DNA from: an uncultured Clostridia bacterium
Lineage (GTDB): Bacteria > Acidobacteriota > Blastocatellia > Chloracidobacteriales > JADJPF01
Direction of reading: 5' to 3'
DNA length: 51,963 bases
NCBI GenBank assembly: GCA_964536575.1
Contig: CAZHXL010000010.1
Coordinates: 1-51,963, forward strand
Part shown: piece after piece, positions 1 through 51,963 of the stretch
Layout of the letters: the number at the start of each line of letters is the position of its first letter
How positions within the stretch are numbered: position 1 is the first letter of the stretch
Program-made: the position numbers and the translations under genes
Notes under the pieces: model-generated
Databases searched by the model: none
What the model saw: only the letters and a program-made list of their open reading frames with translations
What the model was told of the DNA's origin: nothing

Positions 1-213
1 GAGCTTCTGGGTCGGAAAACGCTGTCTCACGACAGTGACGAGCTTGAGTATCAGCAAAAGAAGTATAGAGCAGTAAGTAGAGCGACCTGCTAAGGTCGCA
101 TTTATTTCTGAGAGCAATAAAGACTCAGAGTTTTGGGCAGCCTCAGAAAGCAAAGCTTTCTTTGGTCTTATTATTCCACTACAGAAACTTTTTAAAGCTA
201 AGTCTTAGGATAT

Positions 214-531
214 TTAGGCAATAGCAGCAAGCCCCTTTTTATCAACAAGAGACAATAATTTAAGAGAAGCACCTGCTGGATGTTTGAGTCCTCTCTCCCA
301 CTGGCTAACAACACCTTTACTTACATTTAGATGACGGGCAAAAACAGTTTGACTAACCTGCTCACGTTCACGAATATTGCGAATATCTTGAGCAGTTAGA
401 GAATGAACAGGAGTTAAACAAAGCTCATTAAACTCTTTCATTGTCTTTTTATCAATATTACCAATATTGTACATGTCTTCCATCATTTCATGAATAGAAG
501 CCATTGCCTCACTTTTATATTTTTTAGTCAT
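214..531 (-). CDS. XRE-family HTH antitoxin (HigA-like, COG2944-type)
   Basis: 105-aa ORF from ATG 531, with a GGTGGAG SD just upstream. The ORF track starts at GTG 546. The HTH segment QVSQTVFARHLNVSKGVVSQWERGLKHPAGASLKLL is typical of antitoxins that follow RelE/HigB toxins. An ATGACTAA overlap joins it to the toxin stop codon. Confidence 0.8.
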   Translation of the reverse strand: MTKKYKSEAMASIHEMMEDMYNIGNIDKKTMKEFNELCLTPVHSLTAQDIRNIREREQVSQTVFARHLNVSKGVVSQWERGLKHPAGASLKLLSLVDKKGLAAIA

Positions 532-904
532 TACACTCCACCTCACTTAAAATTCCTGCATCAATATCTTTCTGTAATTTCTCATCTGAAATGTTTAACA
601 TAACATCTGCTGATTTCTTAAAAGCCTTTTCTTCATCTTCATTAATGTTTTCTTGATCATTCTTAGCAAAACCATATACAAAAAAAACTCTGTTGCCTTG
701 GTGATAAAAAATTATAGTTCTGTAACCACCTGATTTTCCTTCGTTGGGTCTTGATATTCTTTGCTTGATAACTCCACTACCTAAATCTGTATCAATAAGC
801 CCTTTTTCTAAACTCTCAACTGCCTGACACAACTTCTTGTCACTAATTTTTTCCAGGTGTAAATAATTCCGTGATGAACCTAAGTTTATGGATAATAAAA
901 GCAT
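524..904 (-). CDS. RelE/HigB-superfamily toxin (COG4737-like); 5' end now supplied by a MITE
   Basis: Core GKSGGYRTIIFYHQGNRVFFVYGFAKNDQENI matches the RelE-like toxin signature. The order is toxin first, with an overlapping antitoxin. The first ~17 codons, including the only in-frame ATG (904), lie inside the repeat element at 853-993. Confidence 0.65.
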   Translation of the reverse strand: MLLLSINLGSSRNYLHLEKISDKKLCQAVESLEKGLIDTDLGSGVIKQRISRPNEGKSGGYRTIIFYHQGNRVFFVYGFAKNDQENINEDEEKAFKKSADVMLNISDEKLQKDIDAGILSEVECND

Positions 905-993
905 AATCTACTGGCAAAGACGACAAAAATAAACGACTTAGAAATATTTACCCAAATTTTTCACATATCCATCACGGAATTATTTACACATGG
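853..993. mobile_element. MITE-like non-autonomous element, 141 bp, copy 1
   Basis: 24-bp terminal inverted repeats: CCAGGTGTAAATAATTCCGTGATG (853-876) and its complement at 970-993, with 1 mismatch. Flanked by a perfect 8-bp direct duplication AATTTTTT (845-852 and 994-1001). No ORF inside. A second copy lies at 24830-24956. Confidence 0.8.
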
Positions 994-1202
994 AATTTTT
1001 TACCTAACATATCTATGAAGTTATATTTTGTTATTTTTAGACATTCCATTGTTTTTCCCTAGCTCTTTATTTACAATAATTATCATTTGTTCAAAACTTA
1101 AAACCAGTTCAATGTCTAATGTAGTTTTCACTAAAGTGTGAAATAACAAAATGTAGAGGCGAACAGTTCGTTCTTTGATAAGGTAATCTGATAAGAAATA
1201 AG

Positions 1203-1223
1203 AGGGGCGAACAGTTCGCCCCT
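1203..1223. repeat. Palindromic repeat, GGGGCGAAC family
   Basis: AGGGGCGAAC-A-GTTCGCCCCT is a perfect 10-bp palindrome. A degenerate copy (GTAGAGGCGAACAGTTCGTTCT) lies at 1153-1174 and a related copy at 37197-37228. Confidence 0.7.
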
Positions 1224-1302
1224 ATATGTTATGTTTTATATTTTCATCTATTTACGAGAAATTAATATCTATTGGTTAAATTACCCGTTTCATTAACTTT
1301 CC

Positions 1303-1331
1303 TTAAGCGAGACCATAGCGATCTCGCTTAG
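1303..1331 (-). terminator. Hairpin downstream of the 295-aa gene
   Basis: TAAGCGAGA-N9-TCTCGCTTA stem-loop 11 nt past the stop codon of 1342-2229. No clear U-tract. Confidence 0.4.
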
Positions 1332-1341
1332 CCATCAATGG

Positions 1342-2229
1342 TTATTTAATAGTCCAGGAAAAGTAGTTGTATGTATCTTTATCAGCATCTGGATCAGAAA
1401 ATCCAGCGGAAACGTCTATTAGCTTAAACTTACCAGCAATTGTTTTTGTCGAACTAGCTTTCCCTTTAGTTAAGACAGCAAATAAAGATTTGTAATTTTT
1501 GTCATATCCCTCAAACAGAGTGTCAGTCAAACATTCTGAATATCTCACTTTATTTTTATTATCAGTGGCAGTGGGGTCATAAAATGAAAGGTAACCAGTG
1601 AATTGGACTAAACTAGGAATATCTTCTGTACTCTTGTAAAAGGTTGTTGGGATAGGCCGCGCCTTAGTAGGGTCACGAGGACACTTCAGTAGATCTTGGC
1701 CAGTTTGGCCAATGCCTGGAATACCAGCATTCATTAATTGATTATTTTCTTGTAATGTTAATACAGGTTGGCCATTGATACGTTTCCTTATATACAAATC
1801 CCAAGTGAAGTTAACATCAGTTAAAGGATCTACCATTAATGCATCCACAGGCTGGTTAGGAGAAATAACATAAGGAGCAGTTGTTGGCCCTGTGATGGTG
1901 GCTAAATATCTAGTTTCTCCGCTTCGCATTCTCGCATAAACTTTAACTGATCCGCTTCCATTGATATGTAAAAGACCTATTACTGTTAGCTCTTCTTCCG
2001 AAACATTGAGAAAAAATTCTGTATAATTGCCGTCTAAATGCTCTCCTGTGGCAAGTGACATATAGCCCTCGCCTAAGTATTGAGAGGGTGATGGATTCTC
2101 AATTTGTGCTAATGGTAAAACCTGTTTTGCTAACGTAATGGGTATCATTGAAACAGACATTATTATGGATAAACTCAAAGCAAATGCGATTAAAATACGG
2201 TTTAATATTTTCTTACTTTTCTTGTTCAT
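1342..2229 (-). CDS. Secreted hypothetical protein
   Basis: Long ORF with an N-terminal signal or anchor sequence (KKILNRILIAFALSLSIIMSVSMIPITLA). A GGAG lies upstream of the ATG. I recognise no family. Confidence 0.6.
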   Translation of the reverse strand: MNKKSKKILNRILIAFALSLSIIMSVSMIPITLAKQVLPLAQIENPSPSQYLGEGYMSLATGEHLDGNYTEFFLNVSEEELTVIGLLHINGSGSVKVYARMRSGETRYLATITGPTTAPYVISPNQPVDALMVDPLTDVNFTWDLYIRKRINGQPVLTLQENNQLMNAGIPGIGQTGQDLLKCPRDPTKARPIPTTFYKSTEDIPSLVQFTGYLSFYDPTATDNKNKVRYSECLTDTLFEGYDKNYKSLFAVLTKGKASSTKTIAGKFKLIDVSAGFSDPDADKDTYNYFSWTIK

Positions 2230-2435
2230 TAAATGTCTCCTAAATTGATTGTGAGAACAATTGATATTGTTCTGCAGGGGAAATTTTGCGTTTGAACTGA
2301 GGTAAGTGTAGGTGGAAAAATTATGATAAATAAGAGGGATTTCTGAAATTTTTTATTCTTAAAAACACACGGTCATACTTTTTCATTTTTCATATAATCT
2401 TTATTAATTTTAATCAAGCCAGGTTGTTTTAAGCT

Positions 2436-4553
2436 TTGAGAGACGGTTTTATGTTAAATGGTAAACTCAGAATGGATAAAGATCTGCTGATAAAGGCTTG
2501 GCAGACTAGTTTTGTTTTGCTCAGCAATGATCGCCAGCAGGCTTGTGAGCTTGTTTCAGCCGCTGTGGATGCGTGGCTTACATATCCAGAAAAACAGGAA
2601 AAACGTAAATATTTCAAGCTTAAATCACGTGATACCCGCAATAAAATCATTTTTGACTATTCTATGTTGTTCCAATATTTGTTATATCAAACATCCGAGC
2701 GTTTTGAGAAAAAACAGGAGCAAGATCATTTAGATAATAAGCACCTGCTTCATCAACAGACGATGATTACACGATTTATAAAGCATCTTATTTATATCTC
2801 CATTGAGTATAAATCCTTTCAGGTGACGGTTGGCCTATGCCGAGTTCTGCATAACTATAGTAGTTCCAAGACACAAAAAATTTATGAGACACTGACCCAA
2901 TCAGGTATTTACAACGAAATTGATGATCCATACCGTGATTATAGTAAATCTGATGATCAGTATCGTGATTGGAAAAAAACAATTATGGAAAAGCTAAAAG
3001 ATAGGTTTAATCTATTTGTTGATTTTTGCGATACGGCAAGAGGAGAAAAACGCTTCAAGACGCAAGATAAAACCGATAATTTGATTAAGCTAGTTTACAA
3101 ATGTCTTGATCTATTTACTCCCTGGCAATCTTTATGTGTGTTGCCTAAGGAATTTAATAAAAACTGGGCAAGAATCCCATTGATTTCACAACTAAGCTTT
3201 TTGGGTATAAACCCTGACGATGAGCACCCCATTGAGAAAAACCGTATGCACACACTGATTCATTCTGAGTGTTTATCGCACTTGATCAAAACGCTGGGAT
3301 TTGCCCAACTGCAAGAACGTCTAGAAGTACCTAAATTTTTATTAGCGATGAATAATGGTGATCTTAATAATGACAATAATTTTCCGCCTTCGCCTGATCT
3401 AGAAAATCTGCCAACCCCAACTCACGAAGATTTTGCATACATTTGGGAAACCATTGCGCAACAACAACTACGCCGCAAAACATTTTCTCCCACCATTCTA
3501 TCAATAGTTATTGATAGTGTTGAGCAAGGTTGTCTAGATCTCAGAAAAGCACTGAGCATTAGCCTAAATTTAAAACCTGATGCCAATTTGATTCAAATTT
3601 TTGCTAAACAAGAAGCTGGTGACCTGCTTTTATCTACATTATCGCTTAGATTTAGTAAGGTTATGGAGGTCAAGCAAGAATGGATATCATCAATTAAACT
3701 TGAGGGTGGGCAAAAGATTACTCTAAAAGTTCTTCCGCTAAAAGTTCCTAGTAGTGTTACTGCCGCAACCATTGAGATAATCTATCGCGAACCAGATTTA
3801 GTTAGCAAACTACTTTTATCTCTAGCTGGATTAAGCTCACAATTATCAGCACAGCCATTGATCAAATTATCGCCATATGGTTTTGGCTGGAAGCCAGTAT
3901 TGACCGCAGTAATGGTGATTCTGCTAATGGTAGTAGTTTGGTTATATATGCAGCCTGATAAACAATCTTTTAAATCGCCAATGGTTGTTGGATCTGGTGA
4001 AGAGATAAAACCAATGCCCAAAAAACTTGATTCAGCCATAGATAATAAACCTTTATTTGAGGAAGAACAGTTGGCTAACAATACACAGCCGAAAAAATAT
4101 CGCCCTCCTGTGGTCAAAAATACTGCACCCACACCACTAGTGTTTAGAAATGGTGATGAGAGAGTGGTTGCTAAATCATTACTTGAGATAAAAACTATCT
4201 ATCTTGAAGCGGGTTTAGACCATCCATTGAATCAAGATATCTGCACTATGTTGATAAACCGGCTACAGGCAAGTAACAAATTTATCCTCACTGATAAAGA
4301 GCAGGCAGACGGTGTGTTTAAGATATTTGTTAATAATGTGTACACTGCAAAGTCTGATGATAAGCAGCAATCTAAAGAAGTGACTACTTTTACACCAAAA
4401 ATTTCTCTCAAGGTTTTGCTTATCAATGTCAAAGGTGAAGTATTATGGCCACAAAGTAACCGACAAACTTATCTAGGTTCTATTGATGAAGTAACTAATC
4501 AGGTAGTAGAAGGTTTACTTGATGAGATCCGCAAGCTGGAAAATGGACACTAA
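2436..4553 (+). CDS. Single-pass membrane protein, function unknown (large cytoplasmic N-domain, periplasmic C-domain)
   Basis: 705-aa ORF. The track start is TTG 2436; ATG 2451 or 2472 is more likely. There is one hydrophobic helix (WKPVLTAVMVILLMVVVWLYM) at about residue 490. The N-terminal ~150 aa vaguely resemble sigma-70 region 2/4; this is weak and judged by eye only. Confidence 0.6.
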   Translation: MRDGFMLNGKLRMDKDLLIKAWQTSFVLLSNDRQQACELVSAAVDAWLTYPEKQEKRKYFKLKSRDTRNKIIFDYSMLFQYLLYQTSERFEKKQEQDHLDNKHLLHQQTMITRFIKHLIYISIEYKSFQVTVGLCRVLHNYSSSKTQKIYETLTQSGIYNEIDDPYRDYSKSDDQYRDWKKTIMEKLKDRFNLFVDFCDTARGEKRFKTQDKTDNLIKLVYKCLDLFTPWQSLCVLPKEFNKNWARIPLISQLSFLGINPDDEHPIEKNRMHTLIHSECLSHLIKTLGFAQLQERLEVPKFLLAMNNGDLNNDNNFPPSPDLENLPTPTHEDFAYIWETIAQQQLRRKTFSPTILSIVIDSVEQGCLDLRKALSISLNLKPDANLIQIFAKQEAGDLLLSTLSLRFSKVMEVKQEWISSIKLEGGQKITLKVLPLKVPSSVTAATIEIIYREPDLVSKLLLSLAGLSSQLSAQPLIKLSPYGFGWKPVLTAVMVILLMVVVWLYMQPDKQSFKSPMVVGSGEEIKPMPKKLDSAIDNKPLFEEEQLANNTQPKKYRPPVVKNTAPTPLVFRNGDERVVAKSLLEIKTIYLEAGLDHPLNQDICTMLINRLQASNKFILTDKEQADGVFKIFVNNVYTAKSDDKQQSKEVTTFTPKISLKVLLINVKGEVLWPQSNRQTYLGSIDEVTNQVVEGLLDEIRKLENGH

Positions 4554-4564
4554 TGCGAATGGGT

Positions 4565-7500
4565 TTATCTGGGTTCACCTTGTAGTACAAATGCAGCCCA
4601 ATAAAATGGTGATTGCCAGCGTTTTTCTCTTAACATTGATAACTGTGCCACTCTTAGTGCTGCTGCTGGTCTCAGTTTATCTTTTCCAAACATATGGCGG
4701 TAGAATCGCTTCATTAGCTCCGCTGTTGCTTGATCACTTACATTCCATAGACTAACTAATACGCGTGATGCTCCAGCATACATAAATCCTCGGCTTAAAC
4801 CTACCAGTCCTTCACCTTTGATCTGCTTGCCTAAGCCTGTCTGACAGCCACTCAATATCACCAATTCTGCGTGTAGTTTCAGATTAAACACATCATGTAA
4901 TCGCAAAAAACCATCTTGTTCCATTCCATTTTGATCTACTAGAGAGAGTACTATACCTGATAATTCTGGGTAGCTATTATTTAGCAATGCATGAGTTGCA
5001 AAGTGAACTACACTATACTGAGAAATATCTAAACTAGTAGCCATTGCTCTACTGGCGGCAAAATCGAGTGCCTCTTTGACTTGGTTGGTAGGCATAAGTG
5101 CCATTATGGCCTCTGCTTCTTTGCGTGTAGCAGGTAAACGAACAAACCCTTGTCGTATTTTCAACCCTGATTCCTCGGCTGAACGCTCAAGAGCCAAAAG
5201 CGATAATGAACTATTTGATTCATTCTCCACTATTCCATTCATCTGTTGCTTGTTTGTAGACACAGTGATAATTCGCTGATCATTTTTTTCAAATACTGGA
5301 TCGGCAAATATTACAACTGATTTCAACGCCGACTTACGCCCATTAAATTCACGGCGTAATAAAGCAAGTGTTGAGACTGATGGCAAACTGACGATTTCGT
5401 GCTCAGTTATCAATGCGCTATATGGAGTTGATGGCAAATGCTTCTTTGGCTTGGGCAGCGTGGCGAATGGGATATATTGTAAAATTTCATCACCTACAAT
5501 TATTAAACGCTTTTTCCCTAATAATGAGGCTACAGGTGACAATAACATTTTGCTTAAAGCAGTGGTTGCGGCTGGGTATTGATGCTCAGCCTTCTTTAGG
5601 CGTTTGGCTCTTTCTTTCGATGTCTCAAAATCTATTTGTCTGTATGCTGTTAACAGTTCATATACACGTTGTGCCATTACTTCTATTTCGGTGCGTTTCG
5701 GCAATTCATAACTCTTAATAAAAGTTGGCGTTATCGCCCAAAGAAAACTTCTCTCGCTGCCTAGTGAATATTTCAGCAGTAATGTATCATCATCCAAAAT
5801 TTCTTTCTGTATCTGTCTAAGGCTTAATGGTTGTGGTTGGGTTAGTGCTGCATAGCGAGGACTCTGCTGTCTGATTTCAGCTTCAATCTGTTGCAACTGC
5901 TCTATTAGTTTTTCAATCTCTTTTCTTAAAGACTCTACTTGTTGAGCCATGCTGCGATTACCAAGCAATCTTTGGTAAAGTTCTGCTTTGGCATTAAGCA
6001 ACTGTTTTAATCTATGTTCCTGCTCAAGCAAAGTAGGAGCTATGCCTTCATAAAGGTCTATTTTTGATTCAGCCAATAGCTCAAGTAGGTTTCGTGCGCT
6101 AGCACGTTCGCTATTTTCAAAAGCAACAGCAGCATATCCATTTAATGGATATTGCTGATGAAGTTGCATAAGTAGATCTATATAAAATTCATAATGATCT
6201 TGTACTGAGGCAAAGTAGGTTGCACGAAGGGCTTTGATATCAATCTTAGTGCGCAAAGATTCAATTAGACTAATTGATTTCTCGCTTTCAATGAGTGCTT
6301 TATTAAGTTCACCAATATGACGATTAGTTTTTGCCATATTAAGTAATGTGGTTGCTTCGCCAATCTTATCACTTGCTGCACGGCGCAATATCAATGCTTG
6401 GCTGTAAAACTCCAATGCTTTCTGGTATTCTCCTTGGGAGTTATAAACTACACCAATGTTATTAAGAGAGCTTGCTTCACCCACTTTATCACCGATAGCT
6501 TGGCGTAGCTTTAGTGATTGAGTATAGTAGTCCAGTGCCTTTTGATTTTCTCCTTGCGATTTGTAAATTCCTCCAATGTTGTTGAGGCAGTAACCTTCAC
6601 CTATTTTATCGCCGATCGCCTGTTGCAATGGCAGTGCTTGGTTGCAGTATAAGAGTGCCTTTTGATTTTCTCCCAATGTAATGTAAATCACTCCAATGTT
6701 GCTCAATGTGTTTGCTTCACCAGCTTTATCGCCGATAGCTTGGCGCAACGCTAGTGCTTGATTGTAGTAGTCCAGTGCTTTTTGATTTTCTGCTAGTGAT
6801 TTATAAATTGCGCCAATGCTATTGAAGGTATTAGCTTGGCCAATTTTATTACCTATGGTTTGTTGTAACTCTAGTGCTTGGTTACAGTATAAGAGTGCTT
6901 TTTGATTTTCTCCCAGTGCAATGTAAATCACTCCAATGTTGCTTAGCGTGGCCGCTTCACCTACTTTATCATTTATGGATTTTTGCAACTCAAGTGCCCG
7001 GCTATAGTATGTGAGTGCCTTCTGATTCTCTATCAGCAATCTGTAAACCACTCCAATGTTGCTTAGTGTGGCTGCTTCGCTGGTCTTACTACCTAATGAT
7101 TGATGTATTTGTAATGCTTGGTTGAAGTAGTCTAGTGCCTTTTGATTCTCTGCAATGGATTTATAAAGTATACCAATGTTATTGAGGGTAGTTGCTTCAC
7201 CAGCTCTGTCACCTATGGTTTGGCGCATTGGCAGTGCTTGGTTAAAATATTCCAGTGCCTTTTGATTTTTTCCTAGTAAGTTGTAAATCAAACCAATATT
7301 GTTAAGTGTTAAAGCCTCAAAATATTTGTCGCCAATAGCTTGCCATAATGGTAGTGCTTGATCGAGATATTCCAGTACTTTCTTATTATCTCCCAGTAGA
7401 AATTGTGTATGACTGATAGCGGTTAATGTTAGAGCTTGTTCATAGTGTCTATCTATGGATCTCCATAATCGCAGTGCTTGCAAGTAGCTATCAATTGCCT

Positions 7501-8089
7501 TTGTGCGAGACGCTGCTGTTTGATTGTTTTTTAATCGATACGCTGCTAAATATGCCTCCTGCGCAGCTATACAATCTTTATCTTGTAAAGTGAATTGTCT
7601 TTGTTCTGCTATTGTAATTTCATAATGTGCAGGAGCGGCGTTTTCATCTATAGAACGCACATCTAGTTGGTAGCTACCTGTGGTTTCCGCAATTAAAAAT
7701 AGTGCCTCTCGTCCTTGTTTTTCATTAAGTCTATTGATTTCAATTAGTTGTTTATTGTCAGGAGCAAAAAGCAGCGCAACTATATCTATTCCATGTTGTT
7801 CAATAGCTATATGAAGAAACTGCCCAACCGTGAGATTGATTTTATAGGAATGAACATCGCCACCTGCCAATTCACGCTCGATTTTCTTATCTTGCTCAAG
7901 TAAATAGGCGGTTTTATCTGTATTATCTTGTCTTTGTGATAAATTTTTCTCTACTTGCGCTATTACTATGGGATTAAACACAAGTAACAGAATTAGCAAC
8001 ACGATAAAGCGGGTATATACAATTTGGTGATATCTATGGTACAACATAGAATACTCCATTGCGAATGTTGCAATACGTTGGCTAAGCAT
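4565..8089 (-). CDS. Exported PPC-like / TPR-repeat / CHAT-domain (caspase-like) protease
   Basis: Signal peptide FIVLLILLLVFNPIVIAQ. N-terminal pre-peptidase-C-like beta domain. About ten 40-aa TPR units (NQKALDYYNQAL.LRQAIGDK.GEA.TLNNIG.IY). C-terminal CHAT domain with the His/Cys dyad motifs VVHFATHA and LVILSGCQTG. Confidence 0.9.
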   Translation of the reverse strand: MLSQRIATFAMEYSMLYHRYHQIVYTRFIVLLILLLVFNPIVIAQVEKNLSQRQDNTDKTAYLLEQDKKIERELAGGDVHSYKINLTVGQFLHIAIEQHGIDIVALLFAPDNKQLIEINRLNEKQGREALFLIAETTGSYQLDVRSIDENAAPAHYEITIAEQRQFTLQDKDCIAAQEAYLAAYRLKNNQTAASRTKAIDSYLQALRLWRSIDRHYEQALTLTAISHTQFLLGDNKKVLEYLDQALPLWQAIGDKYFEALTLNNIGLIYNLLGKNQKALEYFNQALPMRQTIGDRAGEATTLNNIGILYKSIAENQKALDYFNQALQIHQSLGSKTSEAATLSNIGVVYRLLIENQKALTYYSRALELQKSINDKVGEAATLSNIGVIYIALGENQKALLYCNQALELQQTIGNKIGQANTFNSIGAIYKSLAENQKALDYYNQALALRQAIGDKAGEANTLSNIGVIYITLGENQKALLYCNQALPLQQAIGDKIGEGYCLNNIGGIYKSQGENQKALDYYTQSLKLRQAIGDKVGEASSLNNIGVVYNSQGEYQKALEFYSQALILRRAASDKIGEATTLLNMAKTNRHIGELNKALIESEKSISLIESLRTKIDIKALRATYFASVQDHYEFYIDLLMQLHQQYPLNGYAAVAFENSERASARNLLELLAESKIDLYEGIAPTLLEQEHRLKQLLNAKAELYQRLLGNRSMAQQVESLRKEIEKLIEQLQQIEAEIRQQSPRYAALTQPQPLSLRQIQKEILDDDTLLLKYSLGSERSFLWAITPTFIKSYELPKRTEIEVMAQRVYELLTAYRQIDFETSKERAKRLKKAEHQYPAATTALSKMLLSPVASLLGKKRLIIVGDEILQYIPFATLPKPKKHLPSTPYSALITEHEIVSLPSVSTLALLRREFNGRKSALKSVVIFADPVFEKNDQRIITVSTNKQQMNGIVENESNSSLSLLALERSAEESGLKIRQGFVRLPATRKEAEAIMALMPTNQVKEALDFAASRAMATSLDISQYSVVHFATHALLNNSYPELSGIVLSLVDQNGMEQDGFLRLHDVFNLKLHAELVILSGCQTGLGKQIKGEGLVGLSRGFMYAGASRVLVSLWNVSDQATAELMKRFYRHMFGKDKLRPAAALRVAQLSMLREKRWQSPFYWAAFVLQGEPR
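6290..7450. repeat. Tandem ~120-bp DNA-level periodicity (TPR-coding units)
   Basis: The string AGTGCCTTTTGATTTTCTCC and close variants recur every 120 nt (about 6536, 6656, 6776, 6896, 7016, 7136, 7256). Confidence 0.8.
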
Positions 8090-8139
8090 AAATTAGTGTC
8101 GCCCTAAATCAGAACACAGGACATTGGTAGAGATAAAGA

Positions 8140-8367
8140 TCAAAGATCAAGGGGCAGTAAAAAATCAAGAATTTGCAGCCTTTGCGTCATGATTTCAAAA
8201 GACTTTTTCCAATCAGTTATTGGAGCAACTAGCTTAAGCGGTAACTTTCCAACACTATCAGAGCTAACAACTACTGCTGGTCTAGTTTTTTGTATTTCTG
8301 CTCCAACAGTAGGATCAAAATTAACTAACCAGATTTCGCCGCGTTTAGGAGTTAATTTAGTACTCAA
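8140..8367 (-). pseudogene. 3'-truncated MazF/PemK-family toxin
   Basis: The N-terminal part (RGEIWLVNFDPTVGAEIQKTRPAVVVSSD...LVAPITDWK) fits MazF/PemK. The ORF stops at 75 aa, versus about 110 aa for the family. The last ~17 aa are unrelated, and only 50 nt remain before the CHAT gene start. Confidence 0.6.
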
Positions 8368-8551
8368 CTATATCTCCGCTTTGCCAAAGTTCGCGTTCTT
8401 TCTGTGCTTCTGGTTCTTCATAATGACTAACTGCCTTATCTGCCATTTCCTCTAATATGCGGCGGCGTTCGGTTAAAGGAAGCTTCATAAACTCACGGCG
8501 TTTCTCTAATGTCCAGCCGATTGCTTTATCTTCTAATATTTGCACTGACAT
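8357..8551 (-). CDS. Putative antitoxin of the truncated MazF
   Basis: 64-aa acidic ORF from ATG 8551 (AAGGA upstream; the track starts at TTG 8581). It overlaps the mazF-like start by 11 nt. I recognise no family. Confidence 0.5.
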   Translation of the reverse strand: MSVQILEDKAIGWTLEKRREFMKLPLTERRRILEEMADKAVSHYEEPEAQKERELWQSGDIVEY

Positions 8552-8632
8552 ATTATTCCTTTCAGTAGCTCCTACCTTCAAATTATAACCCGACTATTGT
8601 AGCCATATTATAGCTATTGTTGAAAAAAAAAC

Positions 8633-10045
8633 TCAACTAACCACTTCCTGCATTAATTGCCAAAGTCGCTCAACTTCTGCTCTAGTAGTAGCCTCTACGC
8701 CAATGGAAACACGTACAATTTGCTTACCCTTTACAATAGACGGAGTTAAGTAAGCTTTACCTGATTCATTAATAGCTTTTGCCCAAGCTAGGTTATGTTG
8801 GGCAAGGTCTGCTTCTGACATATCAGTACTAGGAATATGTCTTACACAAATTGTCTGAAATAACACAGGAGCAACTATTTCCCACTTAGGTTTAGCTTCA
8901 ATTTGTTCTTTTAACCATTTGGTATTTTCTAAGTCGCGTTTAATACGAGCTTGCAATCCCAAAACGCCTTGTTCGCGAATTAAAAACCAGAGTTTTAAGG
9001 CACGAAACCTCCGCCCTAGTTGTATTCCCCAGTCACGATAATTATTTACTTCATTGTCTACATTAGTTTGTAAATAAGCAGGATTAGTAGACATTACTCT
9101 AATTAAATGTTGACTATCTTGGACAAAATAGGCTGTACAGTCAAAAGCTACACCCAACCATTTATGAGGGTTAAAAAGCATTGAGTCTGCTCGTTCCACT
9201 CCTTCCCACATCAAGCGGCATTCGGGCAAAAGCATTGCGCTACCAGCCATTGCTGCATCTACATGCAACCATAAGCTATACTCTTTAGCTAATTTAGCTA
9301 AACCAACGATAGGATCAACAGCAGCACTATTAGTTGTGCCAACCGTCCCAACAATAACACAAGGTTTTGACCCTGATTTAATATCTTCTTGAATAGCCCT
9401 TTCTAGCAAATCCAACCGCAATGCTAGCTCTGAGTCAGTTTCAATTAAACGCACGTTATCTTTACCAAACCCTGCAAGTAATGCAGCTTTGGTAACTGAG
9501 CTATGACTTTGCTCTGAAGTATAAACAATTAGCGGTGATGTCTCAGTTTGTAATCCACCATGGTTTTGACCATAGTTTGTAGTTCGTTCACGAGCAGAAA
9601 GTAGTGCAACTAATGTTCCTGTAGAAGCCGTGTCTTGAATTACTCCTACAAAATTCTTTGATAAACCAAGCATTTCTCTTAGCCAGTTCATAACCACTTC
9701 TTCTAGTTCAGTTGCAGCAGGGCTAGTTTGCCAACTCATGCCTTGGACACCCAACCCAGCACTAAATAGCTCTCCTAGCACAGAAACTAGTGTCGCATTG
9801 GAAGGAAAATAGGCAAAAAAACTAGGGTGGTTCCAATGAGTAATTCCAGGCAAAATTATTTCTTGTAGATCAGATAAAACTCTTTGAAAGTCTTCTCTTT
9901 CATTTGGCGGTAAACTAGGGAGTTGTTTACTAATAGCTCCAGGTTTTACCATTGACATTACTCGCTCTTGAGCTAATTTTTCTCTGTAATCAGCAATCCA
10001 ATCAATAATTTGATGCCCATAAAGGCGAAATTCTTCTGGCGTCAT
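8633..10045 (-). CDS. PLP-dependent aromatic-L-amino-acid (group II) decarboxylase
   Basis: 470 aa. Contains the PLP-lysine motif SMLFNPHKWLGV, DAAMAGSA and HWNHPSFFAYFP, all typical of DDC/TyrDC-type enzymes. Confidence 0.9.
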   Translation of the reverse strand: MTPEEFRLYGHQIIDWIADYREKLAQERVMSMVKPGAISKQLPSLPPNEREDFQRVLSDLQEIILPGITHWNHPSFFAYFPSNATLVSVLGELFSAGLGVQGMSWQTSPAATELEEVVMNWLREMLGLSKNFVGVIQDTASTGTLVALLSARERTTNYGQNHGGLQTETSPLIVYTSEQSHSSVTKAALLAGFGKDNVRLIETDSELALRLDLLERAIQEDIKSGSKPCVIVGTVGTTNSAAVDPIVGLAKLAKEYSLWLHVDAAMAGSAMLLPECRLMWEGVERADSMLFNPHKWLGVAFDCTAYFVQDSQHLIRVMSTNPAYLQTNVDNEVNNYRDWGIQLGRRFRALKLWFLIREQGVLGLQARIKRDLENTKWLKEQIEAKPKWEIVAPVLFQTICVRHIPSTDMSEADLAQHNLAWAKAINESGKAYLTPSIVKGKQIVRVSIGVEATTRAEVERLWQLMQEVVS

Positions 10046-10096
10046 TCTTTAAAAAGCCTCCAAGAAACTATAAGCTAGATTAAACTAGTTATCATT

Positions 10097-13000
10097 CTAC
10101 TCAGAAAACTTAACTAAGCGAATAGATTGAGCTAAAGAATCTCTATTACGAATAAAAAGATTGCCTTTTTGATCAAGAAAAACCTTTGAACAATCAGCTA
10201 AACTAGCATCAATTATTGCTCCACCATCTCCGCTATAAAGCCCTTCTTTACTACTAATGAAATTTTTAATAAGTTTTGTTTCTCTATCAACTTTCCAGAC
10301 TCTAGGAAGTTTCTTAAAGACCCCTTGCCCATTGATTAAAGGCGTATAAGCACCAATAAAAAGATTACCTGCTGGGTCTAAGGCTATGCTCTCAACATAC
10401 CCCAAGCTAGCATCAACCGCTAAACCTCTATCTCCTTCAAACAAAACACCATTCCCACCAGCAAAAAGTGAAAATGTTTTAGTCTTCATATCAAACTGAA
10501 GAACTGCTCCACCAAGATTAGCACTACCATTAAGATTACCTAAAAGAGATACAAAGATATCTCCATTTTTGTCTATAATTAAATTATTAGGAGTAAGTCC
10601 TGAGAAATTTATGGTACCAAGGGTAGTAACAATAGAGGTTTTAGCATCTATTTGCCGTATTCTATTCCCATCTAAAAGATAAATATTATTTTCCTTATCA
10701 GTAGCTATAGCATCAATAGAATTAAAGTTTGTTTCTAAAGCAGGCTTACCATCTGAAAATATCCCGATGTTATTACCAGCAACCGTAGTAATAATGTTTG
10801 TGCTTAAATCTACCTGACGAATAAACCAAGTGCTATTTTGAAGTTCTGTTATAAGCAAGGTGTTTGCTCTAATAGCTAGAGATCTAGGTGAAATAGACAC
10901 ATTTTCTGCTTCTACTGCACTACTTTCTAAAGCTTTAGCACCATCTTTTCCAACAAAACTACTAATAATATTTGTAGAAGGATTTATTCTTCTAACTCTA
11001 CCATTTACAAAATCTGCTATATAAATAGTCCCTGATTGGTCAGTAATAACATCAGCAATATCCCCAAGAGCAGCAAATACGGCTAAGCCTTCATCTCCAA
11101 AGAAATTAAACTTTGTGTTACCAGCTACTTTAACAGCTAGTTCTGATTTAGTACTTAACTGAAAAACATTAAAAGCAGTACTAGTAAAAAATAAATTACC
11201 TAGTCCATCTGTACTAATCTTAGAATCTTGAAGTTTTACTGTCTGATCACCAGATTCTTTACCATTTATTTTTTGGGTAGTAATTGTTTTTTTGCTTAAA
11301 TCAACTCTAGAAATAACACTTGTAGGATTACTTAAACTCCCTTGATCTTGAATAAAAAGGTTTCCTTTTAAGTCAACCGCTATATTGGAAGGCAAAAATA
11401 GAGAAACACTTGTAGCTTTTTTACCATCTCGTTCTTGAGGGCTAGAAGTCTCTTGTCTCTGACCATCTCCAACAACAGTAGTAATAATGCCTTTTTTATT
11501 AATTTGACGAACACGGTTATTTAAAAAATCTCCAATAAAAATATTGCCTTTACTATCTATTGCCAGTGAAGTTGCAAACATAAAGCTAGCATTAAGGGCT
11601 GGCCCCCTATCGCCATTAAATCCACTGCGTCCAGTACCTGCTATAGTACGAATAACCCTTGTGTTAGCATCTATTAGGCGTAAAAGATTTGCTTCAAGTA
11701 CCAAAAGATTACCTTGTAGATCAAAAGCTATATCTGAAATACCGCTAAAACCAGCATCTATAGCAGGCCCACCATCTCCTCCAGAACCTTTACCAACATT
11801 TCCTGCAATAGTAGTAAGAATGCCTGTAAGCATATTAACTTTTTTTATTACTACGCCTGAGTCTACAATAAAAAGATCTCCAGATTTGCTTATAGCAATG
11901 CTATTAGGTCTTATTAAAGCGGTAGTGGCCAAAACCTCATCACTAGTAGAATCCCCGCCGCCAGCAACCGTAGTAATGACCTTAGTTTGTTTATCTACAC
12001 GTCTAATAGTTCTTGTGCCTCTATCAGAAATAAATAAGTTTCCAGCACTATCAACTATGGTTTTAATTGGAGAGCCAAGGTTTGCAAGTTCTGCTGCTCC
12101 ACCATTACCTAAAAAAATTGAACCACCAGCAATTGTAGTAATTTCACCAGACGCTAATAAATTGGCTGGTTTAGAAACTGAACTTATTTCCTTTTGAGCA
12201 AGCCCCCCACGAGTCAAAATAGAAAGCGTTATCCGGCCAGGTAAATTTTGTGTTGGTAGCTGTACTTTTATTTCTTCTGCTTTAATACTAGTAAATGGAA
12301 GTGATTGCCCACCAAAAACAATTTGGCTTTCTGGAGAAAAATTCTTACCTGCTATTATTAGTTCTGTAGTTTGACCAACATTTATTACATCTGGTTCTAC
12401 TTTAAGGATTTCTGGAGCACCAACAGAAACAACTTTTAATGCTTCTGACTCACTAGCGTTAGTATCTAATACAAAAGCCTCAGTGCCTTTTATGTTAACG
12501 CTAACAGCCTTACTAAAAGTAACTTTTGGTTGAGCAAGCTCAATAACTTCTGGCATTTGTCCAAATGAACGTGTAACTAATTGAACGCTTTTATTATCAA
12601 CAACATAAATATTACCCAACCCATCAAGGCTAACTGATTGTGGTTTATCAAACAGAATTTCATCGTCTACTTTATTTAATGTTCTATCCATTAAACCTTG
12701 AGATGAAGTAGCTACTCCTAAGGTAGAGACATTGCCTATTAATTCATTTTTATCATTTCGGGAAATATCAATAAGACGAACACGGTTATTATCTTCATCT
12801 GCAACAGTTAAAAGTCTACTATCTGTACTAAGTGCCATTGCAGAAGGGCGTTTAAATCTAGCACTACGTCCCAGCCCGTCTTCTTTACCGTTTTTACCTG
12901 GTTCACCAGCGATAATATTTACTTTACGCTTTGTAATATCTACATAATAAATAGCATGATTATCTGTGTCTGCTACAAAAAAATTTCCACCATTATCTGT

Positions 13001-13762
13001 AACAACTCCTCTTGGGCTATTTAGTAAAAGCCTTTCTAGGTCAATTTTTCCATCACTAGCAAAAACATTAGTTCCTGGAGTGCTTTTTCCTGCAACTGTC
13101 TCAACTCGGTTATTAAAGCTAATTTTTCTAATATTATGATTAAGTGTGTCTGCGATATAAAGCCCACCATTCGCGCTATTATCTACGCCTATAGCTGTTG
13201 GGCCTGCAAATAATGCTTCCTTAGCTAAACCATTACGGTTTCCTGCTACTCTAGATGTACCAGCAAAAGTGTTAACTCTTGAATTTAAGGAACTTTCTGC
13301 TTTTAATATTACGTTTTGAGTAGGGCTACTAATGTAGAGGCTTCCTCCACTATCAGTTTTACTATCACCAGGAACTTTAGAACCATTTGCTTTACGTACT
13401 CTAGACACGGTTAGAAAAACCGAAGAACTCTGTCCATTTTGTGTTGCTGTAATAGTAGCAAACCCACTTTTTACTCCAAGTATTTCTCCAGTAGTTAGCT
13501 CAACAGTTGCAATATCTGGGCTTCCTGATTGCCACATAACTCCATCATTTATTGGGTTTCCATTACTATCTATTACAGAAACTTTAATGCGGTTTCCTTC
13601 ATTGACTACAGGGCTACGTTGTTTTATGCGCAAAGTGCTTTGCTCAGTGGCCTTTGAGGCTAGGTTAAAATATTTTTCAGGGAAAAAAATATTCTTTTTT
13701 GGGAAAAAAGAGATTATTAAGAAAAGAGAAAATAACATGCTCATAAAAACATATTTGCTCAT
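10097..13762 (-). CDS. Large secreted Big_2 / NHL-repeat beta-propeller / IPT-TIG surface protein (paralog 1)
   Basis: Signal peptide. Ig-like Big_2 segment SGSPDIATVELTTGEILGVKSGFATITAT. NHL-type blades (NSPRGVVTDNGGNFFVADTDNHAIYYVD; ADEDNNRVRLID). IPT-like segment PEILKVEPDVINVGQTTELIIAGKNFSP. Many further GDGG..A.L..P..IA.D..GNLFI.D...R.RR.D repeats follow. Confidence 0.85.
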   Translation of the reverse strand: MSKYVFMSMLFSLFLIISFFPKKNIFFPEKYFNLASKATEQSTLRIKQRSPVVNEGNRIKVSVIDSNGNPINDGVMWQSGSPDIATVELTTGEILGVKSGFATITATQNGQSSSVFLTVSRVRKANGSKVPGDSKTDSGGSLYISSPTQNVILKAESSLNSRVNTFAGTSRVAGNRNGLAKEALFAGPTAIGVDNSANGGLYIADTLNHNIRKISFNNRVETVAGKSTPGTNVFASDGKIDLERLLLNSPRGVVTDNGGNFFVADTDNHAIYYVDITKRKVNIIAGEPGKNGKEDGLGRSARFKRPSAMALSTDSRLLTVADEDNNRVRLIDISRNDKNELIGNVSTLGVATSSQGLMDRTLNKVDDEILFDKPQSVSLDGLGNIYVVDNKSVQLVTRSFGQMPEVIELAQPKVTFSKAVSVNIKGTEAFVLDTNASESEALKVVSVGAPEILKVEPDVINVGQTTELIIAGKNFSPESQIVFGGQSLPFTSIKAEEIKVQLPTQNLPGRITLSILTRGGLAQKEISSVSKPANLLASGEITTIAGGSIFLGNGGAAELANLGSPIKTIVDSAGNLFISDRGTRTIRRVDKQTKVITTVAGGGDSTSDEVLATTALIRPNSIAISKSGDLFIVDSGVVIKKVNMLTGILTTIAGNVGKGSGGDGGPAIDAGFSGISDIAFDLQGNLLVLEANLLRLIDANTRVIRTIAGTGRSGFNGDRGPALNASFMFATSLAIDSKGNIFIGDFLNNRVRQINKKGIITTVVGDGQRQETSSPQERDGKKATSVSLFLPSNIAVDLKGNLFIQDQGSLSNPTSVISRVDLSKKTITTQKINGKESGDQTVKLQDSKISTDGLGNLFFTSTAFNVFQLSTKSELAVKVAGNTKFNFFGDEGLAVFAALGDIADVITDQSGTIYIADFVNGRVRRINPSTNIISSFVGKDGAKALESSAVEAENVSISPRSLAIRANTLLITELQNSTWFIRQVDLSTNIITTVAGNNIGIFSDGKPALETNFNSIDAIATDKENNIYLLDGNRIRQIDAKTSIVTTLGTINFSGLTPNNLIIDKNGDIFVSLLGNLNGSANLGGAVLQFDMKTKTFSLFAGGNGVLFEGDRGLAVDASLGYVESIALDPAGNLFIGAYTPLINGQGVFKKLPRVWKVDRETKLIKNFISSKEGLYSGDGGAIIDASLADCSKVFLDQKGNLFIRNRDSLAQSIRLVKFSE

Positions 13763-13898
13763 AAAAACACTTCTCCATAAAAACTAACAGTACTTCTATT
13801 AACTGACGCGTAAAAATTACTAATTAGCTATCATATTACTAAGATTTTTTTCTAAAATTCTAATAGTTTTGTTTAAGCTTTGATACAGAGAAAAACAA

Positions 13899-13928
13899 AA
13901 AAGTAGTCACAACGTTGTGACTACTTTT
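13899..13928. repeat. Perfect 30-nt palindrome, GTAGTCACAACGTTGTGACTAC family (copy 1)
   Basis: AAAAGTAGTCACAAC|GTTGTGACTACTTTT. An identical sequence recurs at 37125-37154. Here it lies between two co-directional genes, so it could also terminate the upstream one. Confidence 0.85.
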
Positions 13929-13998
13929 CTATTACCTTTGTTTTTGGGTTTCTATAAAAACCACTTCATTGAAAACCACTTCATTGATAGTTTTCAGA

Positions 13999-16900
13999 TT
14001 AAAAATTAAACTGGAAACTAGCCGTAGCACCTGTTGAGCTAGTTACTGTTAGCTGGTTAGTGCCTTTACGCATATTTAATTTTTTACGACTACCTGAAAG
14101 TGTGAGTTTAGTATCAGTGTTATTTGAAATAAAAGCACTCGCGTCTGTACCATTTACAACGACTTTTGCACCAGAAGAACCAAAGCCTTGACCATCAATA
14201 GCTAGGTTTGGTTTAAGATAAGCAGCATTGCTAATAGAAATATTTGTTGATATTGGGCCACCGCTAGTTTTTTGTAAATGTACTAATCTAAGAGCAGCAA
14301 TAGGTTGTTTTATGTCTAACAGGAGTAAATCTCCATTTGGACTAAAAGATATAACTGGTATCCCAACAATACTAGCATTAGCCAACGAACCACCATCACC
14401 TTGATAACCATTATTTCCTTTTATAAAAGTATTAATGGTTTTACTACTTGCATCAACTCTAAGTATTCTAGGGTTCAAAAACCCAATAAAGTTCACTGGA
14501 TCAATTTCTGCCGCGCTAATAAAGAGGTTTCCACCTGAGTCTATTTCTATGCTACGTACTAGACCTAGACCTGTATTTGTAGCTAAACTGCCTTCACCAC
14601 TAAAGAAGGTTTGTCCATTACCAACAACGCTAGTAATGACTCCACTGGTATCAATACGGCGAACTAAAGCCCCCCTTAGTTTGCCTCCTACTTCTGTTGC
14701 ACCGTCAACAACAAGCACATTACCTTTATTATCAATGGTAATGCTTTCTGGCCCTATCGCACCTTTAGTAGCAAGTTCTCCATCTTTCACATTATTATTA
14801 CTACCATTACCAGCAATAGTAGTAATTATATTTGTCTTGGCATCAACCCGGCGTACATACTCACTAGTAGAGATAAAAAGGTTATCTTGTGTATCAAAAG
14901 CTATATCTCTAGGGCCACCCAAAGCAGCTTTTGTTGCTAGCCCACCATCGCCAGTGATTTTATCCCCTAATGAACCATCACCTGCTATTGTAGTAATCAC
15001 ATTTGTAACCGCATCAATACGGCGAACTTTTCCTTCAGAAAAATCTGACACATATAAATTACCTTTGCTATCTGTAGTAATTGCAGTAGGTTGAACAAAC
15101 TTTGCAGCTAAAGCTTGTCCACCATCTCCATTAGGGCCGTTTGATACAAAATTACAATCGTTTTTACCAACACCAGCAAAGCGTGTAATAATTCCTGTCT
15201 TGGCATCTATACGTCTAATAACAGTAGCAGCAAAATCTACAATAAAAGTATTACCTTGAGGATCGCTAGTTATATCAGTTGCACTACCTAAACTAGCAGT
15301 AGTAGCTAAATTATTATCCCCCCGAATATCTAATAGTTTTCTGCCTGCCACAGTAGAGACTGACCCTGTGTTTAAGTTTAACTTTCTCACACGATTGAAA
15401 TCAGAAGCATACAGGTTTCCACTAGCATCTAAAGATATAGTTGTCCCAGTAATAAACAGAAAATCTGGAACATCATTGTTATCACATTTCATAGAAGTAG
15501 GATCCTGTTTTACAATATTGATAATTCCTGTAGTGAGATTAACTTGAGAAACAATAGAATCCGAAATAATTAAATTGTCTTTACTATCAATAGCAACAGC
15601 CGAAGGCCCAGCTAGTCCAATACTTGTAGCAGGTTTACCATCTCGGGTAGTACCACCAGAACTACTACCATTACCAGCAACAGTAGTAATAATATTTGTT
15701 TGTGCATCTACTCGACGAATACGGCCATTACGTGTGTCAGCAATAAAGAGGTTACCTTTAGAATCAAAATCTATTCCTGAAGGAGATTGCAAACCAGCAT
15801 TACTAGCCAACCCACCATCACCATTAAAAGTTGCATTACCATTACCTACTACAGTAGTAATAGTATTTGTTTTGGCATCAATACGGCGTACACGATTATT
15901 TGTACTAATAAATAGATTACCAGCACGGTCAAATAATAAGCCTTTAGGAACATCGCCAAACCCAGCATTTGTTGCTAAAGCACCATCCCCGCTAAAGGAA
16001 CGGTCTTTGCTTCCAGCAATAGTAGTAATAACGCTAGTAACTGCATCAACTCGCCTAATGCTTTGTGTTAACCTATCGCTAATAAAAATATTACCACTAG
16101 TATCTACTGTAATAGCAAGTGGTTCTATTTTAGCAATATTAGAAATTACGCCATCATTTAGTGAGCTTCCTCCTCCAGCTATAGTATTAATAACCCCTGT
16201 CTCTACATCAATGCGACGTACACGTCCTGTTTCTCCATCAGCAATAAAAATATTTCCTAGGCTATCAAGAGTAACGCTAGTGTTAGTGCTTAGGTTAGCT
16301 TCTAGTGCACTGCCCCCATCACCAGAAAAAGAAAGCCCTCCAGCAATAGTAGTTATTTCTTCTAAAGCTAAGTCTGAAGCAGGTTTAGCGATAATATTTA
16401 ATTCTCTTTGGGCTAACCCTCCACGAGTTAGTAATGAAAAAGTTCTAATTCCAGCAAAGGGTTGTGGTGGGACTTTAAATCTTATTTCCGTAGCACTAAT
16501 TACTTGAGCGTCAATCACTGTGTCTCCAAAAGTACCCATAGTTTCTGGAGCAAAATTTGAGCCTGTAACAACTACGTCTGCACCTCCTTCCATACGAAAA
16601 ACACTAGGAGTAACAGTTTTTATTTCAGGAGCACCAACAGTAACAATATTAACTGCTTCGTCCTCAGAATTAGCTCCAGCATCAAGTACAAAGGCTTCTG
16701 TTCCTTTGACTATTACGTTTACAGCTTTATTAAAACTCACTCCTGGTTGTGCTAATTGAACAACTTGTGAAGTTTCTCCATCTGAGCGCAACACTACTTG
16801 GACACCAGAGTTATCAACTATATAAATGTTATTAAGGCCATCTAAACTTACTGATTGAGGTTTATCAAAGATTATTGCTGTACTATTTTGGTTTTGTGCA

Positions 16901-18000
16901 GAACTATGAAGGCTATTTTGACTAGAGTTTGTACTTAAAGTTGATACATTGGCAATAGGTCTACCATCTGTTTGACGAGTTATATCAATTAATCTAACCC
17001 GGTTATTATCTTCATCAGCAACTGTAAGTAACCGACCATCTGAACTAAGGGCTAATCCTGCTGGACGTTTAAATTTGGCTTGTGTACCCACCCCATCATC
17101 TTGACCACTTATTCCAAGTTGACCAGCAAGTAAACTTATTTTATTACGACTAAAATCAACATAATAAATAGCATGGTTATCTGTATCTGCAACATAAAGA
17201 TTGCCTCCACCATCAGAAGCTATTCCACGAGGACTATTAAACTGAGCATTATCACTTGATAACACTCCATCATTATCAAAAAGATTTTTACCAGGAAACC
17301 CTGTTCCTAATAGTGTTTCTACTTGACCATTAAACTGTACTTTACGAATTTGATGGTTAAGAGTATCGGTAATATAGAGTCCACCTTTAAGGCTATTGTC
17401 TATGGCAATTGCTGTTGGGCCAGAAAAGCGAGCTTGTTGGCGAAAACCATTTTGATTTCCACCTAAATTGCGTTCACCTGCAAAAATCTCTATAGGAGAA
17501 TTAAGTTTTTTATCTGCTACTAAAATCACGTTTTGCGTAGGGTTACTTATATATAGTTTTCCTGCGTTATCTACCTTGGAGTCACCAGGGACTCTTTCGC
17601 CCTTACCTTTTCTAATTTTAGTAACTACTACAAAAGTAGAAATACTCTCACCGTTACGATTTGCTGTAATAGTGGCAAAACCTTGTTTGATTCCTCTAAC
17701 TTCACCTGTGCGCGGGTCTACTTGGGCAATATCAGGACTGCCAGAAGACCAAAGGATTTCATTAACAGGACGACCATTAGAATCTGTAGCTGTTAAAGCA
17801 ATTTGATTGCCTTCATTAACTACAGGATTACGTTGTTTTATCAGGATATTTTGTACTACTTGTTTAACCTTAGTATGACGAGTATTTTGTTCTTTATTGT
17901 GTGTATTTAAGGACGCTCTAGGCACTATGGTAAAAAAACAAGCCACGATCAAAACAGACATTATTATGCTTTTTGTTTTGACAAATAAAGGTAATCTCAT
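13999..18000 (-). CDS. Large secreted Big_2 / NHL-repeat / IPT-TIG surface protein (paralog 2)
   Basis: 1333 aa. Same domain order as 10097-13762, with near-identical N-terminal blocks (PGDSK.D..G.LYIS.PTQNVIL; ADTDNHAIYYVD; LLTVADEDNNRVRLIDI). Carries an extra C-terminal IPT-like module. Confidence 0.85.
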   Translation of the reverse strand: MRLPLFVKTKSIIMSVLIVACFFTIVPRASLNTHNKEQNTRHTKVKQVVQNILIKQRNPVVNEGNQIALTATDSNGRPVNEILWSSGSPDIAQVDPRTGEVRGIKQGFATITANRNGESISTFVVVTKIRKGKGERVPGDSKVDNAGKLYISNPTQNVILVADKKLNSPIEIFAGERNLGGNQNGFRQQARFSGPTAIAIDNSLKGGLYITDTLNHQIRKVQFNGQVETLLGTGFPGKNLFDNDGVLSSDNAQFNSPRGIASDGGGNLYVADTDNHAIYYVDFSRNKISLLAGQLGISGQDDGVGTQAKFKRPAGLALSSDGRLLTVADEDNNRVRLIDITRQTDGRPIANVSTLSTNSSQNSLHSSAQNQNSTAIIFDKPQSVSLDGLNNIYIVDNSGVQVVLRSDGETSQVVQLAQPGVSFNKAVNVIVKGTEAFVLDAGANSEDEAVNIVTVGAPEIKTVTPSVFRMEGGADVVVTGSNFAPETMGTFGDTVIDAQVISATEIRFKVPPQPFAGIRTFSLLTRGGLAQRELNIIAKPASDLALEEITTIAGGLSFSGDGGSALEANLSTNTSVTLDSLGNIFIADGETGRVRRIDVETGVINTIAGGGSSLNDGVISNIAKIEPLAITVDTSGNIFISDRLTQSIRRVDAVTSVITTIAGSKDRSFSGDGALATNAGFGDVPKGLLFDRAGNLFISTNNRVRRIDAKTNTITTVVGNGNATFNGDGGLASNAGLQSPSGIDFDSKGNLFIADTRNGRIRRVDAQTNIITTVAGNGSSSGGTTRDGKPATSIGLAGPSAVAIDSKDNLIISDSIVSQVNLTTGIINIVKQDPTSMKCDNNDVPDFLFITGTTISLDASGNLYASDFNRVRKLNLNTGSVSTVAGRKLLDIRGDNNLATTASLGSATDITSDPQGNTFIVDFAATVIRRIDAKTGIITRFAGVGKNDCNFVSNGPNGDGGQALAAKFVQPTAITTDSKGNLYVSDFSEGKVRRIDAVTNVITTIAGDGSLGDKITGDGGLATKAALGGPRDIAFDTQDNLFISTSEYVRRVDAKTNIITTIAGNGSNNNVKDGELATKGAIGPESITIDNKGNVLVVDGATEVGGKLRGALVRRIDTSGVITSVVGNGQTFFSGEGSLATNTGLGLVRSIEIDSGGNLFISAAEIDPVNFIGFLNPRILRVDASSKTINTFIKGNNGYQGDGGSLANASIVGIPVISFSPNGDLLLLDIKQPIAALRLVHLQKTSGGPISTNISISNAAYLKPNLAIDGQGFGSSGAKVVVNGTDASAFISNNTDTKLTLSGSRKKLNMRKGTNQLTVTSSTGATASFQFNF

Positions 18001-18135
18001 ATAAATTTCAAACCCCTTGTTAAAATCTGCTTAAAAGAAGTAATTTTGTGGATAATTTCTTCTAATAAATAACGCGCAAGATTTTTATTAAACCTATCAT
18101 TTTTGGTCGTGTTGTAAATTTATTGAAACATGACC

Positions 18136-18187
18136 AAAAAACAAAAACGCGATGTTATTAAACTAACATCGCGCTTTTGTTTTTTTG
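18136..18187. terminator. Bidirectional intrinsic terminator
   Basis: 10-bp stem CGCGATGTTA / TAACATCGCG (18148-18157 / 18164-18173) with a 6-nt loop. It is flanked by an A-run on one side and a T-run on the other, giving a U-tract on either strand. It sits just downstream of the HU gene. Confidence 0.8.
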
Positions 18188-18208
18188 ATTAATTACTAAT
18201 TAGTTGAA

Positions 18209-18652
18209 TTAGTTGGTTACGCCGTCTAAGCAGGCTTTAGCAACTCTAAATTTAACTACAGTCTTAGCAGGAATAAGCTTCTTTTCCTTGGTTTGAGGAT
18301 TTATGCCCATTCTTTCTGCGCGGGATGATTTCAGGAATTTTCCAACATTAGGAAGTACAAATCCGCCATTGCCTTTAATTTCAGTCACAATTAGGCTAGA
18401 GAGTTCGTCTAACATTTCTTGCGCTACTTTACGAGTAACATGAAATTTATTAGCAAAATGACCGACAAGTTGTTCCTTTGTCATTAATTTTAGTTTTGGA
18501 GTTGCAGCTTTATCTTTTTTAGCTTTTGCCGCAGGTGCCTTAGTTGCTACTGCTTTTTTTGCTGGAGACTTGGTTGCTGCTGGTTTTGCAGCCGCTTTAC
18601 TATCTGTATTATCTGTAGTTGCTTTTTTGCTTGCCATCGATTTTTTCTCCAT
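18209..18652 (-). CDS. hup: HU/IHF-family DNA-binding protein with Lys/Ala/Pro-rich N-terminal extension
   Basis: The C-terminal 90 aa (MTKEQLVGHFANKF...GFVLPNVGKF...RMGINPQTKEKKLIPAKTVVKFRVAK) form a canonical HU fold sequence. They are preceded in frame by ~55 aa of AKKAVATKAPAAKAKKDKAATPK-type sequence. GGAG lies 9 nt before the second ATG (18637). Confidence 0.85.
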   Translation of the reverse strand: MEKKSMASKKATTDNTDSKAAAKPAATKSPAKKAVATKAPAAKAKKDKAATPKLKLMTKEQLVGHFANKFHVTRKVAQEMLDELSSLIVTEIKGNGGFVLPNVGKFLKSSRAERMGINPQTKEKKLIPAKTVVKFRVAKACLDGVTN

Positions 18653-19049
18653 TGAAGGGATTATTTAAGGTAAGTATTATCAGTGCTAGACTTTACCATA
18701 AATGATCTTAAGAATAAAATATTTTTTTGGGTTAAAATGCCGTTGGAGAGAGCAGTTTAGCGTAACATATATCAAACAAAAGAGTTAAGGGTTAAATTTT
18801 TGTTAAATTTTTATCTATTTTTCTAATAAAAACTAGATCGACCCTCGTCAAATGCCCAAACAGAACGGTAAAACTTTGTCTACTACTACTAATAGAGGTA
18901 AGAAAAATAAAAATACAAGCTTACGCATTTATCATTAAATATATGAAGGGGAATATAAATAAAACATTACGTATTATACTTAGATTGGTTGAAGCTGGGT
19001 TAGTCAAGGATGACAAATCTTTGTTAACTGGTGTAATCTTACAGGCATT

Positions 19050-19367
19050 ATGAAATCAATTGCTACTTATATTGTATTAGCTTATGGGTTGTTAGTGATT
19101 ATTGGTGGTGTGATTGGCTTTGTAAAAGCTAAAAGCAATGCATCACTGATTGCTGGCGTAGTTTCGGGGTTACTAGTACTAACTAGTGGCTTTATAATGC
19201 TTAGTGGTATAGCCCTAGGTACTTACTTAGCTCTAGCTACTACATTTATTTTAATGGGTGTTTTTGGTGTACGACTGGCTAAGACAAAGGCTTTTATGCC
19301 TTCAGGGATGCTATTTATTCTTAATGATATAGTATTTATATTGCTGGTTTTAAGTTTAGTATTATAA
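19050..19367 (+). CDS. TMEM14-family small membrane protein
   Basis: 105 aa with four hydrophobic helices. The N-terminus YGLLVIIGGVIGFVKAKSNASLIAG is typical of the TMEM14/UPF0136 family. Confidence 0.65.
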   Translation: MKSIATYIVLAYGLLVIIGGVIGFVKAKSNASLIAGVVSGLLVLTSGFIMLSGIALGTYLALATTFILMGVFGVRLAKTKAFMPSGMLFILNDIVFILLVLSLVL

Positions 19368-19385
19368 ATATTTTCAGGTTTTTTA

Positions 19386-19664
19386 ATGACAGTTTTTTTT
19401 GTGCCACTACTATCAGAAGCTTTATCATCATCAGGTTTTACCAATAATTTTTTATTACTTGGCCAAACGCCAATTGCTAGTTGGGTACGCGGGGTTTTCT
19501 ACGTGGTTTTAACCTTAGCTAGTATTGGATTTTGTGTTGTTGTCGCTCTACAAATAAAATCCTTTATTAATAAAGAAAAACTAGCTACTAAAGAAAAAAC
19601 TTGGGAGAGTGTTTGGACAGCAGTCCCTTTAATAGTGTTAATTGCTTTATGGTGGTTTTTCTAG
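19386..19664 (+). CDS. Small two-TM membrane protein upstream of ctaC
   Basis: 92-aa ORF with two hydrophobic segments. Its stop codon lies 1 nt before the ctaC ATG. No family recognised. Confidence 0.45.
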   Translation: MTVFFVPLLSEALSSSGFTNNFLLLGQTPIASWVRGVFYVVLTLASIGFCVVVALQIKSFINKEKLATKEKTWESVWTAVPLIVLIALWWFF

Positions 19665-19665
19665 T

Positions 19666-20463
19666 ATGGCAGCAGCTATTGCGATTTTGATTTGGGTTTT
19701 AGCCATAGTAGTTGTACTTTTGTTTGTTTTAGGTCATTTAGGCAGTGTTAATTGGAATTTTCCTGAATTAATTACTAATTTCTCTGATATAGATTCTCAG
19801 TTTTATCTTACCTTAACTATTACTGGCATAGCCTTTTTGTTCTCACACCTAATTCTCGGATACTTTATTTTTAAGTATAAAGATAATAACCCGCTAGTAA
19901 AATACTCTAAGGGGAATAATAGGCTAGAAGTAGTGTATGCCCTAGGAGTTGGGATTGTCTTTATTGCTTTAGCTGTAATGAGTCAGAGGATTTGGACAAA
20001 AATTTATTTTGCTCAACCAACTAATGTTTTACAGATTGAAGCCACCGCAGAGCAGTTTCGGTGGATTTTTCGTTATTCTGGGAAAGACAATAAGTTTGGA
20101 GAGACTCTTTTAGAGCTAGTTAATAAAGACCACAACCCACTAGGATTAAATCAAAAAGACACTAATAGTAATGACGATATAGTAAAACTCTCAGAGCTAG
20201 TCATTCCTGTTGATGAGCCGATTAAGCTTATTTTACGCTCTCATGATGTGATGCATAGTTTTTTTGTCCCTAATTTAAGGCTTAAACAAGATGTTATTTC
20301 TGGTATGTCAATGGCAACAGGGTTTGAGGCCAATAAAATAGGGGAATATGAGATTGCTTGTGCAGAATTATGTGGGCAAGGACATTATCGTATGAGGGCA
20401 AAGCTACGAATTGTTAGTAAAGAAGATTTTAATAATTGGCTTAAAAGTGATCCTCCTAAGTAA
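19666..20463 (+). CDS. ctaC: Cytochrome c oxidase subunit II (CuA)
   Basis: N-terminal TM helices and a cupredoxin domain with CuA ligands HDVMHSFFVP ... CAELCGQGHYRM. ATG 19666 is preferred over TTG 19642 in the track. Confidence 0.9.
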   Translation: MAAAIAILIWVLAIVVVLLFVLGHLGSVNWNFPELITNFSDIDSQFYLTLTITGIAFLFSHLILGYFIFKYKDNNPLVKYSKGNNRLEVVYALGVGIVFIALAVMSQRIWTKIYFAQPTNVLQIEATAEQFRWIFRYSGKDNKFGETLLELVNKDHNPLGLNQKDTNSNDDIVKLSELVIPVDEPIKLILRSHDVMHSFFVPNLRLKQDVISGMSMATGFEANKIGEYEIACAELCGQGHYRMRAKLRIVSKEDFNNWLKSDPPK

Positions 20464-20490
20464 ATTATATTAAGTTAAAAAGGTTTTCAC

Positions 20491-22227
20491 ATGCGCAAAT
20501 ATTTATTTAGCCTAGATCATAAAGTAGTAGGGCTACAATACTATTTGCTAGCATTAACTGCTTTGATAGTTGCTGTAAGCTTATCGGTTTTAATGCGACT
20601 GCGGTTAACTTGGCCAGAAGATGTTTGGCCACTTTTTTCAAAACTCCTACCATCAGCTTTTAATAGCACTGGTCAAATGACCCCAGACTTTTACCTGGCT
20701 TTAATGACAATGCATGGGACAATAATGATTTTTTTTGTACTCACCATTGCACCACAAGCAGCTTTTGGTAATTACTTTTTACCTCTACAAATTGGCGCAA
20801 ATCAAATGGCTGCACCACGACTAGGACAGGTTTCTTTTTGGATAACCACTTTAGCTTTTTGTATTTTAATGACAGCTTTTTTTGTTGCAGGAGGCGCGCC
20901 ATTAGCTGGTTGGACAGCTTATCCTCCTTTAAGTGTTATTACTAGTGGGACTGGATATGCACAAGGAATGAATCTTTGGTTAATTAGCCTAGCAGTATTT
21001 TCTATTGCAGCAATCCTAAACTCGCTTAATTTTATGGTCACAATTCTTGAGCATCGTACTAGTGGAATGCAACTAATGCGAATGCCCCTGACTTGTTGGG
21101 GTTGGATGGCTACAGCAATGATTTCACTTTTGGCTTTTCCAGTACTCCTAGCCGCAGGGCTTTTACTGCTGCTAGATCGTTTAATAGGAACAGATTTTTT
21201 TACTCCTAGCGGGATGATTGTTAACGGGCAAATTATTGATTTACGACAAGGTATTCCTATACTTTGGCAACATTTATTTTGGTTTTTTGGGCATCCTGAG
21301 GTTTACTTAGCAATTTTACCAGGAATGGGAGTGGTTTCTCATATTTTAGCCACTTTTTCTCGTAAACCTGTATTTGGTTATCGCACAATGGTTTGGGCTA
21401 CTTTGGCGATCGCGCTACTAGGGTTTCTAGTTTGGGGACACCATATGTTTGTAGCAGGTATCAGCCCTTATTTATCAATGACATTTTCTTTTCTTACCTT
21501 AACAATTGCCATTCCTTCAGCAATAAAAACACTTAATTGGTTGGGTACAATGTGGGGTGGCAAAATTAGACTAGCAACGCCAATGCTTTATGCCATTGGG
21601 TTTGTGTCACTTTTTATTACTGGGGGACTGGGAGGGATTTTTTTAGGGCAAAGTAGCCTAGATATCTACCTACATGACACTTATTTTGTAGTTGGACATT
21701 TTCATTTAATTATGGGGTCTGCGGCGGTTTTTGCGATTTTTGCTGCTACTACATTTTGGTTTCCTAAAGTATTTGGTAGACAAATGAATGAGGATTTAGG
21801 CAAGGTTCATTTTTTCCTTACTTTTATTGGGGTTTATGCAATTTTTCTCCCAATGCACTTTTTGGGTATAGCAGGTAACCCTAGGCGTTATGCTGAAATT
21901 AGCCAGTTTATCTATCTAAACCAGTTGCAGCCTTTACACAAATTCATCACAATTGCCATGTTGATAACAGTTAATGCTCAGTTGTTATTTTTTATTAACC
22001 TAATTACTAGTATTTTTGCTGGTAAAAAAGTAAATGAAAACCCTTGGCAATCAACTACATTAGAATGGACTGTTACTTCACCACCTCCCAAAGATAATTT
22101 TAGTGAACCTCCTAGTGTATGTCGTGGTGCTTATGATTTTAGCTTACCAGGTGAAGCCCAAGATTTTTTAATGCAAACTCAAGCAGATAGCATGGTTGCT
22201 GAAGATAAGCCCGTAGAGCCTAAATAA
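20491..22227 (+). CDS. ctaD: Cytochrome c oxidase subunit I
   Basis: 578 aa with the conserved blocks WFFGHPEVYLAILPGMG, GHHMFVAG and HDTYFVVGHFHLIMG. Confidence 0.95.
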   Translation: MRKYLFSLDHKVVGLQYYLLALTALIVAVSLSVLMRLRLTWPEDVWPLFSKLLPSAFNSTGQMTPDFYLALMTMHGTIMIFFVLTIAPQAAFGNYFLPLQIGANQMAAPRLGQVSFWITTLAFCILMTAFFVAGGAPLAGWTAYPPLSVITSGTGYAQGMNLWLISLAVFSIAAILNSLNFMVTILEHRTSGMQLMRMPLTCWGWMATAMISLLAFPVLLAAGLLLLLDRLIGTDFFTPSGMIVNGQIIDLRQGIPILWQHLFWFFGHPEVYLAILPGMGVVSHILATFSRKPVFGYRTMVWATLAIALLGFLVWGHHMFVAGISPYLSMTFSFLTLTIAIPSAIKTLNWLGTMWGGKIRLATPMLYAIGFVSLFITGGLGGIFLGQSSLDIYLHDTYFVVGHFHLIMGSAAVFAIFAATTFWFPKVFGRQMNEDLGKVHFFLTFIGVYAIFLPMHFLGIAGNPRRYAEISQFIYLNQLQPLHKFITIAMLITVNAQLLFFINLITSIFAGKKVNENPWQSTTLEWTVTSPPPKDNFSEPPSVCRGAYDFSLPGEAQDFLMQTQADSMVAEDKPVEPK

Positions 22228-22238
22228 AGGAAAAGGTT

Positions 22239-22925
22239 ATGTCAACAGTTGATACAAAAATAAAACGTAATAACACTACATCAGGTGGTAATAACACTGG
22301 TGGTGATAACTATAGTCGTGATGGTGGAGATGAGGGTAATAATAGTGATAGCAATGATGGAGGCAGGGCCGAGCAGCCCAAAAAAAATAAAACCAGCCCT
22401 ATGTTATTTTTAACTTTTGCAATGATTCCTATAGCAATATTTTTTGCTGCCATTGTCTTTGTCTATCTTGCTCATGAGATGAGAAATGGTTGGATACCTA
22501 TTGCAATGCCCATCGCAGTACTAGTTAGTACTTTAGTCTTAATTATTAGTAGTATAACTTTAGAAATGGCACGGAAAGCGTTAAAAGTAAAGCTTTTAGA
22601 AGATTTTAAGCGATGGGTTATGGTGTCTACATTTTTAGGGATTACTTTTTTTACTACTCAGTTAATAGCCTGGAAGCAATTGATGGCCAAAGGTGTTTAT
22701 ATAGAGGCTATAAACCCACATGCAACATTTTTTTATATTTTAACTGCTGCTCACGGTCTACATTTATTTGGCGGGTTAATAGGCTTATCTTATGTGCTGT
22801 TTGGGGCAATGTACTATAGGTTTAGTGCTGATCGTCGTAATGCTGTTGATATAACAACCACTTATTGGCATTTTATGGATGGCTTATGGATTTTTTTATT
22901 TCTACTACTTTTCGTTTGGAAATAG
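22239..22925 (+). CDS. ctaE: Cytochrome c oxidase subunit III with Gly/Asn/Asp-rich N-terminal extension
   Basis: C-terminal motif YWHFMDGLWIFLFLLLF and a helix pattern typical of COX3. The first ~55 aa are low-complexity (NNTTSGGNNTGGDNYSRDGGDEGNNSDSNDGG). Confidence 0.85.
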   Translation: MSTVDTKIKRNNTTSGGNNTGGDNYSRDGGDEGNNSDSNDGGRAEQPKKNKTSPMLFLTFAMIPIAIFFAAIVFVYLAHEMRNGWIPIAMPIAVLVSTLVLIISSITLEMARKALKVKLLEDFKRWVMVSTFLGITFFTTQLIAWKQLMAKGVYIEAINPHATFFYILTAAHGLHLFGGLIGLSYVLFGAMYYRFSADRRNAVDITTTYWHFMDGLWIFLFLLLFVWK

Positions 22926-23122
22926 TTAGAGGTTTCTTTGTCCTTGTATTTTTACTCTTAGCCTCATCTCAGACTTTTGCTCATTGTGCAATGTGTAAAA
23001 CTACATTGGAGCAAGCAACTAATAATTCAACAGTTTATCTAACTTTAGCTGCTCTATCGCTTTTTATTCCTGCTTTAGTGTTTTTTCTAGTAATGCTACT
23101 GGTAATTTATAAATATAGATGA
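22865..23122 (+). CDS. Small exported/membrane protein with CAMC motif (start uncertain)
   Basis: This ORF overlaps the ctaE 3' end. Plausible starts are ATG 22886 or TTG 22916. It has a signal-like segment GFFVLVFLLLASSQTFA, then HCAMCK, then a C-terminal TM helix. No family recognised. Confidence 0.4.
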   Translation: MAFYGWLMDFFISTTFRLEIVRGFFVLVFLLLASSQTFAHCAMCKTTLEQATNNSTVYLTLAALSLFIPALVFFLVMLLVIYKYR

Positions 23123-23201
23123 GAGATTTTTCTCTTGATATTTGTATGGGTTTCGTTTATATTTTTAGATACTTGCTAAACAACTAAACTAGGAGAAGCA
23201 A

Positions 23202-23597
23202 ATGTCATTTAATAAAGTCACTCTAATAGGAAATTTAGGTTGCGAACCACAATTAAAATATACCCCACAAGGCAAAGCTGTTTGTGAATTTACCGTTGCT
23301 ACTAGCCAAAAGAAAAGTAGTGGCGAGGCTAAAGAAGAGACAGTTTGGTTTAATATCACACTTTGGGATCGCCAAGCAGAAATTGCCCGCTCTTATTTAA
23401 CAAAAGGCAAACAAGTTTATGTAGAAGGCCCGCTACGTATTGAACAATATGTTGATAAGTCTGGCAAACCCCGTTATAGCCTGGAAGTAACAGCCAATCA
23501 TTTAGAGCTTATTGGTAATCGTCCTGAAAGCTTGTTGTCTGCTGTAGCTAATAATCAGCTAGAGTTACCAAATCTAGCGGCAACTAAAGCTGGATAA
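23202..23597 (+). CDS. ssb: Single-stranded DNA-binding protein (OB fold), lacking canonical acidic C-terminal tip
   Basis: MSFNKVTLIGNLGCEPQLKYTPQGKAVCEFTVAT...TVWFNITLWDRQAEIARSYLTKGKQVYVEG matches SSB. AGGAG RBS present. The C-terminus ends ...ELPNLAATKAG rather than D-D-D-I-P-F. Confidence 0.85.
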   Translation: MSFNKVTLIGNLGCEPQLKYTPQGKAVCEFTVATSQKKSSGEAKEETVWFNITLWDRQAEIARSYLTKGKQVYVEGPLRIEQYVDKSGKPRYSLEVTANHLELIGNRPESLLSAVANNQLELPNLAATKAG

Positions 23598-23726
23598 GCC
23601 CCATTGTTTGGCTGATAAAGCTGCCACTAAGTGTTTGCAGCCTTTCTAACAAATGTTACTCTTAGCAACAAGAACATAAAGCAAACAATTTTTTCGTAAA
23701 ACACTTAGTTTTAGGTTTTATTTTTA

Positions 23727-24671
23727 ATGAGTACAGAATTTTCTAGCCTTGTACCAACAAAAACAGAAGTGCTTTCTCAGCCACTAGCAGAACACACTAA
23801 CAAAACAAATGATAAAACAAATGATTCTATATCTATCTACTTGGAATTAATCAAACCTCGTATTTTGATACTGTTGTTACTAATTGCTTTGGCAGGCTTT
23901 GGTATTGCAACCCAACATTGGCAAAGTAAACTGTTAGTACATTTAAGCCTAGGTATAGCCCTAATTGGTGCTGCTACAGGTACATTAAATCAATGGTGGG
24001 AACGTGATAGTGATAGAGATATGTTACGCACTAAGGATCGACCACTACCTACCAATCGTATAAGCACAACAAAAGCTTTTTTCTTTGGTCTCTCTACTTC
24101 TATACTAGGTGTTAGTTATTTAAGCTATTTTGTTAATCCCTTAAGCGGTTTGATTGGGCTATTAACTATTATTAGCTACGTTTTTTTCTATACTCCATTA
24201 AAAAGCAAAACCTCTCTTAGTACAGTAATAGGTGCTTTTCCTGGTGCTGCCCCGCCGTTAATCGGTTGGGTAGCAGTCAATAATCAAATAGACGTTCCTG
24301 CCATAGTGTTATTTTTGATTATGTTTTTTTGGCAATTCCCTCATTTTTTAGCAATAGCTTGGATGTATCGTGAAGATTATACAAAAGCAGGAATTAAAAT
24401 GTTGCCAATACTAGAACCAGAAGGTTTTGCTACTGGGCGACAAATCTTGCTTTATGGTCTAGTGCTTTTACCAGTCAGTTTATTACCTACTATGATAGGG
24501 CTTTGCGGGAAAGTTTATTTTGTTGGAGCATTGATTTTAAGTATCTGGTATCTTTACCATAGCCTTCTAACAGCAAGAATACGTTCTTGGCAACAAGCTA
24601 AGAATTTATTAAAAGTCTCAGTTATTTACCTACCATTATTATTTTTGTTAATGTTGTTAGATAAAATTTAG
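23727..24671 (+). CDS. ctaB: Protoheme IX farnesyltransferase (heme O synthase)
   Basis: UbiA-family motifs LIKPRILILLLL, WERDSDRDMLRTKDRPLP and FFWQFPHFLAIAWMYREDY. Confidence 0.9.
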   Translation: MSTEFSSLVPTKTEVLSQPLAEHTNKTNDKTNDSISIYLELIKPRILILLLLIALAGFGIATQHWQSKLLVHLSLGIALIGAATGTLNQWWERDSDRDMLRTKDRPLPTNRISTTKAFFFGLSTSILGVSYLSYFVNPLSGLIGLLTIISYVFFYTPLKSKTSLSTVIGAFPGAAPPLIGWVAVNNQIDVPAIVLFLIMFFWQFPHFLAIAWMYREDYTKAGIKMLPILEPEGFATGRQILLYGLVLLPVSLLPTMIGLCGKVYFVGALILSIWYLYHSLLTARIRSWQQAKNLLKVSVIYLPLLFLLMLLDKI

Positions 24672-24677
24672 TTACGG

Positions 24678-24821
24678 CTAAATTTGCTCAATTGGCTGAG
24701 CTTCCATCAACCCATACCCACTAGAAGTTTTTGCTCCAACACCCATTTCCTTAAGAGCTAAGTCTAAAATCTTAAAAGCTGTGTCTACCCAGTCTGGTGG
24801 GCCAGATAAAGCAAGTAACAT
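24678..24821 (-). pseudogene. C-terminal remnant of a type III CRISPR RAMP protein (Cmr6-like)
   Basis: The minus-strand 47-codon ORF reads MLLALSGPPDWVDTAFKILDLALKEMGVGAKTSSGYGLMEAQPIEQI*. The G-x-G-A-K-T-S-S-G-Y-G glycine-rich loop near the C-terminus is the hallmark ending of Cmr6-type RAMPs. The upstream part of the gene is replaced by the MITE copy at 24830-24956. It is not in the ORF track because it is under 60 aa. Confidence 0.45.
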
Positions 24822-24829
24822 CTAAATTT

Positions 24830-24956
24830 TTCCGTGATGAACTTAAGTTTATGGATAATAAAAGCATAATCTACAGGCAAAGACGACAAAAATAAACGAC
24901 TTAGACATATTTACCCAAATTTTCCATATATCCATCACAAAATTATTTACACCTGG
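24830..24956. mobile_element. MITE-like element, copy 2 (left end degenerate)
   Basis: TTCCGTGATGAACTTAAGTTTATGGATAATAAAAGCATAATCTACAGGCAAAGACGACAAAAATAAACGACTTAGACATATTTACCCAAATTTTCCATATATCCATCACAAAATTATTTACACCTGG is near-identical to 869-993. The outer part of the left inverted repeat is diverged. Confidence 0.75.
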
Positions 24957-24963
24957 AATAAAT

Positions 24964-25569
24964 TTATATTGTCCAAGTATCATGAATAATTTTTGTAAGA
25001 TACCAAATACCATCTTTTTCTGAAAAAATAAGCCTTAAAGCTCCCCAAGTGTCTATTTTATTGTAATTAGGATCAGGGTGCTTTGGGAAAAAAAATTGAA
25101 CAGATATTTGTTTTTGGTAATCTTCAAAACAATAATTAGCTCCCCCTCCAAGCAACACTTTGTTATAGTTTATAACAGGGGCATTTAAGTAATCTAAATC
25201 ATAAAGGAATGTTTTATAATATTGTTGGAATGTTAATTTGATAGGCTTTAATGAACCATCATCCTTGCCCCAAATATATCTTTGCTTGCTTTGAAGAAGA
25301 ATTTTAATCTGCTTTTGGTTCAGTATAAGATTGCTATCACTTAAACAACTATACTGTATAAAACATAGCCCTTTTGTTGGATGCACAAATGTAGAAAGTT
25401 TTTCTATATCCTTATTTTTAATAGCTACAATGACTTCTTTTGCTTTTTGAGAAATAATACTTTTAGCTCTTTTAGAAGAAATATTGAAAGTGTTTTCATC
25501 TAATCCTTGTGTTAATACGTTAGGATAAATGATTAGCATAAGCAAAATAGAAACAATCCATATTTTCAT
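24964..25569 (-). CDS. Secreted hypothetical protein
   Basis: 201-aa ORF with signal peptide MKIWIVSILLMLIIYPNVLTQG. No family recognised. Confidence 0.55.
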   Translation of the reverse strand: MKIWIVSILLMLIIYPNVLTQGLDENTFNISSKRAKSIISQKAKEVIVAIKNKDIEKLSTFVHPTKGLCFIQYSCLSDSNLILNQKQIKILLQSKQRYIWGKDDGSLKPIKLTFQQYYKTFLYDLDYLNAPVINYNKVLLGGGANYCFEDYQKQISVQFFFPKHPDPNYNKIDTWGALRLIFSEKDGIWYLTKIIHDTWTI

Positions 25570-25714
25570 AAAGCTACCTATAGAACTATTAATTTTTTAT
25601 TCTCTGAAGTGTAAAGAGATCGGCTATTATTTCAATGTGGTTATCCACATGAATAACTTTTTGACTAGCCTTAACCTTGATCAGGAAAAACATGTGACGT
25701 TACTTCAGTATTAG

Positions 25715-25743
25715 TTGACTTGCCACACTTAATGCTCTATAGT
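25715..25743 (+). promoter_or_regulatory. Sigma-70-type promoter candidate
   Basis: TTGACT (25715-25720), a 17-nt spacer, then TATAGT (25738-25743). It lies ~215 nt upstream of the ATG at 25959. Confidence 0.45.
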
Positions 25744-25958
25744 AGCACTATCAAGTTAACCAAATTGACTTAGATAATTCAAAGTGCTACCTATTACTTA
25801 AACTAAATTTAATTCATAACTACTAACTTACACAATAGCTTACATTCTTATGAATAGCAGTCAATAGATTTATTGAGTAACTATTTATAGTACAGTTACT
25901 TGTTATGAATAGTTGGTTTACTTGTCTTAATTTATTAAAATAAACAGGAGGTTTTACT

Positions 25959-26234
25959 ATGCTTTTTTCTGGGCGTATCAAAATATTCATGGTAGTTTGT
26001 CTACTTTTTCTCAGCGTTTGTTTTATTCAACCTTCTTCAACTACTGAAACAAAAGCTGCTCCGCCACCTTCTCAAGGAGGCTGGTATACCTACTACGATA
26101 ATGCAGCCCATACAAATCAGGTAGGCAGTCGTTTTATTCATCCTTGCACTGGCCGAAGCATATATGCCCAAGGCCAAATAACTGTATTCTTTGATCGCGA
26201 TCCAGAATACTGCTGTGGTGGTCAAATCTGTTAA
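25959..26234 (+). CDS. Small secreted Cys-rich protein (paralog A)
   Basis: AGGAGG lies 7 nt upstream. Signal peptide IKIFMVVCLLFLSVCFIQP. The mature part is WYTYYDNAAHTNQVGSRFIHPCTGRSIY...EYCCGGQIC. Confidence 0.65.
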   Translation: MLFSGRIKIFMVVCLLFLSVCFIQPSSTTETKAAPPPSQGGWYTYYDNAAHTNQVGSRFIHPCTGRSIYAQGQITVFFDRDPEYCCGGQIC

Positions 26235-26266
26235 TCTAGGTATATTTACCTGAAAAACGAGGATAT

Positions 26267-26518
26267 ATGAAGAAAGTTTTTGCCCGAATAGCACTATACT
26301 CAATACTAATAGCTACATTGTTGCTAATGTCTGGGTCACTGGCTAACCCAACTAAAGTGACAGCAAATTACTGCGATGAATACATTACTTATTATGATAG
26401 TCAGTACAGCGTTGTAGTTGGTCGAGAATTTTTAAGCGCGTGTAAAGAAAGTTACCTGGATGGCGAACGAAGCTCTTATGCTAGATATCGAACGAACTGC
26501 TACGCATGGTGTGAATAG
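26267..26518 (+). CDS. Small secreted Cys-rich protein (paralog B)
   Basis: GAGGA RBS and a signal peptide. The mature part YITYYDSQYSVVVGREFLSACKESYLDG...NCYAWCE shares the (T/I)YYD-x6-VG-x-F-x3-C pattern with the upstream ORF. Confidence 0.6.
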   Translation: MKKVFARIALYSILIATLLLMSGSLANPTKVTANYCDEYITYYDSQYSVVVGREFLSACKESYLDGERSSYARYRTNCYAWCE

Positions 26519-26989
26519 GGCTGTCACAATCAATTCCAGATAATTGCCTAAATTCTTATAAAATCTAAAACCTAGCTTGAAACTGTCCTTTTTTAATGTA
26601 AAACAGGGCAGTTTTGAGAGTTTTAACCACCTTACCTATGTCTTGGATTTCCATAACATTATTCCTATAACGCACAATAGCATAGACAATCGGGAATAAA
26701 AGGTTTACCTATAATTTTTTTCCAAAGTAGACACTTATTTCTAGAAGTAACATTTTGCATTTTAGCTTGTTATTATTTAACCTTTATTTGGCTTTTATCA
26801 TTCCCTTAATCTTTCTTTGCCTTTAGCTGCTTAATTCTCCCTTTTTATTTTTCTTGAATTCTATATCTTATTGATTAAACACATTTTACCTTATGCTTAA
26901 AACTCACAACTAGCACATAAGCAAATTTAAACGGAGTATAAAGAGATGTTTGAGTGGCATAAGGTGAAAGGCTTCACCTATGATAAGCA

Positions 26990-27027
26990 TTTTTTAAAAA
27001 GAAAAAGGGAAGAAATTAATTCTTCCC
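26990..27027 (-). terminator. Intrinsic terminator of the 1034-aa surface-protein gene
   Basis: On the minus strand, GGGAAGAA-TTAAT-TTCTTCCC is followed by TTTTTCTTTTTT. It begins ~28 nt after the stop codon. Confidence 0.8.
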
Positions 27028-27054
27028 CTTGAGCAAAAGGCTAGTTAATAACTT

Positions 27055-30000
27055 TTAGTCTTTTCTTACGCCGTAGATCTCTTGTTGAGCCGATACTGGT
27101 TGATTTGCTTTAATGAAATCATCGTCTGTTGAATCAAAAGCCTTAGGCACTCTGTTAGAGTAGTAGTCTTCAGGGTTTATTGTATTTACTTCTTCGCCTA
27201 CAAAAACTGCTGCCTGAGCATTAAAAGTAGCAAGAACTACAGAGTTAGACTCTACGCCATTGGAGATGAGTTTGACTTGATTTGAACCAGTTTTTAGGTT
27301 GAGTTTTTTCTTGCTACCTTTCAAACTAACCAAACTAGTTGATACATTTCTAATAAAGCTAGAAACTTCTTTATTATTAACAAATACTCTGGTGTCTGTA
27401 CCAAAGTTTGCCCCATTGATAGTTAACATGGGTTTAGTATAACCTGCTGATGAAATCGTAGGTTTAGCCGCTTCTACAACTAAAGTAGCAGAAGTTGTAC
27501 GAGTAAGATTACCGCTAATACCTGTAATAGTAACAGCATAAGTGCCTAGAGGAGTGTTACTGTTAGTGACAATTGGCACAGTTGTAGCAGAGCTATTAGC
27601 AGAAGATACATCACTAGTGGCATTTGAAGGTAAACCACTAATGCTTAATAAAACATCACCAGAAAATCCACCAGTACTAGCACGGTTTAGTGTGTAACTA
27701 GCTGTTTCACCAGGGTTTACAGTTAAAGAGCTAGGTGATAATGATAGACTGAAGTCTTGCTGTACGTTTGAGTTAACTACTAATGTAAATACATTTGAAT
27801 CAGCAATGGTAACCCCTGAAGCTTTTCCTGTTACTACAAAATTGTAAATTCCAGCAGGAATACTATTAGTTGTAGTAATATTTAAGCCTACACCACTAGC
27901 AGTAGTGGGATTTTGTGAGTAGCCAAAAGTAAGACCAGGTATTGTTGTACCACTTAGGACTCTTAAACCTAGTTCTACCGCGTCAGTAAAGTTAGTACGA
28001 TTAATAGAAACAGGATAACTTGCTAGTTGTCCTTGAGTTATTGTTGTGGTTACTTGATTTACTTGTAACCCTACTGATTTTGCAATATTAACATTTTGTA
28101 CTGTCAAAATAGCTGATGCTGTTCGAGTTAATCCACCACCAATACCAGTAACAGTAATAGTATAAGTACCTGCTGGCGTATCACTGCTAGTAATAACAGG
28201 TAAAGTTACAGGGAAGCTAAAACTAGTAGGTAGTCCATTAATAGAATTAGAAGGAACGCCGCTAACATTTACCGATACATTACTGGAAAATCCATTGACA
28301 TCGTTACGGCCTAAAGTGAAATTAGCAATTTCACCAGATTTTACGGTTAAAGAGCTAGGTAATATTGAAAGATTAAAATCGGGCTGTGCTACCACTGGTG
28401 ACTTAACTACCAAAGTAAATGCGCTAGAGTCAGGAATGGTAATTCCTGTAGCTCTTCCTGTTAATACAAAGTTATAAGTTCCGGCTGGAGTAATATTAGT
28501 TGTAGCTATATTCAACCCTATATTATTGGCAGTAGTAGGATTTTGCGAATAACTAACGGTAACACCTGGTATAGTAACACCGCTTAACATTGTTAGGTTC
28601 AATGTTACAGGAGCAGCGAAATTGCTACGGTTAAGACCTACAGAGTAATTTGCTATTTGTCCTTGGTTTATTGTTGCTGTTGGTTGGCTTACCTGTATTC
28701 TAACTGATCTTGGAATAGGATTAATATTTTGCACAACTAGAGTAGCAGAAACTGTGCGAATAAAAGTTCCACGAATACCAGTAATAGTAATAGGATAAGT
28801 GCCTAGTGGCGTGTTACCGCTAGTAATAATTGGTAGTGTTACAGGAAAGTTGCTACTACTAGATAAATTAGCAACAGTATCTGAAGGTAAACCGCTAACA
28901 CTTAATGAAATATTGCCAGAGGAGTCTCCACCAATATTAGTGCGGTCTAGTATGAAATTAGCAGTTGCACCAGGTCTTACAGTTAAAGAACCAGGTGATA
29001 GTGATAGGCTAAAGTCTTGTTGCGAAAGTGAACTGACTACTAATGTAAGTACATTAGAGTCAGCAATAGTAATCCCTGGAGCTTTGCCTGTTACTACGAA
29101 ACTATAGCTCTTTATTGGAGTACTTTTAGTTGTAGTAATATTTAGGGTTACACCATTGGCAGTAGTAGGATTTTGTGAGTAACTAAAGGTAAGACCTGGT
29201 ATTGTTTCTCCTCCTACTACTGTCAATCCTAGCTCTATAGAGGGAGTAAAGTTAGTACGATTAATAGAAACAAAGTAACTTGCTGTTTGACCTTGGCCTA
29301 TTGTTGTAGTTGCTTGGCTTACTTGTAAACCTACTGATTTTGTAACATTAACATTTTGTACTGTTAATGTAGTAGAAGCTGTGCGAGTAAGGTTTCCACT
29401 AACACCAGTAACAGTAATAGTATAAGTCCCTGCTGGAGTATTACTGCTAGTGATAATAGGTAGGGTTACAGGAAATTTAATCTTAAGAGGTAGGCCATTG
29501 GTAGCATTAGCAGGAAGCCCACTTACGCTTAATGAGATATTACCTAAAGTTTTATTAGTAGAGTCCAAAGTAAAATTAGCTGTCTCACCAGGTTTTACAG
29601 ACAAGGGATTTGGCGATAATGATAAGGCGAAATCTTGTTGAACGGAACTAACCGCTAAAGTAAGCGGAGTAGAGTCACTAATAGTAATTCCCGAAGCTTT
29701 GCCTGTTATTACAAAATTATAAGTTCCTAATGGAGTTTGCTCTCTAGTAATAATATCTAGTGTGACAATATTGTCAGTAGTAAAGTTTGTAGAGTAGGCA
29801 AAAGTAATACCTGGGGTAGGATTATCATTTAATTCAGTCAACCCTAATTCCACAGGATTAGTAAAATTACTACGATCAATAGATACAGAATAACGGGCTG
29901 TTTGTCCTTTACCAATGGAAGTAGAAGGCGCAGATACTTGGAGCGTAACAGAACTAGATTGGTCAGACACCACAGGATAAATAGAGTTTACTTCCGAAAC

Positions 30001-30159
30001 ATTATTTAAGATGAAAGCAGGACTGTGGTTAGTATTAGCGTTAGCATCTGTAGTGACTGTTGCCACTAGAGCTAGTATAATAGCTAGTATAAATGTAAAG
30101 ATTTGGGTTTTTCTATATAAATAAAAATTCTTAAGTGCTAGGAAATTTTTTTCCTGCAT
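27055..30159 (-). CDS. Repetitive Ig-like-domain cell-surface protein
   Basis: Signal/anchor sequence. Four ~205-aa tandem units, each with two beta-sandwich-like halves (VGLQVSQ.TTTI.QGQ.ASY.VSINRTNF... and QQDFSLSLSP.SLTV.PGETANFTL...TPAGTYTITVTG). A C-terminal IPT-like module follows. Confidence 0.8.
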   Translation of the reverse strand: MQEKNFLALKNFYLYRKTQIFTFILAIILALVATVTTDANANTNHSPAFILNNVSEVNSIYPVVSDQSSSVTLQVSAPSTSIGKGQTARYSVSIDRSNFTNPVELGLTELNDNPTPGITFAYSTNFTTDNIVTLDIITREQTPLGTYNFVITGKASGITISDSTPLTLAVSSVQQDFALSLSPNPLSVKPGETANFTLDSTNKTLGNISLSVSGLPANATNGLPLKIKFPVTLPIITSSNTPAGTYTITVTGVSGNLTRTASTTLTVQNVNVTKSVGLQVSQATTTIGQGQTASYFVSINRTNFTPSIELGLTVVGGETIPGLTFSYSQNPTTANGVTLNITTTKSTPIKSYSFVVTGKAPGITIADSNVLTLVVSSLSQQDFSLSLSPGSLTVRPGATANFILDRTNIGGDSSGNISLSVSGLPSDTVANLSSSSNFPVTLPIITSGNTPLGTYPITITGIRGTFIRTVSATLVVQNINPIPRSVRIQVSQPTATINQGQIANYSVGLNRSNFAAPVTLNLTMLSGVTIPGVTVSYSQNPTTANNIGLNIATTNITPAGTYNFVLTGRATGITIPDSSAFTLVVKSPVVAQPDFNLSILPSSLTVKSGEIANFTLGRNDVNGFSSNVSVNVSGVPSNSINGLPTSFSFPVTLPVITSSDTPAGTYTITVTGIGGGLTRTASAILTVQNVNIAKSVGLQVNQVTTTITQGQLASYPVSINRTNFTDAVELGLRVLSGTTIPGLTFGYSQNPTTASGVGLNITTTNSIPAGIYNFVVTGKASGVTIADSNVFTLVVNSNVQQDFSLSLSPSSLTVNPGETASYTLNRASTGGFSGDVLLSISGLPSNATSDVSSANSSATTVPIVTNSNTPLGTYAVTITGISGNLTRTTSATLVVEAAKPTISSAGYTKPMLTINGANFGTDTRVFVNNKEVSSFIRNVSTSLVSLKGSKKKLNLKTGSNQVKLISNGVESNSVVLATFNAQAAVFVGEEVNTINPEDYYSNRVPKAFDSTDDDFIKANQPVSAQQEIYGVRKD
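27460..29950. repeat. Four tandem ~620-bp coding repeats
   Basis: There is DNA-level similarity between units. For example, ACCAGTAACAGTAATAGTATAAGT(A/C)CCTGCTGG recurs at about 28145 and 29405. Confidence 0.75.
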
Positions 30160-30346
30160 ATTGCCTCCTAAACTACCTCTAAAAATATTTCAACTATTTT
30201 GGTATTGACCAAATATAAATGAATCTCTTCTAATTAATGACGCGCAGGTTATAAAAAAAGCTATCATTAGATTCAGCAAAAATTTTTCTTAAGTCATATG
30301 CAAAAGACATAATGTGTTATTTATAAAAGGTCAGAAAGCTCGCTCG

Positions 30347-30379
30347 CCTTAGGGGAAAATATTCGTTTTTCCCCTAAGG
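30347..30379 (-). terminator. Strong hairpin downstream of the mazF-like operon
   Basis: Perfect 13-bp stem CCTTAGGGGAAAA / TTTTCCCCTAAGG with a 7-nt loop. No obvious U-tract on the minus strand. Confidence 0.45.
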
Positions 30380-30445
30380 CATTGCTTGTGCGCTTAAGAA
30401 AACCTCTGCTCAGACCCCAAGGGCTAGCATTAGGGAAGAGAAAAA

Positions 30446-30772
30446 CTAAGTAGCAATAGCGAGTTTAAGTTTGATTTGTATTTGCTGCCAATCTCTATCA
30501 GAAAGATGGCCAATAAGAGTAGTGTTAGAAATAAGAAAGGTGGAAAGATAAGGTCTAAAAGCAGTAGGAGAATGAAGACCAGCCAAATTCCAATCTTGCA
30601 AAACATGATCAGTAGAACAAGTAGCCAAAGAAAGGTTAGTAGTCAAAACAGCTAAAACAACATCAATGCGTTCTTTGTGATAAAGCTCAGTGGAAACAAC
30701 AACGGTAGGTCTACGTTTAGTTGAAGCAGCACCTAGAAAATCTACAGTAATAATATCACCTGGTTTGAGCAT
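30446..30772 (-). CDS. mazF: PemK/MazF-family toxin (full length)
   Basis: 108 aa. The N-terminus MLKPGDIITVDFLGAASTKRRPTVVVS fits the family, and a small antitoxin ORF precedes it. Confidence 0.75.
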   Translation of the reverse strand: MLKPGDIITVDFLGAASTKRRPTVVVSTELYHKERIDVVLAVLTTNLSLATCSTDHVLQDWNLAGLHSPTAFRPYLSTFLISNTTLIGHLSDRDWQQIQIKLKLAIAT

Positions 30773-30798
30773 TGTAAAAGCAAAACCTCCATTAAAAA

Positions 30799-30999
30799 TT
30801 ATTCCTGGTCATCAAAATAATTAAGAGAAGCATTAGAGAAATCTGCCAAATCTTCATCAGTCCATTCAGTACTATAATCTATGTTAGATTGATATTTAGT
30901 TTTAAGGAACAAAGCAAAATCTTTTACCTCATCAACCTTATCTTTAGGAAGAGTTCTTAGTAAGGTTAGAATTTCAGTTTCTTGGGTAGTAGTAAGCAT
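30799..30999 (-). CDS. Antitoxin (DUF2281-like)
   Basis: 66 aa from ATG 30999 (AAGGA upstream; the ORF track extends to 31062). The LLRTLPKDKVDEVKDFALFLK motif and acidic C-terminus are typical of antitoxins paired with PemK/PIN toxins. Confidence 0.6.
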   Translation of the reverse strand: MLTTTQETEILTLLRTLPKDKVDEVKDFALFLKTKYQSNIDYSTEWTDEDLADFSNASLNYFDDQE

Positions 31000-31309
31000 A
31001 GTTATATCCTTGGGGTAGTGCACAAAATGTAATGCTGAGAATTTGAAAAATATATACCACAATAGCTTAATAAACCAATAGTTTCCATCACTTTTTATTT
31101 GCTTTGTGGCATTACATTTTTAGCACTATCAGTAATGGTCAATTCACTTTTATGGGGCAAGATTAGCAACTCTAAGATATTTATTACAAATCAGGCCAAC
31201 AATTTGTGTGATGGAACTTTTAAATTTTTAGTAGCGTTTTTTCTGTAGAAATCCTATATTACCAATTATATACACAAACTTTCCTAATCATATTTTTCTA
31301 GGAGGCTTA

Positions 31310-32965
31310 ATGAAGGCAAAGTCCGTTATTGGAGCATTTTTCTTTATTCTTTTTAGTTTTGCGTTGGTTTTAGCCCAACAAACTATTATTACAGGAAAAC
31401 TAGTTGGCAGTGATGGTAAAACAATGCCAAAAGCACATGTTCACTTGAAAAGTAGTGACCCAAAAATACCTGCGCTTTCTTCTTTAGAAGTAGATAAAGA
31501 TGGTGGTTATAAAATAACTGTTAATGCTGGTGGATTGCTAATTGTAGAGTTTACGGGCGTTAATCATCAGCGTAAGTATGTACCAGTGTTTGTTGAAACA
31601 GATGCAAATATAAAACTTAATGTCAAACTTGCTGCTAATGAATACAACACCGAATTTACAGATTTAACGCTAATAGATGATTTTAAGAATATTAACCCTA
31701 CCACTGGAAAAAACTTTCAAAAACAGGCTGATGGTACTTATTTAGTGGAGTTTGAGACAAAAAAAGATACTGTTGAATATGAAATTTTTGGCTTAGAAAA
31801 AAATAGTAGAATTATTAATGGTACACAATCAGATGATTATATTTATGATGGTGATGGTGATTATCGCTCTATTGTCAGGGCTAAAGAGGGTAAGGTGCGA
31901 GTGGTTTTTGATCCTAAAAAGCTAATACGTGCTAGCACAAAGGCTGAAGCAGCTTTTGATGAAAAAAATCCTAGACTAGCCGCTTTTGCTGAGATTTATG
32001 ATGGTATGGAAGCTAGAGAACGAGAGCTAGACCAAAAAATATCATCTGCAATGCAGAAAGGTAAGAACCCTCAAGAAATCTTACAAGAATTTACTGAGGC
32101 GGATAAAGCTAAAGCCGTAAAAGCAAAAATTGGCCAGGAAAAAGATCCTTTTCTACGACAAGTGTTGATTTTGGACTATTTCAGTTACTACGAGCAGGAA
32201 AAAAAAGATGAAAATTTGGCTTTATTAGCAATGGATGAAATTCCTGCTAACTCGGCTCTTTGGGCATTGCGACCTTACTTGATTAACTTGGTGTTGGGTT
32301 CTAGTAAGCGCAAAGAAAAAACCGAAGCTTATTTTGAAAAGTTCTTAGCAGAAAATAAAAATGATGACTTAAAAGCACAAGCTTTACTTGGAGCAATACA
32401 AGAGCTAAAGGTAGAGCAAAAGGATGATAAAGTAAAACAGTACTTAAGCCTTTTAGAAAAAAATTATCCTAATACTCAAGCTGCTAGGGTTGCTAAGATG
32501 CAATTTTCTGGAGATGAAAATATAAAAGTTGGTGTACCAGTACCAGAATTTTCGGTTTTGGCATTAGGAGAGTCTCAAAAAAATTACAGTAGCGAGTCAA
32601 TGAAAGGGAAATACTACTTAATCGATTTTTGGGCTACCTGGTGTGGGCCTTGCGTAGGAGAAATGCCAGAACTGCATAAAGTTTATGATAAATTTAAGGG
32701 GAATAACTTTGAGATTCTAAGTTTATCTTTTGATGAAAGCCCAGACGATATAAAAGTCTTTAGAGAGGCAAAGTGGAAAATGCCTTGGCTGCACACTTTT
32801 GTAGAAAATGGTTTTCGTTCTGATTTAGCAAAACGTTTTGGAGTTTTTGGTATTCCAAAACCAATCCTAGTTGACCCTACAGGTAAGATTGTTGCTAGTC
32901 AAGGGCAATTACGTGGGGGTAATCTAGAAAAAACTTTAGCCAAAGTTTTAGGTCAAGCACAATAA
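31310..32965 (+). CDS. TlpA/ResA-like thiol-disulfide oxidoreductase with N-terminal carboxypeptidase-regulatory-like domain
   Basis: AGGAGG RBS and signal peptide. C-terminal thioredoxin fold with YYLIDFWATWCGPCVGEMPEL. N-terminal ITGKLVGSDGKTMPKAHVHLK beta-sandwich signature. Confidence 0.85.
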   Translation: MKAKSVIGAFFFILFSFALVLAQQTIITGKLVGSDGKTMPKAHVHLKSSDPKIPALSSLEVDKDGGYKITVNAGGLLIVEFTGVNHQRKYVPVFVETDANIKLNVKLAANEYNTEFTDLTLIDDFKNINPTTGKNFQKQADGTYLVEFETKKDTVEYEIFGLEKNSRIINGTQSDDYIYDGDGDYRSIVRAKEGKVRVVFDPKKLIRASTKAEAAFDEKNPRLAAFAEIYDGMEARERELDQKISSAMQKGKNPQEILQEFTEADKAKAVKAKIGQEKDPFLRQVLILDYFSYYEQEKKDENLALLAMDEIPANSALWALRPYLINLVLGSSKRKEKTEAYFEKFLAENKNDDLKAQALLGAIQELKVEQKDDKVKQYLSLLEKNYPNTQAARVAKMQFSGDENIKVGVPVPEFSVLALGESQKNYSSESMKGKYYLIDFWATWCGPCVGEMPELHKVYDKFKGNNFEILSLSFDESPDDIKVFREAKWKMPWLHTFVENGFRSDLAKRFGVFGIPKPILVDPTGKIVASQGQLRGGNLEKTLAKVLGQAQ

Positions 32966-33286
32966 GAGCTAAATAGTAATGTTGCAACAATGTTAGTAGA
33001 CTGGAATTAAAATCTAATGTCTTTGTAACATATTGATGGAGGCTTACTTAGTAATAGAGAGTATAGGTTTAATTGAACTTACCAACGCTTTTGTAACACT
33101 ACCAAATATTTCCCCAGATTTTTCCGGGTTTTCTAATTCTTACCTGTAATTTTTTCCTAGATTAGTCACTCTAGTGTGTAAGGGCAAAATAAGTGTATTA
33201 ACGCTTTTTGTCCTTACCTTAACTAATAGTTCGACACCCTAAAATTCGTGATTTCAATTTTTCAATTCACATAAAAGGAAAAGTAC

Positions 33287-33838
33287 ATGTCTAAAAAACT
33301 CTTAATTAAAAATGTAAAAAAGATGAAAAATCTTCTGCCTATTCTATTTGCTTGTTTCATGTTTTTGTTAAGCCCACAACTAACTAACGCACAAACAAAC
33401 ATAGTGCAAAATAGTGGATTTGAACAAGGACAAGCTTTTTGGGTGTTCTCACCTACATCTACGGTATCTTATGGTGATGGATGTTTTGGAGCACAACGTG
33501 CTAATGCTGAACTAGTTCCCAATAGTAGTAATATTACACCTGAAATCTCTCAAAATATCACAATACCAAGTTCAGGGATAAGCCAACTTGCACTTTCCAT
33601 TAAATCTGATGTTTTTTCGTCTAGTGGACAAGTTATAGTTGAATTTAAAGCAGGGTCAGTTTTAATCGCAAGCGTGACTTTTGGTACTGCTGGTCAGTTT
33701 GGTTGTACGGAAAGATTTGCCACCCTCCCCGCGGCAAACTTTGATTCTTATCGTAATCAAAATGTTACATTAAATATTCGTACAGCTAACACAAGTGGAT
33801 CACCTGTATACCATATTGATAGAGTTCGAGTGTTTTAG
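33287..33838 (+). CDS. Secreted hypothetical protein (CBM/galactose-binding-like by eye)
   Basis: Signal peptide. The mature N-terminus NIVQNSGFEQGQAFW resembles the start of CBM4_9-type jelly rolls. This is weak. Confidence 0.5.
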   Translation: MSKKLLIKNVKKMKNLLPILFACFMFLLSPQLTNAQTNIVQNSGFEQGQAFWVFSPTSTVSYGDGCFGAQRANAELVPNSSNITPEISQNITIPSSGISQLALSIKSDVFSSSGQVIVEFKAGSVLIASVTFGTAGQFGCTERFATLPAANFDSYRNQNVTLNIRTANTSGSPVYHIDRVRVF

Positions 33839-33852
33839 CGTTAATTATTGCT

Positions 33853-33891
33853 TAGATATAAGTCTTCGGTTTTACTGAGGTCTTATATCTA
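33853..33891. terminator. Hairpin between convergent genes
   Basis: 12-bp stem TAGATATAAGTC / GTCTTATATCTA (1 mismatch) with a 15-nt loop, lying between the stop codons at 33838 and 34005. Confidence 0.4.
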
Positions 33892-34004
33892 GCACTAATA
33901 ATTTTATTCCCAAAAGAATAATGGTATTAAATTTGGGAAACAGAACTTTAAACCATATTTAAAACTACCTAAAACCACAGGGTTCTTGAGGAAGAATTGT
34001 AATA

Positions 34005-35702
34005 TTAATCAACCGTAACCCCATAACTATTTAGTAATGCTATTAGCCCAGCGGCAAAGCCCTGTCCAATGGCCTTAAATTTCCATTCACCTTTATATAA
34101 ATAAACCTCTCCTAAAATCAGTACTGTTTCGCTGCCTCGGTTTGTATAAAGATAATTTGTTAATTCTTTTCCATCTTGAGGGTTTATCACTCTTAACCAA
34201 ACAAAAGGCACAGCTTGGAAGGTTTGTCGGCGGGTTTCAGCTTCGTAAATCATTACAGAAAAAACTAATTTGGTAATGTTAGAAGGTATTTTAGTAAAAT
34301 TTAGAGAAAGTATTTCATTATCAAGTAAAGAGCCATCGCCACCTAAATGCTTAACTGCTCCACAAGAAGAAATAGGCGTATTGTAATAAATAAAGTCTTC
34401 ATCACTGCGTACATTTCCATTTGGAGTAGTTAAAATTACACTACCATTTAGCTCTAGGTTTGGACTAGTGCTTTCCCAACCTAAATGGACTTCTAATTTT
34501 TTTAACTCAGTAACAAGTTTAGATAAAGAAACATTAGCTCCGGCTGATAATGTGTTTTGATTAGGTAAACTGGTATTTGCTCGTTTAATAGAATTAGTTG
34601 TAGGGTTAGTTGTTTGATTACTTGTTTGTTGAGATGTGGGGCTATCAAACCAAATGTTGGTTTTAGGTTCAGTCGTTGAGTTAGCTACTTTATTTTCCTC
34701 TGTAAACCAAATGTCTTTTTTTTCAGGGGTAGAAGGTTTAGTGGGTTGATTATCAAACCAAACATCTTTTTTTTGAGCAGGAGCAGGGGGGGGAGTTTCT
34801 GCAAACCATGGGTCTTGTTTGGGTTTTGGTGGATCAAAGCGGTTTCTTATCTCTTTCATTTGTTGTTCGGCTACGGCTTTGTTTTCTAATCGGCTTAGCT
34901 CGTCTATTACTGGAGTAGGATGGTTTATAGGTGAGGAAGCAATAACAGGAGGATTATTAGGAGACGGCCTAGGATAACCTTGTAGTTCGGCTTGGGCTTC
35001 AGCTAATGCTTCGGCTTGCATTAAGTTTTTTTCTATCCGCTCTAGCTCGCTTTCCATATTGCCAGATTTTCCATGGACAGCATTATTCATTTTTTCTTGA
35101 ATTTGTAGCGAACGTTGACGGCTAATTAATAAATCTCGGTTGCGTTTAGCTTCTGCACGTTTATTAACTAAGGCTTGTAATTGTTCTTTAACCTGATTTG
35201 AGACACTTTGTTGTGAATCTATTTGGTTTTGGTATTCTGTAACCATTTGTTCATATTCTTGTTTACGAACTAGTGCATCTCTAGCTATATCATCACGCCC
35301 TGTTAAAATGGCTCTTTCAGCCCGATCTTTCCATTCTTTAACCCGTTCTAGTGTTGATGCTTTTTCTTGATAAAGTTTGTTTTCAATACTAGTAAATTCA
35401 GCTACATAAACACGAGCTTCTTCGATAGCTTGATCAATTTCTTTGATCATTTTATCAAAGATTTTTTCAGTTTCTGCTATTTGCTCATTAGAGGGAAGTT
35501 GTGGCGTTTGTGGTTTATTAGCAGGTTGACTAGTTGAACCACCCATTCCAAAAGCTCTACTAGCTCGATCACGCGCCTGGTCTATAGTGCGGTCAATACC
35601 ACCAAGAACTGAGCTAAAATTTCTTTCAAGGTCTCTTGTTTGTTCACGGGTATTACCCGTTTTTGCTTTCAAAATATTTGAAATTCTATCAAATATTCCC
35701 AT
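34005..35702 (-). CDS. PspA/IM30-domain protein fused to a C-terminal TerD domain
   Basis: ATG 35702 is preceded by AGGAGG (the track starts at 35723).
- N-terminus: MGIFDRISNILKAK plus a coiled-coil region (VKEWKDRAERAILTGRDDIARDALVRKQEY...) match PspA.
- Linker: Pro-rich, with four (D/N)xWF motifs.
- C-terminal ~170 aa: LEVHLGWES...DEDFIYYN...KLVFSVMIYEA...GEWKFKAIGQGFAAGLIALLNSYGV is a TerD domain. Confidence 0.85.
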   Translation of the reverse strand: MGIFDRISNILKAKTGNTREQTRDLERNFSSVLGGIDRTIDQARDRASRAFGMGGSTSQPANKPQTPQLPSNEQIAETEKIFDKMIKEIDQAIEEARVYVAEFTSIENKLYQEKASTLERVKEWKDRAERAILTGRDDIARDALVRKQEYEQMVTEYQNQIDSQQSVSNQVKEQLQALVNKRAEAKRNRDLLISRQRSLQIQEKMNNAVHGKSGNMESELERIEKNLMQAEALAEAQAELQGYPRPSPNNPPVIASSPINHPTPVIDELSRLENKAVAEQQMKEIRNRFDPPKPKQDPWFAETPPPAPAQKKDVWFDNQPTKPSTPEKKDIWFTEENKVANSTTEPKTNIWFDSPTSQQTSNQTTNPTTNSIKRANTSLPNQNTLSAGANVSLSKLVTELKKLEVHLGWESTSPNLELNGSVILTTPNGNVRSDEDFIYYNTPISSCGAVKHLGGDGSLLDNEILSLNFTKIPSNITKLVFSVMIYEAETRRQTFQAVPFVWLRVINPQDGKELTNYLYTNRGSETVLILGEVYLYKGEWKFKAIGQGFAAGLIALLNSYGVTVD

Positions 35703-35759
35703 ATTTCCTCCTAGCAACACCAAACAAAAGACCTTGAAGCGAAACTTAAATATAAACCT

Positions 35760-36341
35760 CTATAGTAATGATTGTATTACAGGAAGTAGGTCTCTAAAAG
35801 TAGTTCCATTCGTACCTTCTCCTATTGCGTGCATTTTCCATTCACCATCGTGGCGATAGAGTTTTACCATTACTTGAGCAGTGTTGTTTGCACCACCACT
35901 AAGATTATATCTAGCAACCTCTTCACCATTGGCTTGATTAACTATTCTACAAAAAGCATTGTTAATTGACGCAAAAGTTTGACCTGAGAAACTGCTAATA
36001 GTAAATACTAGATATTTTACATTTGCTGGTACAGTAGATAAATTAACAAATATTTGTTCATCATCGCCTGCACCAGACCCATCGCGGTTATCTCCGCTAT
36101 GTTTGATGCTACCATCTAGGCTATTAAGTTGACGAAACCAAATAGAGTCAATCATATGCTTGCTTTCATCAAACATAATACAAGAAGCGTCTAGGTCTAT
36201 ATCTTCATTACTAGAAAGAAAAGACATCCAACCGCTTTTCTTTTTCTGATCCCAACCTAGTCCCATTACTACTTTAGATAGTTTCTGACCAGAATCTTTT
36301 TCTAAAGATATTTTTTGTCCTTTTGATAAATTTATTGGCAT
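35760..36341 (-). CDS. TerD-family protein (TerZ/TerD-like)
   Basis: MPINLSKGQKISL...GLGWD...HSGDNRDGSGAGDDEQIFVNL...GEWKMHAIGEG, with GGAGG upstream. Confidence 0.9.
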   Translation of the reverse strand: MPINLSKGQKISLEKDSGQKLSKVVMGLGWDQKKKSGWMSFLSSNEDIDLDASCIMFDESKHMIDSIWFRQLNSLDGSIKHSGDNRDGSGAGDDEQIFVNLSTVPANVKYLVFTISSFSGQTFASINNAFCRIVNQANGEEVARYNLSGGANNTAQVMVKLYRHDGEWKMHAIGEGTNGTTFRDLLPVIQSLL

Positions 36342-36380
36342 ATTACCTCCTAGTTAACCCAATGCCTTAGCCTTGGGGTT

Positions 36381-36956
36381 TTAGACATTTACACCAAAAC
36401 TACGAATTAATTCAGGGAAACCACCTCGAAAACCTTGCCCTACAGCCTTAAATTTCCATTCAGTATTATGACGATAAACTTCACCAATAATCATAGAAGT
36501 TTCTAGACTAGCATCTTCTGAAAGATCAAACCGGGAAATTTCACTACGAGTAGCATTATTAAGCACCCGCATATAGGCTGAGGCTATCATGCCAAAATTT
36601 TGTTTTCGAGAATCTGCTTCATAAATTGAAACAGCAAAAACAAGTCTAGTGATTTCTTGAGGGACATTTACTAGATCTATTCTAATTACCTCATCATCCC
36701 CTTCGCCAACACCAGTGGTATTATCTCCTAAATGTTCAACAGAGCCATCTTGAGATTTACGATTGTTATAAAAAATAAAATCATAATCTGAACGAACTTT
36801 ACCACTAGCGGTAACTAGAAAAATACTAGCATCAAGGTCAAATGCAGAGCCGTCAGTCATACGAGCGTCCCAGCCTAAGCCTACTATGATTTTTTCTAGT
36901 CCTGGTTCTGTTTTAGTTAGAGAAATGTTACCACCTTTTTGCAAAGAAATACCCAT
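36381..36956 (-). CDS. terD: TerD stress/tellurium-resistance family protein
   Basis: [13 protein letters not shown]...GLGWDAR...DYDFIFYNN...[21 protein letters not shown]...[12 protein letters not shown] is canonical TerD, including the Ca-binding GDN.TG.G.GDDE motif. Confidence 0.92.
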
Positions 36957-37124
36957 AATATACTACCTCCTTAAAAGTCAACATTTTACAAAATGTTAAT
37001 AGTTATTTCTAATTTTGATTTGTACAAGGTATTGTACTTAGTGGCAAGTTGTCTTGGACGAAATCAGGAGAAGAACGACAGAGCAATATGTTTTATTGGA
37101 AAGTTAAAAGCTAAAGGATAATCT

Positions 37125-37154
37125 AAAAGTAGTCACAACGTTGTGACTACTTTT
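37125..37154. repeat. Perfect 30-nt palindrome, GTAGTCACAACGTTGTGACTAC family (copy 2)
   Basis: Identical to 13899-13928. Here it lies in a divergent promoter region, so a terminator role is unlikely. Confidence 0.85.
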
Positions 37155-37196
37155 AATCACAACAATCTCGCTTTGTTTAAAATATCATTATCCAAA

Positions 37197-37228
37197 TGTA
37201 GGGGTGAACCTATGTGTTCGCCCCTACA
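37197..37228. repeat. Palindromic repeat, GGGGCGAAC family
   Basis: TGTAGGGGTGAAC-CTATGT-GTTCGCCCCTACA is related to 1203-1223. Confidence 0.7.
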
Positions 37229-37301
37229 TTTCATTGCAAAAAAACGACAGTTGATGGATAAATAGTTGTTGCTACTTCTAGGAAAGGGCAAACTAAATTC
37301 T

Positions 37302-39227
37302 ATGACTGCAAAATCTATTGCTACATTAGTTAATTTACTTGGCTTTGTTACTGGCGCGGCACTTTACGCCATGCTACTAGCAATGGTGCTAAGACAACCT
37401 GAGCAAAAAGGGGTAAAAAATAAAACGCTACTAGTTTTACCAAATAATAAGCTCCTTTTGCTTACAGCCCTGTTAGGTTTTTTTTGGAATATTGGTGCAG
37501 TCACAATTTATGGAATCCCTGATTTAGGCGTAGAAAATACTTTTCCTTCTTTAGTAGCAGCATCATTTACAACCTTAGGTTTTTTACCTTCTGTAGTTGT
37601 CCATCTAATTTTACGTAGCGAACAGATATTAAAAAAGCAAAACTTTTGGATTGCTATAATTGCTTATCTGCTAAGTGGAGTTGCTGGACTACTACATTTT
37701 TATGTTGCAGTTATAGGTGATCCTCTTCCTTCTCACATTGCTTTGCATCTTTTAACTATTGGGTTTGCTCTACTAACCGTTGCTTTGCTATTTTCTACTA
37801 GAGGGCAATTAGGCTGGCAAAGGGCTTTTTGGGTAGTAGGTTTAGCTGTATTTGCTGTTTCAGCCCTGCATTTAAGCCATCATGACGCAGAAAGCTATCC
37901 TTGGTGGATTGAAATGTCTGGCCACCATGCTTCTTTGCCTTTGGTTGTAGCAATTCTTTATCAAGATTATCGCTTTGCTTTTGCAGATATTTTTCTAAAA
38001 CGCACTATTTCTTTAGTGCTGCTAGTTATCACAGTTTTTGGTGCTTATATTAGTGTTGCACCGCTTTTGGCAATTCGTGATGTTAACAATGAAGCTGACC
38101 CTTTAGCTGTAGGTTTATTACTAGGATTATGGGTTACTACTACGTTATTTTATCCAAAATTACGCCAATTGGTGGTTTGGTTTGTTGATACAATTATCTT
38201 AAAACGCGTTGATTATGACAATTTACGTACAGAAATCGCTCGTAAGATTGCTCAATTTGAAACTCCTGAAGAGATACTTTCAGAGGTTTGTAAAATGCTG
38301 ACACCAGCCCTAACCGCTAAACAAGTTAATTGGTTTATGGAAGAAAATTCTCTTTCTGGCCATCATACTTTAACTATGTTGTTTCCTACTACAGAAATGC
38401 CTAATTATTATTTAACAGTGGGCGAACTTAAAGCAGGGCGTAGGCTTTTGTCTGATGATTTAGAAATGTTAGAAGCAGTTGTTTTAATGGTTGCCCGTCG
38501 TATTGATGTAGTAAGAGTTACACATGATCGATGTAAAATCAGTTTACGTGAACAAGAAATTAGTAAACTTGTTACTGAAGCTGAATTAACAGCACTTAGA
38601 GCACAACTAAACCCACATTTTCTCTTTAATGCATTAACAACATTAGGTTATTTGATTCAAACTGCTCCTGATAAAGCGTTTGAAACTTTGATGCGCTTAA
38701 CAGGGTTATTAAGAGGAGTACTTCGACGTTCAGCAGGAGAATTTGCTAGCATTGGCGAAGAAATAGAGTTAGTCAAAGCGTATTTGGATATTGAAAAAAC
38801 ACGATTTGAAGAACGCTTGCAAGTAAAAATAATTAGTCCTAAAGAATTAGAAAATATTCGTATTCCTTCTTTACTTATTCAACCTTTGGTTGAAAATGCA
38901 ATTAAACATGGAATAACACCTGCTAAAACAGGTGGAGAGGTTTTTATTAAAGTGGAAAAGAGCATTTTTAATAACCTAGAACAGGTAAAAATTACTGTAC
39001 AAGATACAGGAATGGGTGTTAGTGAATTTGACCTAGCGCGAGGACGAAAAAAAGGTGTAGGGTTAGCTAATATTGAGCGTCGCTTAAAATGCCATTACAG
39101 CGACGAAGTAGTAATGAAAATAAAAAGTGAAGTTGGTTTAGGCACAAGCATAGAAGTAGCTTTGCCTTTTGGTGCTAATGTTTTAACTCCTGAATTAAAA
39201 GCTAGTAGAGGTTCTAGTAGAGGTTAA
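37302..39227 (+). CDS. LytS/YehU-type sensor histidine kinase
   Basis: Multi-TM N-terminal domain. His_kinase (PF06580-type) motif LRAQLNPHFLFNALTTL. HATPase N-box QPLVENAIKHG and G1 box DTGMGV. ATG 37302 is preferred over TTG 37266. Confidence 0.9.
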   Translation: MTAKSIATLVNLLGFVTGAALYAMLLAMVLRQPEQKGVKNKTLLVLPNNKLLLLTALLGFFWNIGAVTIYGIPDLGVENTFPSLVAASFTTLGFLPSVVVHLILRSEQILKKQNFWIAIIAYLLSGVAGLLHFYVAVIGDPLPSHIALHLLTIGFALLTVALLFSTRGQLGWQRAFWVVGLAVFAVSALHLSHHDAESYPWWIEMSGHHASLPLVVAILYQDYRFAFADIFLKRTISLVLLVITVFGAYISVAPLLAIRDVNNEADPLAVGLLLGLWVTTTLFYPKLRQLVVWFVDTIILKRVDYDNLRTEIARKIAQFETPEEILSEVCKMLTPALTAKQVNWFMEENSLSGHHTLTMLFPTTEMPNYYLTVGELKAGRRLLSDDLEMLEAVVLMVARRIDVVRVTHDRCKISLREQEISKLVTEAELTALRAQLNPHFLFNALTTLGYLIQTAPDKAFETLMRLTGLLRGVLRRSAGEFASIGEEIELVKAYLDIEKTRFEERLQVKIISPKELENIRIPSLLIQPLVENAIKHGITPAKTGGEVFIKVEKSIFNNLEQVKITVQDTGMGVSEFDLARGRKKGVGLANIERRLKCHYSDEVVMKIKSEVGLGTSIEVALPFGANVLTPELKASRGSSRG

Positions 39228-39234
39228 ATAATAA

Positions 39235-40020
39235 ATGATGAGTACAAAACTGCGTGTAGTTATTGCTGAAGATGAACGTCCTGCAAGACTTTTTTTAATT
39301 GCAATGTTAAACGCTTTTGAGGACGTAAAAATTGTTGGCGAAGCTTCTAATGGTACAGATGCTGTGACAATTATTGAGCAAGAACAACCAGACTTGGCCT
39401 TTCTTGACCTACAAATGCCAGGGTTAGATGGTTTATCAGTAGTAAGAGCACTGAAAAAAAATCAAATGCCTTTAATTGCTTTTGTTACTGCTTATGATGA
39501 ATATGCTGTACAAGCTTTTGAGTTAAATGCTGTAGACTATTTGCTTAAGCCCGTAGAACGCTCACGCCTGCGTGAAACCATCAACCGTGCTCAGGAGCGT
39601 TTAGATAGAGCAGACCTACGTGCAGAAGAAAATCGCAACTTAGAAGAAGCAGTTAAAGATTATGAAACTGCTACACAACTACCAAAAATTGACCGTATTC
39701 CTGTTAGACAAAAAGACGAAATTATTATAGTCCCAGTAAGTCAAATAGCTTCTATTATTGCCGATGGAGAGCTTTTACATATTACTAATAGTCGTAATGA
39801 AAACTACGTGATTAACCATCGTCTTAAAGATTTAGAGTTAAGACTTGAACCAGATAAATTTGTTCGTTTAGGGCGTGGGTCGCTAGTAAATATTGATATG
39901 ATTACCCGTATTCATCAAATGCCTGGTGGTACTTATATGGTGACGCTTAGTAATAATCAGCAGATTAAAGTTAGTCGCTTGCAATCAAGATTTTTAAGAG
40001 AACGACTCTTAAGGCTTTAA
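39235..40020 (+). CDS. LytTR-family response regulator
   Basis: Receiver domain (RVVIAEDERPAR...PDLAFLDLQMPGLDG) plus a LytTR DNA-binding domain (IPVRQKDEIIIVPV...FVRLGRGSLVNIDMI). Confidence 0.9.
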   Translation: MMSTKLRVVIAEDERPARLFLIAMLNAFEDVKIVGEASNGTDAVTIIEQEQPDLAFLDLQMPGLDGLSVVRALKKNQMPLIAFVTAYDEYAVQAFELNAVDYLLKPVERSRLRETINRAQERLDRADLRAEENRNLEEAVKDYETATQLPKIDRIPVRQKDEIIIVPVSQIASIIADGELLHITNSRNENYVINHRLKDLELRLEPDKFVRLGRGSLVNIDMITRIHQMPGGTYMVTLSNNQQIKVSRLQSRFLRERLLRL

Positions 40021-40121
40021 CGGGAAAAGATTAAAAAACTTTACCCTAATAAAGTTTATTTTTAATAATTCAGCCCCAATTTAGAAAAAACAAACCCATT
40101 AGGATAAAGAAATTCTAATAG

Positions 40122-41642
40122 TTAAAAACGACCAGTTAAAACAGCTTGGCCACTTAGAATGCGAATTTCAACCAGTTGAATGTTATTAACCAAGCTAACA
40201 ACTAAGGGCAATGCTCGTTCACTCCCTTTAGGCTTATTACTAAATTTAATTTCTGCACTGCCTCGAAAGTTTGTTGTGAAAGTTGTTATTTCTTCATCAT
40301 TTACAAAGAGTTTATAGGTGGTTACTTGGTCAAGATTTTCTACTTTAACTGAGAATTTCTGTTCTATAATTAAACCGATATCTCTTTCAATGCTAATTTC
40401 ACTCTTTCCTCTAGCATCTAAATTAATGTTAGTACTAAGAAGTGTAATTTCTCGGTTTTCTCTACTCCTTTCACAACTACCTATAATGGCGTTAGTTAAA
40501 AGAACTTCTCCACTGATTATTCTAAGTTCAATAAGTTGAATGGTAATAAGGTTTAATGGTGGTAGTAGCTGTTGGTTTGATCTAGGGGAGCTACTCATTA
40601 CCAATGTGCTTTTACCTATAACGTCTATTGGAATAGTTGCAACCTCAGAATTATCAATAAAGAGTTTTACAATAGAAAGAGGAGTAACATTTTCTATTTT
40701 TAACTCAAGCTCTTGCTGATTATTTCCATTTTCAGCCTCAACATCAATTTCAACTCTAGCTCTAACATCTATATCTATAGAACTTGCTAGGGTATGTTTA
40801 CTTTCAAATTTAATTTTATTACTAGTAGGGTTATCTACACTCCCAAGTAAAATAGGACGTTCACTACGGTCTTTAACAGCAACTGAAATTACCTTAAATA
40901 GGTTTATAGAAGCGGGTAAGGGGAGTTCTCCTCTTTTTGGGTTATCCCTAAATTCTAGACTTGCTCTACCATCTGACCTAACAGTAAAAGAAGCAATGTG
41001 GATATTATTAACAAAAAGATCAAGAGGTGAGCCTGGAGTAAGTTTTTCCATTTTTACTTCTAGTTCTTGGTTAATAATAATATTGTTTTCTCTTACTACT
41101 TTTATTTCTGCTATTCCTAGTTCTAGAGGTCTAGGAGCAGCAACTTCTGTAGAGAATAAAGAAATCTCTTGTTCCAATTCTTCACTCTTACAACCTTGAG
41201 GACTATTTATTGGTACAAAACTACCACTTAAAACCAAACGACCTATGGAGTCTTTGATCTCTACTAATTTAATTTGGGTTACTGGATTTAATACTCCTGG
41301 TAAGAGTAAATGGGAGCCTTTAGGATTTGCTTCATAAATAACCTCAAAAGCCCCACCAGGGTTAGTAAGAAACGTGTTAATAAAAATTCCATTTATGTTC
41401 AAAACAAACAAAGTTTCCCTAGGTAATTGCTCAACTTTGAGTGAAAACTTTTGAATAGTTCTTTGTCTCTTTTCCTTAAAAAATATTTCTGCAAAACCCT
41501 TAGCATTAATTGCAGTATTGGTGGGTGTTAGAGAAATACGATTTTCTATGGGTTTGGTTTTCTTTTCATTTTCATTAGCTATAGCAACAGAAGAACAGAT
41601 CAAAATTAAAAATACTAGGAAAACATACTTAATTTTTTTCAT
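40122..41642 (-). CDS. Secreted protein built from four ~125-aa repeat modules
   Basis: Signal peptide. A recurring pattern appears four times: Q.F.VKVE.L......LFVN......F.TN..G.AE..F...PKGS...LP......I..VEI.......VL.G.F. No family recognised. Confidence 0.65.
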   Translation of the reverse strand: MKKIKYVFLVFLILICSSVAIANENEKKTKPIENRISLTPTNTAINAKGFAEIFFKEKRQRTIQKFSLKVEQLPRETLFVLNINGIFINTFLTNPGGAFEVIYEANPKGSHLLLPGVLNPVTQIKLVEIKDSIGRLVLSGSFVPINSPQGCKSEELEQEISLFSTEVAAPRPLELGIAEIKVVRENNIIINQELEVKMEKLTPGSPLDLFVNNIHIASFTVRSDGRASLEFRDNPKRGELPLPASINLFKVISVAVKDRSERPILLGSVDNPTSNKIKFESKHTLASSIDIDVRARVEIDVEAENGNNQQELELKIENVTPLSIVKLFIDNSEVATIPIDVIGKSTLVMSSSPRSNQQLLPPLNLITIQLIELRIISGEVLLTNAIIGSCERSRENREITLLSTNINLDARGKSEISIERDIGLIIEQKFSVKVENLDQVTTYKLFVNDEEITTFTTNFRGSAEIKFSNKPKGSERALPLVVSLVNNIQLVEIRILSGQAVLTGRF

Positions 41643-41995
41643 TTTTCCTCCTACTTATCCCTAAGTTGTTTTTGGAAGGCAGTTGTTTTTTTAGTTAACA
41701 AAATTTGTGCCAAAGCTCATAAAATGCTAACTCAGAGTAGAAAAAAGGCTTAAACTAAAACTACAAACCCATTTTTATAGAAAGAAATGTATGGTTCCTA
41801 TACAGAGTGTATGGCTGTCATACATTTATTATTGTATTAATTTATACTAGCTAAAGTAGAAATTGGGATTTTCCAAACTTGTAAACTAAAAATAATTAGA
41901 AATAATTAGAGAGCAAGAAATAGATATTTTCTTTTTGATATAAGCCTTAAATTAATAACATCTTACACAACAGTTTACACAATATTAGGAGACTT

Positions 41996-43069
41996 ATGAG
42001 TAACACTTTTTCTACTGAGTCAACACGTTGGCAAGCATTAGTTGAACGTAATCAACAGGCTAATGATATTTTTGTTTATGGGGTATTGACGACAAAAATT
42101 TACTGTCGTCCTGCGTGTAGTTCACGTTTGCCAAACCAAGAAAATGTAAAGTTTTTTGATAGCTGGCAAATAGCAGAAAAAACAGGCTTTCGTGCGTGCA
42201 AACGTTGTAGCCCACAAGTGTCTGATAAAGCTGATCCATCTATTAGCGCGATTATTTCTGCTTGCAAACTTATAGAAACATCAGAAAACCTTCCCTCACT
42301 TAATGAGCTAGCTAACAGAGTTGGTTTAAGCTCTTATCATTTTCACCGTATGTTTAAGAAAATTGTTGGGCTTACTCCTAAACAATATGCTTTAGAAAAA
42401 CGGCTTTCTCAAGTGCGAGCTAATCTGCAAACGGACGCTAGTATTACTGATACTGTTTATAATGCTAGGTTTGAGTCTAGTAGTCGCTTTTATGAAACTG
42501 CTACTTCGTCATTAGGAATGAAACCAACAAAGTATCGTTGTGGGGGCTTAGGAATAAAAATTCGTTTTGCTATAGTTCAATCTTATCTAGGTTATGTGCT
42601 AGTAGCGGCTACAGAGCAGGGTATTTGCAAAATAGACTTTGGTGATAGCCAGGAACTTTTAGAAGAACTCTTAAAAAAGACTTTCCCTCATGCTGATTTA
42701 CAAACCAGTGACACAGATTTTCAAAGCTTAGTAGAAGAAGTTTTAACTTTTTTAGAAACACCAAATCGTGGCTTATCCTTACCACTTGATATTCAGGGAA
42801 CGGCCTTTCAACGTCGCGTTTGGGCAGCTTTGCAAAATATAGCACCAGGTACAACTAGTAGTTATTTGCAAGTAGCCACACAAATTGGTAGTCCAAAAGC
42901 AGTACGTGCTGTTGCACAGGCTTGTGCTGCTAATAACATTGCAGTAGCTATTCCATGTCACCGTGTAATACGTAATGACGGAGATTTAGCCGGTTATAAG
43001 TGGGGAATTAACCGCAAACAAAGGCTCTTAGAGCAAGAATCATCTTTTTTGGCTTCTGAAAAGCGATAG
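41996..43069 (+). CDS. ada: Bifunctional Ada: methylphosphotriester-DNA methyltransferase/AraC regulator plus O6-methylguanine-DNA methyltransferase
   Basis: N-terminal Zn-Cys4 motif (YCRPACSS...FRACKRCSP). AraC HTH (LNELANRVGLSSYHFHRMFKKIVGLTPKQY). C-terminal active site AIPCHRVI. Confidence 0.9.
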   Translation: MSNTFSTESTRWQALVERNQQANDIFVYGVLTTKIYCRPACSSRLPNQENVKFFDSWQIAEKTGFRACKRCSPQVSDKADPSISAIISACKLIETSENLPSLNELANRVGLSSYHFHRMFKKIVGLTPKQYALEKRLSQVRANLQTDASITDTVYNARFESSSRFYETATSSLGMKPTKYRCGGLGIKIRFAIVQSYLGYVLVAATEQGICKIDFGDSQELLEELLKKTFPHADLQTSDTDFQSLVEEVLTFLETPNRGLSLPLDIQGTAFQRRVWAALQNIAPGTTSSYLQVATQIGSPKAVRAVAQACAANNIAVAIPCHRVIRNDGDLAGYKWGINRKQRLLEQESSFLASEKR

Positions 43070-43222
43070 ATATAGCTATAAAATAAACATGTTTGTTAGC
43101 TAGGAAATCTTTTTCTATAAAGGTTTGATAGTGCTTTGGGTTTTACTTATGATGTGAGACTTATAGGTTTCTCAACTACTGAACTATATCGACATTTTAT
43201 TTTTGTCTGTTTAGGAGCCATA

Positions 43223-46200
43223 ATGTCTCGGATAAATTTGCGCAACTTGTTTTCTAGAGAAAACCTGCGTAAAAAATTGCTGATTTTTGCTGCATTACTA
43301 ATAGCATTTATTGCTTTATTAGTTGGCTCGCTAGCACTATATATAAGAAGTGAAAGGTTTAATCAGTTTGTTATTTCTCAAATTAAAGCCACTGCTCCTT
43401 TATATGGATTACGTGTTGAGGTAGGAGGTTTTGGGTTTAGTCTGAAGGCAAGTCAAGCAGAACTCAAAAACCTTAAAGTCTTTAATAAAAAAACAGACCA
43501 GTTACTACTTGAAGTCGAGCGAGCAGAGCTAAACGCCAAAGTTGTTGACCTTTACGCGCTTAAATTACAACGTCAGGTGATACTGGAAACCTTAAACCTG
43601 AAAGGACTAAAACTTTTTTTAGAATTTAAGCCTAATGGTACTAATAATCTTACAGGCATAGGATCACTTAATAATACTCCTAGCAGCCCTGGTGCTATTG
43701 AAGTAGATAGCTCACACCTAAATATAGCAATTACTGATAGTAGTATATCCTTAAAGGATAGTGTAAACCGTGTTGACCTTAACCTAAACAATGTTGGGAT
43801 TGAAGCTAAATTAAAAAGTGCTACCCAAGCAGCAATAAAAGTAAAAGGTGATGGTGAGATTTCTTATCAAGATTACAATACTAAGATTAAATCTATTGCA
43901 ATCAATGGGTTAATTAGTGACCAAGGCTTAGAGCTTTCTCCAAGCCTACTTGTGACTACTTTAGGAAAAATTGAGCTTAATGGTCAACTTAAGGATTGGA
44001 AAAAGTTAGAGCATCAACTAGAGTTTCAGGCTGAAACAGAGTCTTTAGAAATTGCCGACCTGAAAATAAAAGGTCAAAGCAATTTTCAAGGTAAGGTTGT
44101 TGGTGATAAAAACTCATCTCGCTTAACTGGAAGTCTAAATATCGCTGACCTAACAGCTAGTAAGACTCATCTTATTGGCTTAGAAGTGGCTAACCTAGAA
44201 CTTGCTACAGGAGCAAGGCTTGATTTAGCTACTGAGGAAATTAAAGTTCAATCTGTTAATGTCAATTCAATAACTGCTAAAAATATAAAGATCCCTAGCT
44301 TAAAAGGTAGCCTTTCAAACAGCCTTGAGGTTGTTGTACCAAAGTTGTCCACTGTCTCAATAGTTGTTCCTAATAGTCAAATAAATGGTATCCAATTAAG
44401 TGATATTAACTTAAAACTCTTAGACAAAGGTTTGGATGCAACAGTTAAACAGGCTTTAGTTGCTAGTGTCACAACTGCTAATGGTAAAGTAAATTCTATA
44501 AAATTTAGCCAAGTGGCAGTAGAAACAAAAGGTTCTAACTATAAAGTAGAAACAGATTTATTTTTATCAACGGCAATATTTAATAATATTCAAGCTGAAC
44601 AAGTTAACAGTAAACTACTTTTAGAAAACAACATTCTTACATTATCAAAACTAAAAACAAACCTATTTGGAGGACAAGCCGACCTAGAAACACAGATTGC
44701 TTTATCTGGTAATACAACGTCTCGTTTACAGGCTAAATTCGGGCAAATTAATAGTGCAGAACTAGGTAAAATACTGCAAAAAGAACCTTTACCAATTACA
44801 GGACTAATTGGAGGTAGTGCAGAGCTAACTTGGCCTGGGATAGATATTCTTAGAGCAAGTGGACAGTTAAAAGCTACTGTTCAAGGAGAAACAGCAGCAA
44901 ATACTGACAAATTACCGCTTACTGCCGAGCTACTTGTGCAAGCCCAAGATGGTAAATTAAACATTAACCCATTAAAGGCTAAATTAGGAGAAACAGACAT
45001 ATCTCTACAGGCAACAATTTTTCCTAAAACTAAAATGATTGCGGCTGAGTACCAAGTTAACTCTAATAATTCTGAGCAGTTACTTTTACTAGCCAAAAAT
45101 TTGAAACTGCTTGACGAGCAAATTCTAGACTATAAACCTGAGTTATCAGGAAATTTAAAAGCCGTAGGACAAGTAAATGGCACATTTGATAAACTGTCTA
45201 TTACTACTGAGTTTGAAACCAGTAGCGTAGGTTTTCAAGATAATAAATTTTCAAGCTTAATTGGTAAACTACAATTAACACCTGAAGATATCCAAGTTGA
45301 TGTTAATAAACTCTTAGATACTCAAGGTGGGATGCTTAGCTTTAATTATCAAGGAAAGATTAGTGATCCTGTTAATACAGGAAGGTTAAAAGCAGACTTT
45401 CAAGATTTTCACCTCCAACTATATCAACAGCCTGAAAACAAAGAGATTTTTGTTGGTGCAATTAATGGCAAAGCAGAATTTACTAGACTAAGTGAAAATG
45501 GTGAAGGCAAAGCACAACTTACCTTAAATAACAGTAGGGTTGCGAGCCAAAAAATAGACTTGGCAGAGGTTGAAATAGGGCTAGCCAATCAACTACTTGA
45601 GCTTAATATTATTTCTTTACAAGTAGCTGCGGCTAAAATTGATGGTAAAGGCGCGCTAAGCTTAAAGACGAAAGACTTTAACTTTCAAGGACAAGTTAAA
45701 GACCTAGACCTAGCCAAAATAACTACAGATGCTTCTTTGGCAGGGATAGTAAACGCGAGTCTTCAAGTAAATGGTAATGTTAATGACTTAAATGGTTTAC
45801 AACTATCTTTACAGGCAGAATCTAAAGACCTGCGTACCCCTACAACCAAGCTTGGGCAGCTTTCTTTGTCTGCTAAGACTGATAATCAAGGGCGTATTCA
45901 AGCTGAAATAGTTTCTTATCTAATTCCTACACAACCACAAAAAATTTTTGCTACAGTGTCTCCTAACAAGGATGGCTACCCTTTAGAAATAGAAAGCCAA
46001 TTATCAGAATTAGATATTGCTTTATTACTAGCAGTTCTTAAAGTTGACACTAAAGGAGCTATTAGTAGTAAATTATCTGCAAAAATATTTGTTAAAGGTA
46101 ATATTCTCAACAGTAAAGATGAGTTTAGCTTAGATAATTTCCAAGGCAACATGCTGCTTACGTCTGCTAGTCTAAAACTTTCTGAGCAACCGCTTAATAT

Positions 46201-49200
46201 TGAAACCCCCTGTAATATTACATTTGACCAAGGTAAATTATGTGTAGAGCGAATGCGTGTTTTTAATGATAGCTCAGATATAACTCTTAGTGGGCAATTA
46301 GGTTTAAGTGGAAATAACCCTTTAGAATTTATTACAAATGGGACAGTTAATCTTGCACAATTTGCTAGTTTAATCCCTGATAGCTCACTTGCTGGGTTAG
46401 TTAAGGTAGACAGTAAATTAACTGGAACAGTCAATAAGCCTAATCTTTCTGGAAGCTTACTAGTTAGCAACCTAGCTTTTGCACGTCCAGATTTACCTGT
46501 AGAGTTTAGAAATGGAAATGGTTTAATTAGGTTAAATAACGATAAGGTTTTATTAGATAATTTTGTTATAAGAGCAAATGATGGGCAAGTTACTGGAGTT
46601 GGACAAGTTGACTTAAAAGGCTTTGAAATTGCTAACTTAAAGCTAAAACTCTCAGCTACAGATATAAACTTAATCTATCAAGCTGTTGCTATGACTCTTA
46701 AAGGAGATGTGACATTAGAGGGAAATCAAAACTTCCAAGTACTTAAAGGTAATATAAAGGTTTTAGAGGCAATATATTCAAAGCCTTTTGATACTAGTTT
46801 ACTGGGTAGCAGTACTAGTATTATTGATTATTCAAAGAGTCTTTTTTCACCAAGGCTAGACATTAATATTGATGCTGATAGCTCTATAATTGTACGTAAT
46901 CCACAAATTGATACAGTTGCTTCAGCCTCAATAAGTTTAGGCGGACAAATCGACAATCCCAATTTAACCGGGCGTATTTCTTTAGAAGGTGGGACAGTTA
47001 CTCTACGTAAGCAGCGTTATGATATTACACAAGGGATTTTAGATTTACCAGGAGGGATTTTACTTCCTACCATAGATTTATTAGCAGAAGGAAACGTTAG
47101 TACTTACCGAGTTTTTATCCGTTTTACTGGGCCAGTAGACCAAATTGACCTAGAGTTAGAGTCTGAACCAACTTTAACACGTACAGAAATACTAGCTCTA
47201 ATTACTACAGGACGTACTGAAATAGGTGGAGGAGACAATCAAGATCTAACGACTACAGGGCTTAGCACAGGGGCTAATTTATTAGCACAAGAATTTATTT
47301 CTAAACCATTTGGCCGCAAAGCAGAACAGTTTTTAGGTTTAAGCCAATTTCAATTTGATCCAATAATACGCCCAAATGAAAACCCTTCAGCCCGTTTAAC
47401 CTTAGGACGACAGATTATTCCTAAACTTTCTTTTACTTATTCAACTAGTCTTAGTAGCAGCAAAGATCAAGCTATTGTGCTGGAGTATAATTTGTCAAAT
47501 CGCTTTTCTTCACTGTTTTCTTTTACTCAAGGTGGAGGTACATCTACTAAAGGTAATACTAGTGATAGTGACTATGCTTTTGAAATACGTGGGCGAGAGC
47601 GTTTTGCATTAGGTGGAAAAGGTAATCTAGAAAAAAGTACTATGCTCTCTACAATGAGTAGCTTTAAGCCTTTGACCTTGCCTACAGCAGAAGTAATTGT
47701 GGACAAACCAGAAGAAATAAAAATTGATAATGACACTTTACGCGACTTATTGCCAATTAAGCGACAAGCCTTTAGTAGCCCGCTTGCACGGCTTGGACAA
47801 GAAAACTTAACTAATTATTTACAAGAAAAAGGATATTTTTTTGCTAAGGTTTCAACTAGTTGTGAGCCTTTTGATTGCCAAGGAACAAACCTAAAAGTCC
47901 GTTATCAGGTCACTTCTGGCACTCGTTATGAAGTGAGACAAATAACTATTACAGGAACAAACCTATTTTCTCCTGCTAGTGTTATTAGCCAACTACAATC
48001 AAAAGAGAAAAACTTTGTTGGTAACTTTCCTATTTTGCGTAGCTTACCGTTTATTGGTGGTTTGGCTGATGGAATAACTAGCAATGAACGACTTCGCCAA
48101 GATAGCGACCTAATAAGGCAACAATTAGTTGATTTAGGTTATCGTCAAGCCACTGTTTCCTATAGCTATGATATTGATTCTGATGGACTTGGGCTAAAGA
48201 TAGGCTTTAATGTCACAGAAGGTGCGATTAGTCGAATAGGAGAAATAGACTTACATGGGGTAAGTCTATTAAACAAAGAAGAATTAAGGCAAGAGATTTC
48301 TATTAGCTTGGGTGATCCTTTTTTTCCCTCTCGTCCTCGTGAAGTAGCACAAAAACTAGTAGATTATTACGCCCAACAAGGTTATTTAGACACTAAAATT
48401 GATCTAGAAATAGAACAAATGTCTAATAACAATGTTCGCTTAATTTATCAAATAAACGAAGGATCAATTGCAACTGTTGGTGATGTGGTATTTATTGGAA
48501 CAGTTGGAGTTAATGAAAAAGCACTGCGACGATTTATTGAACTAAAACCAGGACATATAATTACTAATAGGAAACTCCAGAGGCTACAAAAAGGCCTTTA
48601 TGCTACTGGAAATTTTCGAGAAATTCAAATCCTTACCATTCCTGGAATAGGAAAAAATCCAACAGATAGACAAGTATTAATCAAACTAACCGAAGCTAAA
48701 CCATTGCTATTAGTTTATGGTTTTGGTTTTTCTAGCGATGATGGGCCGAGAGGCTCTCTAGAGTTAAGTAATACAGATTTTTTAAACAGAATTAATAGTG
48801 CCTCTTTACGTTTACGTTTGGGTAAACGCGAACAGACACTACAACTACAACTTACTGACCCACGCCCTTTTGGTAGTAGATGGTCAACAACTTTTTCAGC
48901 CCTCTACAGCCGAGTTACAGAATTAGCGGGCACTAGCGAGCAAATTAGTAATGTTGATCAAATCGGGCTAGATAATACTAATATTGGTTTATCTCGTTTC
49001 TCGTCATTTATACAAACAGAGCGTCGTCTAACCAACCATGTTTCAGTAAGATTTCGTTATAACTTTGAGTTAAACAAGTTGCTAAATTTAGAGGATGCTC
49101 AGTTTAGTGCTTTTGCTGAAACTTCGCGAATTACTCGGATTGCTACATTATCTGTAGGCTCGTCTTATGATAGTCGTAACAACCCAATTAACCCAACTAG

Positions 49201-49846
49201 CGGGCAGTTTTTTAGTGTTGATTATTCAATTGCTGCACGCATATTAGGTGGAAATGAATCTTTTAACAAGATTAGTACTAATTACCAATATTATACTAAA
49301 ACAAAAGAATCTTTTCCTGTCCCTTTTATAAACCGTTCTATAATAGCTTTTTCCTCTAGAATAGGCTTAGCCGCACCTTTTGAGATTCGTTCACGCCGTA
49401 ATGATGGAGTTATTACTGATTCAGACAGGCTACTTCCTTTTAGTGAACGTTTTCGTAGCGGTGGTGCTACTACACTGCGAGGATTTCAGTTTGAAGAGGC
49501 TGGCCCACAAGCTGTTGTTGAAGTAGGAAACGCTCCTGCTCGTTTGGTGTCACTTGGTGGAGATGCTTTAGTAGTGCTTAATTTAGAGCTACGCTACCCA
49601 ATTTCTAAACGCTTACAATTAGTTCCATTCTATGATTTAGGCAATGTCTTTTCTCGTGTTAAAGACATTAATTTTAGTAGAATGACTAGTACTATAGGAG
49701 TAGGGCTAAGGTTTAATACTCCTATTGGGCCAATAGGGGTTGATTATGGTTATTTACTAGACCCACAATCTTTTACCACACCTAATGGCGGGGTACTACG
49801 CCAACGTCAAGGGGTTATACATATTAAGTTTGGACAATCTTTCTAG
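43223..49846 (+). CDS. Fusion protein: TamB-like (AsmA-like region + DUF490) N-terminal part joined to POTRA repeats and an Omp85 (TamA/BamA-like) beta-barrel
   Basis: ATG 43223 follows AGGAG (the track starts at TTG 43136).
- N-terminal signal-anchor LLIFAALLIAFIALLVGSLALYI.
- Long beta-rich repetitive region.
- DUF490-like block at about 46980-47610 (PTIDLLAEGNVSTYRVFIRFTGPVDQIDLELESEPTLTRTEILALITTGRT).
- About four POTRA units, 47700-48690.
- Barrel 48700-49843 (LLLVYGFGFSSDDGPRGSLELSNTDFL ... GVDYGY ... VIHIKFGQSF-stop). Confidence 0.85.
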   Translation: MSRINLRNLFSRENLRKKLLIFAALLIAFIALLVGSLALYIRSERFNQFVISQIKATAPLYGLRVEVGGFGFSLKASQAELKNLKVFNKKTDQLLLEVERAELNAKVVDLYALKLQRQVILETLNLKGLKLFLEFKPNGTNNLTGIGSLNNTPSSPGAIEVDSSHLNIAITDSSISLKDSVNRVDLNLNNVGIEAKLKSATQAAIKVKGDGEISYQDYNTKIKSIAINGLISDQGLELSPSLLVTTLGKIELNGQLKDWKKLEHQLEFQAETESLEIADLKIKGQSNFQGKVVGDKNSSRLTGSLNIADLTASKTHLIGLEVANLELATGARLDLATEEIKVQSVNVNSITAKNIKIPSLKGSLSNSLEVVVPKLSTVSIVVPNSQINGIQLSDINLKLLDKGLDATVKQALVASVTTANGKVNSIKFSQVAVETKGSNYKVETDLFLSTAIFNNIQAEQVNSKLLLENNILTLSKLKTNLFGGQADLETQIALSGNTTSRLQAKFGQINSAELGKILQKEPLPITGLIGGSAELTWPGIDILRASGQLKATVQGETAANTDKLPLTAELLVQAQDGKLNINPLKAKLGETDISLQATIFPKTKMIAAEYQVNSNNSEQLLLLAKNLKLLDEQILDYKPELSGNLKAVGQVNGTFDKLSITTEFETSSVGFQDNKFSSLIGKLQLTPEDIQVDVNKLLDTQGGMLSFNYQGKISDPVNTGRLKADFQDFHLQLYQQPENKEIFVGAINGKAEFTRLSENGEGKAQLTLNNSRVASQKIDLAEVEIGLANQLLELNIISLQVAAAKIDGKGALSLKTKDFNFQGQVKDLDLAKITTDASLAGIVNASLQVNGNVNDLNGLQLSLQAESKDLRTPTTKLGQLSLSAKTDNQGRIQAEIVSYLIPTQPQKIFATVSPNKDGYPLEIESQLSELDIALLLAVLKVDTKGAISSKLSAKIFVKGNILNSKDEFSLDNFQGNMLLTSASLKLSEQPLNIETPCNITFDQGKLCVERMRVFNDSSDITLSGQLGLSGNNPLEFITNGTVNLAQFASLIPDSSLAGLVKVDSKLTGTVNKPNLSGSLLVSNLAFARPDLPVEFRNGNGLIRLNNDKVLLDNFVIRANDGQVTGVGQVDLKGFEIANLKLKLSATDINLIYQAVAMTLKGDVTLEGNQNFQVLKGNIKVLEAIYSKPFDTSLLGSSTSIIDYSKSLFSPRLDINIDADSSIIVRNPQIDTVASASISLGGQIDNPNLTGRISLEGGTVTLRKQRYDITQGILDLPGGILLPTIDLLAEGNVSTYRVFIRFTGPVDQIDLELESEPTLTRTEILALITTGRTEIGGGDNQDLTTTGLSTGANLLAQEFISKPFGRKAEQFLGLSQFQFDPIIRPNENPSARLTLGRQIIPKLSFTYSTSLSSSKDQAIVLEYNLSNRFSSLFSFTQGGGTSTKGNTSDSDYAFEIRGRERFALGGKGNLEKSTMLSTMSSFKPLTLPTAEVIVDKPEEIKIDNDTLRDLLPIKRQAFSSPLARLGQENLTNYLQEKGYFFAKVSTSCEPFDCQGTNLKVRYQVTSGTRYEVRQITITGTNLFSPASVISQLQSKEKNFVGNFPILRSLPFIGGLADGITSNERLRQDSDLIRQQLVDLGYRQATVSYSYDIDSDGLGLKIGFNVTEGAISRIGEIDLHGVSLLNKEELRQEISISLGDPFFPSRPREVAQKLVDYYAQQGYLDTKIDLEIEQMSNNNVRLIYQINEGSIATVGDVVFIGTVGVNEKALRRFIELKPGHIITNRKLQRLQKGLYATGNFREIQILTIPGIGKNPTDRQVLIKLTEAKPLLLVYGFGFSSDDGPRGSLELSNTDFLNRINSASLRLRLGKREQTLQLQLTDPRPFGSRWSTTFSALYSRVTELAGTSEQISNVDQIGLDNTNIGLSRFSSFIQTERRLTNHVSVRFRYNFELNKLLNLEDAQFSAFAETSRITRIATLSVGSSYDSRNNPINPTSGQFFSVDYSIAARILGGNESFNKISTNYQYYTKTKESFPVPFINRSIIAFSSRIGLAAPFEIRSRRNDGVITDSDRLLPFSERFRSGGATTLRGFQFEEAGPQAVVEVGNAPARLVSLGGDALVVLNLELRYPISKRLQLVPFYDLGNVFSRVKDINFSRMTSTIGVGLRFNTPIGPIGVDYGYLLDPQSFTTPNGGVLRQRQGVIHIKFGQSF

Positions 49847-49895
49847 AGCATCTATAGATAAATCGGGGTGATTTATTGGTGAGATTATTTTATAT

Positions 49896-50052
49896 TAGAC
49901 ATTATCGGTAATAAGAAAATGAGAGATATAAGTGCTTATAAATCAATATCAAAAGTTCTCTAAAACCCTATTCCCGATAATGTCTATTCTACATTAGGAT
50001 ATTTTATTTTACATTTTTACTCATTTTTGCTTATTTCCGATAATTTCTATTC
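49896..50052. repeat. Three copies of a ~23-bp CTTATT-N-CCGATAAT(G/T)TCTATT motif (one inverted)
   Basis: Copies at 49896-49915 (inverted), 49968-49990 and 50030-50052. A related copy with a 2-nt gap lies at 26683-26700. Confidence 0.7.
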
Positions 50053-50315
50053 AAAGAGTTAGACTTTAAAACCCAGACACCAAAATCTCAAAATTTGAAC
50101 AATAGGTAAAATCCTTATAACTATTTTATTAAGGATGAATTGATTCTCTTAGGTTGATGTGCATGGGGAGGATACCCATTGAATAAGACCCCTATTAGTG
50201 TTACTGTAAGTTAATTGGTTTTGGGTACTCTTCCGAAACACCACTTAAAAATATCCAGATAGGTACGGATCTGAAAAAGCTTTTACCTTTCATGAGCCAA
50301 CTAAGGAGGCTTAAT

Positions 50316-51143
50316 ATGTCGAAGTCGTATTTACTTGGTATTGTCGCTGGAACCACATTGCTAATGGTTGGTAGTGTTGTAGGGTCTAATCTGCAACGCG
50401 CTACAGCGGCTAAACCACAACAAACTCTAGGAACTGCTTTACAACAAATGAAACTTGCCGAAGAAGAAGCAATCTACAGTAAAGAGATTAGGGATGCTAC
50501 GCCAGTACAACTTGGCAGATTAACACGCACACAGCAAATTCACAGCAAATTTTACACTCATTACAAAGAGTTAAGGGGGAAAGCAATTAGTGAAATTGCT
50601 GCACCGTTTAAAGGTAAGAACAAGGTTATCGAAACCGTGGTTTGTTTGCCGTTATTGGAAAAGCTTACAGAGCCGGAAACGCCAGAATATTATTTTGGTA
50701 AGCTTACAAATAACTCTGATGCGGTAATACGCGGTAAAGTTATAAATGTAACTTCGCAACTTACTGAAGACGATGGATTTATATTCACAGATTATAATAT
50801 TGCGGTAGCAGAGGTGTTGAAGAACAACACAACCTCTCCAATTAAGGCAGGGGCAACAGTTAGCGTTATTCGCCCTGGTGGGAAGGTTGTATTTGATGGT
50901 GTAATAGTGAAGGCTAAGGATCAAATGCTTGCGCCATTGAATATGGAAAAAGAGGTCGTACTATTTTTAAAGTTTATTCCCGAAAGTGGATCTTACCAGT
51001 CAACTGATCCTTCTGGAACCTTTGAACTGGACGGTTCGTCTATTCGCCCACTAACTGACCTTGCGTTCCCGCCTGGGGTACTTGGCGATAGTGACAGAAA
51101 TTCTTTTTTGCAGACTTTCCGAAATAGATCGCAGGAGCAATAA
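50316..51143 (+). CDS. Secreted hypothetical protein
   Basis: AAGGAGG lies 6 nt before ATG 50316 (the track starts at 50292). Signal peptide SYLLGIVAGTTLLMVGSVVGS. No family recognised. It looks more GC-rich than the surrounding sequence. Confidence 0.6.
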   Translation: MSKSYLLGIVAGTTLLMVGSVVGSNLQRATAAKPQQTLGTALQQMKLAEEEAIYSKEIRDATPVQLGRLTRTQQIHSKFYTHYKELRGKAISEIAAPFKGKNKVIETVVCLPLLEKLTEPETPEYYFGKLTNNSDAVIRGKVINVTSQLTEDDGFIFTDYNIAVAEVLKNNTTSPIKAGATVSVIRPGGKVVFDGVIVKAKDQMLAPLNMEKEVVLFLKFIPESGSYQSTDPSGTFELDGSSIRPLTDLAFPPGVLGDSDRNSFLQTFRNRSQEQ

Positions 51144-51146
51144 TTT

Positions 51147-51383
51147 ATGGACAAAGGGATATCTATGAACCGACGTCGTACACTGAATGGTGGCGATTTT
51201 TTATTGGGTCTTCTTACTATTTTGCTTATACTAGGTGGAAATCTTAGTACAATAGCGTATGCGAGTTGCCCTTCCTTAATTAATAATGGGTGGCCTGCAA
51301 ATGGCTTTAATGGAACAATTACTAACCCTACTGATATAGTGTATGGGTTTACACTCCAAACACCTTCAACGGAACAGAATTGA
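51147..51383 (+). CDS. Short ORF with signal-anchor; possibly the 5' stump of a gene truncated by the IS
   Basis: 78 aa: NRRRTLNGGDFLLGLLTILLILGG, then ~45 aa, ending immediately before the hairpin-rich sequence upstream of tnpB. Confidence 0.35.
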   Translation: MDKGISMNRRRTLNGGDFLLGLLTILLILGGNLSTIAYASCPSLINNGWPANGFNGTITNPTDIVYGFTLQTPSTEQN

Positions 51384-51963
51384 ACCATCTTCTGCGAGCG
51401 CAGTCTGGGCCATTAATGGCCGAGTTAAGCGAGCGATCACCTGGTAAGGTGATAAATAAGTAGAAAATTAAGTGAAAATATATAGACAAAATAAGAGAAA
51501 AGAATTAAAATAAATGCCATTAAACTATAAATAAAAGAACAAGTTATGTCACTTAACGGAGTCAAGTTCAAAGCAAACCCAACTTCAGAACAAAAATTGA
51601 TATTATCTCAATGGATGGGATGTGCTCGTTTTATCTATAATGCAAAATGCGATGAAGACCAATACTTAAGAACATTTCTAAAACACAGCCTGAGTTTAAC
51701 AGGGTGGTCTGTACCAATAGACCAAACCTACTCACAGTTTAAGACAGAACTAACACCTTGGTTAGCTGATTGTCCATCACAAATATTACGAAATAGTTCA
51801 GTTAGATGGTATGAAGCTTATCAACGTTATTTCCAAGGTTTAGCAGGACGGCCTTCAAAGAAAAAGAAAGGAAAAAAGATAGCATTTGGTTAACTCGCGA
51901 GCTTTTCCAAATAGAAATATTGTTTGACCCAGAAACAAAGCAAAAAAGCTATCAACTATTTAT
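51384..51963 (+). mobile_element. Left part of an IS200/IS605-family (tnpB-only, IS1341-like) element; runs off the window
   Basis: Subterminal hairpins TGGGCCATTAATGGCCGA (51406-51422) and ATCACCTGGTAAGGTGAT (51436-51453), a GCGAGCG direct repeat, then tnpB. The exact left boundary is not determinable. Confidence 0.55.
51546..51963 (+). CDS. tnpB: TnpB (OrfB_IS605) RNA-guided nuclease family, N-terminal part, with a -1 frame change at 51872-51878
   Basis: FKANPTSEQKLILSQWMGCARFIYN and PWLADCPSQILRNSSVRWYEAYQRYFQGLAGRPSKKKKG are typical of the TnpB N-terminus. Frame 0 stops at 51891-51893. The -1 frame continues as DSIWLTRELFQIEILFDPETKQKSYQLF to the window end. Confidence 0.8.

Follow-up and report, generated by a model that had tools for sequence, protein, structure and literature searches.

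A conserved TerD/TerZ-type gene pair next to a PspA-TerD fusion with W-F-acidic linker repeats

A cluster of three co-directional genes, the last of which encodes a fusion of a PspA/IM30 half, a linker with repeated W-F-acidic motifs, and a TerD domain, was found on the minus strand of the window (i.e., the entire 51,963-nt stretch of DNA analysed here). The triad is conserved in other genomes, the linker motifs co-occur with TerD partnership, and loss of Ca2+ ligands is confined to the fused TerD domain. Based on these sequence features, the triad is tentatively interpreted as an operon-like membrane-stress module (probability of about 45%), in which the free TerD and TerZ-type proteins would be recruited to, or would regulate, a PspA polymer. 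All features are listed in Table 1.

Table 1 Coordinates of the triad, its protein segments, and the adjacent upstream features in the window
Feature	Residues	Coordinates	Strand	Basis
Gene 1, canonical TerD, 191 aa		36381..36956	-	Pfam TerD 272.5 bits
Gene 2, TerZ-type TerD paralogue, 193 aa		35760..36341	-	Pfam TerD 182.4 bits
Gene 3, PspA::WF-repeat linker::TerD fusion, 565 aa		34005..35702	-	Pfam, PDB sequence search, AF2, Foldseek
Alpha0 amphipathic helix of PspA/Vipp1 type, MGIFDRISNILKAK	1-14	35661..35702	-	AF2 helix 3-12
Alpha0-alpha1 insertion	~25-77	35472..35630	-	Predicted helix 18-50, then Pro/Gln-rich
PspA/IM30 core alpha1-alpha4, helical hairpin	73-241	34980..35486	-	Pfam, PDB, Foldseek
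Conserved helix DELSRLENKAVAEQQMKEIRNRF	266-289	34836..34907	-	AF2 helix
Disordered linker with four W-F-acidic motifs	290-383	34554..34835	-	Motif counts, AF2
Fused TerD, TerD/E-type origin	384-560	34023..34553	-	Pfam 163.7 bits
Degenerate Ca2+-binding loop HLGGDGSLLDNEI	452-464	34311..34349	-	Alignment to K. pneumoniae TerD
Conserved non-coding block upstream of gene 1, ATTTCGTCCAAGACAAnTTG...TAnAATA..TGTAnAAATCAA...AAGGAG		36957..37064	-	Alignment of six loci
LytS-type histidine kinase (653 aa) and LytTR response regulator (261 aa), divergent		37266..40020	+	Pfam

Spacers between the genes were 39 nt (gene 1/gene 2) and 57 nt (gene 2/gene 3), and an AGGAGG ribosome-binding site preceded the ATG in each of the three. 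Gene 3 was read from the ATG that gives a protein opening with MGIFDR; a TTG at 35723 was rejected as an unlikely start because all homologues open with MGIFDR or MGLWKR. The gene content given in a preliminary description of this DNA, i.e., a canonical TerD, a TerZ-like paralogue, and a 565-aa protein encoded in the same direction with short spacers, was borne out by the ORFs and Pfam searches, and profile searches with domain boundaries likewise placed PspA in the N-terminal half and TerD at the C-terminus of the 565-aa protein. The reported absence of further ter and psp genes also held, in that no TerA, TerB, TerC, TelA, vWA, or PspF domains and no psp or lia partner domains were detected by profile among the scanned window ORFs of at least 100 aa, a threshold above the size of PspB (~74 aa). 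A PspB-size gene would hardly fit into the intergenic gaps on either side of the operon (166 and 309 nt). TerB, TerC, TerA, TelA, and vWA were also lacking in the immediate flanks of related loci.

The assignment of the PspA and TerD domains was confirmed by Pfam, PDB sequence search, Foldseek, and AF2. For the PspA half, PF04012 (PspA_IM30) scored 84.8 bits against a gathering cut-off of 33.9 (profile positions 19-188 of 220), residues 76-244 matched Vipp1/PspA structures (PDB sequence search, E ~1e-15), and the core was matched in Foldseek to 4WHE (TM-score 0.81, normalised to target), 7O3W, and 6ZVR. AF2 predicted helices at residues 3-12, 72-133, 137-210, 216-240, and 266-289, the last of which is conserved in the A1 alignment and probably corresponds to alpha5 of the PspA fold. 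The N-terminal start was almost invariant across 13 close homologues, and the PspA-type coiled-coil signature EWKDRAERAILTGRDDIARDALVRK was present as described. An insertion of about 55 aa of low complexity had been noted between alpha0 and alpha1; it does exist (~53 aa, low AF2 pLDDT) and is lineage-specific, being found only in P0001-P0006 and in none of the other relatives, but about half of it is a conserved predicted helix, and it is therefore not purely low-complexity.

The most diagnostic trait of the fusion family had been missed in the preliminary description. The segment between the two domains was described there as a Pro-rich linker, but it is not merely Pro-rich, as it contains four W-F-acidic repeats (DPWFAE at residue 299, KDVWFDN at 315, KDIWFTEE at 332, and NIWFDS at 351) that include all W and F residues of the linker. 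Composition predicts ~0.055 WF per 100 aa. Across the family, the motif follows the consensus [KP][KR][DE]φ-W-F-[DN]-[ED] and occurs in 3-7 copies per protein. It was present in all TerD-linked PspAs examined (25/25), was found neither in the ~110 closest ordinary PspAs nor in any of 141 further TerD proteins (other X-TerD fusions included), and hence co-occurs exclusively with TerD partnership in the sets compared. The linker is disordered in the AF2 prediction (pLDDT ~30-37), and repeats in such a region are as expected of binding motifs; in the AF2 models, no WF motif was docked to either the fused TerD or the helical hairpin of PspA. A role of the motifs at the membrane interface or in chaperone binding is equally conceivable.

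All three triad proteins exceeded the Pfam cut-off for TerD (PF02342, 25.3; scores in Table 1), and gene 1, gene 2, and the fused TerD formed three separate orthologous groups across loci. Gene 1 is the most conserved member (69-97% identity), is collinear over its full length with 3IBZ and 2KXT (E ~1e-75; 2KXT being K. pneumoniae TerD), and carries intact Ca2+-ligand motifs (FDLDAS plus a GDNxTGxGxGDDE-type loop). The gene 2 group is 58-95% identical across loci, and its best counterpart on enterobacterial ter plasmids is annotated terZ (47-48% identity over 95% of the query); a basic/aromatic insertion, KKKSGWMSFLSS, immediately precedes its intact DLDAS motif (IDLDAS), and its Ca2+ loop, GDNRDGSGAGDDE, is intact as well. 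The earlier observation of intact loops in both stand-alone TerDs thus stands, with DLDAS and GDNxTGxGxGDDE retained, and judged by alignment the ligand set appears complete in genes 1 and 2 at nine of nine triad loci. For K. pneumoniae TerD, PMC8779313 (citing Pan 2011) gives two bound Ca2+ ions and lists residues 40-42, 78, 79, 89 and 29, 82, 84, 88 as ligands, within DLD and GDN(R/L)TGEGDGDDE. Ligands besides Ca2+, among them cAMP and metals, have also been proposed for TerD in the literature.

Residues 384-563 of gene 3 matched the same K. pneumoniae structure (2KXT; PDB sequence search, E 1.7e-37), the fused domain reached a TM-score of ~0.69 (normalised to target) against 3IBZ and 2KXT in Foldseek, and AF2 modelled it with a pLDDT of 80-92 using a 22-sequence alignment. 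It shares 40% identity with the gene 1 group and 26% with that of gene 2, and with 28-84% identity across loci, it is under weaker constraint than gene 1 (at least 69%) or gene 2 (at least 58%). The degenerate loop noted earlier was recovered by alignment to K. pneumoniae TerD (D78 and N79 deleted, D88 replaced by N), and the DLD motif is also gone, reading ELN (D40 to E, D42 to N). Ca2+ ligands were degraded, in differing ways, in every fused TerD lineage examined, and the fused domain is predicted to bind Ca2+ no longer.

The search for the same architecture and its neighbours across genomes, as previously suggested, recovered the order TerD, TerZ-like, PspA fusion in the window, L001-L005, L087-L092, L094, and L096. 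Triad and gene order were found in at least 10 independent loci with GC contents of 33-55% and unrelated flanking genes, and the fusion proteins of triad loci were as little as 27-39% identical. The conservation of gene order across divergent lineages with unrelated flanks strongly supports the view that the triad is a single functional module. A natural variant locus (L095), likewise missed in the preliminary description, retained the WF tail and both upstream TerD genes and was devoid of the fused TerD; the WF tail and the free TerDs therefore constitute the invariant core. None of 80 generic TerD loci had a PspA neighbour, and the link is thus specific and not general to ter loci. A frameshift or misassembly that joined pspA to terD was practically ruled out, since independent assemblies (NCBI, JGI, ENA, Logan) contained the same continuous fusion ORF, amounting to ~24 clusters at 90% identity; the conserved linker motifs also speak against an artefact, and no point in its favour was found. 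The fusion is rare (7 representatives in a library of 1.84 billion proteins). The notion of an undescribed architecture held within the literature searched, in which neither a link of TerD to ESCRT-III nor a fusion to PspA was found and which did not cover the Ter review of Anantharaman 2012. A 2024 survey of the PSP system lists PspA fusions, among which TerD does not occur.

A non-coding block upstream of gene 1 aligned across six loci of the Blastocatellia type with no more than 58-88% identity between their proteins; it had no match to an Rfam family and is a candidate promoter, operator, or 5' leader. Divergently upstream lie genes for a LytS-type histidine kinase (multi-TM N-terminus, His_kinase PF06580 and HATPase_c) and a response regulator (Response_reg and LytTR). 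This pair was present at three loci (window, L004, and L089) and absent in L001, L088, L090, L091, and L094; missing from most triad lineages, it does not belong to the core. Judged by adjacency, it probably controls triad expression in the subclade of the window. In the window and at related loci, the neighbours of the triad are mostly housekeeping, redox, or regulatory genes, in a chromosomal context.

Compared with known systems, gene 3 shares alpha0, the alpha1-alpha2/3 hairpin with W..RAE.A...G.DD.AR.AL.RK, alpha4, and probably alpha5 with PspA, IM30 (Vipp1), and LiaH. However, it scored far below the cut-offs of the NCBIfam PspA/LiaH equivalogs (TIGR02977, 52.6 vs 242.95; NF007974, 38.8 vs 336; NF045984, 30.4 vs 380), the 53-aa insertion sets its subclade apart from the PspA family, the fusions of the 2024 survey have neither its WF tail nor its TerD domain, and none of the Pfam domains typical of Psp and Lia systems (PspB/C/F, LiaI/F, Toastrack-type) occurred in the scanned ORFs beside it. 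With the ter systems of plasmids and chromosomes (terZABCDEF, as in IncHI2 plasmids, E. coli O157, and Klebsiella), the triad has in common co-operonic TerD-fold paralogues with intact Ca2+ motifs, of both the TerZ and the TerD/E type, but it is devoid of TerA, TerB, TerC, TerF/TerY (vWA), and TelA, and of the ATP-grasp/PRTase/HAD biosynthetic genes that adjoin the best plasmid homologue; a PspA polymeriser stands in for any membrane component. The TelA-TerD clusters (B. subtilis yceCDEFGH type), which presumably usually include TerC, resemble the triad in that TerD paralogues lie beside a long alpha-helical protein. There, however, the helical partner is TelA and not PspA, is not fused to TerD, and has no WF repeats. 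One such arrangement was seen at L120, where a TelA-like ORF (assigned by eye) is followed by three TerD-family ORFs (TerD, TerD, and TerZ-like). In known Ter systems, TerDs are paired with TelA, a helical protein for which a structure beneath the membrane has been proposed (PMC7824862). In Bacteroides 'Jug' jumbo phages, a terD gene adjoins and is co-transcribed with a pspA-like gene (PMC12880540), which is an independent TerD-PspA linkage, but one of separate genes in a phage genome; the phage records searched contained no match to the PspA part of the gene 3 protein.

In the membrane-stress module proposed here, the PspA half would bind the stressed inner membrane via alpha0 and polymerise like PspA/Vipp1/ESCRT-III. 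Its flexible tail, with W-F-acidic short linear motifs and a Ca2+-blind TerD-fold domain at its end, would be a docking platform for the free gene 1 (TerD-type) and gene 2 (TerZ-type) proteins with their full Ca2+ sites. Membrane damage would raise cytoplasmic Ca2+ (or another divalent cation) and load the free TerDs, which would then bind the W-F-acidic motifs and/or the fused TerD and thereby activate or inhibit the polymerisation or clustering of PspA at the lesion, with expression probably governed by the neighbouring LytS/LytTR pair in the subclade of the window. To our knowledge, it is poorly established that bacteria signal through cytoplasmic Ca2+ when their membrane is damaged. In eukaryotic Ca2+/ALG-2/ALIX/ESCRT-III repair, a Ca2+ sensor recognises short aromatic motifs within a disordered, Pro-rich stretch and so delivers the ESCRT-III polymer to the plasma-membrane wound. 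By analogy, Ca2+ entry may cause TerD and TerZ to bind the multivalent WF motifs of the PspA tail and switch on PspA polymerisation at the wound, with the fused TerD nucleating a TerD hetero-oligomer; this specific version of PspA-based repair is considered unlikely. The analogy is functional only, given that neither the sensor (EF-hand vs TerD beta-sandwich) nor the motifs are homologous, and the bacterial counterpart is entirely hypothetical.

Among the other explanations, a role in metal, metalloid, or redox buffering, in which the TerDs bind cations and the PspA fusion only tethers a TerD assembly below the membrane, is improbable. TerD-domain genes have been implicated in tellurite resistance, calcium homeostasis (Streptomyces Ca/redox), and redox stress, a thioredoxin-like protein is encoded downstream of the triad in the window, and the flanks in the L001/L088 group encode a GMC oxidoreductase, pirin, a ferritin/Dps-like protein, AhpC, and Usp; but flanks of this type are limited to that one subclade, TerB, TerC, and TelA, which are essential for tellurite resistance in plasmid studies, are absent from the scanned ORFs, and both the WF repeats and the Ca-blind fused TerD are left unexplained. 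C-terminal extensions modulate Vipp1 oligomerisation, and the fused TerD and WF tail might similarly cap the PspA part, with the free TerDs adjacent as a source of duplication and making no contact. That the fused TerD is nearest to the gene 1 type is consistent with a local duplication. Such auto-regulation is nevertheless highly doubtful, as the three genes were retained in order despite the divergence of the fusion protein and of GC content, L095 gave up the fused TerD and not the free ones, and the AF2 model had no intramolecular docking.

The preliminary description also suggested a membrane-stress or abortive-infection module, of which the single-module part is upheld by the conserved order and unrelated flanks, whereas abortive infection received no positive support. 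An anti-phage system, in which the TerDs would sense infection, a role put forward for the Phi phenotype of plasmid ter operons, and the PspA fusion would seal or perturb the membrane, is quite unlikely. Classical ter operons are tied to phage inhibition and phages use Ter components for superinfection exclusion (PMC7824862), and the jumbo-phage operon (PMC12880540) points in the same direction, as do the differing triad flanks between relatives, toxin-antitoxin pairs (MazF/PemK) 3 kb from the triad in the window, and a Cas10/Cmr2 gene ~6 kb from it in L006. Against this, none of the three triad proteins matched PADLOC-DB 2.0 families (E ≤0.01), the fusion occurred in no phage record, viral contig, or defence library searched, the conserved unit encodes neither a nuclease, protease, or NTPase nor any other effector, and its neighbours are mostly housekeeping, redox, or regulatory genes.

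TerD-family proteins are widespread, from plasmids of enteric pathogens to Streptomyces, Bacillus, and jumbo phages, and have been tied for decades to tellurite, phage, and colicin resistance, but we know of no molecular partner or mechanism for them. PspA/Vipp1 is now recognised as a bacterial ESCRT-III, whose recruitment and regulation are known mainly from the Psp system of proteobacteria and the Lia system of firmicutes. The evolutionarily stable covalent link between TerD and PspA, together with a clade-specific motif, might point to where TerD proteins act. We offer the hypothesis that TerDs serve, in a Ca2+-dependent manner, as adaptors for a polymer that remodels membranes, with WF-acidic peptides as their ligands. 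If only a lineage-specific decoration of PspA is involved, the fusion nonetheless adds a clear-cut case to the known PspA architectures. If the hypothesis is true, two unexplained stress systems would be joined, TerD proteins would for the first time have a defined role at the molecular level and a motif that they bind, the module would be a convergent counterpart of ALG-2/ALIX/ESCRT-III, and the WF motif would provide a handle for TerD clients elsewhere.

Gene 3 of the minus-strand triad encodes a fusion of PspA, a linker and TerD, and its two upstream neighbours each encode a single TerD-family protein. The genes are separated by spacers of 39 nt (genes 1/2) and 57 nt (genes 2/3), and an AGGAGG ribosome-binding site precedes the ATG of all three. 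For gene 3, the TTG at 35723 offered by the ORF listing was rejected and the ATG at 35702 was taken as start, because the ribosome-binding site and the start of every homologue (all MGIFDR... or MGLWKR...) point there. Using Pfam, TerD was found in gene 1 (272.5 bits) and gene 2 (182.4 bits), and gene 3 contained PspA_IM30 at residues 73-241 (84.8 bits against a cut-off of 33.9) and TerD at residues 384-560 (163.7 bits). In PDB sequence searches, residues 76-244 matched Vipp1 and PspA structures (E 1e-15 to 5e-8), and residues 384-563 matched K. pneumoniae TerD (2KXT, E 1.7e-37) and Streptomyces TerD (3IBZ). AF2 was run twice on gene 3 (13- and 22-sequence alignments); helices were predicted at residues 3-12 (alpha0), 18-50, 72-133, 137-210, 216-240 and 266-289, a disordered region (pLDDT ~30) at ~290-385, and a beta-sandwich (pLDDT 80-92, 22-sequence alignment) at 390-560. 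Foldseek returned separate TerD and PspA/Vipp1 structure matches for the first model (13-sequence alignment). As Pfam, PDB searches, AF2 and Foldseek all support the domains, the preliminary description of a PspA N-terminal half and a C-terminal TerD in one 565-aa protein was correct in all parts. The insertion between alpha0 and alpha1 is also real, but a conserved predicted helix accounts for half of it, in place of the low-complexity sequence that had been proposed; it occurs only in homologues P0001-P0006 (67-100% identical to the window protein) and is absent from every other relative.

Coordinates of the triad, of related loci and of further features (positions refer to the sequence named in the second column)
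Feature	Sequence	Positions	Strand	Remarks
Gene 1, TerD	window	36956..36381	-	ORF, 191 aa
Gene 2, TerZ-type TerD	window	36341..35760	-	ORF, 193 aa
Gene 3, PspA-TerD fusion	window	35702..34005	-	ORF, 565 aa
Triad	L001-L003			fusion P0008
Triad	L004, L005			fusion P0006
Triad	L087			fusion P0003
Triad	L088			fusion P0012
Triad	L089			fusion P0005
Triad	L090			fusion P0017
Triad	L091, L092			fusion P0018
Triad	L094			fusion P0022
Triad	L096			fusion P0172; middle gene fragmented, contig with other fragmented genes too
PspA without fused TerD	L095	825-1856		P0083, 343 aa
Non-coding block	window	36957-37064	-	directly upstream of gene 1
Palindrome, 26 bp	window	37127-37152		upstream of the terD operon
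Palindrome, 26 bp	window	13901-13926		73 nt downstream of the 1333-aa NHL-repeat gene
Palindrome pattern	L004	6557-6582; 9811-9836
Palindrome pattern	L005	3243-3268
Palindrome pattern	L087	6551-6576
Palindrome pattern	L089	6444-6469
TamB-Omp85 ORF	window	43136-49846	+	2236 aa
Tandem paralogous giants	window	10097-13762; 13999-18000	-	1221 and 1333 aa
Internal-repeat protein	window	27055-30159	-	1034 aa
1034-aa gene	L006	3887-6991		contig of the closest relative, near the fusion gene
TPR-CHAT protein	window	4565-8089	-	1174 aa
Toxin-antitoxin pair	window	214-904	-	RelE-like toxin, HTH_3 partner
Toxin-antitoxin pair	window	30446-31062	-	PemK/MazF-like toxin, DUF2281-like partner; 3 kb from the terD operon
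TelA-TerD arrangement	L120	11724-14804		MT836648.1
'Biosynthetic' Ter cluster	L097	5214-13837		Polaromonas plasmid pPNAP04

Gene 1 is collinear with solved TerD structures. The best match of gene 2 on enterobacterial ter plasmids is a gene annotated as terZ (47-48% identity), and gene 2 is accordingly assigned to the TerZ type by sequence similarity; directly before its DLD motif it carries a basic/aromatic insertion, KKKSGWMSFLSS, which reads KKAKGFFGGLKGGG in other lineages. The best plasmid homologue of gene 2 overall (60% identity) lies on pPNAP04, directly upstream of a cluster encoding ATP-grasp, phosphoribosyltransferase, HAD, StiP and HpcH/HpaI aldolase proteins and adjoining further TerD genes and a DUF475 protein; this 'biosynthetic' Ter neighbourhood is lacking from the window.

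The order TerD (191-192 aa), TerZ-like TerD (192-195 aa) and PspA fusion was retained in every related locus with enough upstream DNA, at GC contents of 33-36% or ~54%, with fusion proteins down to 29-39% identity to the window protein (those in one protein alignment, A6) and with flanking genes unrelated between loci. When all TerD domains were aligned, they fell into three orthologous groups by triad position, with identities across loci of 69-97% for gene 1, 58-95% for gene 2 and 28-84% for the fused TerD, which is 40% identical to the gene 1 type, its nearer relative, and 26% to the gene 2 type. By these comparisons, the three genes form one conserved unit.

The linker of gene 3 had been described as Pro-rich; a linker is present, but it is in fact an array of W-F-acidic repeats that had been missed (WF motifs DPWFAE, KDVWFDN, KDIWFTEE and NIWFDS), and each W and F of the window-protein linker falls within one of them. 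Across 25 family members, 105 motifs were counted (3-7 per protein, spaced by 13-35 residues) with the consensus [KP][KPR][DE][LIVP]-W-F-[DPN]-[ED]-[ESP]-P, where composition predicts ~0.055 WF per 100 residues. None of the ~110 nearest ordinary PspAs contained a single WF, and two or more were found in 0/141 other TerD-containing representatives, kinase-TerD, NERD-TerD and TerD-SUFU fusions included, so that the motif is exclusive to the PspA-TerD family. The linker is disordered in the AF2 models, and disordered regions are the usual setting of short linear binding motifs. No WF docking was seen anywhere in the gene 3 models of the two AF2 runs, which are uninformative on intermolecular binding.

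According to the passage of PMC8779313 that cites Pan et al. 2011, TerD binds two Ca2+ ions, in K. pneumoniae through residues 40, 41, 42, 78, 79 and 89 at one site and 29, 82, 84 and 88 at the other. In this numbering, the fused TerD of gene 3 has D40 replaced by E, D42 by N and D88 by N, and D78 and N79 deleted, whereas genes 1 and 2 retain FDLDAS/IDLDAS and GDNxTGxGxGDDE; the ligand comparison thus agrees with the degenerate Ca-binding loop reported earlier, and the loss extends beyond it. One relative, P0083, carries no fused TerD: it is a PspA with a true stop codon after six WF motifs (locus GC 48%), followed by a convergent membrane protein, and tblastn found no TerD remnant downstream. 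Upstream of it, the TerZ-like gene is complete and a TerD gene is represented by its 3' end. Because this locus keeps the two free TerDs and the WF-tailed PspA without the fused TerD, these constitute the invariant core, and the Ca-blind fused TerD is usual but dispensable.

The fusion is rare. Among 1.84 billion 50%-identity representatives, a profile search detected seven fusions (P0001, P0008, P0017, P0018, P0019, P0022 and P0034), together with a single fragment and the form seen in L095. Word-indexed searches, which covered 5.8 billion clusters at 90% identity, added P0002-P0013, P0171-P0175 and P0179 and brought the total to ~24 clusters. Against a PspA+WF profile, fusion proteins scored at least 275 bits and the best ordinary PspA 163 bits, a gap that marks the fusion clade as discrete. 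The low-GC group is labelled "Blastocatellia bacterium" in source records, and the only labels for the ~54%-GC loci are the conflicting MAG names for P0175 (Akkermansiaceae vs Armatimonadota). Judged by these labels, the window probably belongs to Blastocatellia (Acidobacteriota). Fusions are annotated as "TerD family protein", "tellurium resistance protein TerD" or "phage shock protein A", and no pipeline annotation name reflects the fusion.

A genome-contig scan with the full-length fusion alignment was dominated by ordinary TerD genes and gave no fusion among the matches listed (0/80, pattern EWKF[KR]A[IL]G). Its 80 TerD loci (mostly Streptomyces and Proteobacteria) served as control set, and in none was a PspA-like ORF found beside the generic TerD, with flanks of up to 8 kb covered on both sides. 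Metagenome contigs searched with the PspA+WF alignment yielded ordinary PspAs alone (25-39% identity), viral contigs yielded no fusion relative and a single weak PspA-like match, and none of the phage genomes matched beyond the TerD third of the gene 3 protein.

Directly upstream of gene 1, a ~100-nt non-coding block is shared by six Blastocatellia-type loci, across which it is better conserved than the downstream proteins (58-88% identical); it holds ATTTCGTCCAAGACAA and a GTACAA....TTGTAC inverted repeat and may be a promoter, operator or leader. An Rfam search of 33500-37600 returned no known riboswitch or leader, and matches to sigma-70 and terminator patterns did not exceed shuffle expectation; no sigma-70 promoter was convincing, and none is claimed. 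The window, L004 and L089 carry a histidine kinase (LytS type) and a response regulator (LytTR) divergently upstream of the triad. The pair is absent from this position in the other triad lineages; it is a plausible lineage-specific regulator of the operon and not a core member. The 26-bp perfect palindrome AAGTAGTCACAACGTTGTGACTACTT occurs in two identical window copies, with zero expected by chance. It varies among loci (L004 has a symmetric GC-for-TA change), and matches to a degenerate pattern directly follow the fusion-gene stop in L004 and L005. The copy upstream of the triad was rejected as a specific operator, since the second window copy and the post-stop matches indicate dispersal, and the element looks like a dispersed REP-like or bidirectional-terminator-like sequence.

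The window is ordinary chromosome, with genes for cytochrome oxidase, HU, SSB, UbiA, Ada, a TamB/Omp85 protein, large NHL-repeat proteins and two toxin-antitoxin pairs. In line with what was stated previously on other ter and psp genes, TerA, TerB, TerC, TelA, vWA and PspF domains were absent from the scanned ORFs of at least 100 aa, a set above the size of PspB. The 2236-aa ORF joins in one polypeptide TamB-like (TamB, residues 1147-1468) and TamA/BamA-like parts (three POTRA repeats, C-terminal Omp85 barrel), which are usually separate proteins. The tandem giants, with a palindrome copy between them, carry Big_2, TIG, NHL/teneurin-NHL and SBBP beta-propeller repeats. The 1034-aa protein of the window is built of ~five long internal repeats with a high content of T, S, N and G and has no significant Pfam match, and the 1174-aa TPR-repeat protein ends in a CHAT (caspase-like) domain.

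PspA/Vipp1 proteins bind stressed membranes via alpha0 and polymerise into ESCRT-III-like assemblies. The WF-acidic repeats and the Ca-blind TerD could together act as a multivalent platform onto which the Ca-competent TerD and TerZ dock. It fits such a platform, without proving it, that WF repeats co-occur exclusively with TerD partnership, that Ca ligands are lost asymmetrically and that the free TerDs are more strongly constrained than their fused counterpart. Alternatively, the triad could serve in phage defence (PADLOC gave no match for its proteins) or in metal or redox buffering, and the fused tail could be purely auto-regulatory.

At Pfam level, the gene 3 protein belongs to the PspA/IM30 and TerD families; it does not count as an equivalog of either E. 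coli PspA or B. subtilis LiaH, nor is the locus a classical ter operon. A functional analogy is offered by eukaryotic Ca2+/ALG-2/ALIX/ESCRT-III repair. TelA-TerD clusters are among the closest analogies; an example is a human faecal 'Bacteriophage sp.' scaffold (L120), in which a 384-aa TelA-like helical protein (by eye) precedes three TerD-family genes; the third belongs to the TerZ type and carries a GGGGLFGALFG insertion. It has been proposed that Ter systems form membrane-linked complexes including TelA, a helical sub-membrane protein (PMC7824862), and a terD/pspA-like operon reported in Bacteroides jumbo phages is a further close analogy (PMC12880540). A 2024 survey of PSP systems lists PspA fusions with NlpC/P60 and PspAA and not with TerD. 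A link of TerD to ESCRT-III or a PspA fusion was not found in the literature searched, a scope outside which lie the 2012 Ter review (Anantharaman, Iyer, Aravind) and the InterPro architecture tables; within it, the module is, as had been suggested, undescribed. On sequence grounds, the PspA-TerD triad is real, conserved, rare and mechanistically suggestive, and its function is a proposed one, in which docking would make PspA assembly respond to an ion signal that reports membrane damage.

Follow-up and report, generated by a model that had tools for sequence, protein, structure and literature searches.

A TamB-family protein and a POTRA/Omp85 barrel joined in one open reading frame in Acidobacteriota

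The window, that is the whole stretch of 51,963 nucleotides analyzed here, contains a 2207-residue open reading frame that joins a complete TamB to a POTRA/Omp85 protein, in the order TamB then Omp85. The fused gene occupies 43223..49846 on the forward strand (2207 codons and a stop codon) and lies in an open frame listed at 43136..49846 (+), one frame whose translation is free of stop codons. On inspection of the sequence an AGGAG lies 5-6 nt upstream of ATG 43223. A promoter-like site at 43125-43153 is a consensus match only. An earlier note on this DNA had proposed an uninterrupted frame of this length from this ATG, with both proteins in one chain; the ORF listing and translation bear out the frame, and profile searches for TamB/DUF490, POTRA and Omp85 matched all three in the fused protein. 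The known translocation-and-assembly module (TAM) has two separate subunits, each with a targeting signal, whereas here there is a single reading frame with no signal peptide before the POTRA domains. This single chain is what sets the protein apart from the known complex. We consider it probable that the gene encodes a natural single-chain TAM, working by the sequence of events proposed below.

A hydrophobic helix at residues 19-41 (LLIFAALLIAFIALLVGSLALYI; 43277..43345, +), previously suggested as a signal-anchor, is evident in the translation and coincides with a helix placed by AlphaFold2 at residues 12-41. An equivalent hydrophobic N-terminus is present in fused homologues, and the helix would act as an inner-membrane anchor. 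It is followed by the TamB body (residues 42-1319; 43346..47179, +). AlphaFold2 of residues 1-1160 (pLDDT 84) gave helices at 12-41 and 44-61, followed by an unbroken series of about 70 long strands; in translation and model alike, the protein thus has the signal-anchor helix and long, almost all-beta body of the TamB family. The NCBIfam TamB model matches residues 387-1180 (E 5e-18), and the first part of the Pfam DUF490 match, from residue 1118, falls inside the body. The AsmA/TamB-like character proposed for this region is therefore upheld by its all-beta fold and the NCBIfam match, but the N-terminal 1100 residues have no Pfam match above threshold. The same region of the homologues has only faint or sub-cut-off matches to TamB_N, DUF748 and AsmA, and Foldseek of the body against the PDB returned nothing informative. 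These roughly 1300 nearly all-beta residues are predicted to form a beta-taco lipid groove across the periplasm.

The DUF490 domain typical of the TamB family is present (Pfam TamB PF04357, residues 1118-1439, E 3.5e-36, profile positions 8-369 of 381). The proteobacterial TamB equivalog NF047952 scores 64 bits, against a curated cut-off of 825; by these profiles the fused protein is a member of the TamB family and not an equivalog of proteobacterial TamB. Its terminal TamB segment (residues 1320-1461; 47180..47605, +) was delimited with AlphaFold2 and by alignment to TamB C-termini. In the model of residues 1100-2207 (pLDDT 74), residues 1320-1371 form amphipathic helices and residues 1375-1461 six beta strands with hydrophobic/polar alternation. 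The last strand, DYAFEIRGRERF, is a former C-terminal, beta-signal-like strand, and ...AFEIRGRERF closes at residue 1461. The helix, the six strands and the aromatic beta-signal-like strand are again features of the TamB family, except that this strand is internal here. Pfam and AlphaFold2 agree with the earlier reading of a DUF490 module with an aromatic-terminal strand, except that the strand ends at nucleotide 47605 and not near 47590. The segment aligns with the ends of E. coli TamB (...ALDLLYQFEF) and of a split Blastocatellia TamB (...RLRKRF*). All fused loci retain the strand motif F-x-[IF]-E-[ILVFM]-R-G-R-x-R-F, and the junction sits exactly behind the old terminal Phe. Throughout the alignment, Asp or Glu stands where E. 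coli TamB has D1252; the published partner of that residue, TamA K283, is not conserved in the fused protein and aligns by eye with Ser.

Behind the junction lies a linker of 28 residues (1462-1489, ALGGKGNLEKSTMLSTMSSFKPLTLPTA; 47606..47689, +), recognized from low AlphaFold2 confidence (pLDDT below 50) and comparison with homologues. It is disordered and lacks a hydrophobic core, and no hydrophobic signal-peptide-like stretch occurs past the junction in the translation. The earlier claim that no second signal peptide is present thus agrees with the translation, while split homologues do have one at this place. Linkers of the homologues vary in length and sequence and are rich in Pro, Ala, Ser and Thr.

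Four POTRA domains (residues 1490-1824; 47690..48694, +) and a 16-strand Omp85 barrel (residues 1828-2207; 48704..49843, +) complete the chain, both assigned with Pfam, AlphaFold2 and Foldseek. This corresponds to the earlier description of about four POTRA-like units and an Omp85 barrel with a C-terminal beta-signal. Pfam POTRA PF07244 matches four stretches (E 1.1e-33), the model of residues 1100-2207 shows four beta-alpha-alpha-beta-beta units over the POTRA region followed by the barrel, and Pfam Omp85 PF01103 matches residues 1858-2207 (E 1.5e-47). The L6 motif LRGF lies at 2085-2088 and the beta-signal reads IHIKFGQSF, so that the POTRA repeats, 16-strand barrel, L6 (V/I/L)RG(F/Y) motif and C-terminal aromatic residue of the Omp85 superfamily are all found. 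Foldseek matched the C-terminal ~780 residues best to BamA chains (E about 1e-40). The BamA equivalog TIGR03303 matches residues 1500-2183; the whole protein scores 276 bits and its Omp85 half, taken by itself, 280 bits, just under the 297-bit cut-off, while stand-alone Blastocatellia BamAs reach 328-332 bits. Against the TamA equivalog NF047950 (cut-off 625 bits, three POTRAs) the score is 85-91 bits, and the fused protein has four POTRAs.

The order of the two parts can be compared with that in split relatives. In proteobacteria tamA precedes tamB, as the earlier note had it for the usual order, but related Blastocatellia have tamB then omp85. In two loci, L075 (Pyrinomonadaceae) and L072, these genes are adjacent, with stop and start abutting; TamB ends ...RF*, the Omp85 has its own signal peptide, and the position of the linker is taken by a stop codon and signal peptide. 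Among the unfused relatives found these pairs are the closest, at 30-34% identity for the Omp85 half and 23-26% for the TamB half, and their Omp85 is about 290 residues longer at the N-terminus, or roughly three more POTRAs. Because the genes are neighbors in this order, the fusion is a simple read-through, and the comparison shows that it arose from an adjacent tamB-omp85 pair through loss of the tamB stop codon. Since the split TamB stops at ...RF and the split Omp85 has a signal peptide, that signal peptide and about three N-terminal POTRAs were also lost in the fused clade.

The N-terminal anchor, DUF490 and Omp85 share one frame in 52 of 75 related genome loci, almost all of which bear a Blastocatellia or Acidobacteriota label, and about eight further loci cut by contig ends still show DUF490 followed in frame by Omp85. 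Among the 150 best clusters at 50% identity, an exhaustive search found 113 with the fusion, 94 of these being at least 1800 residues long; a C-terminal Phe is present in 89 of these 94 full-length homologues. Distant fused relatives (17-36% identity) carry the names Thermoanaerobaculia, Aminicenantales and Polarisedimenticolia, and some genomes hold two to three fused paralogues. Judged from these homologues, the fusion is widespread in Acidobacteriota and not rare. The proposed survey for orthologues thus recovered the same fused frame across dozens of independent assemblies; the architecture is real, but it is no rarity and already carries automatic names. NCBI and JGI pipelines call such proteins 'BamA', 'YaeT' or 'TamB domain-containing protein' and do not flag the fusion. 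The earlier note did not recall this architecture as described, and our literature search likewise found no paper describing a TamB-Omp85 fusion and no experimental study of any Acidobacteriota TAM.

If the gene product is a single-chain TAM, it would be exported via Sec, with the uncleaved N-terminal helix keeping it anchored in the inner membrane, and some 1300 residues of beta-taco would bridge the periplasm. A separate, stand-alone BamA would recognize the terminal ...KFGQSF and fold the C-terminal barrel into the outer membrane. The six amphipathic strands (1375-1461) would then lie at beta1 of the barrel in the same chain, as TamB does with TamA in trans. Six is an even number, and the segment should therefore end on the periplasmic side, from where the flexible 28-residue linker would reach POTRA1. 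In the published system TamB's C-terminal strand pairs with beta1 of TamA and six TamB strands lie embedded in the membrane (PMC13119328), forming a hybrid barrel with TamA in the outer membrane (PMC13119328, PMC13382580). A TamB loop bound to a POTRA domain is a further mark of the TAM complex. The earlier note saw a difficulty in a barrel inserting while tethered to an inner-membrane anchor; the barrel is indeed joined to such a chain, but its insertion is less paradoxical because, in recent structures, six C-terminal strands of ordinary TamB are already found in the outer membrane. The membrane topology, the intramolecular hybrid-barrel docking and the absence of cleavage are what we infer for the fused protein. 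Mean-field direct coupling analysis (mfDCA) of 205 fused sequences (Meff 154, low power for ladders) recovered the L6-beta13 coupling and no strand ladders.

By homology, the function would be that of a permanently coupled phospholipid transport bridge from inner to outer membrane, and the protein may also help assemble outer-membrane proteins. A wider and more tentative idea is that the main lipid bridges of Acidobacteriota could be uncleaved single-chain machines with an intramolecular 22-strand hybrid barrel (six TamB and 16 Omp85 strands), present as two to three paralogues per genome in the roles of E. coli YhdP, YdbH and TamB, with BAM folding a barrel tethered to the inner membrane via about 1800 residues. 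If true, this would offer natural proof that TAM works permanently in the hybrid-barrel state, and that this state is not an assembly intermediate.

Several other explanations were weighed. Joining of two neighboring genes through an overlooked stop codon, a frameshift or chimeric assembly is suggested by the split neighbors in related genomes, and one reverse-order 'fusion' (P0045) does resemble a frameshift artefact. For the present gene this is effectively refuted by the same frame in 52/75 loci: it runs unbroken through these independent loci and through over 100 protein clusters that come from various projects and sequencing platforms. In five close relatives (67-78% identical) the junction stays in frame in spite of substitutions, and there is no signal peptide of the kind that an Omp85 on its own would require. 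The chain could instead be a polyprotein, exported as one piece and cut in the linker by a periplasmic protease into a two-subunit TamB-Omp85 complex. Synthesis in one piece would guarantee 1:1 stoichiometry and co-localisation, the disordered, variable and Pro/Ala/Ser/Thr-rich linker would be accessible to a protease, and the old terminal ...RERF strand is fully kept, as though a free C-terminus could still play a part. We regard this as unlikely, however, as a comparison of linkers between clades shows no conserved cleavage motif, a conserved S/A-L-G right after the Phe suggests that the chain continues in a defined way, and fusions of stably interacting partners normally need no cleavage.

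It is likewise doubtful that the organism uses the fused protein as its main BamA, a general outer-membrane-protein insertase carrying TamB (in spirochaetes TamB works with the only BamA), rather than as a dedicated TamA-like partner. The near-cut-off BamA score of the Omp85 half, far above its TamA or TamL scores, the BamA chains that are Foldseek's best matches, the many homologues named BamA or YaeT and the absence of a bamA from the 52-kb window all favor this idea. Against it, a related MAG (JANMAL01) encodes a stand-alone BamA (L073, 328 bits, above the TIGR03303 cut-off) as well as a fused gene (L007), and the two to three fused paralogues of some genomes are unlike an essential single-copy insertase. 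Furthermore, the first copy of the barrel could hardly insert itself without pre-existing free BamA, and its seam would be blocked for substrates if permanently filled by its own six strands. The separate bamA sought beside a fusion was thus found in at least one MAG; because the window has none, the helper for a single-chain TAM is deduced from that related genome, where the stand-alone BamA could assemble the tethered barrel.

Among known systems, the E. coli TAM (TamA and TamB; PDB 9XDC, 'TamAB hybrid barrel state'; PMC13119328) shares the inner-membrane signal-anchor, the periplasm-spanning beta-taco, a DUF490 ending in helices and six strands with an aromatic-terminal strand, and an Omp85 partner that combines POTRA domains with a 16-strand barrel and carries the L6 RGF motif. 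It consists of two polypeptides encoded tamA then tamB, in contrast to one polypeptide running from TamB to Omp85, and has three POTRAs instead of four. The fused barrel is BamA-like by the scores given above, the fused TamB part is about 200 residues longer than E. coli TamB, and identity to the E. coli proteins is only 21-22%.

Borrelia burgdorferi BamA-TamB, a BAM-TAM hybrid (PMC5582053, PMC13382580), resembles the fused protein in that TamB partners a BamA-type Omp85, and by prediction the six C-terminal TamB strands complete the barrel of BamA at beta1 (PMC13382580). The spirochaete gene order is tamB then bamA, as in the fused gene (Heinz 2015, PMC4494059); however, the proteins are separate, and this BamA, which has five POTRAs and a signal peptide of its own, is the only one in the cell. 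The split Blastocatellia pairs share with the fused gene both the order and a TamB ending ...RF. In their set of Acidobacteria, Heinz et al. (2015, PMC4494059) gave the order BamA-TamB and a seven-POTRA 'second BamA'; they made no mention of a fusion. TamL-TamB of Bacteroidota and TIC236-TOC75 of plastids also combine a TamB-family bridge with a lineage-specific Omp85, but as separate polypeptides, TamL being a lipoprotein. Precedent for modules fused N-terminally to POTRA/barrel proteins comes from the patatin-Omp85 PlpD and the Omp85-WD40 'BamA-BamB-like' fusions (Heinz & Lithgow 2014, PMC4104836). Their modules are soluble periplasmic or secreted ones with a cleavable signal peptide, unlike the inner-membrane-anchored, envelope-spanning module proposed here.

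A single open frame, free of stop codons, runs from 43136 to 49846 on the forward strand in the ORF listing of the window. Its ATG at 43223 is preceded 5-6 nt upstream by AGGAG and gives a product of 2207 aa, the same uninterrupted length that the earlier note had read. Pfam profiles matched, in order, TamB/DUF490 (PF04357, residues 1118-1439, E 3.5e-36), POTRA in four stretches (E 1.1e-33) and Omp85 (PF01103, residues 1858-2207, E 1.5e-47), so that the three modules proposed to share one polypeptide are all present in it. NCBIfam profiles matched TamB at residues 387-1180 (E 5e-18) and the BamA equivalog at residues 1500-2183, with 276 bits slightly below the cut-off of 297. By its parts, the fused protein is a member of both the TamB family and the Omp85 superfamily; it scores below the equivalog cut-offs for proteobacterial TamB (64 bits versus 825), TamA (85-91 versus 625) and BamA (276-280 versus 297). 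TAM, the translocation-and-assembly module, consists of two separate subunits, whereas here there is a single chain.

In an AlphaFold2 model of residues 1100-2207 (23-sequence alignment, pLDDT 74), beta-taco strands extend to about residue 1315. Residues 1320-1371 form helices, and exactly six strands, of which DYAFEIRGRERF is the final one, occupy 1375-1461. A linker of low confidence (1462-1489) leads to four POTRA units of beta-alpha-alpha-beta-beta type (1490-1824) and the barrel (1828-2207). The number of POTRA units agrees with the Pfam stretches and with the earlier estimate of about four. LRGF, the L6 motif, is present in the barrel, and the C-terminus reads ...KFGQSF, the canonical beta-signal that had been claimed for it, and Foldseek matched the C-terminal ~780 residues to BamA chains with E about 1e-40. 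In the model of residues 1-1160 (pLDDT 84), a helix at 12-41 spans the hydrophobic stretch 19-41, as expected of the signal anchor proposed from sequence, and a second helix at 44-61 is followed by about 70 long strands. This N-terminal model agrees with published descriptions of the TamB beta-taco; a Foldseek search of the same 1160 residues against the PDB returned low-TM matches only (ApoB100 beta-belt, LptD), with the TamB chain 9xdc_B at E 0.22.

The fused TamB-Omp85 gene is neither an artefact nor a rarity, but a genuine and ancient arrangement that is common within one phylum. A first protein search returned four full-length fused homologues at 67-78% identity, three more at about 35% (including one encoded on a chromosome of 9.5 Mb) and many others at 17-26%, with source names including Acidobacteria, Aminicenantales and Thermoanaerobaculia. 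Scanning GTDB species genomes yielded 76 loci, almost all of which carry a Blastocatellia or Acidobacteriota label. Their ORFs were re-derived and screened with purpose-built HMMs of the N-terminus, of DUF490 and of the barrel. All three modules share one open frame of 2191-2470 aa in 52 of 75 loci, and about eight more are broken by contig ends yet have DUF490 followed by Omp85 in frame. An exhaustive HMMER search over 1.84 billion cluster representatives found DUF490 followed by Omp85 in one protein in 113 of the 150 best clusters. At least 1800 aa are present in 94 of these 113, and 89 of the 94 have a terminal Phe; named members include Thermoanaerobaculia and Polarisedimenticolia. The search for orthologues suggested in the earlier note therefore found the same architecture many times over.

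A shorter fused clade of 1906 aa with ShlB-type POTRA matches is represented by the protein P0029 (locus L082, 6001-11721; also P0037). The LipA adjoining its gene is 77-90% identical to proteins of MAGs that bear the names Pseudomonadota, Bdellovibrionota or Deltaproteobacteria, so the fusion may, tentatively, also occur outside Acidobacteriota. Three MAGs possess two or three full-length fused paralogues each: MFD03602.bin.2.40 (L008 and L012), SMAG_U8955 (L018, L023 and L027) and SMAG_U3747 (L030, L039 and L044). This suggests a diversification akin to that of the several AsmA-like proteins of E. coli. Fused genes of Blastocatellia type, with 33-49% identity to the query, were also found in ten loci (L011, L013, L015, L016, L040, L050, L051, L060, L062 and L069) of TPA MAGs whose taxonomic labels, 'uncultured Heliomicrobium sp.' or 'Heliobacteriaceae', look wrong.

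Separate, adjacent tamB and omp85 genes were found in two loci, in the same order as in the fusion. In L075 (Pyrinomonadaceae), tamB occupies 2908-8049 and omp85 8049-11396, so that the final base of the tamB stop codon is the first of omp85; in L072 (4101-10436), tamB ends at 7355 and omp85 starts at 7359, with three bases between them. TamB of these loci terminates in ...RLRKRF* or ...IRFRRRF*, and the stand-alone Omp85 (about 1025-1115 aa, roughly seven POTRAs) carries its own signal peptide, e.g. ...LLLLTLPVLAQN. The fused chain runs on directly past the equivalent Phe (residue 1461, nt 47605). All fused loci keep F-x-[IF]-E-[ILVFM]-R-G-R-x-R-F and then S/A-L-G, after which 25-40 residues are variable and rich in Pro, Ala, Ser and Thr. 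Judged by these sequence comparisons, the fusion arose from such an adjacent gene pair. By BLAST, the Omp85 half in the window aligns from about residue 1484-1495 to about 292-302 of stand-alone BamAs of 1025-1033 aa, pointing to loss of the signal peptide and roughly three POTRAs in this clade; more distant fused clades retain an extra POTRA after the junction. Heinz et al. 2015 (PMC4494059) described a second, seven-POTRA BamA beside TamB in Acidobacteria and did not mention a fusion. The N-terminus of the L072 Omp85 is closely similar to that of a stand-alone BamA (L073) from a MAG in which a fused gene is present as well.

An internal translation start for the Omp85 half was rejected, since the Met residues of the linker are not followed by any signal peptide, in line with the earlier note. 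The fused chain may, with lower probability, be cut within the linker; in a single-chain TAM it would stay uncut. One protein, P0045 (L003, 10001-16555, on a 2.47-Mb contig), has the opposite order in a single ORF, with POTRA, then Omp85 (326-679), then TamB (793-2184), and was rejected as a true reverse-order fusion. Its barrel is missing the last strand, and the in-frame sequence that comes next ('MVRRSLGG...'; 'MVRRSLGGALWGIVGLLACGLGV') resembles the genuine start and anchor of TamB. Most likely an assembly frameshift has joined the two genes of a tamA-tamB operon.

In E. coli, TamB ends in a strand with a beta-signal-like motif, and the pairing of this strand with TamA beta1 forms a stable hybrid barrel with six membrane-embedded TamB strands, where the lipid-carrying groove ends (PMC13119328). 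The same arrangement was predicted for Borrelia TamB with BamA (PMC13382580). Every element of it is retained in the fused protein, and hydrophobic and polar residues alternate along all six TamB-end strands. Since six is an even number, this segment would start and finish on the periplasmic side, making a short tether to POTRA1 topologically possible. Because the fused protein keeps the elements of the mechanism known in trans, we read the gene as most likely encoding a single-chain TAM, a permanently coupled bridge between inner and outer membranes with phospholipid as the most likely cargo. The comparisons show which domains are present, where they begin and end, how far they are conserved and how the fusion arose; topology, docking of the six strands on the protein's own barrel, function and an uncut chain are inferred from them. 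Its barrel would need a free insertase. A related MAG, JANMAL01, has both a fused gene (L007) and the stand-alone BamA L073 (328 bits versus the 297 cut-off); the window contains no bamA.

Among the salt-bridge residues of PMC13119328, the TamB D1252 position aligns with a conserved Asp/Glu, alignment of TamB D1200 is ambiguous and TamA K283 is not conserved among the proteins compared; these alignments were kept out of the evidence for docking. Mean-field DCA of 205 fused sequences (Meff 154) gave top pairs mostly in loop and gap columns before filtering. Filtering recovered the known coupling of L6 RGF with beta13, and adjacent-strand ladders were absent (12 of the top 150 pairs), so this analysis lacks the power to probe whether the final TamB strand pairs with barrel beta1.

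The openly accessible literature searched contained no account of a fusion of TamB with Omp85; it included a TAM evolution paper, an Omp85 superfamily survey, a 2024 TAM review and 2026 structural papers, consistent with the earlier note. Hundreds of such proteins are in databases under automatic names; pipeline names such as 'BamA' or 'TamB domain-containing' conceal the fusion, and the number of BamAs counted in Acidobacteriota may be too high as a result. Joining of stably interacting neighbours is a kind of event to be expected and does not make a new type of system, and this one is mechanistically informative. The coupling of TamB-type bridges to the outer membrane is under active investigation, and the fusion offers a test of the hybrid-barrel model: covalent linkage across a phylum is independent 'Rosetta-stone' evidence for a permanent 1:1 unit. 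It would also fix the topology, because the TamB end must be periplasmic and within a 25-40-residue tether of POTRA1. Biogenesis poses a problem, as BAM would have to fold a barrel still anchored in the inner membrane, after which the six strands of the same protein would need to enter the barrel seam. A single-chain construct with fixed stoichiometry could aid structural and in-vitro lipid-transfer work.

The fused gene is solitary in the window. Upstream are an Ada-type methyltransferase gene (41996-43069) and a LytTR two-component pair, and the downstream ORF has no Pfam match. Neighbourhoods differ among homologous loci, so no operon partner is implied, and a promoter and terminator scan gave counts no higher than chance. 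Long ORFs without Pfam matches are located at 27055-30159 (-, 1033 aa), 2436-4553 (+, 705 aa), 40122-41642 (-, 505 aa) and 50292-51143 (+, 283 aa), two of them flanking the neighbourhood of the fused gene. Elsewhere, three TerD-domain genes lie in succession at 34005-36956 (-), including one (34005-35723, 571 aa) with both a PspA/IM30 domain (79-247) and a TerD domain (390-566). Tandem paralogous giant proteins of 1220 and 1332 aa at 10097-18000 (-) contain Big_2, TIG and NHL/teneurin-like beta-propeller repeats, and a 1173-aa protein at 4565-8089 (-) bears numerous TPR repeats, with a CHAT (caspase-like) domain at its C-terminus. At 51546-51893 (+), ending about 70 bases short of the window end, is an ORF with a helix-turn-helix of IS605 OrfB type, which may represent an N-terminal piece of a TnpB-like gene.
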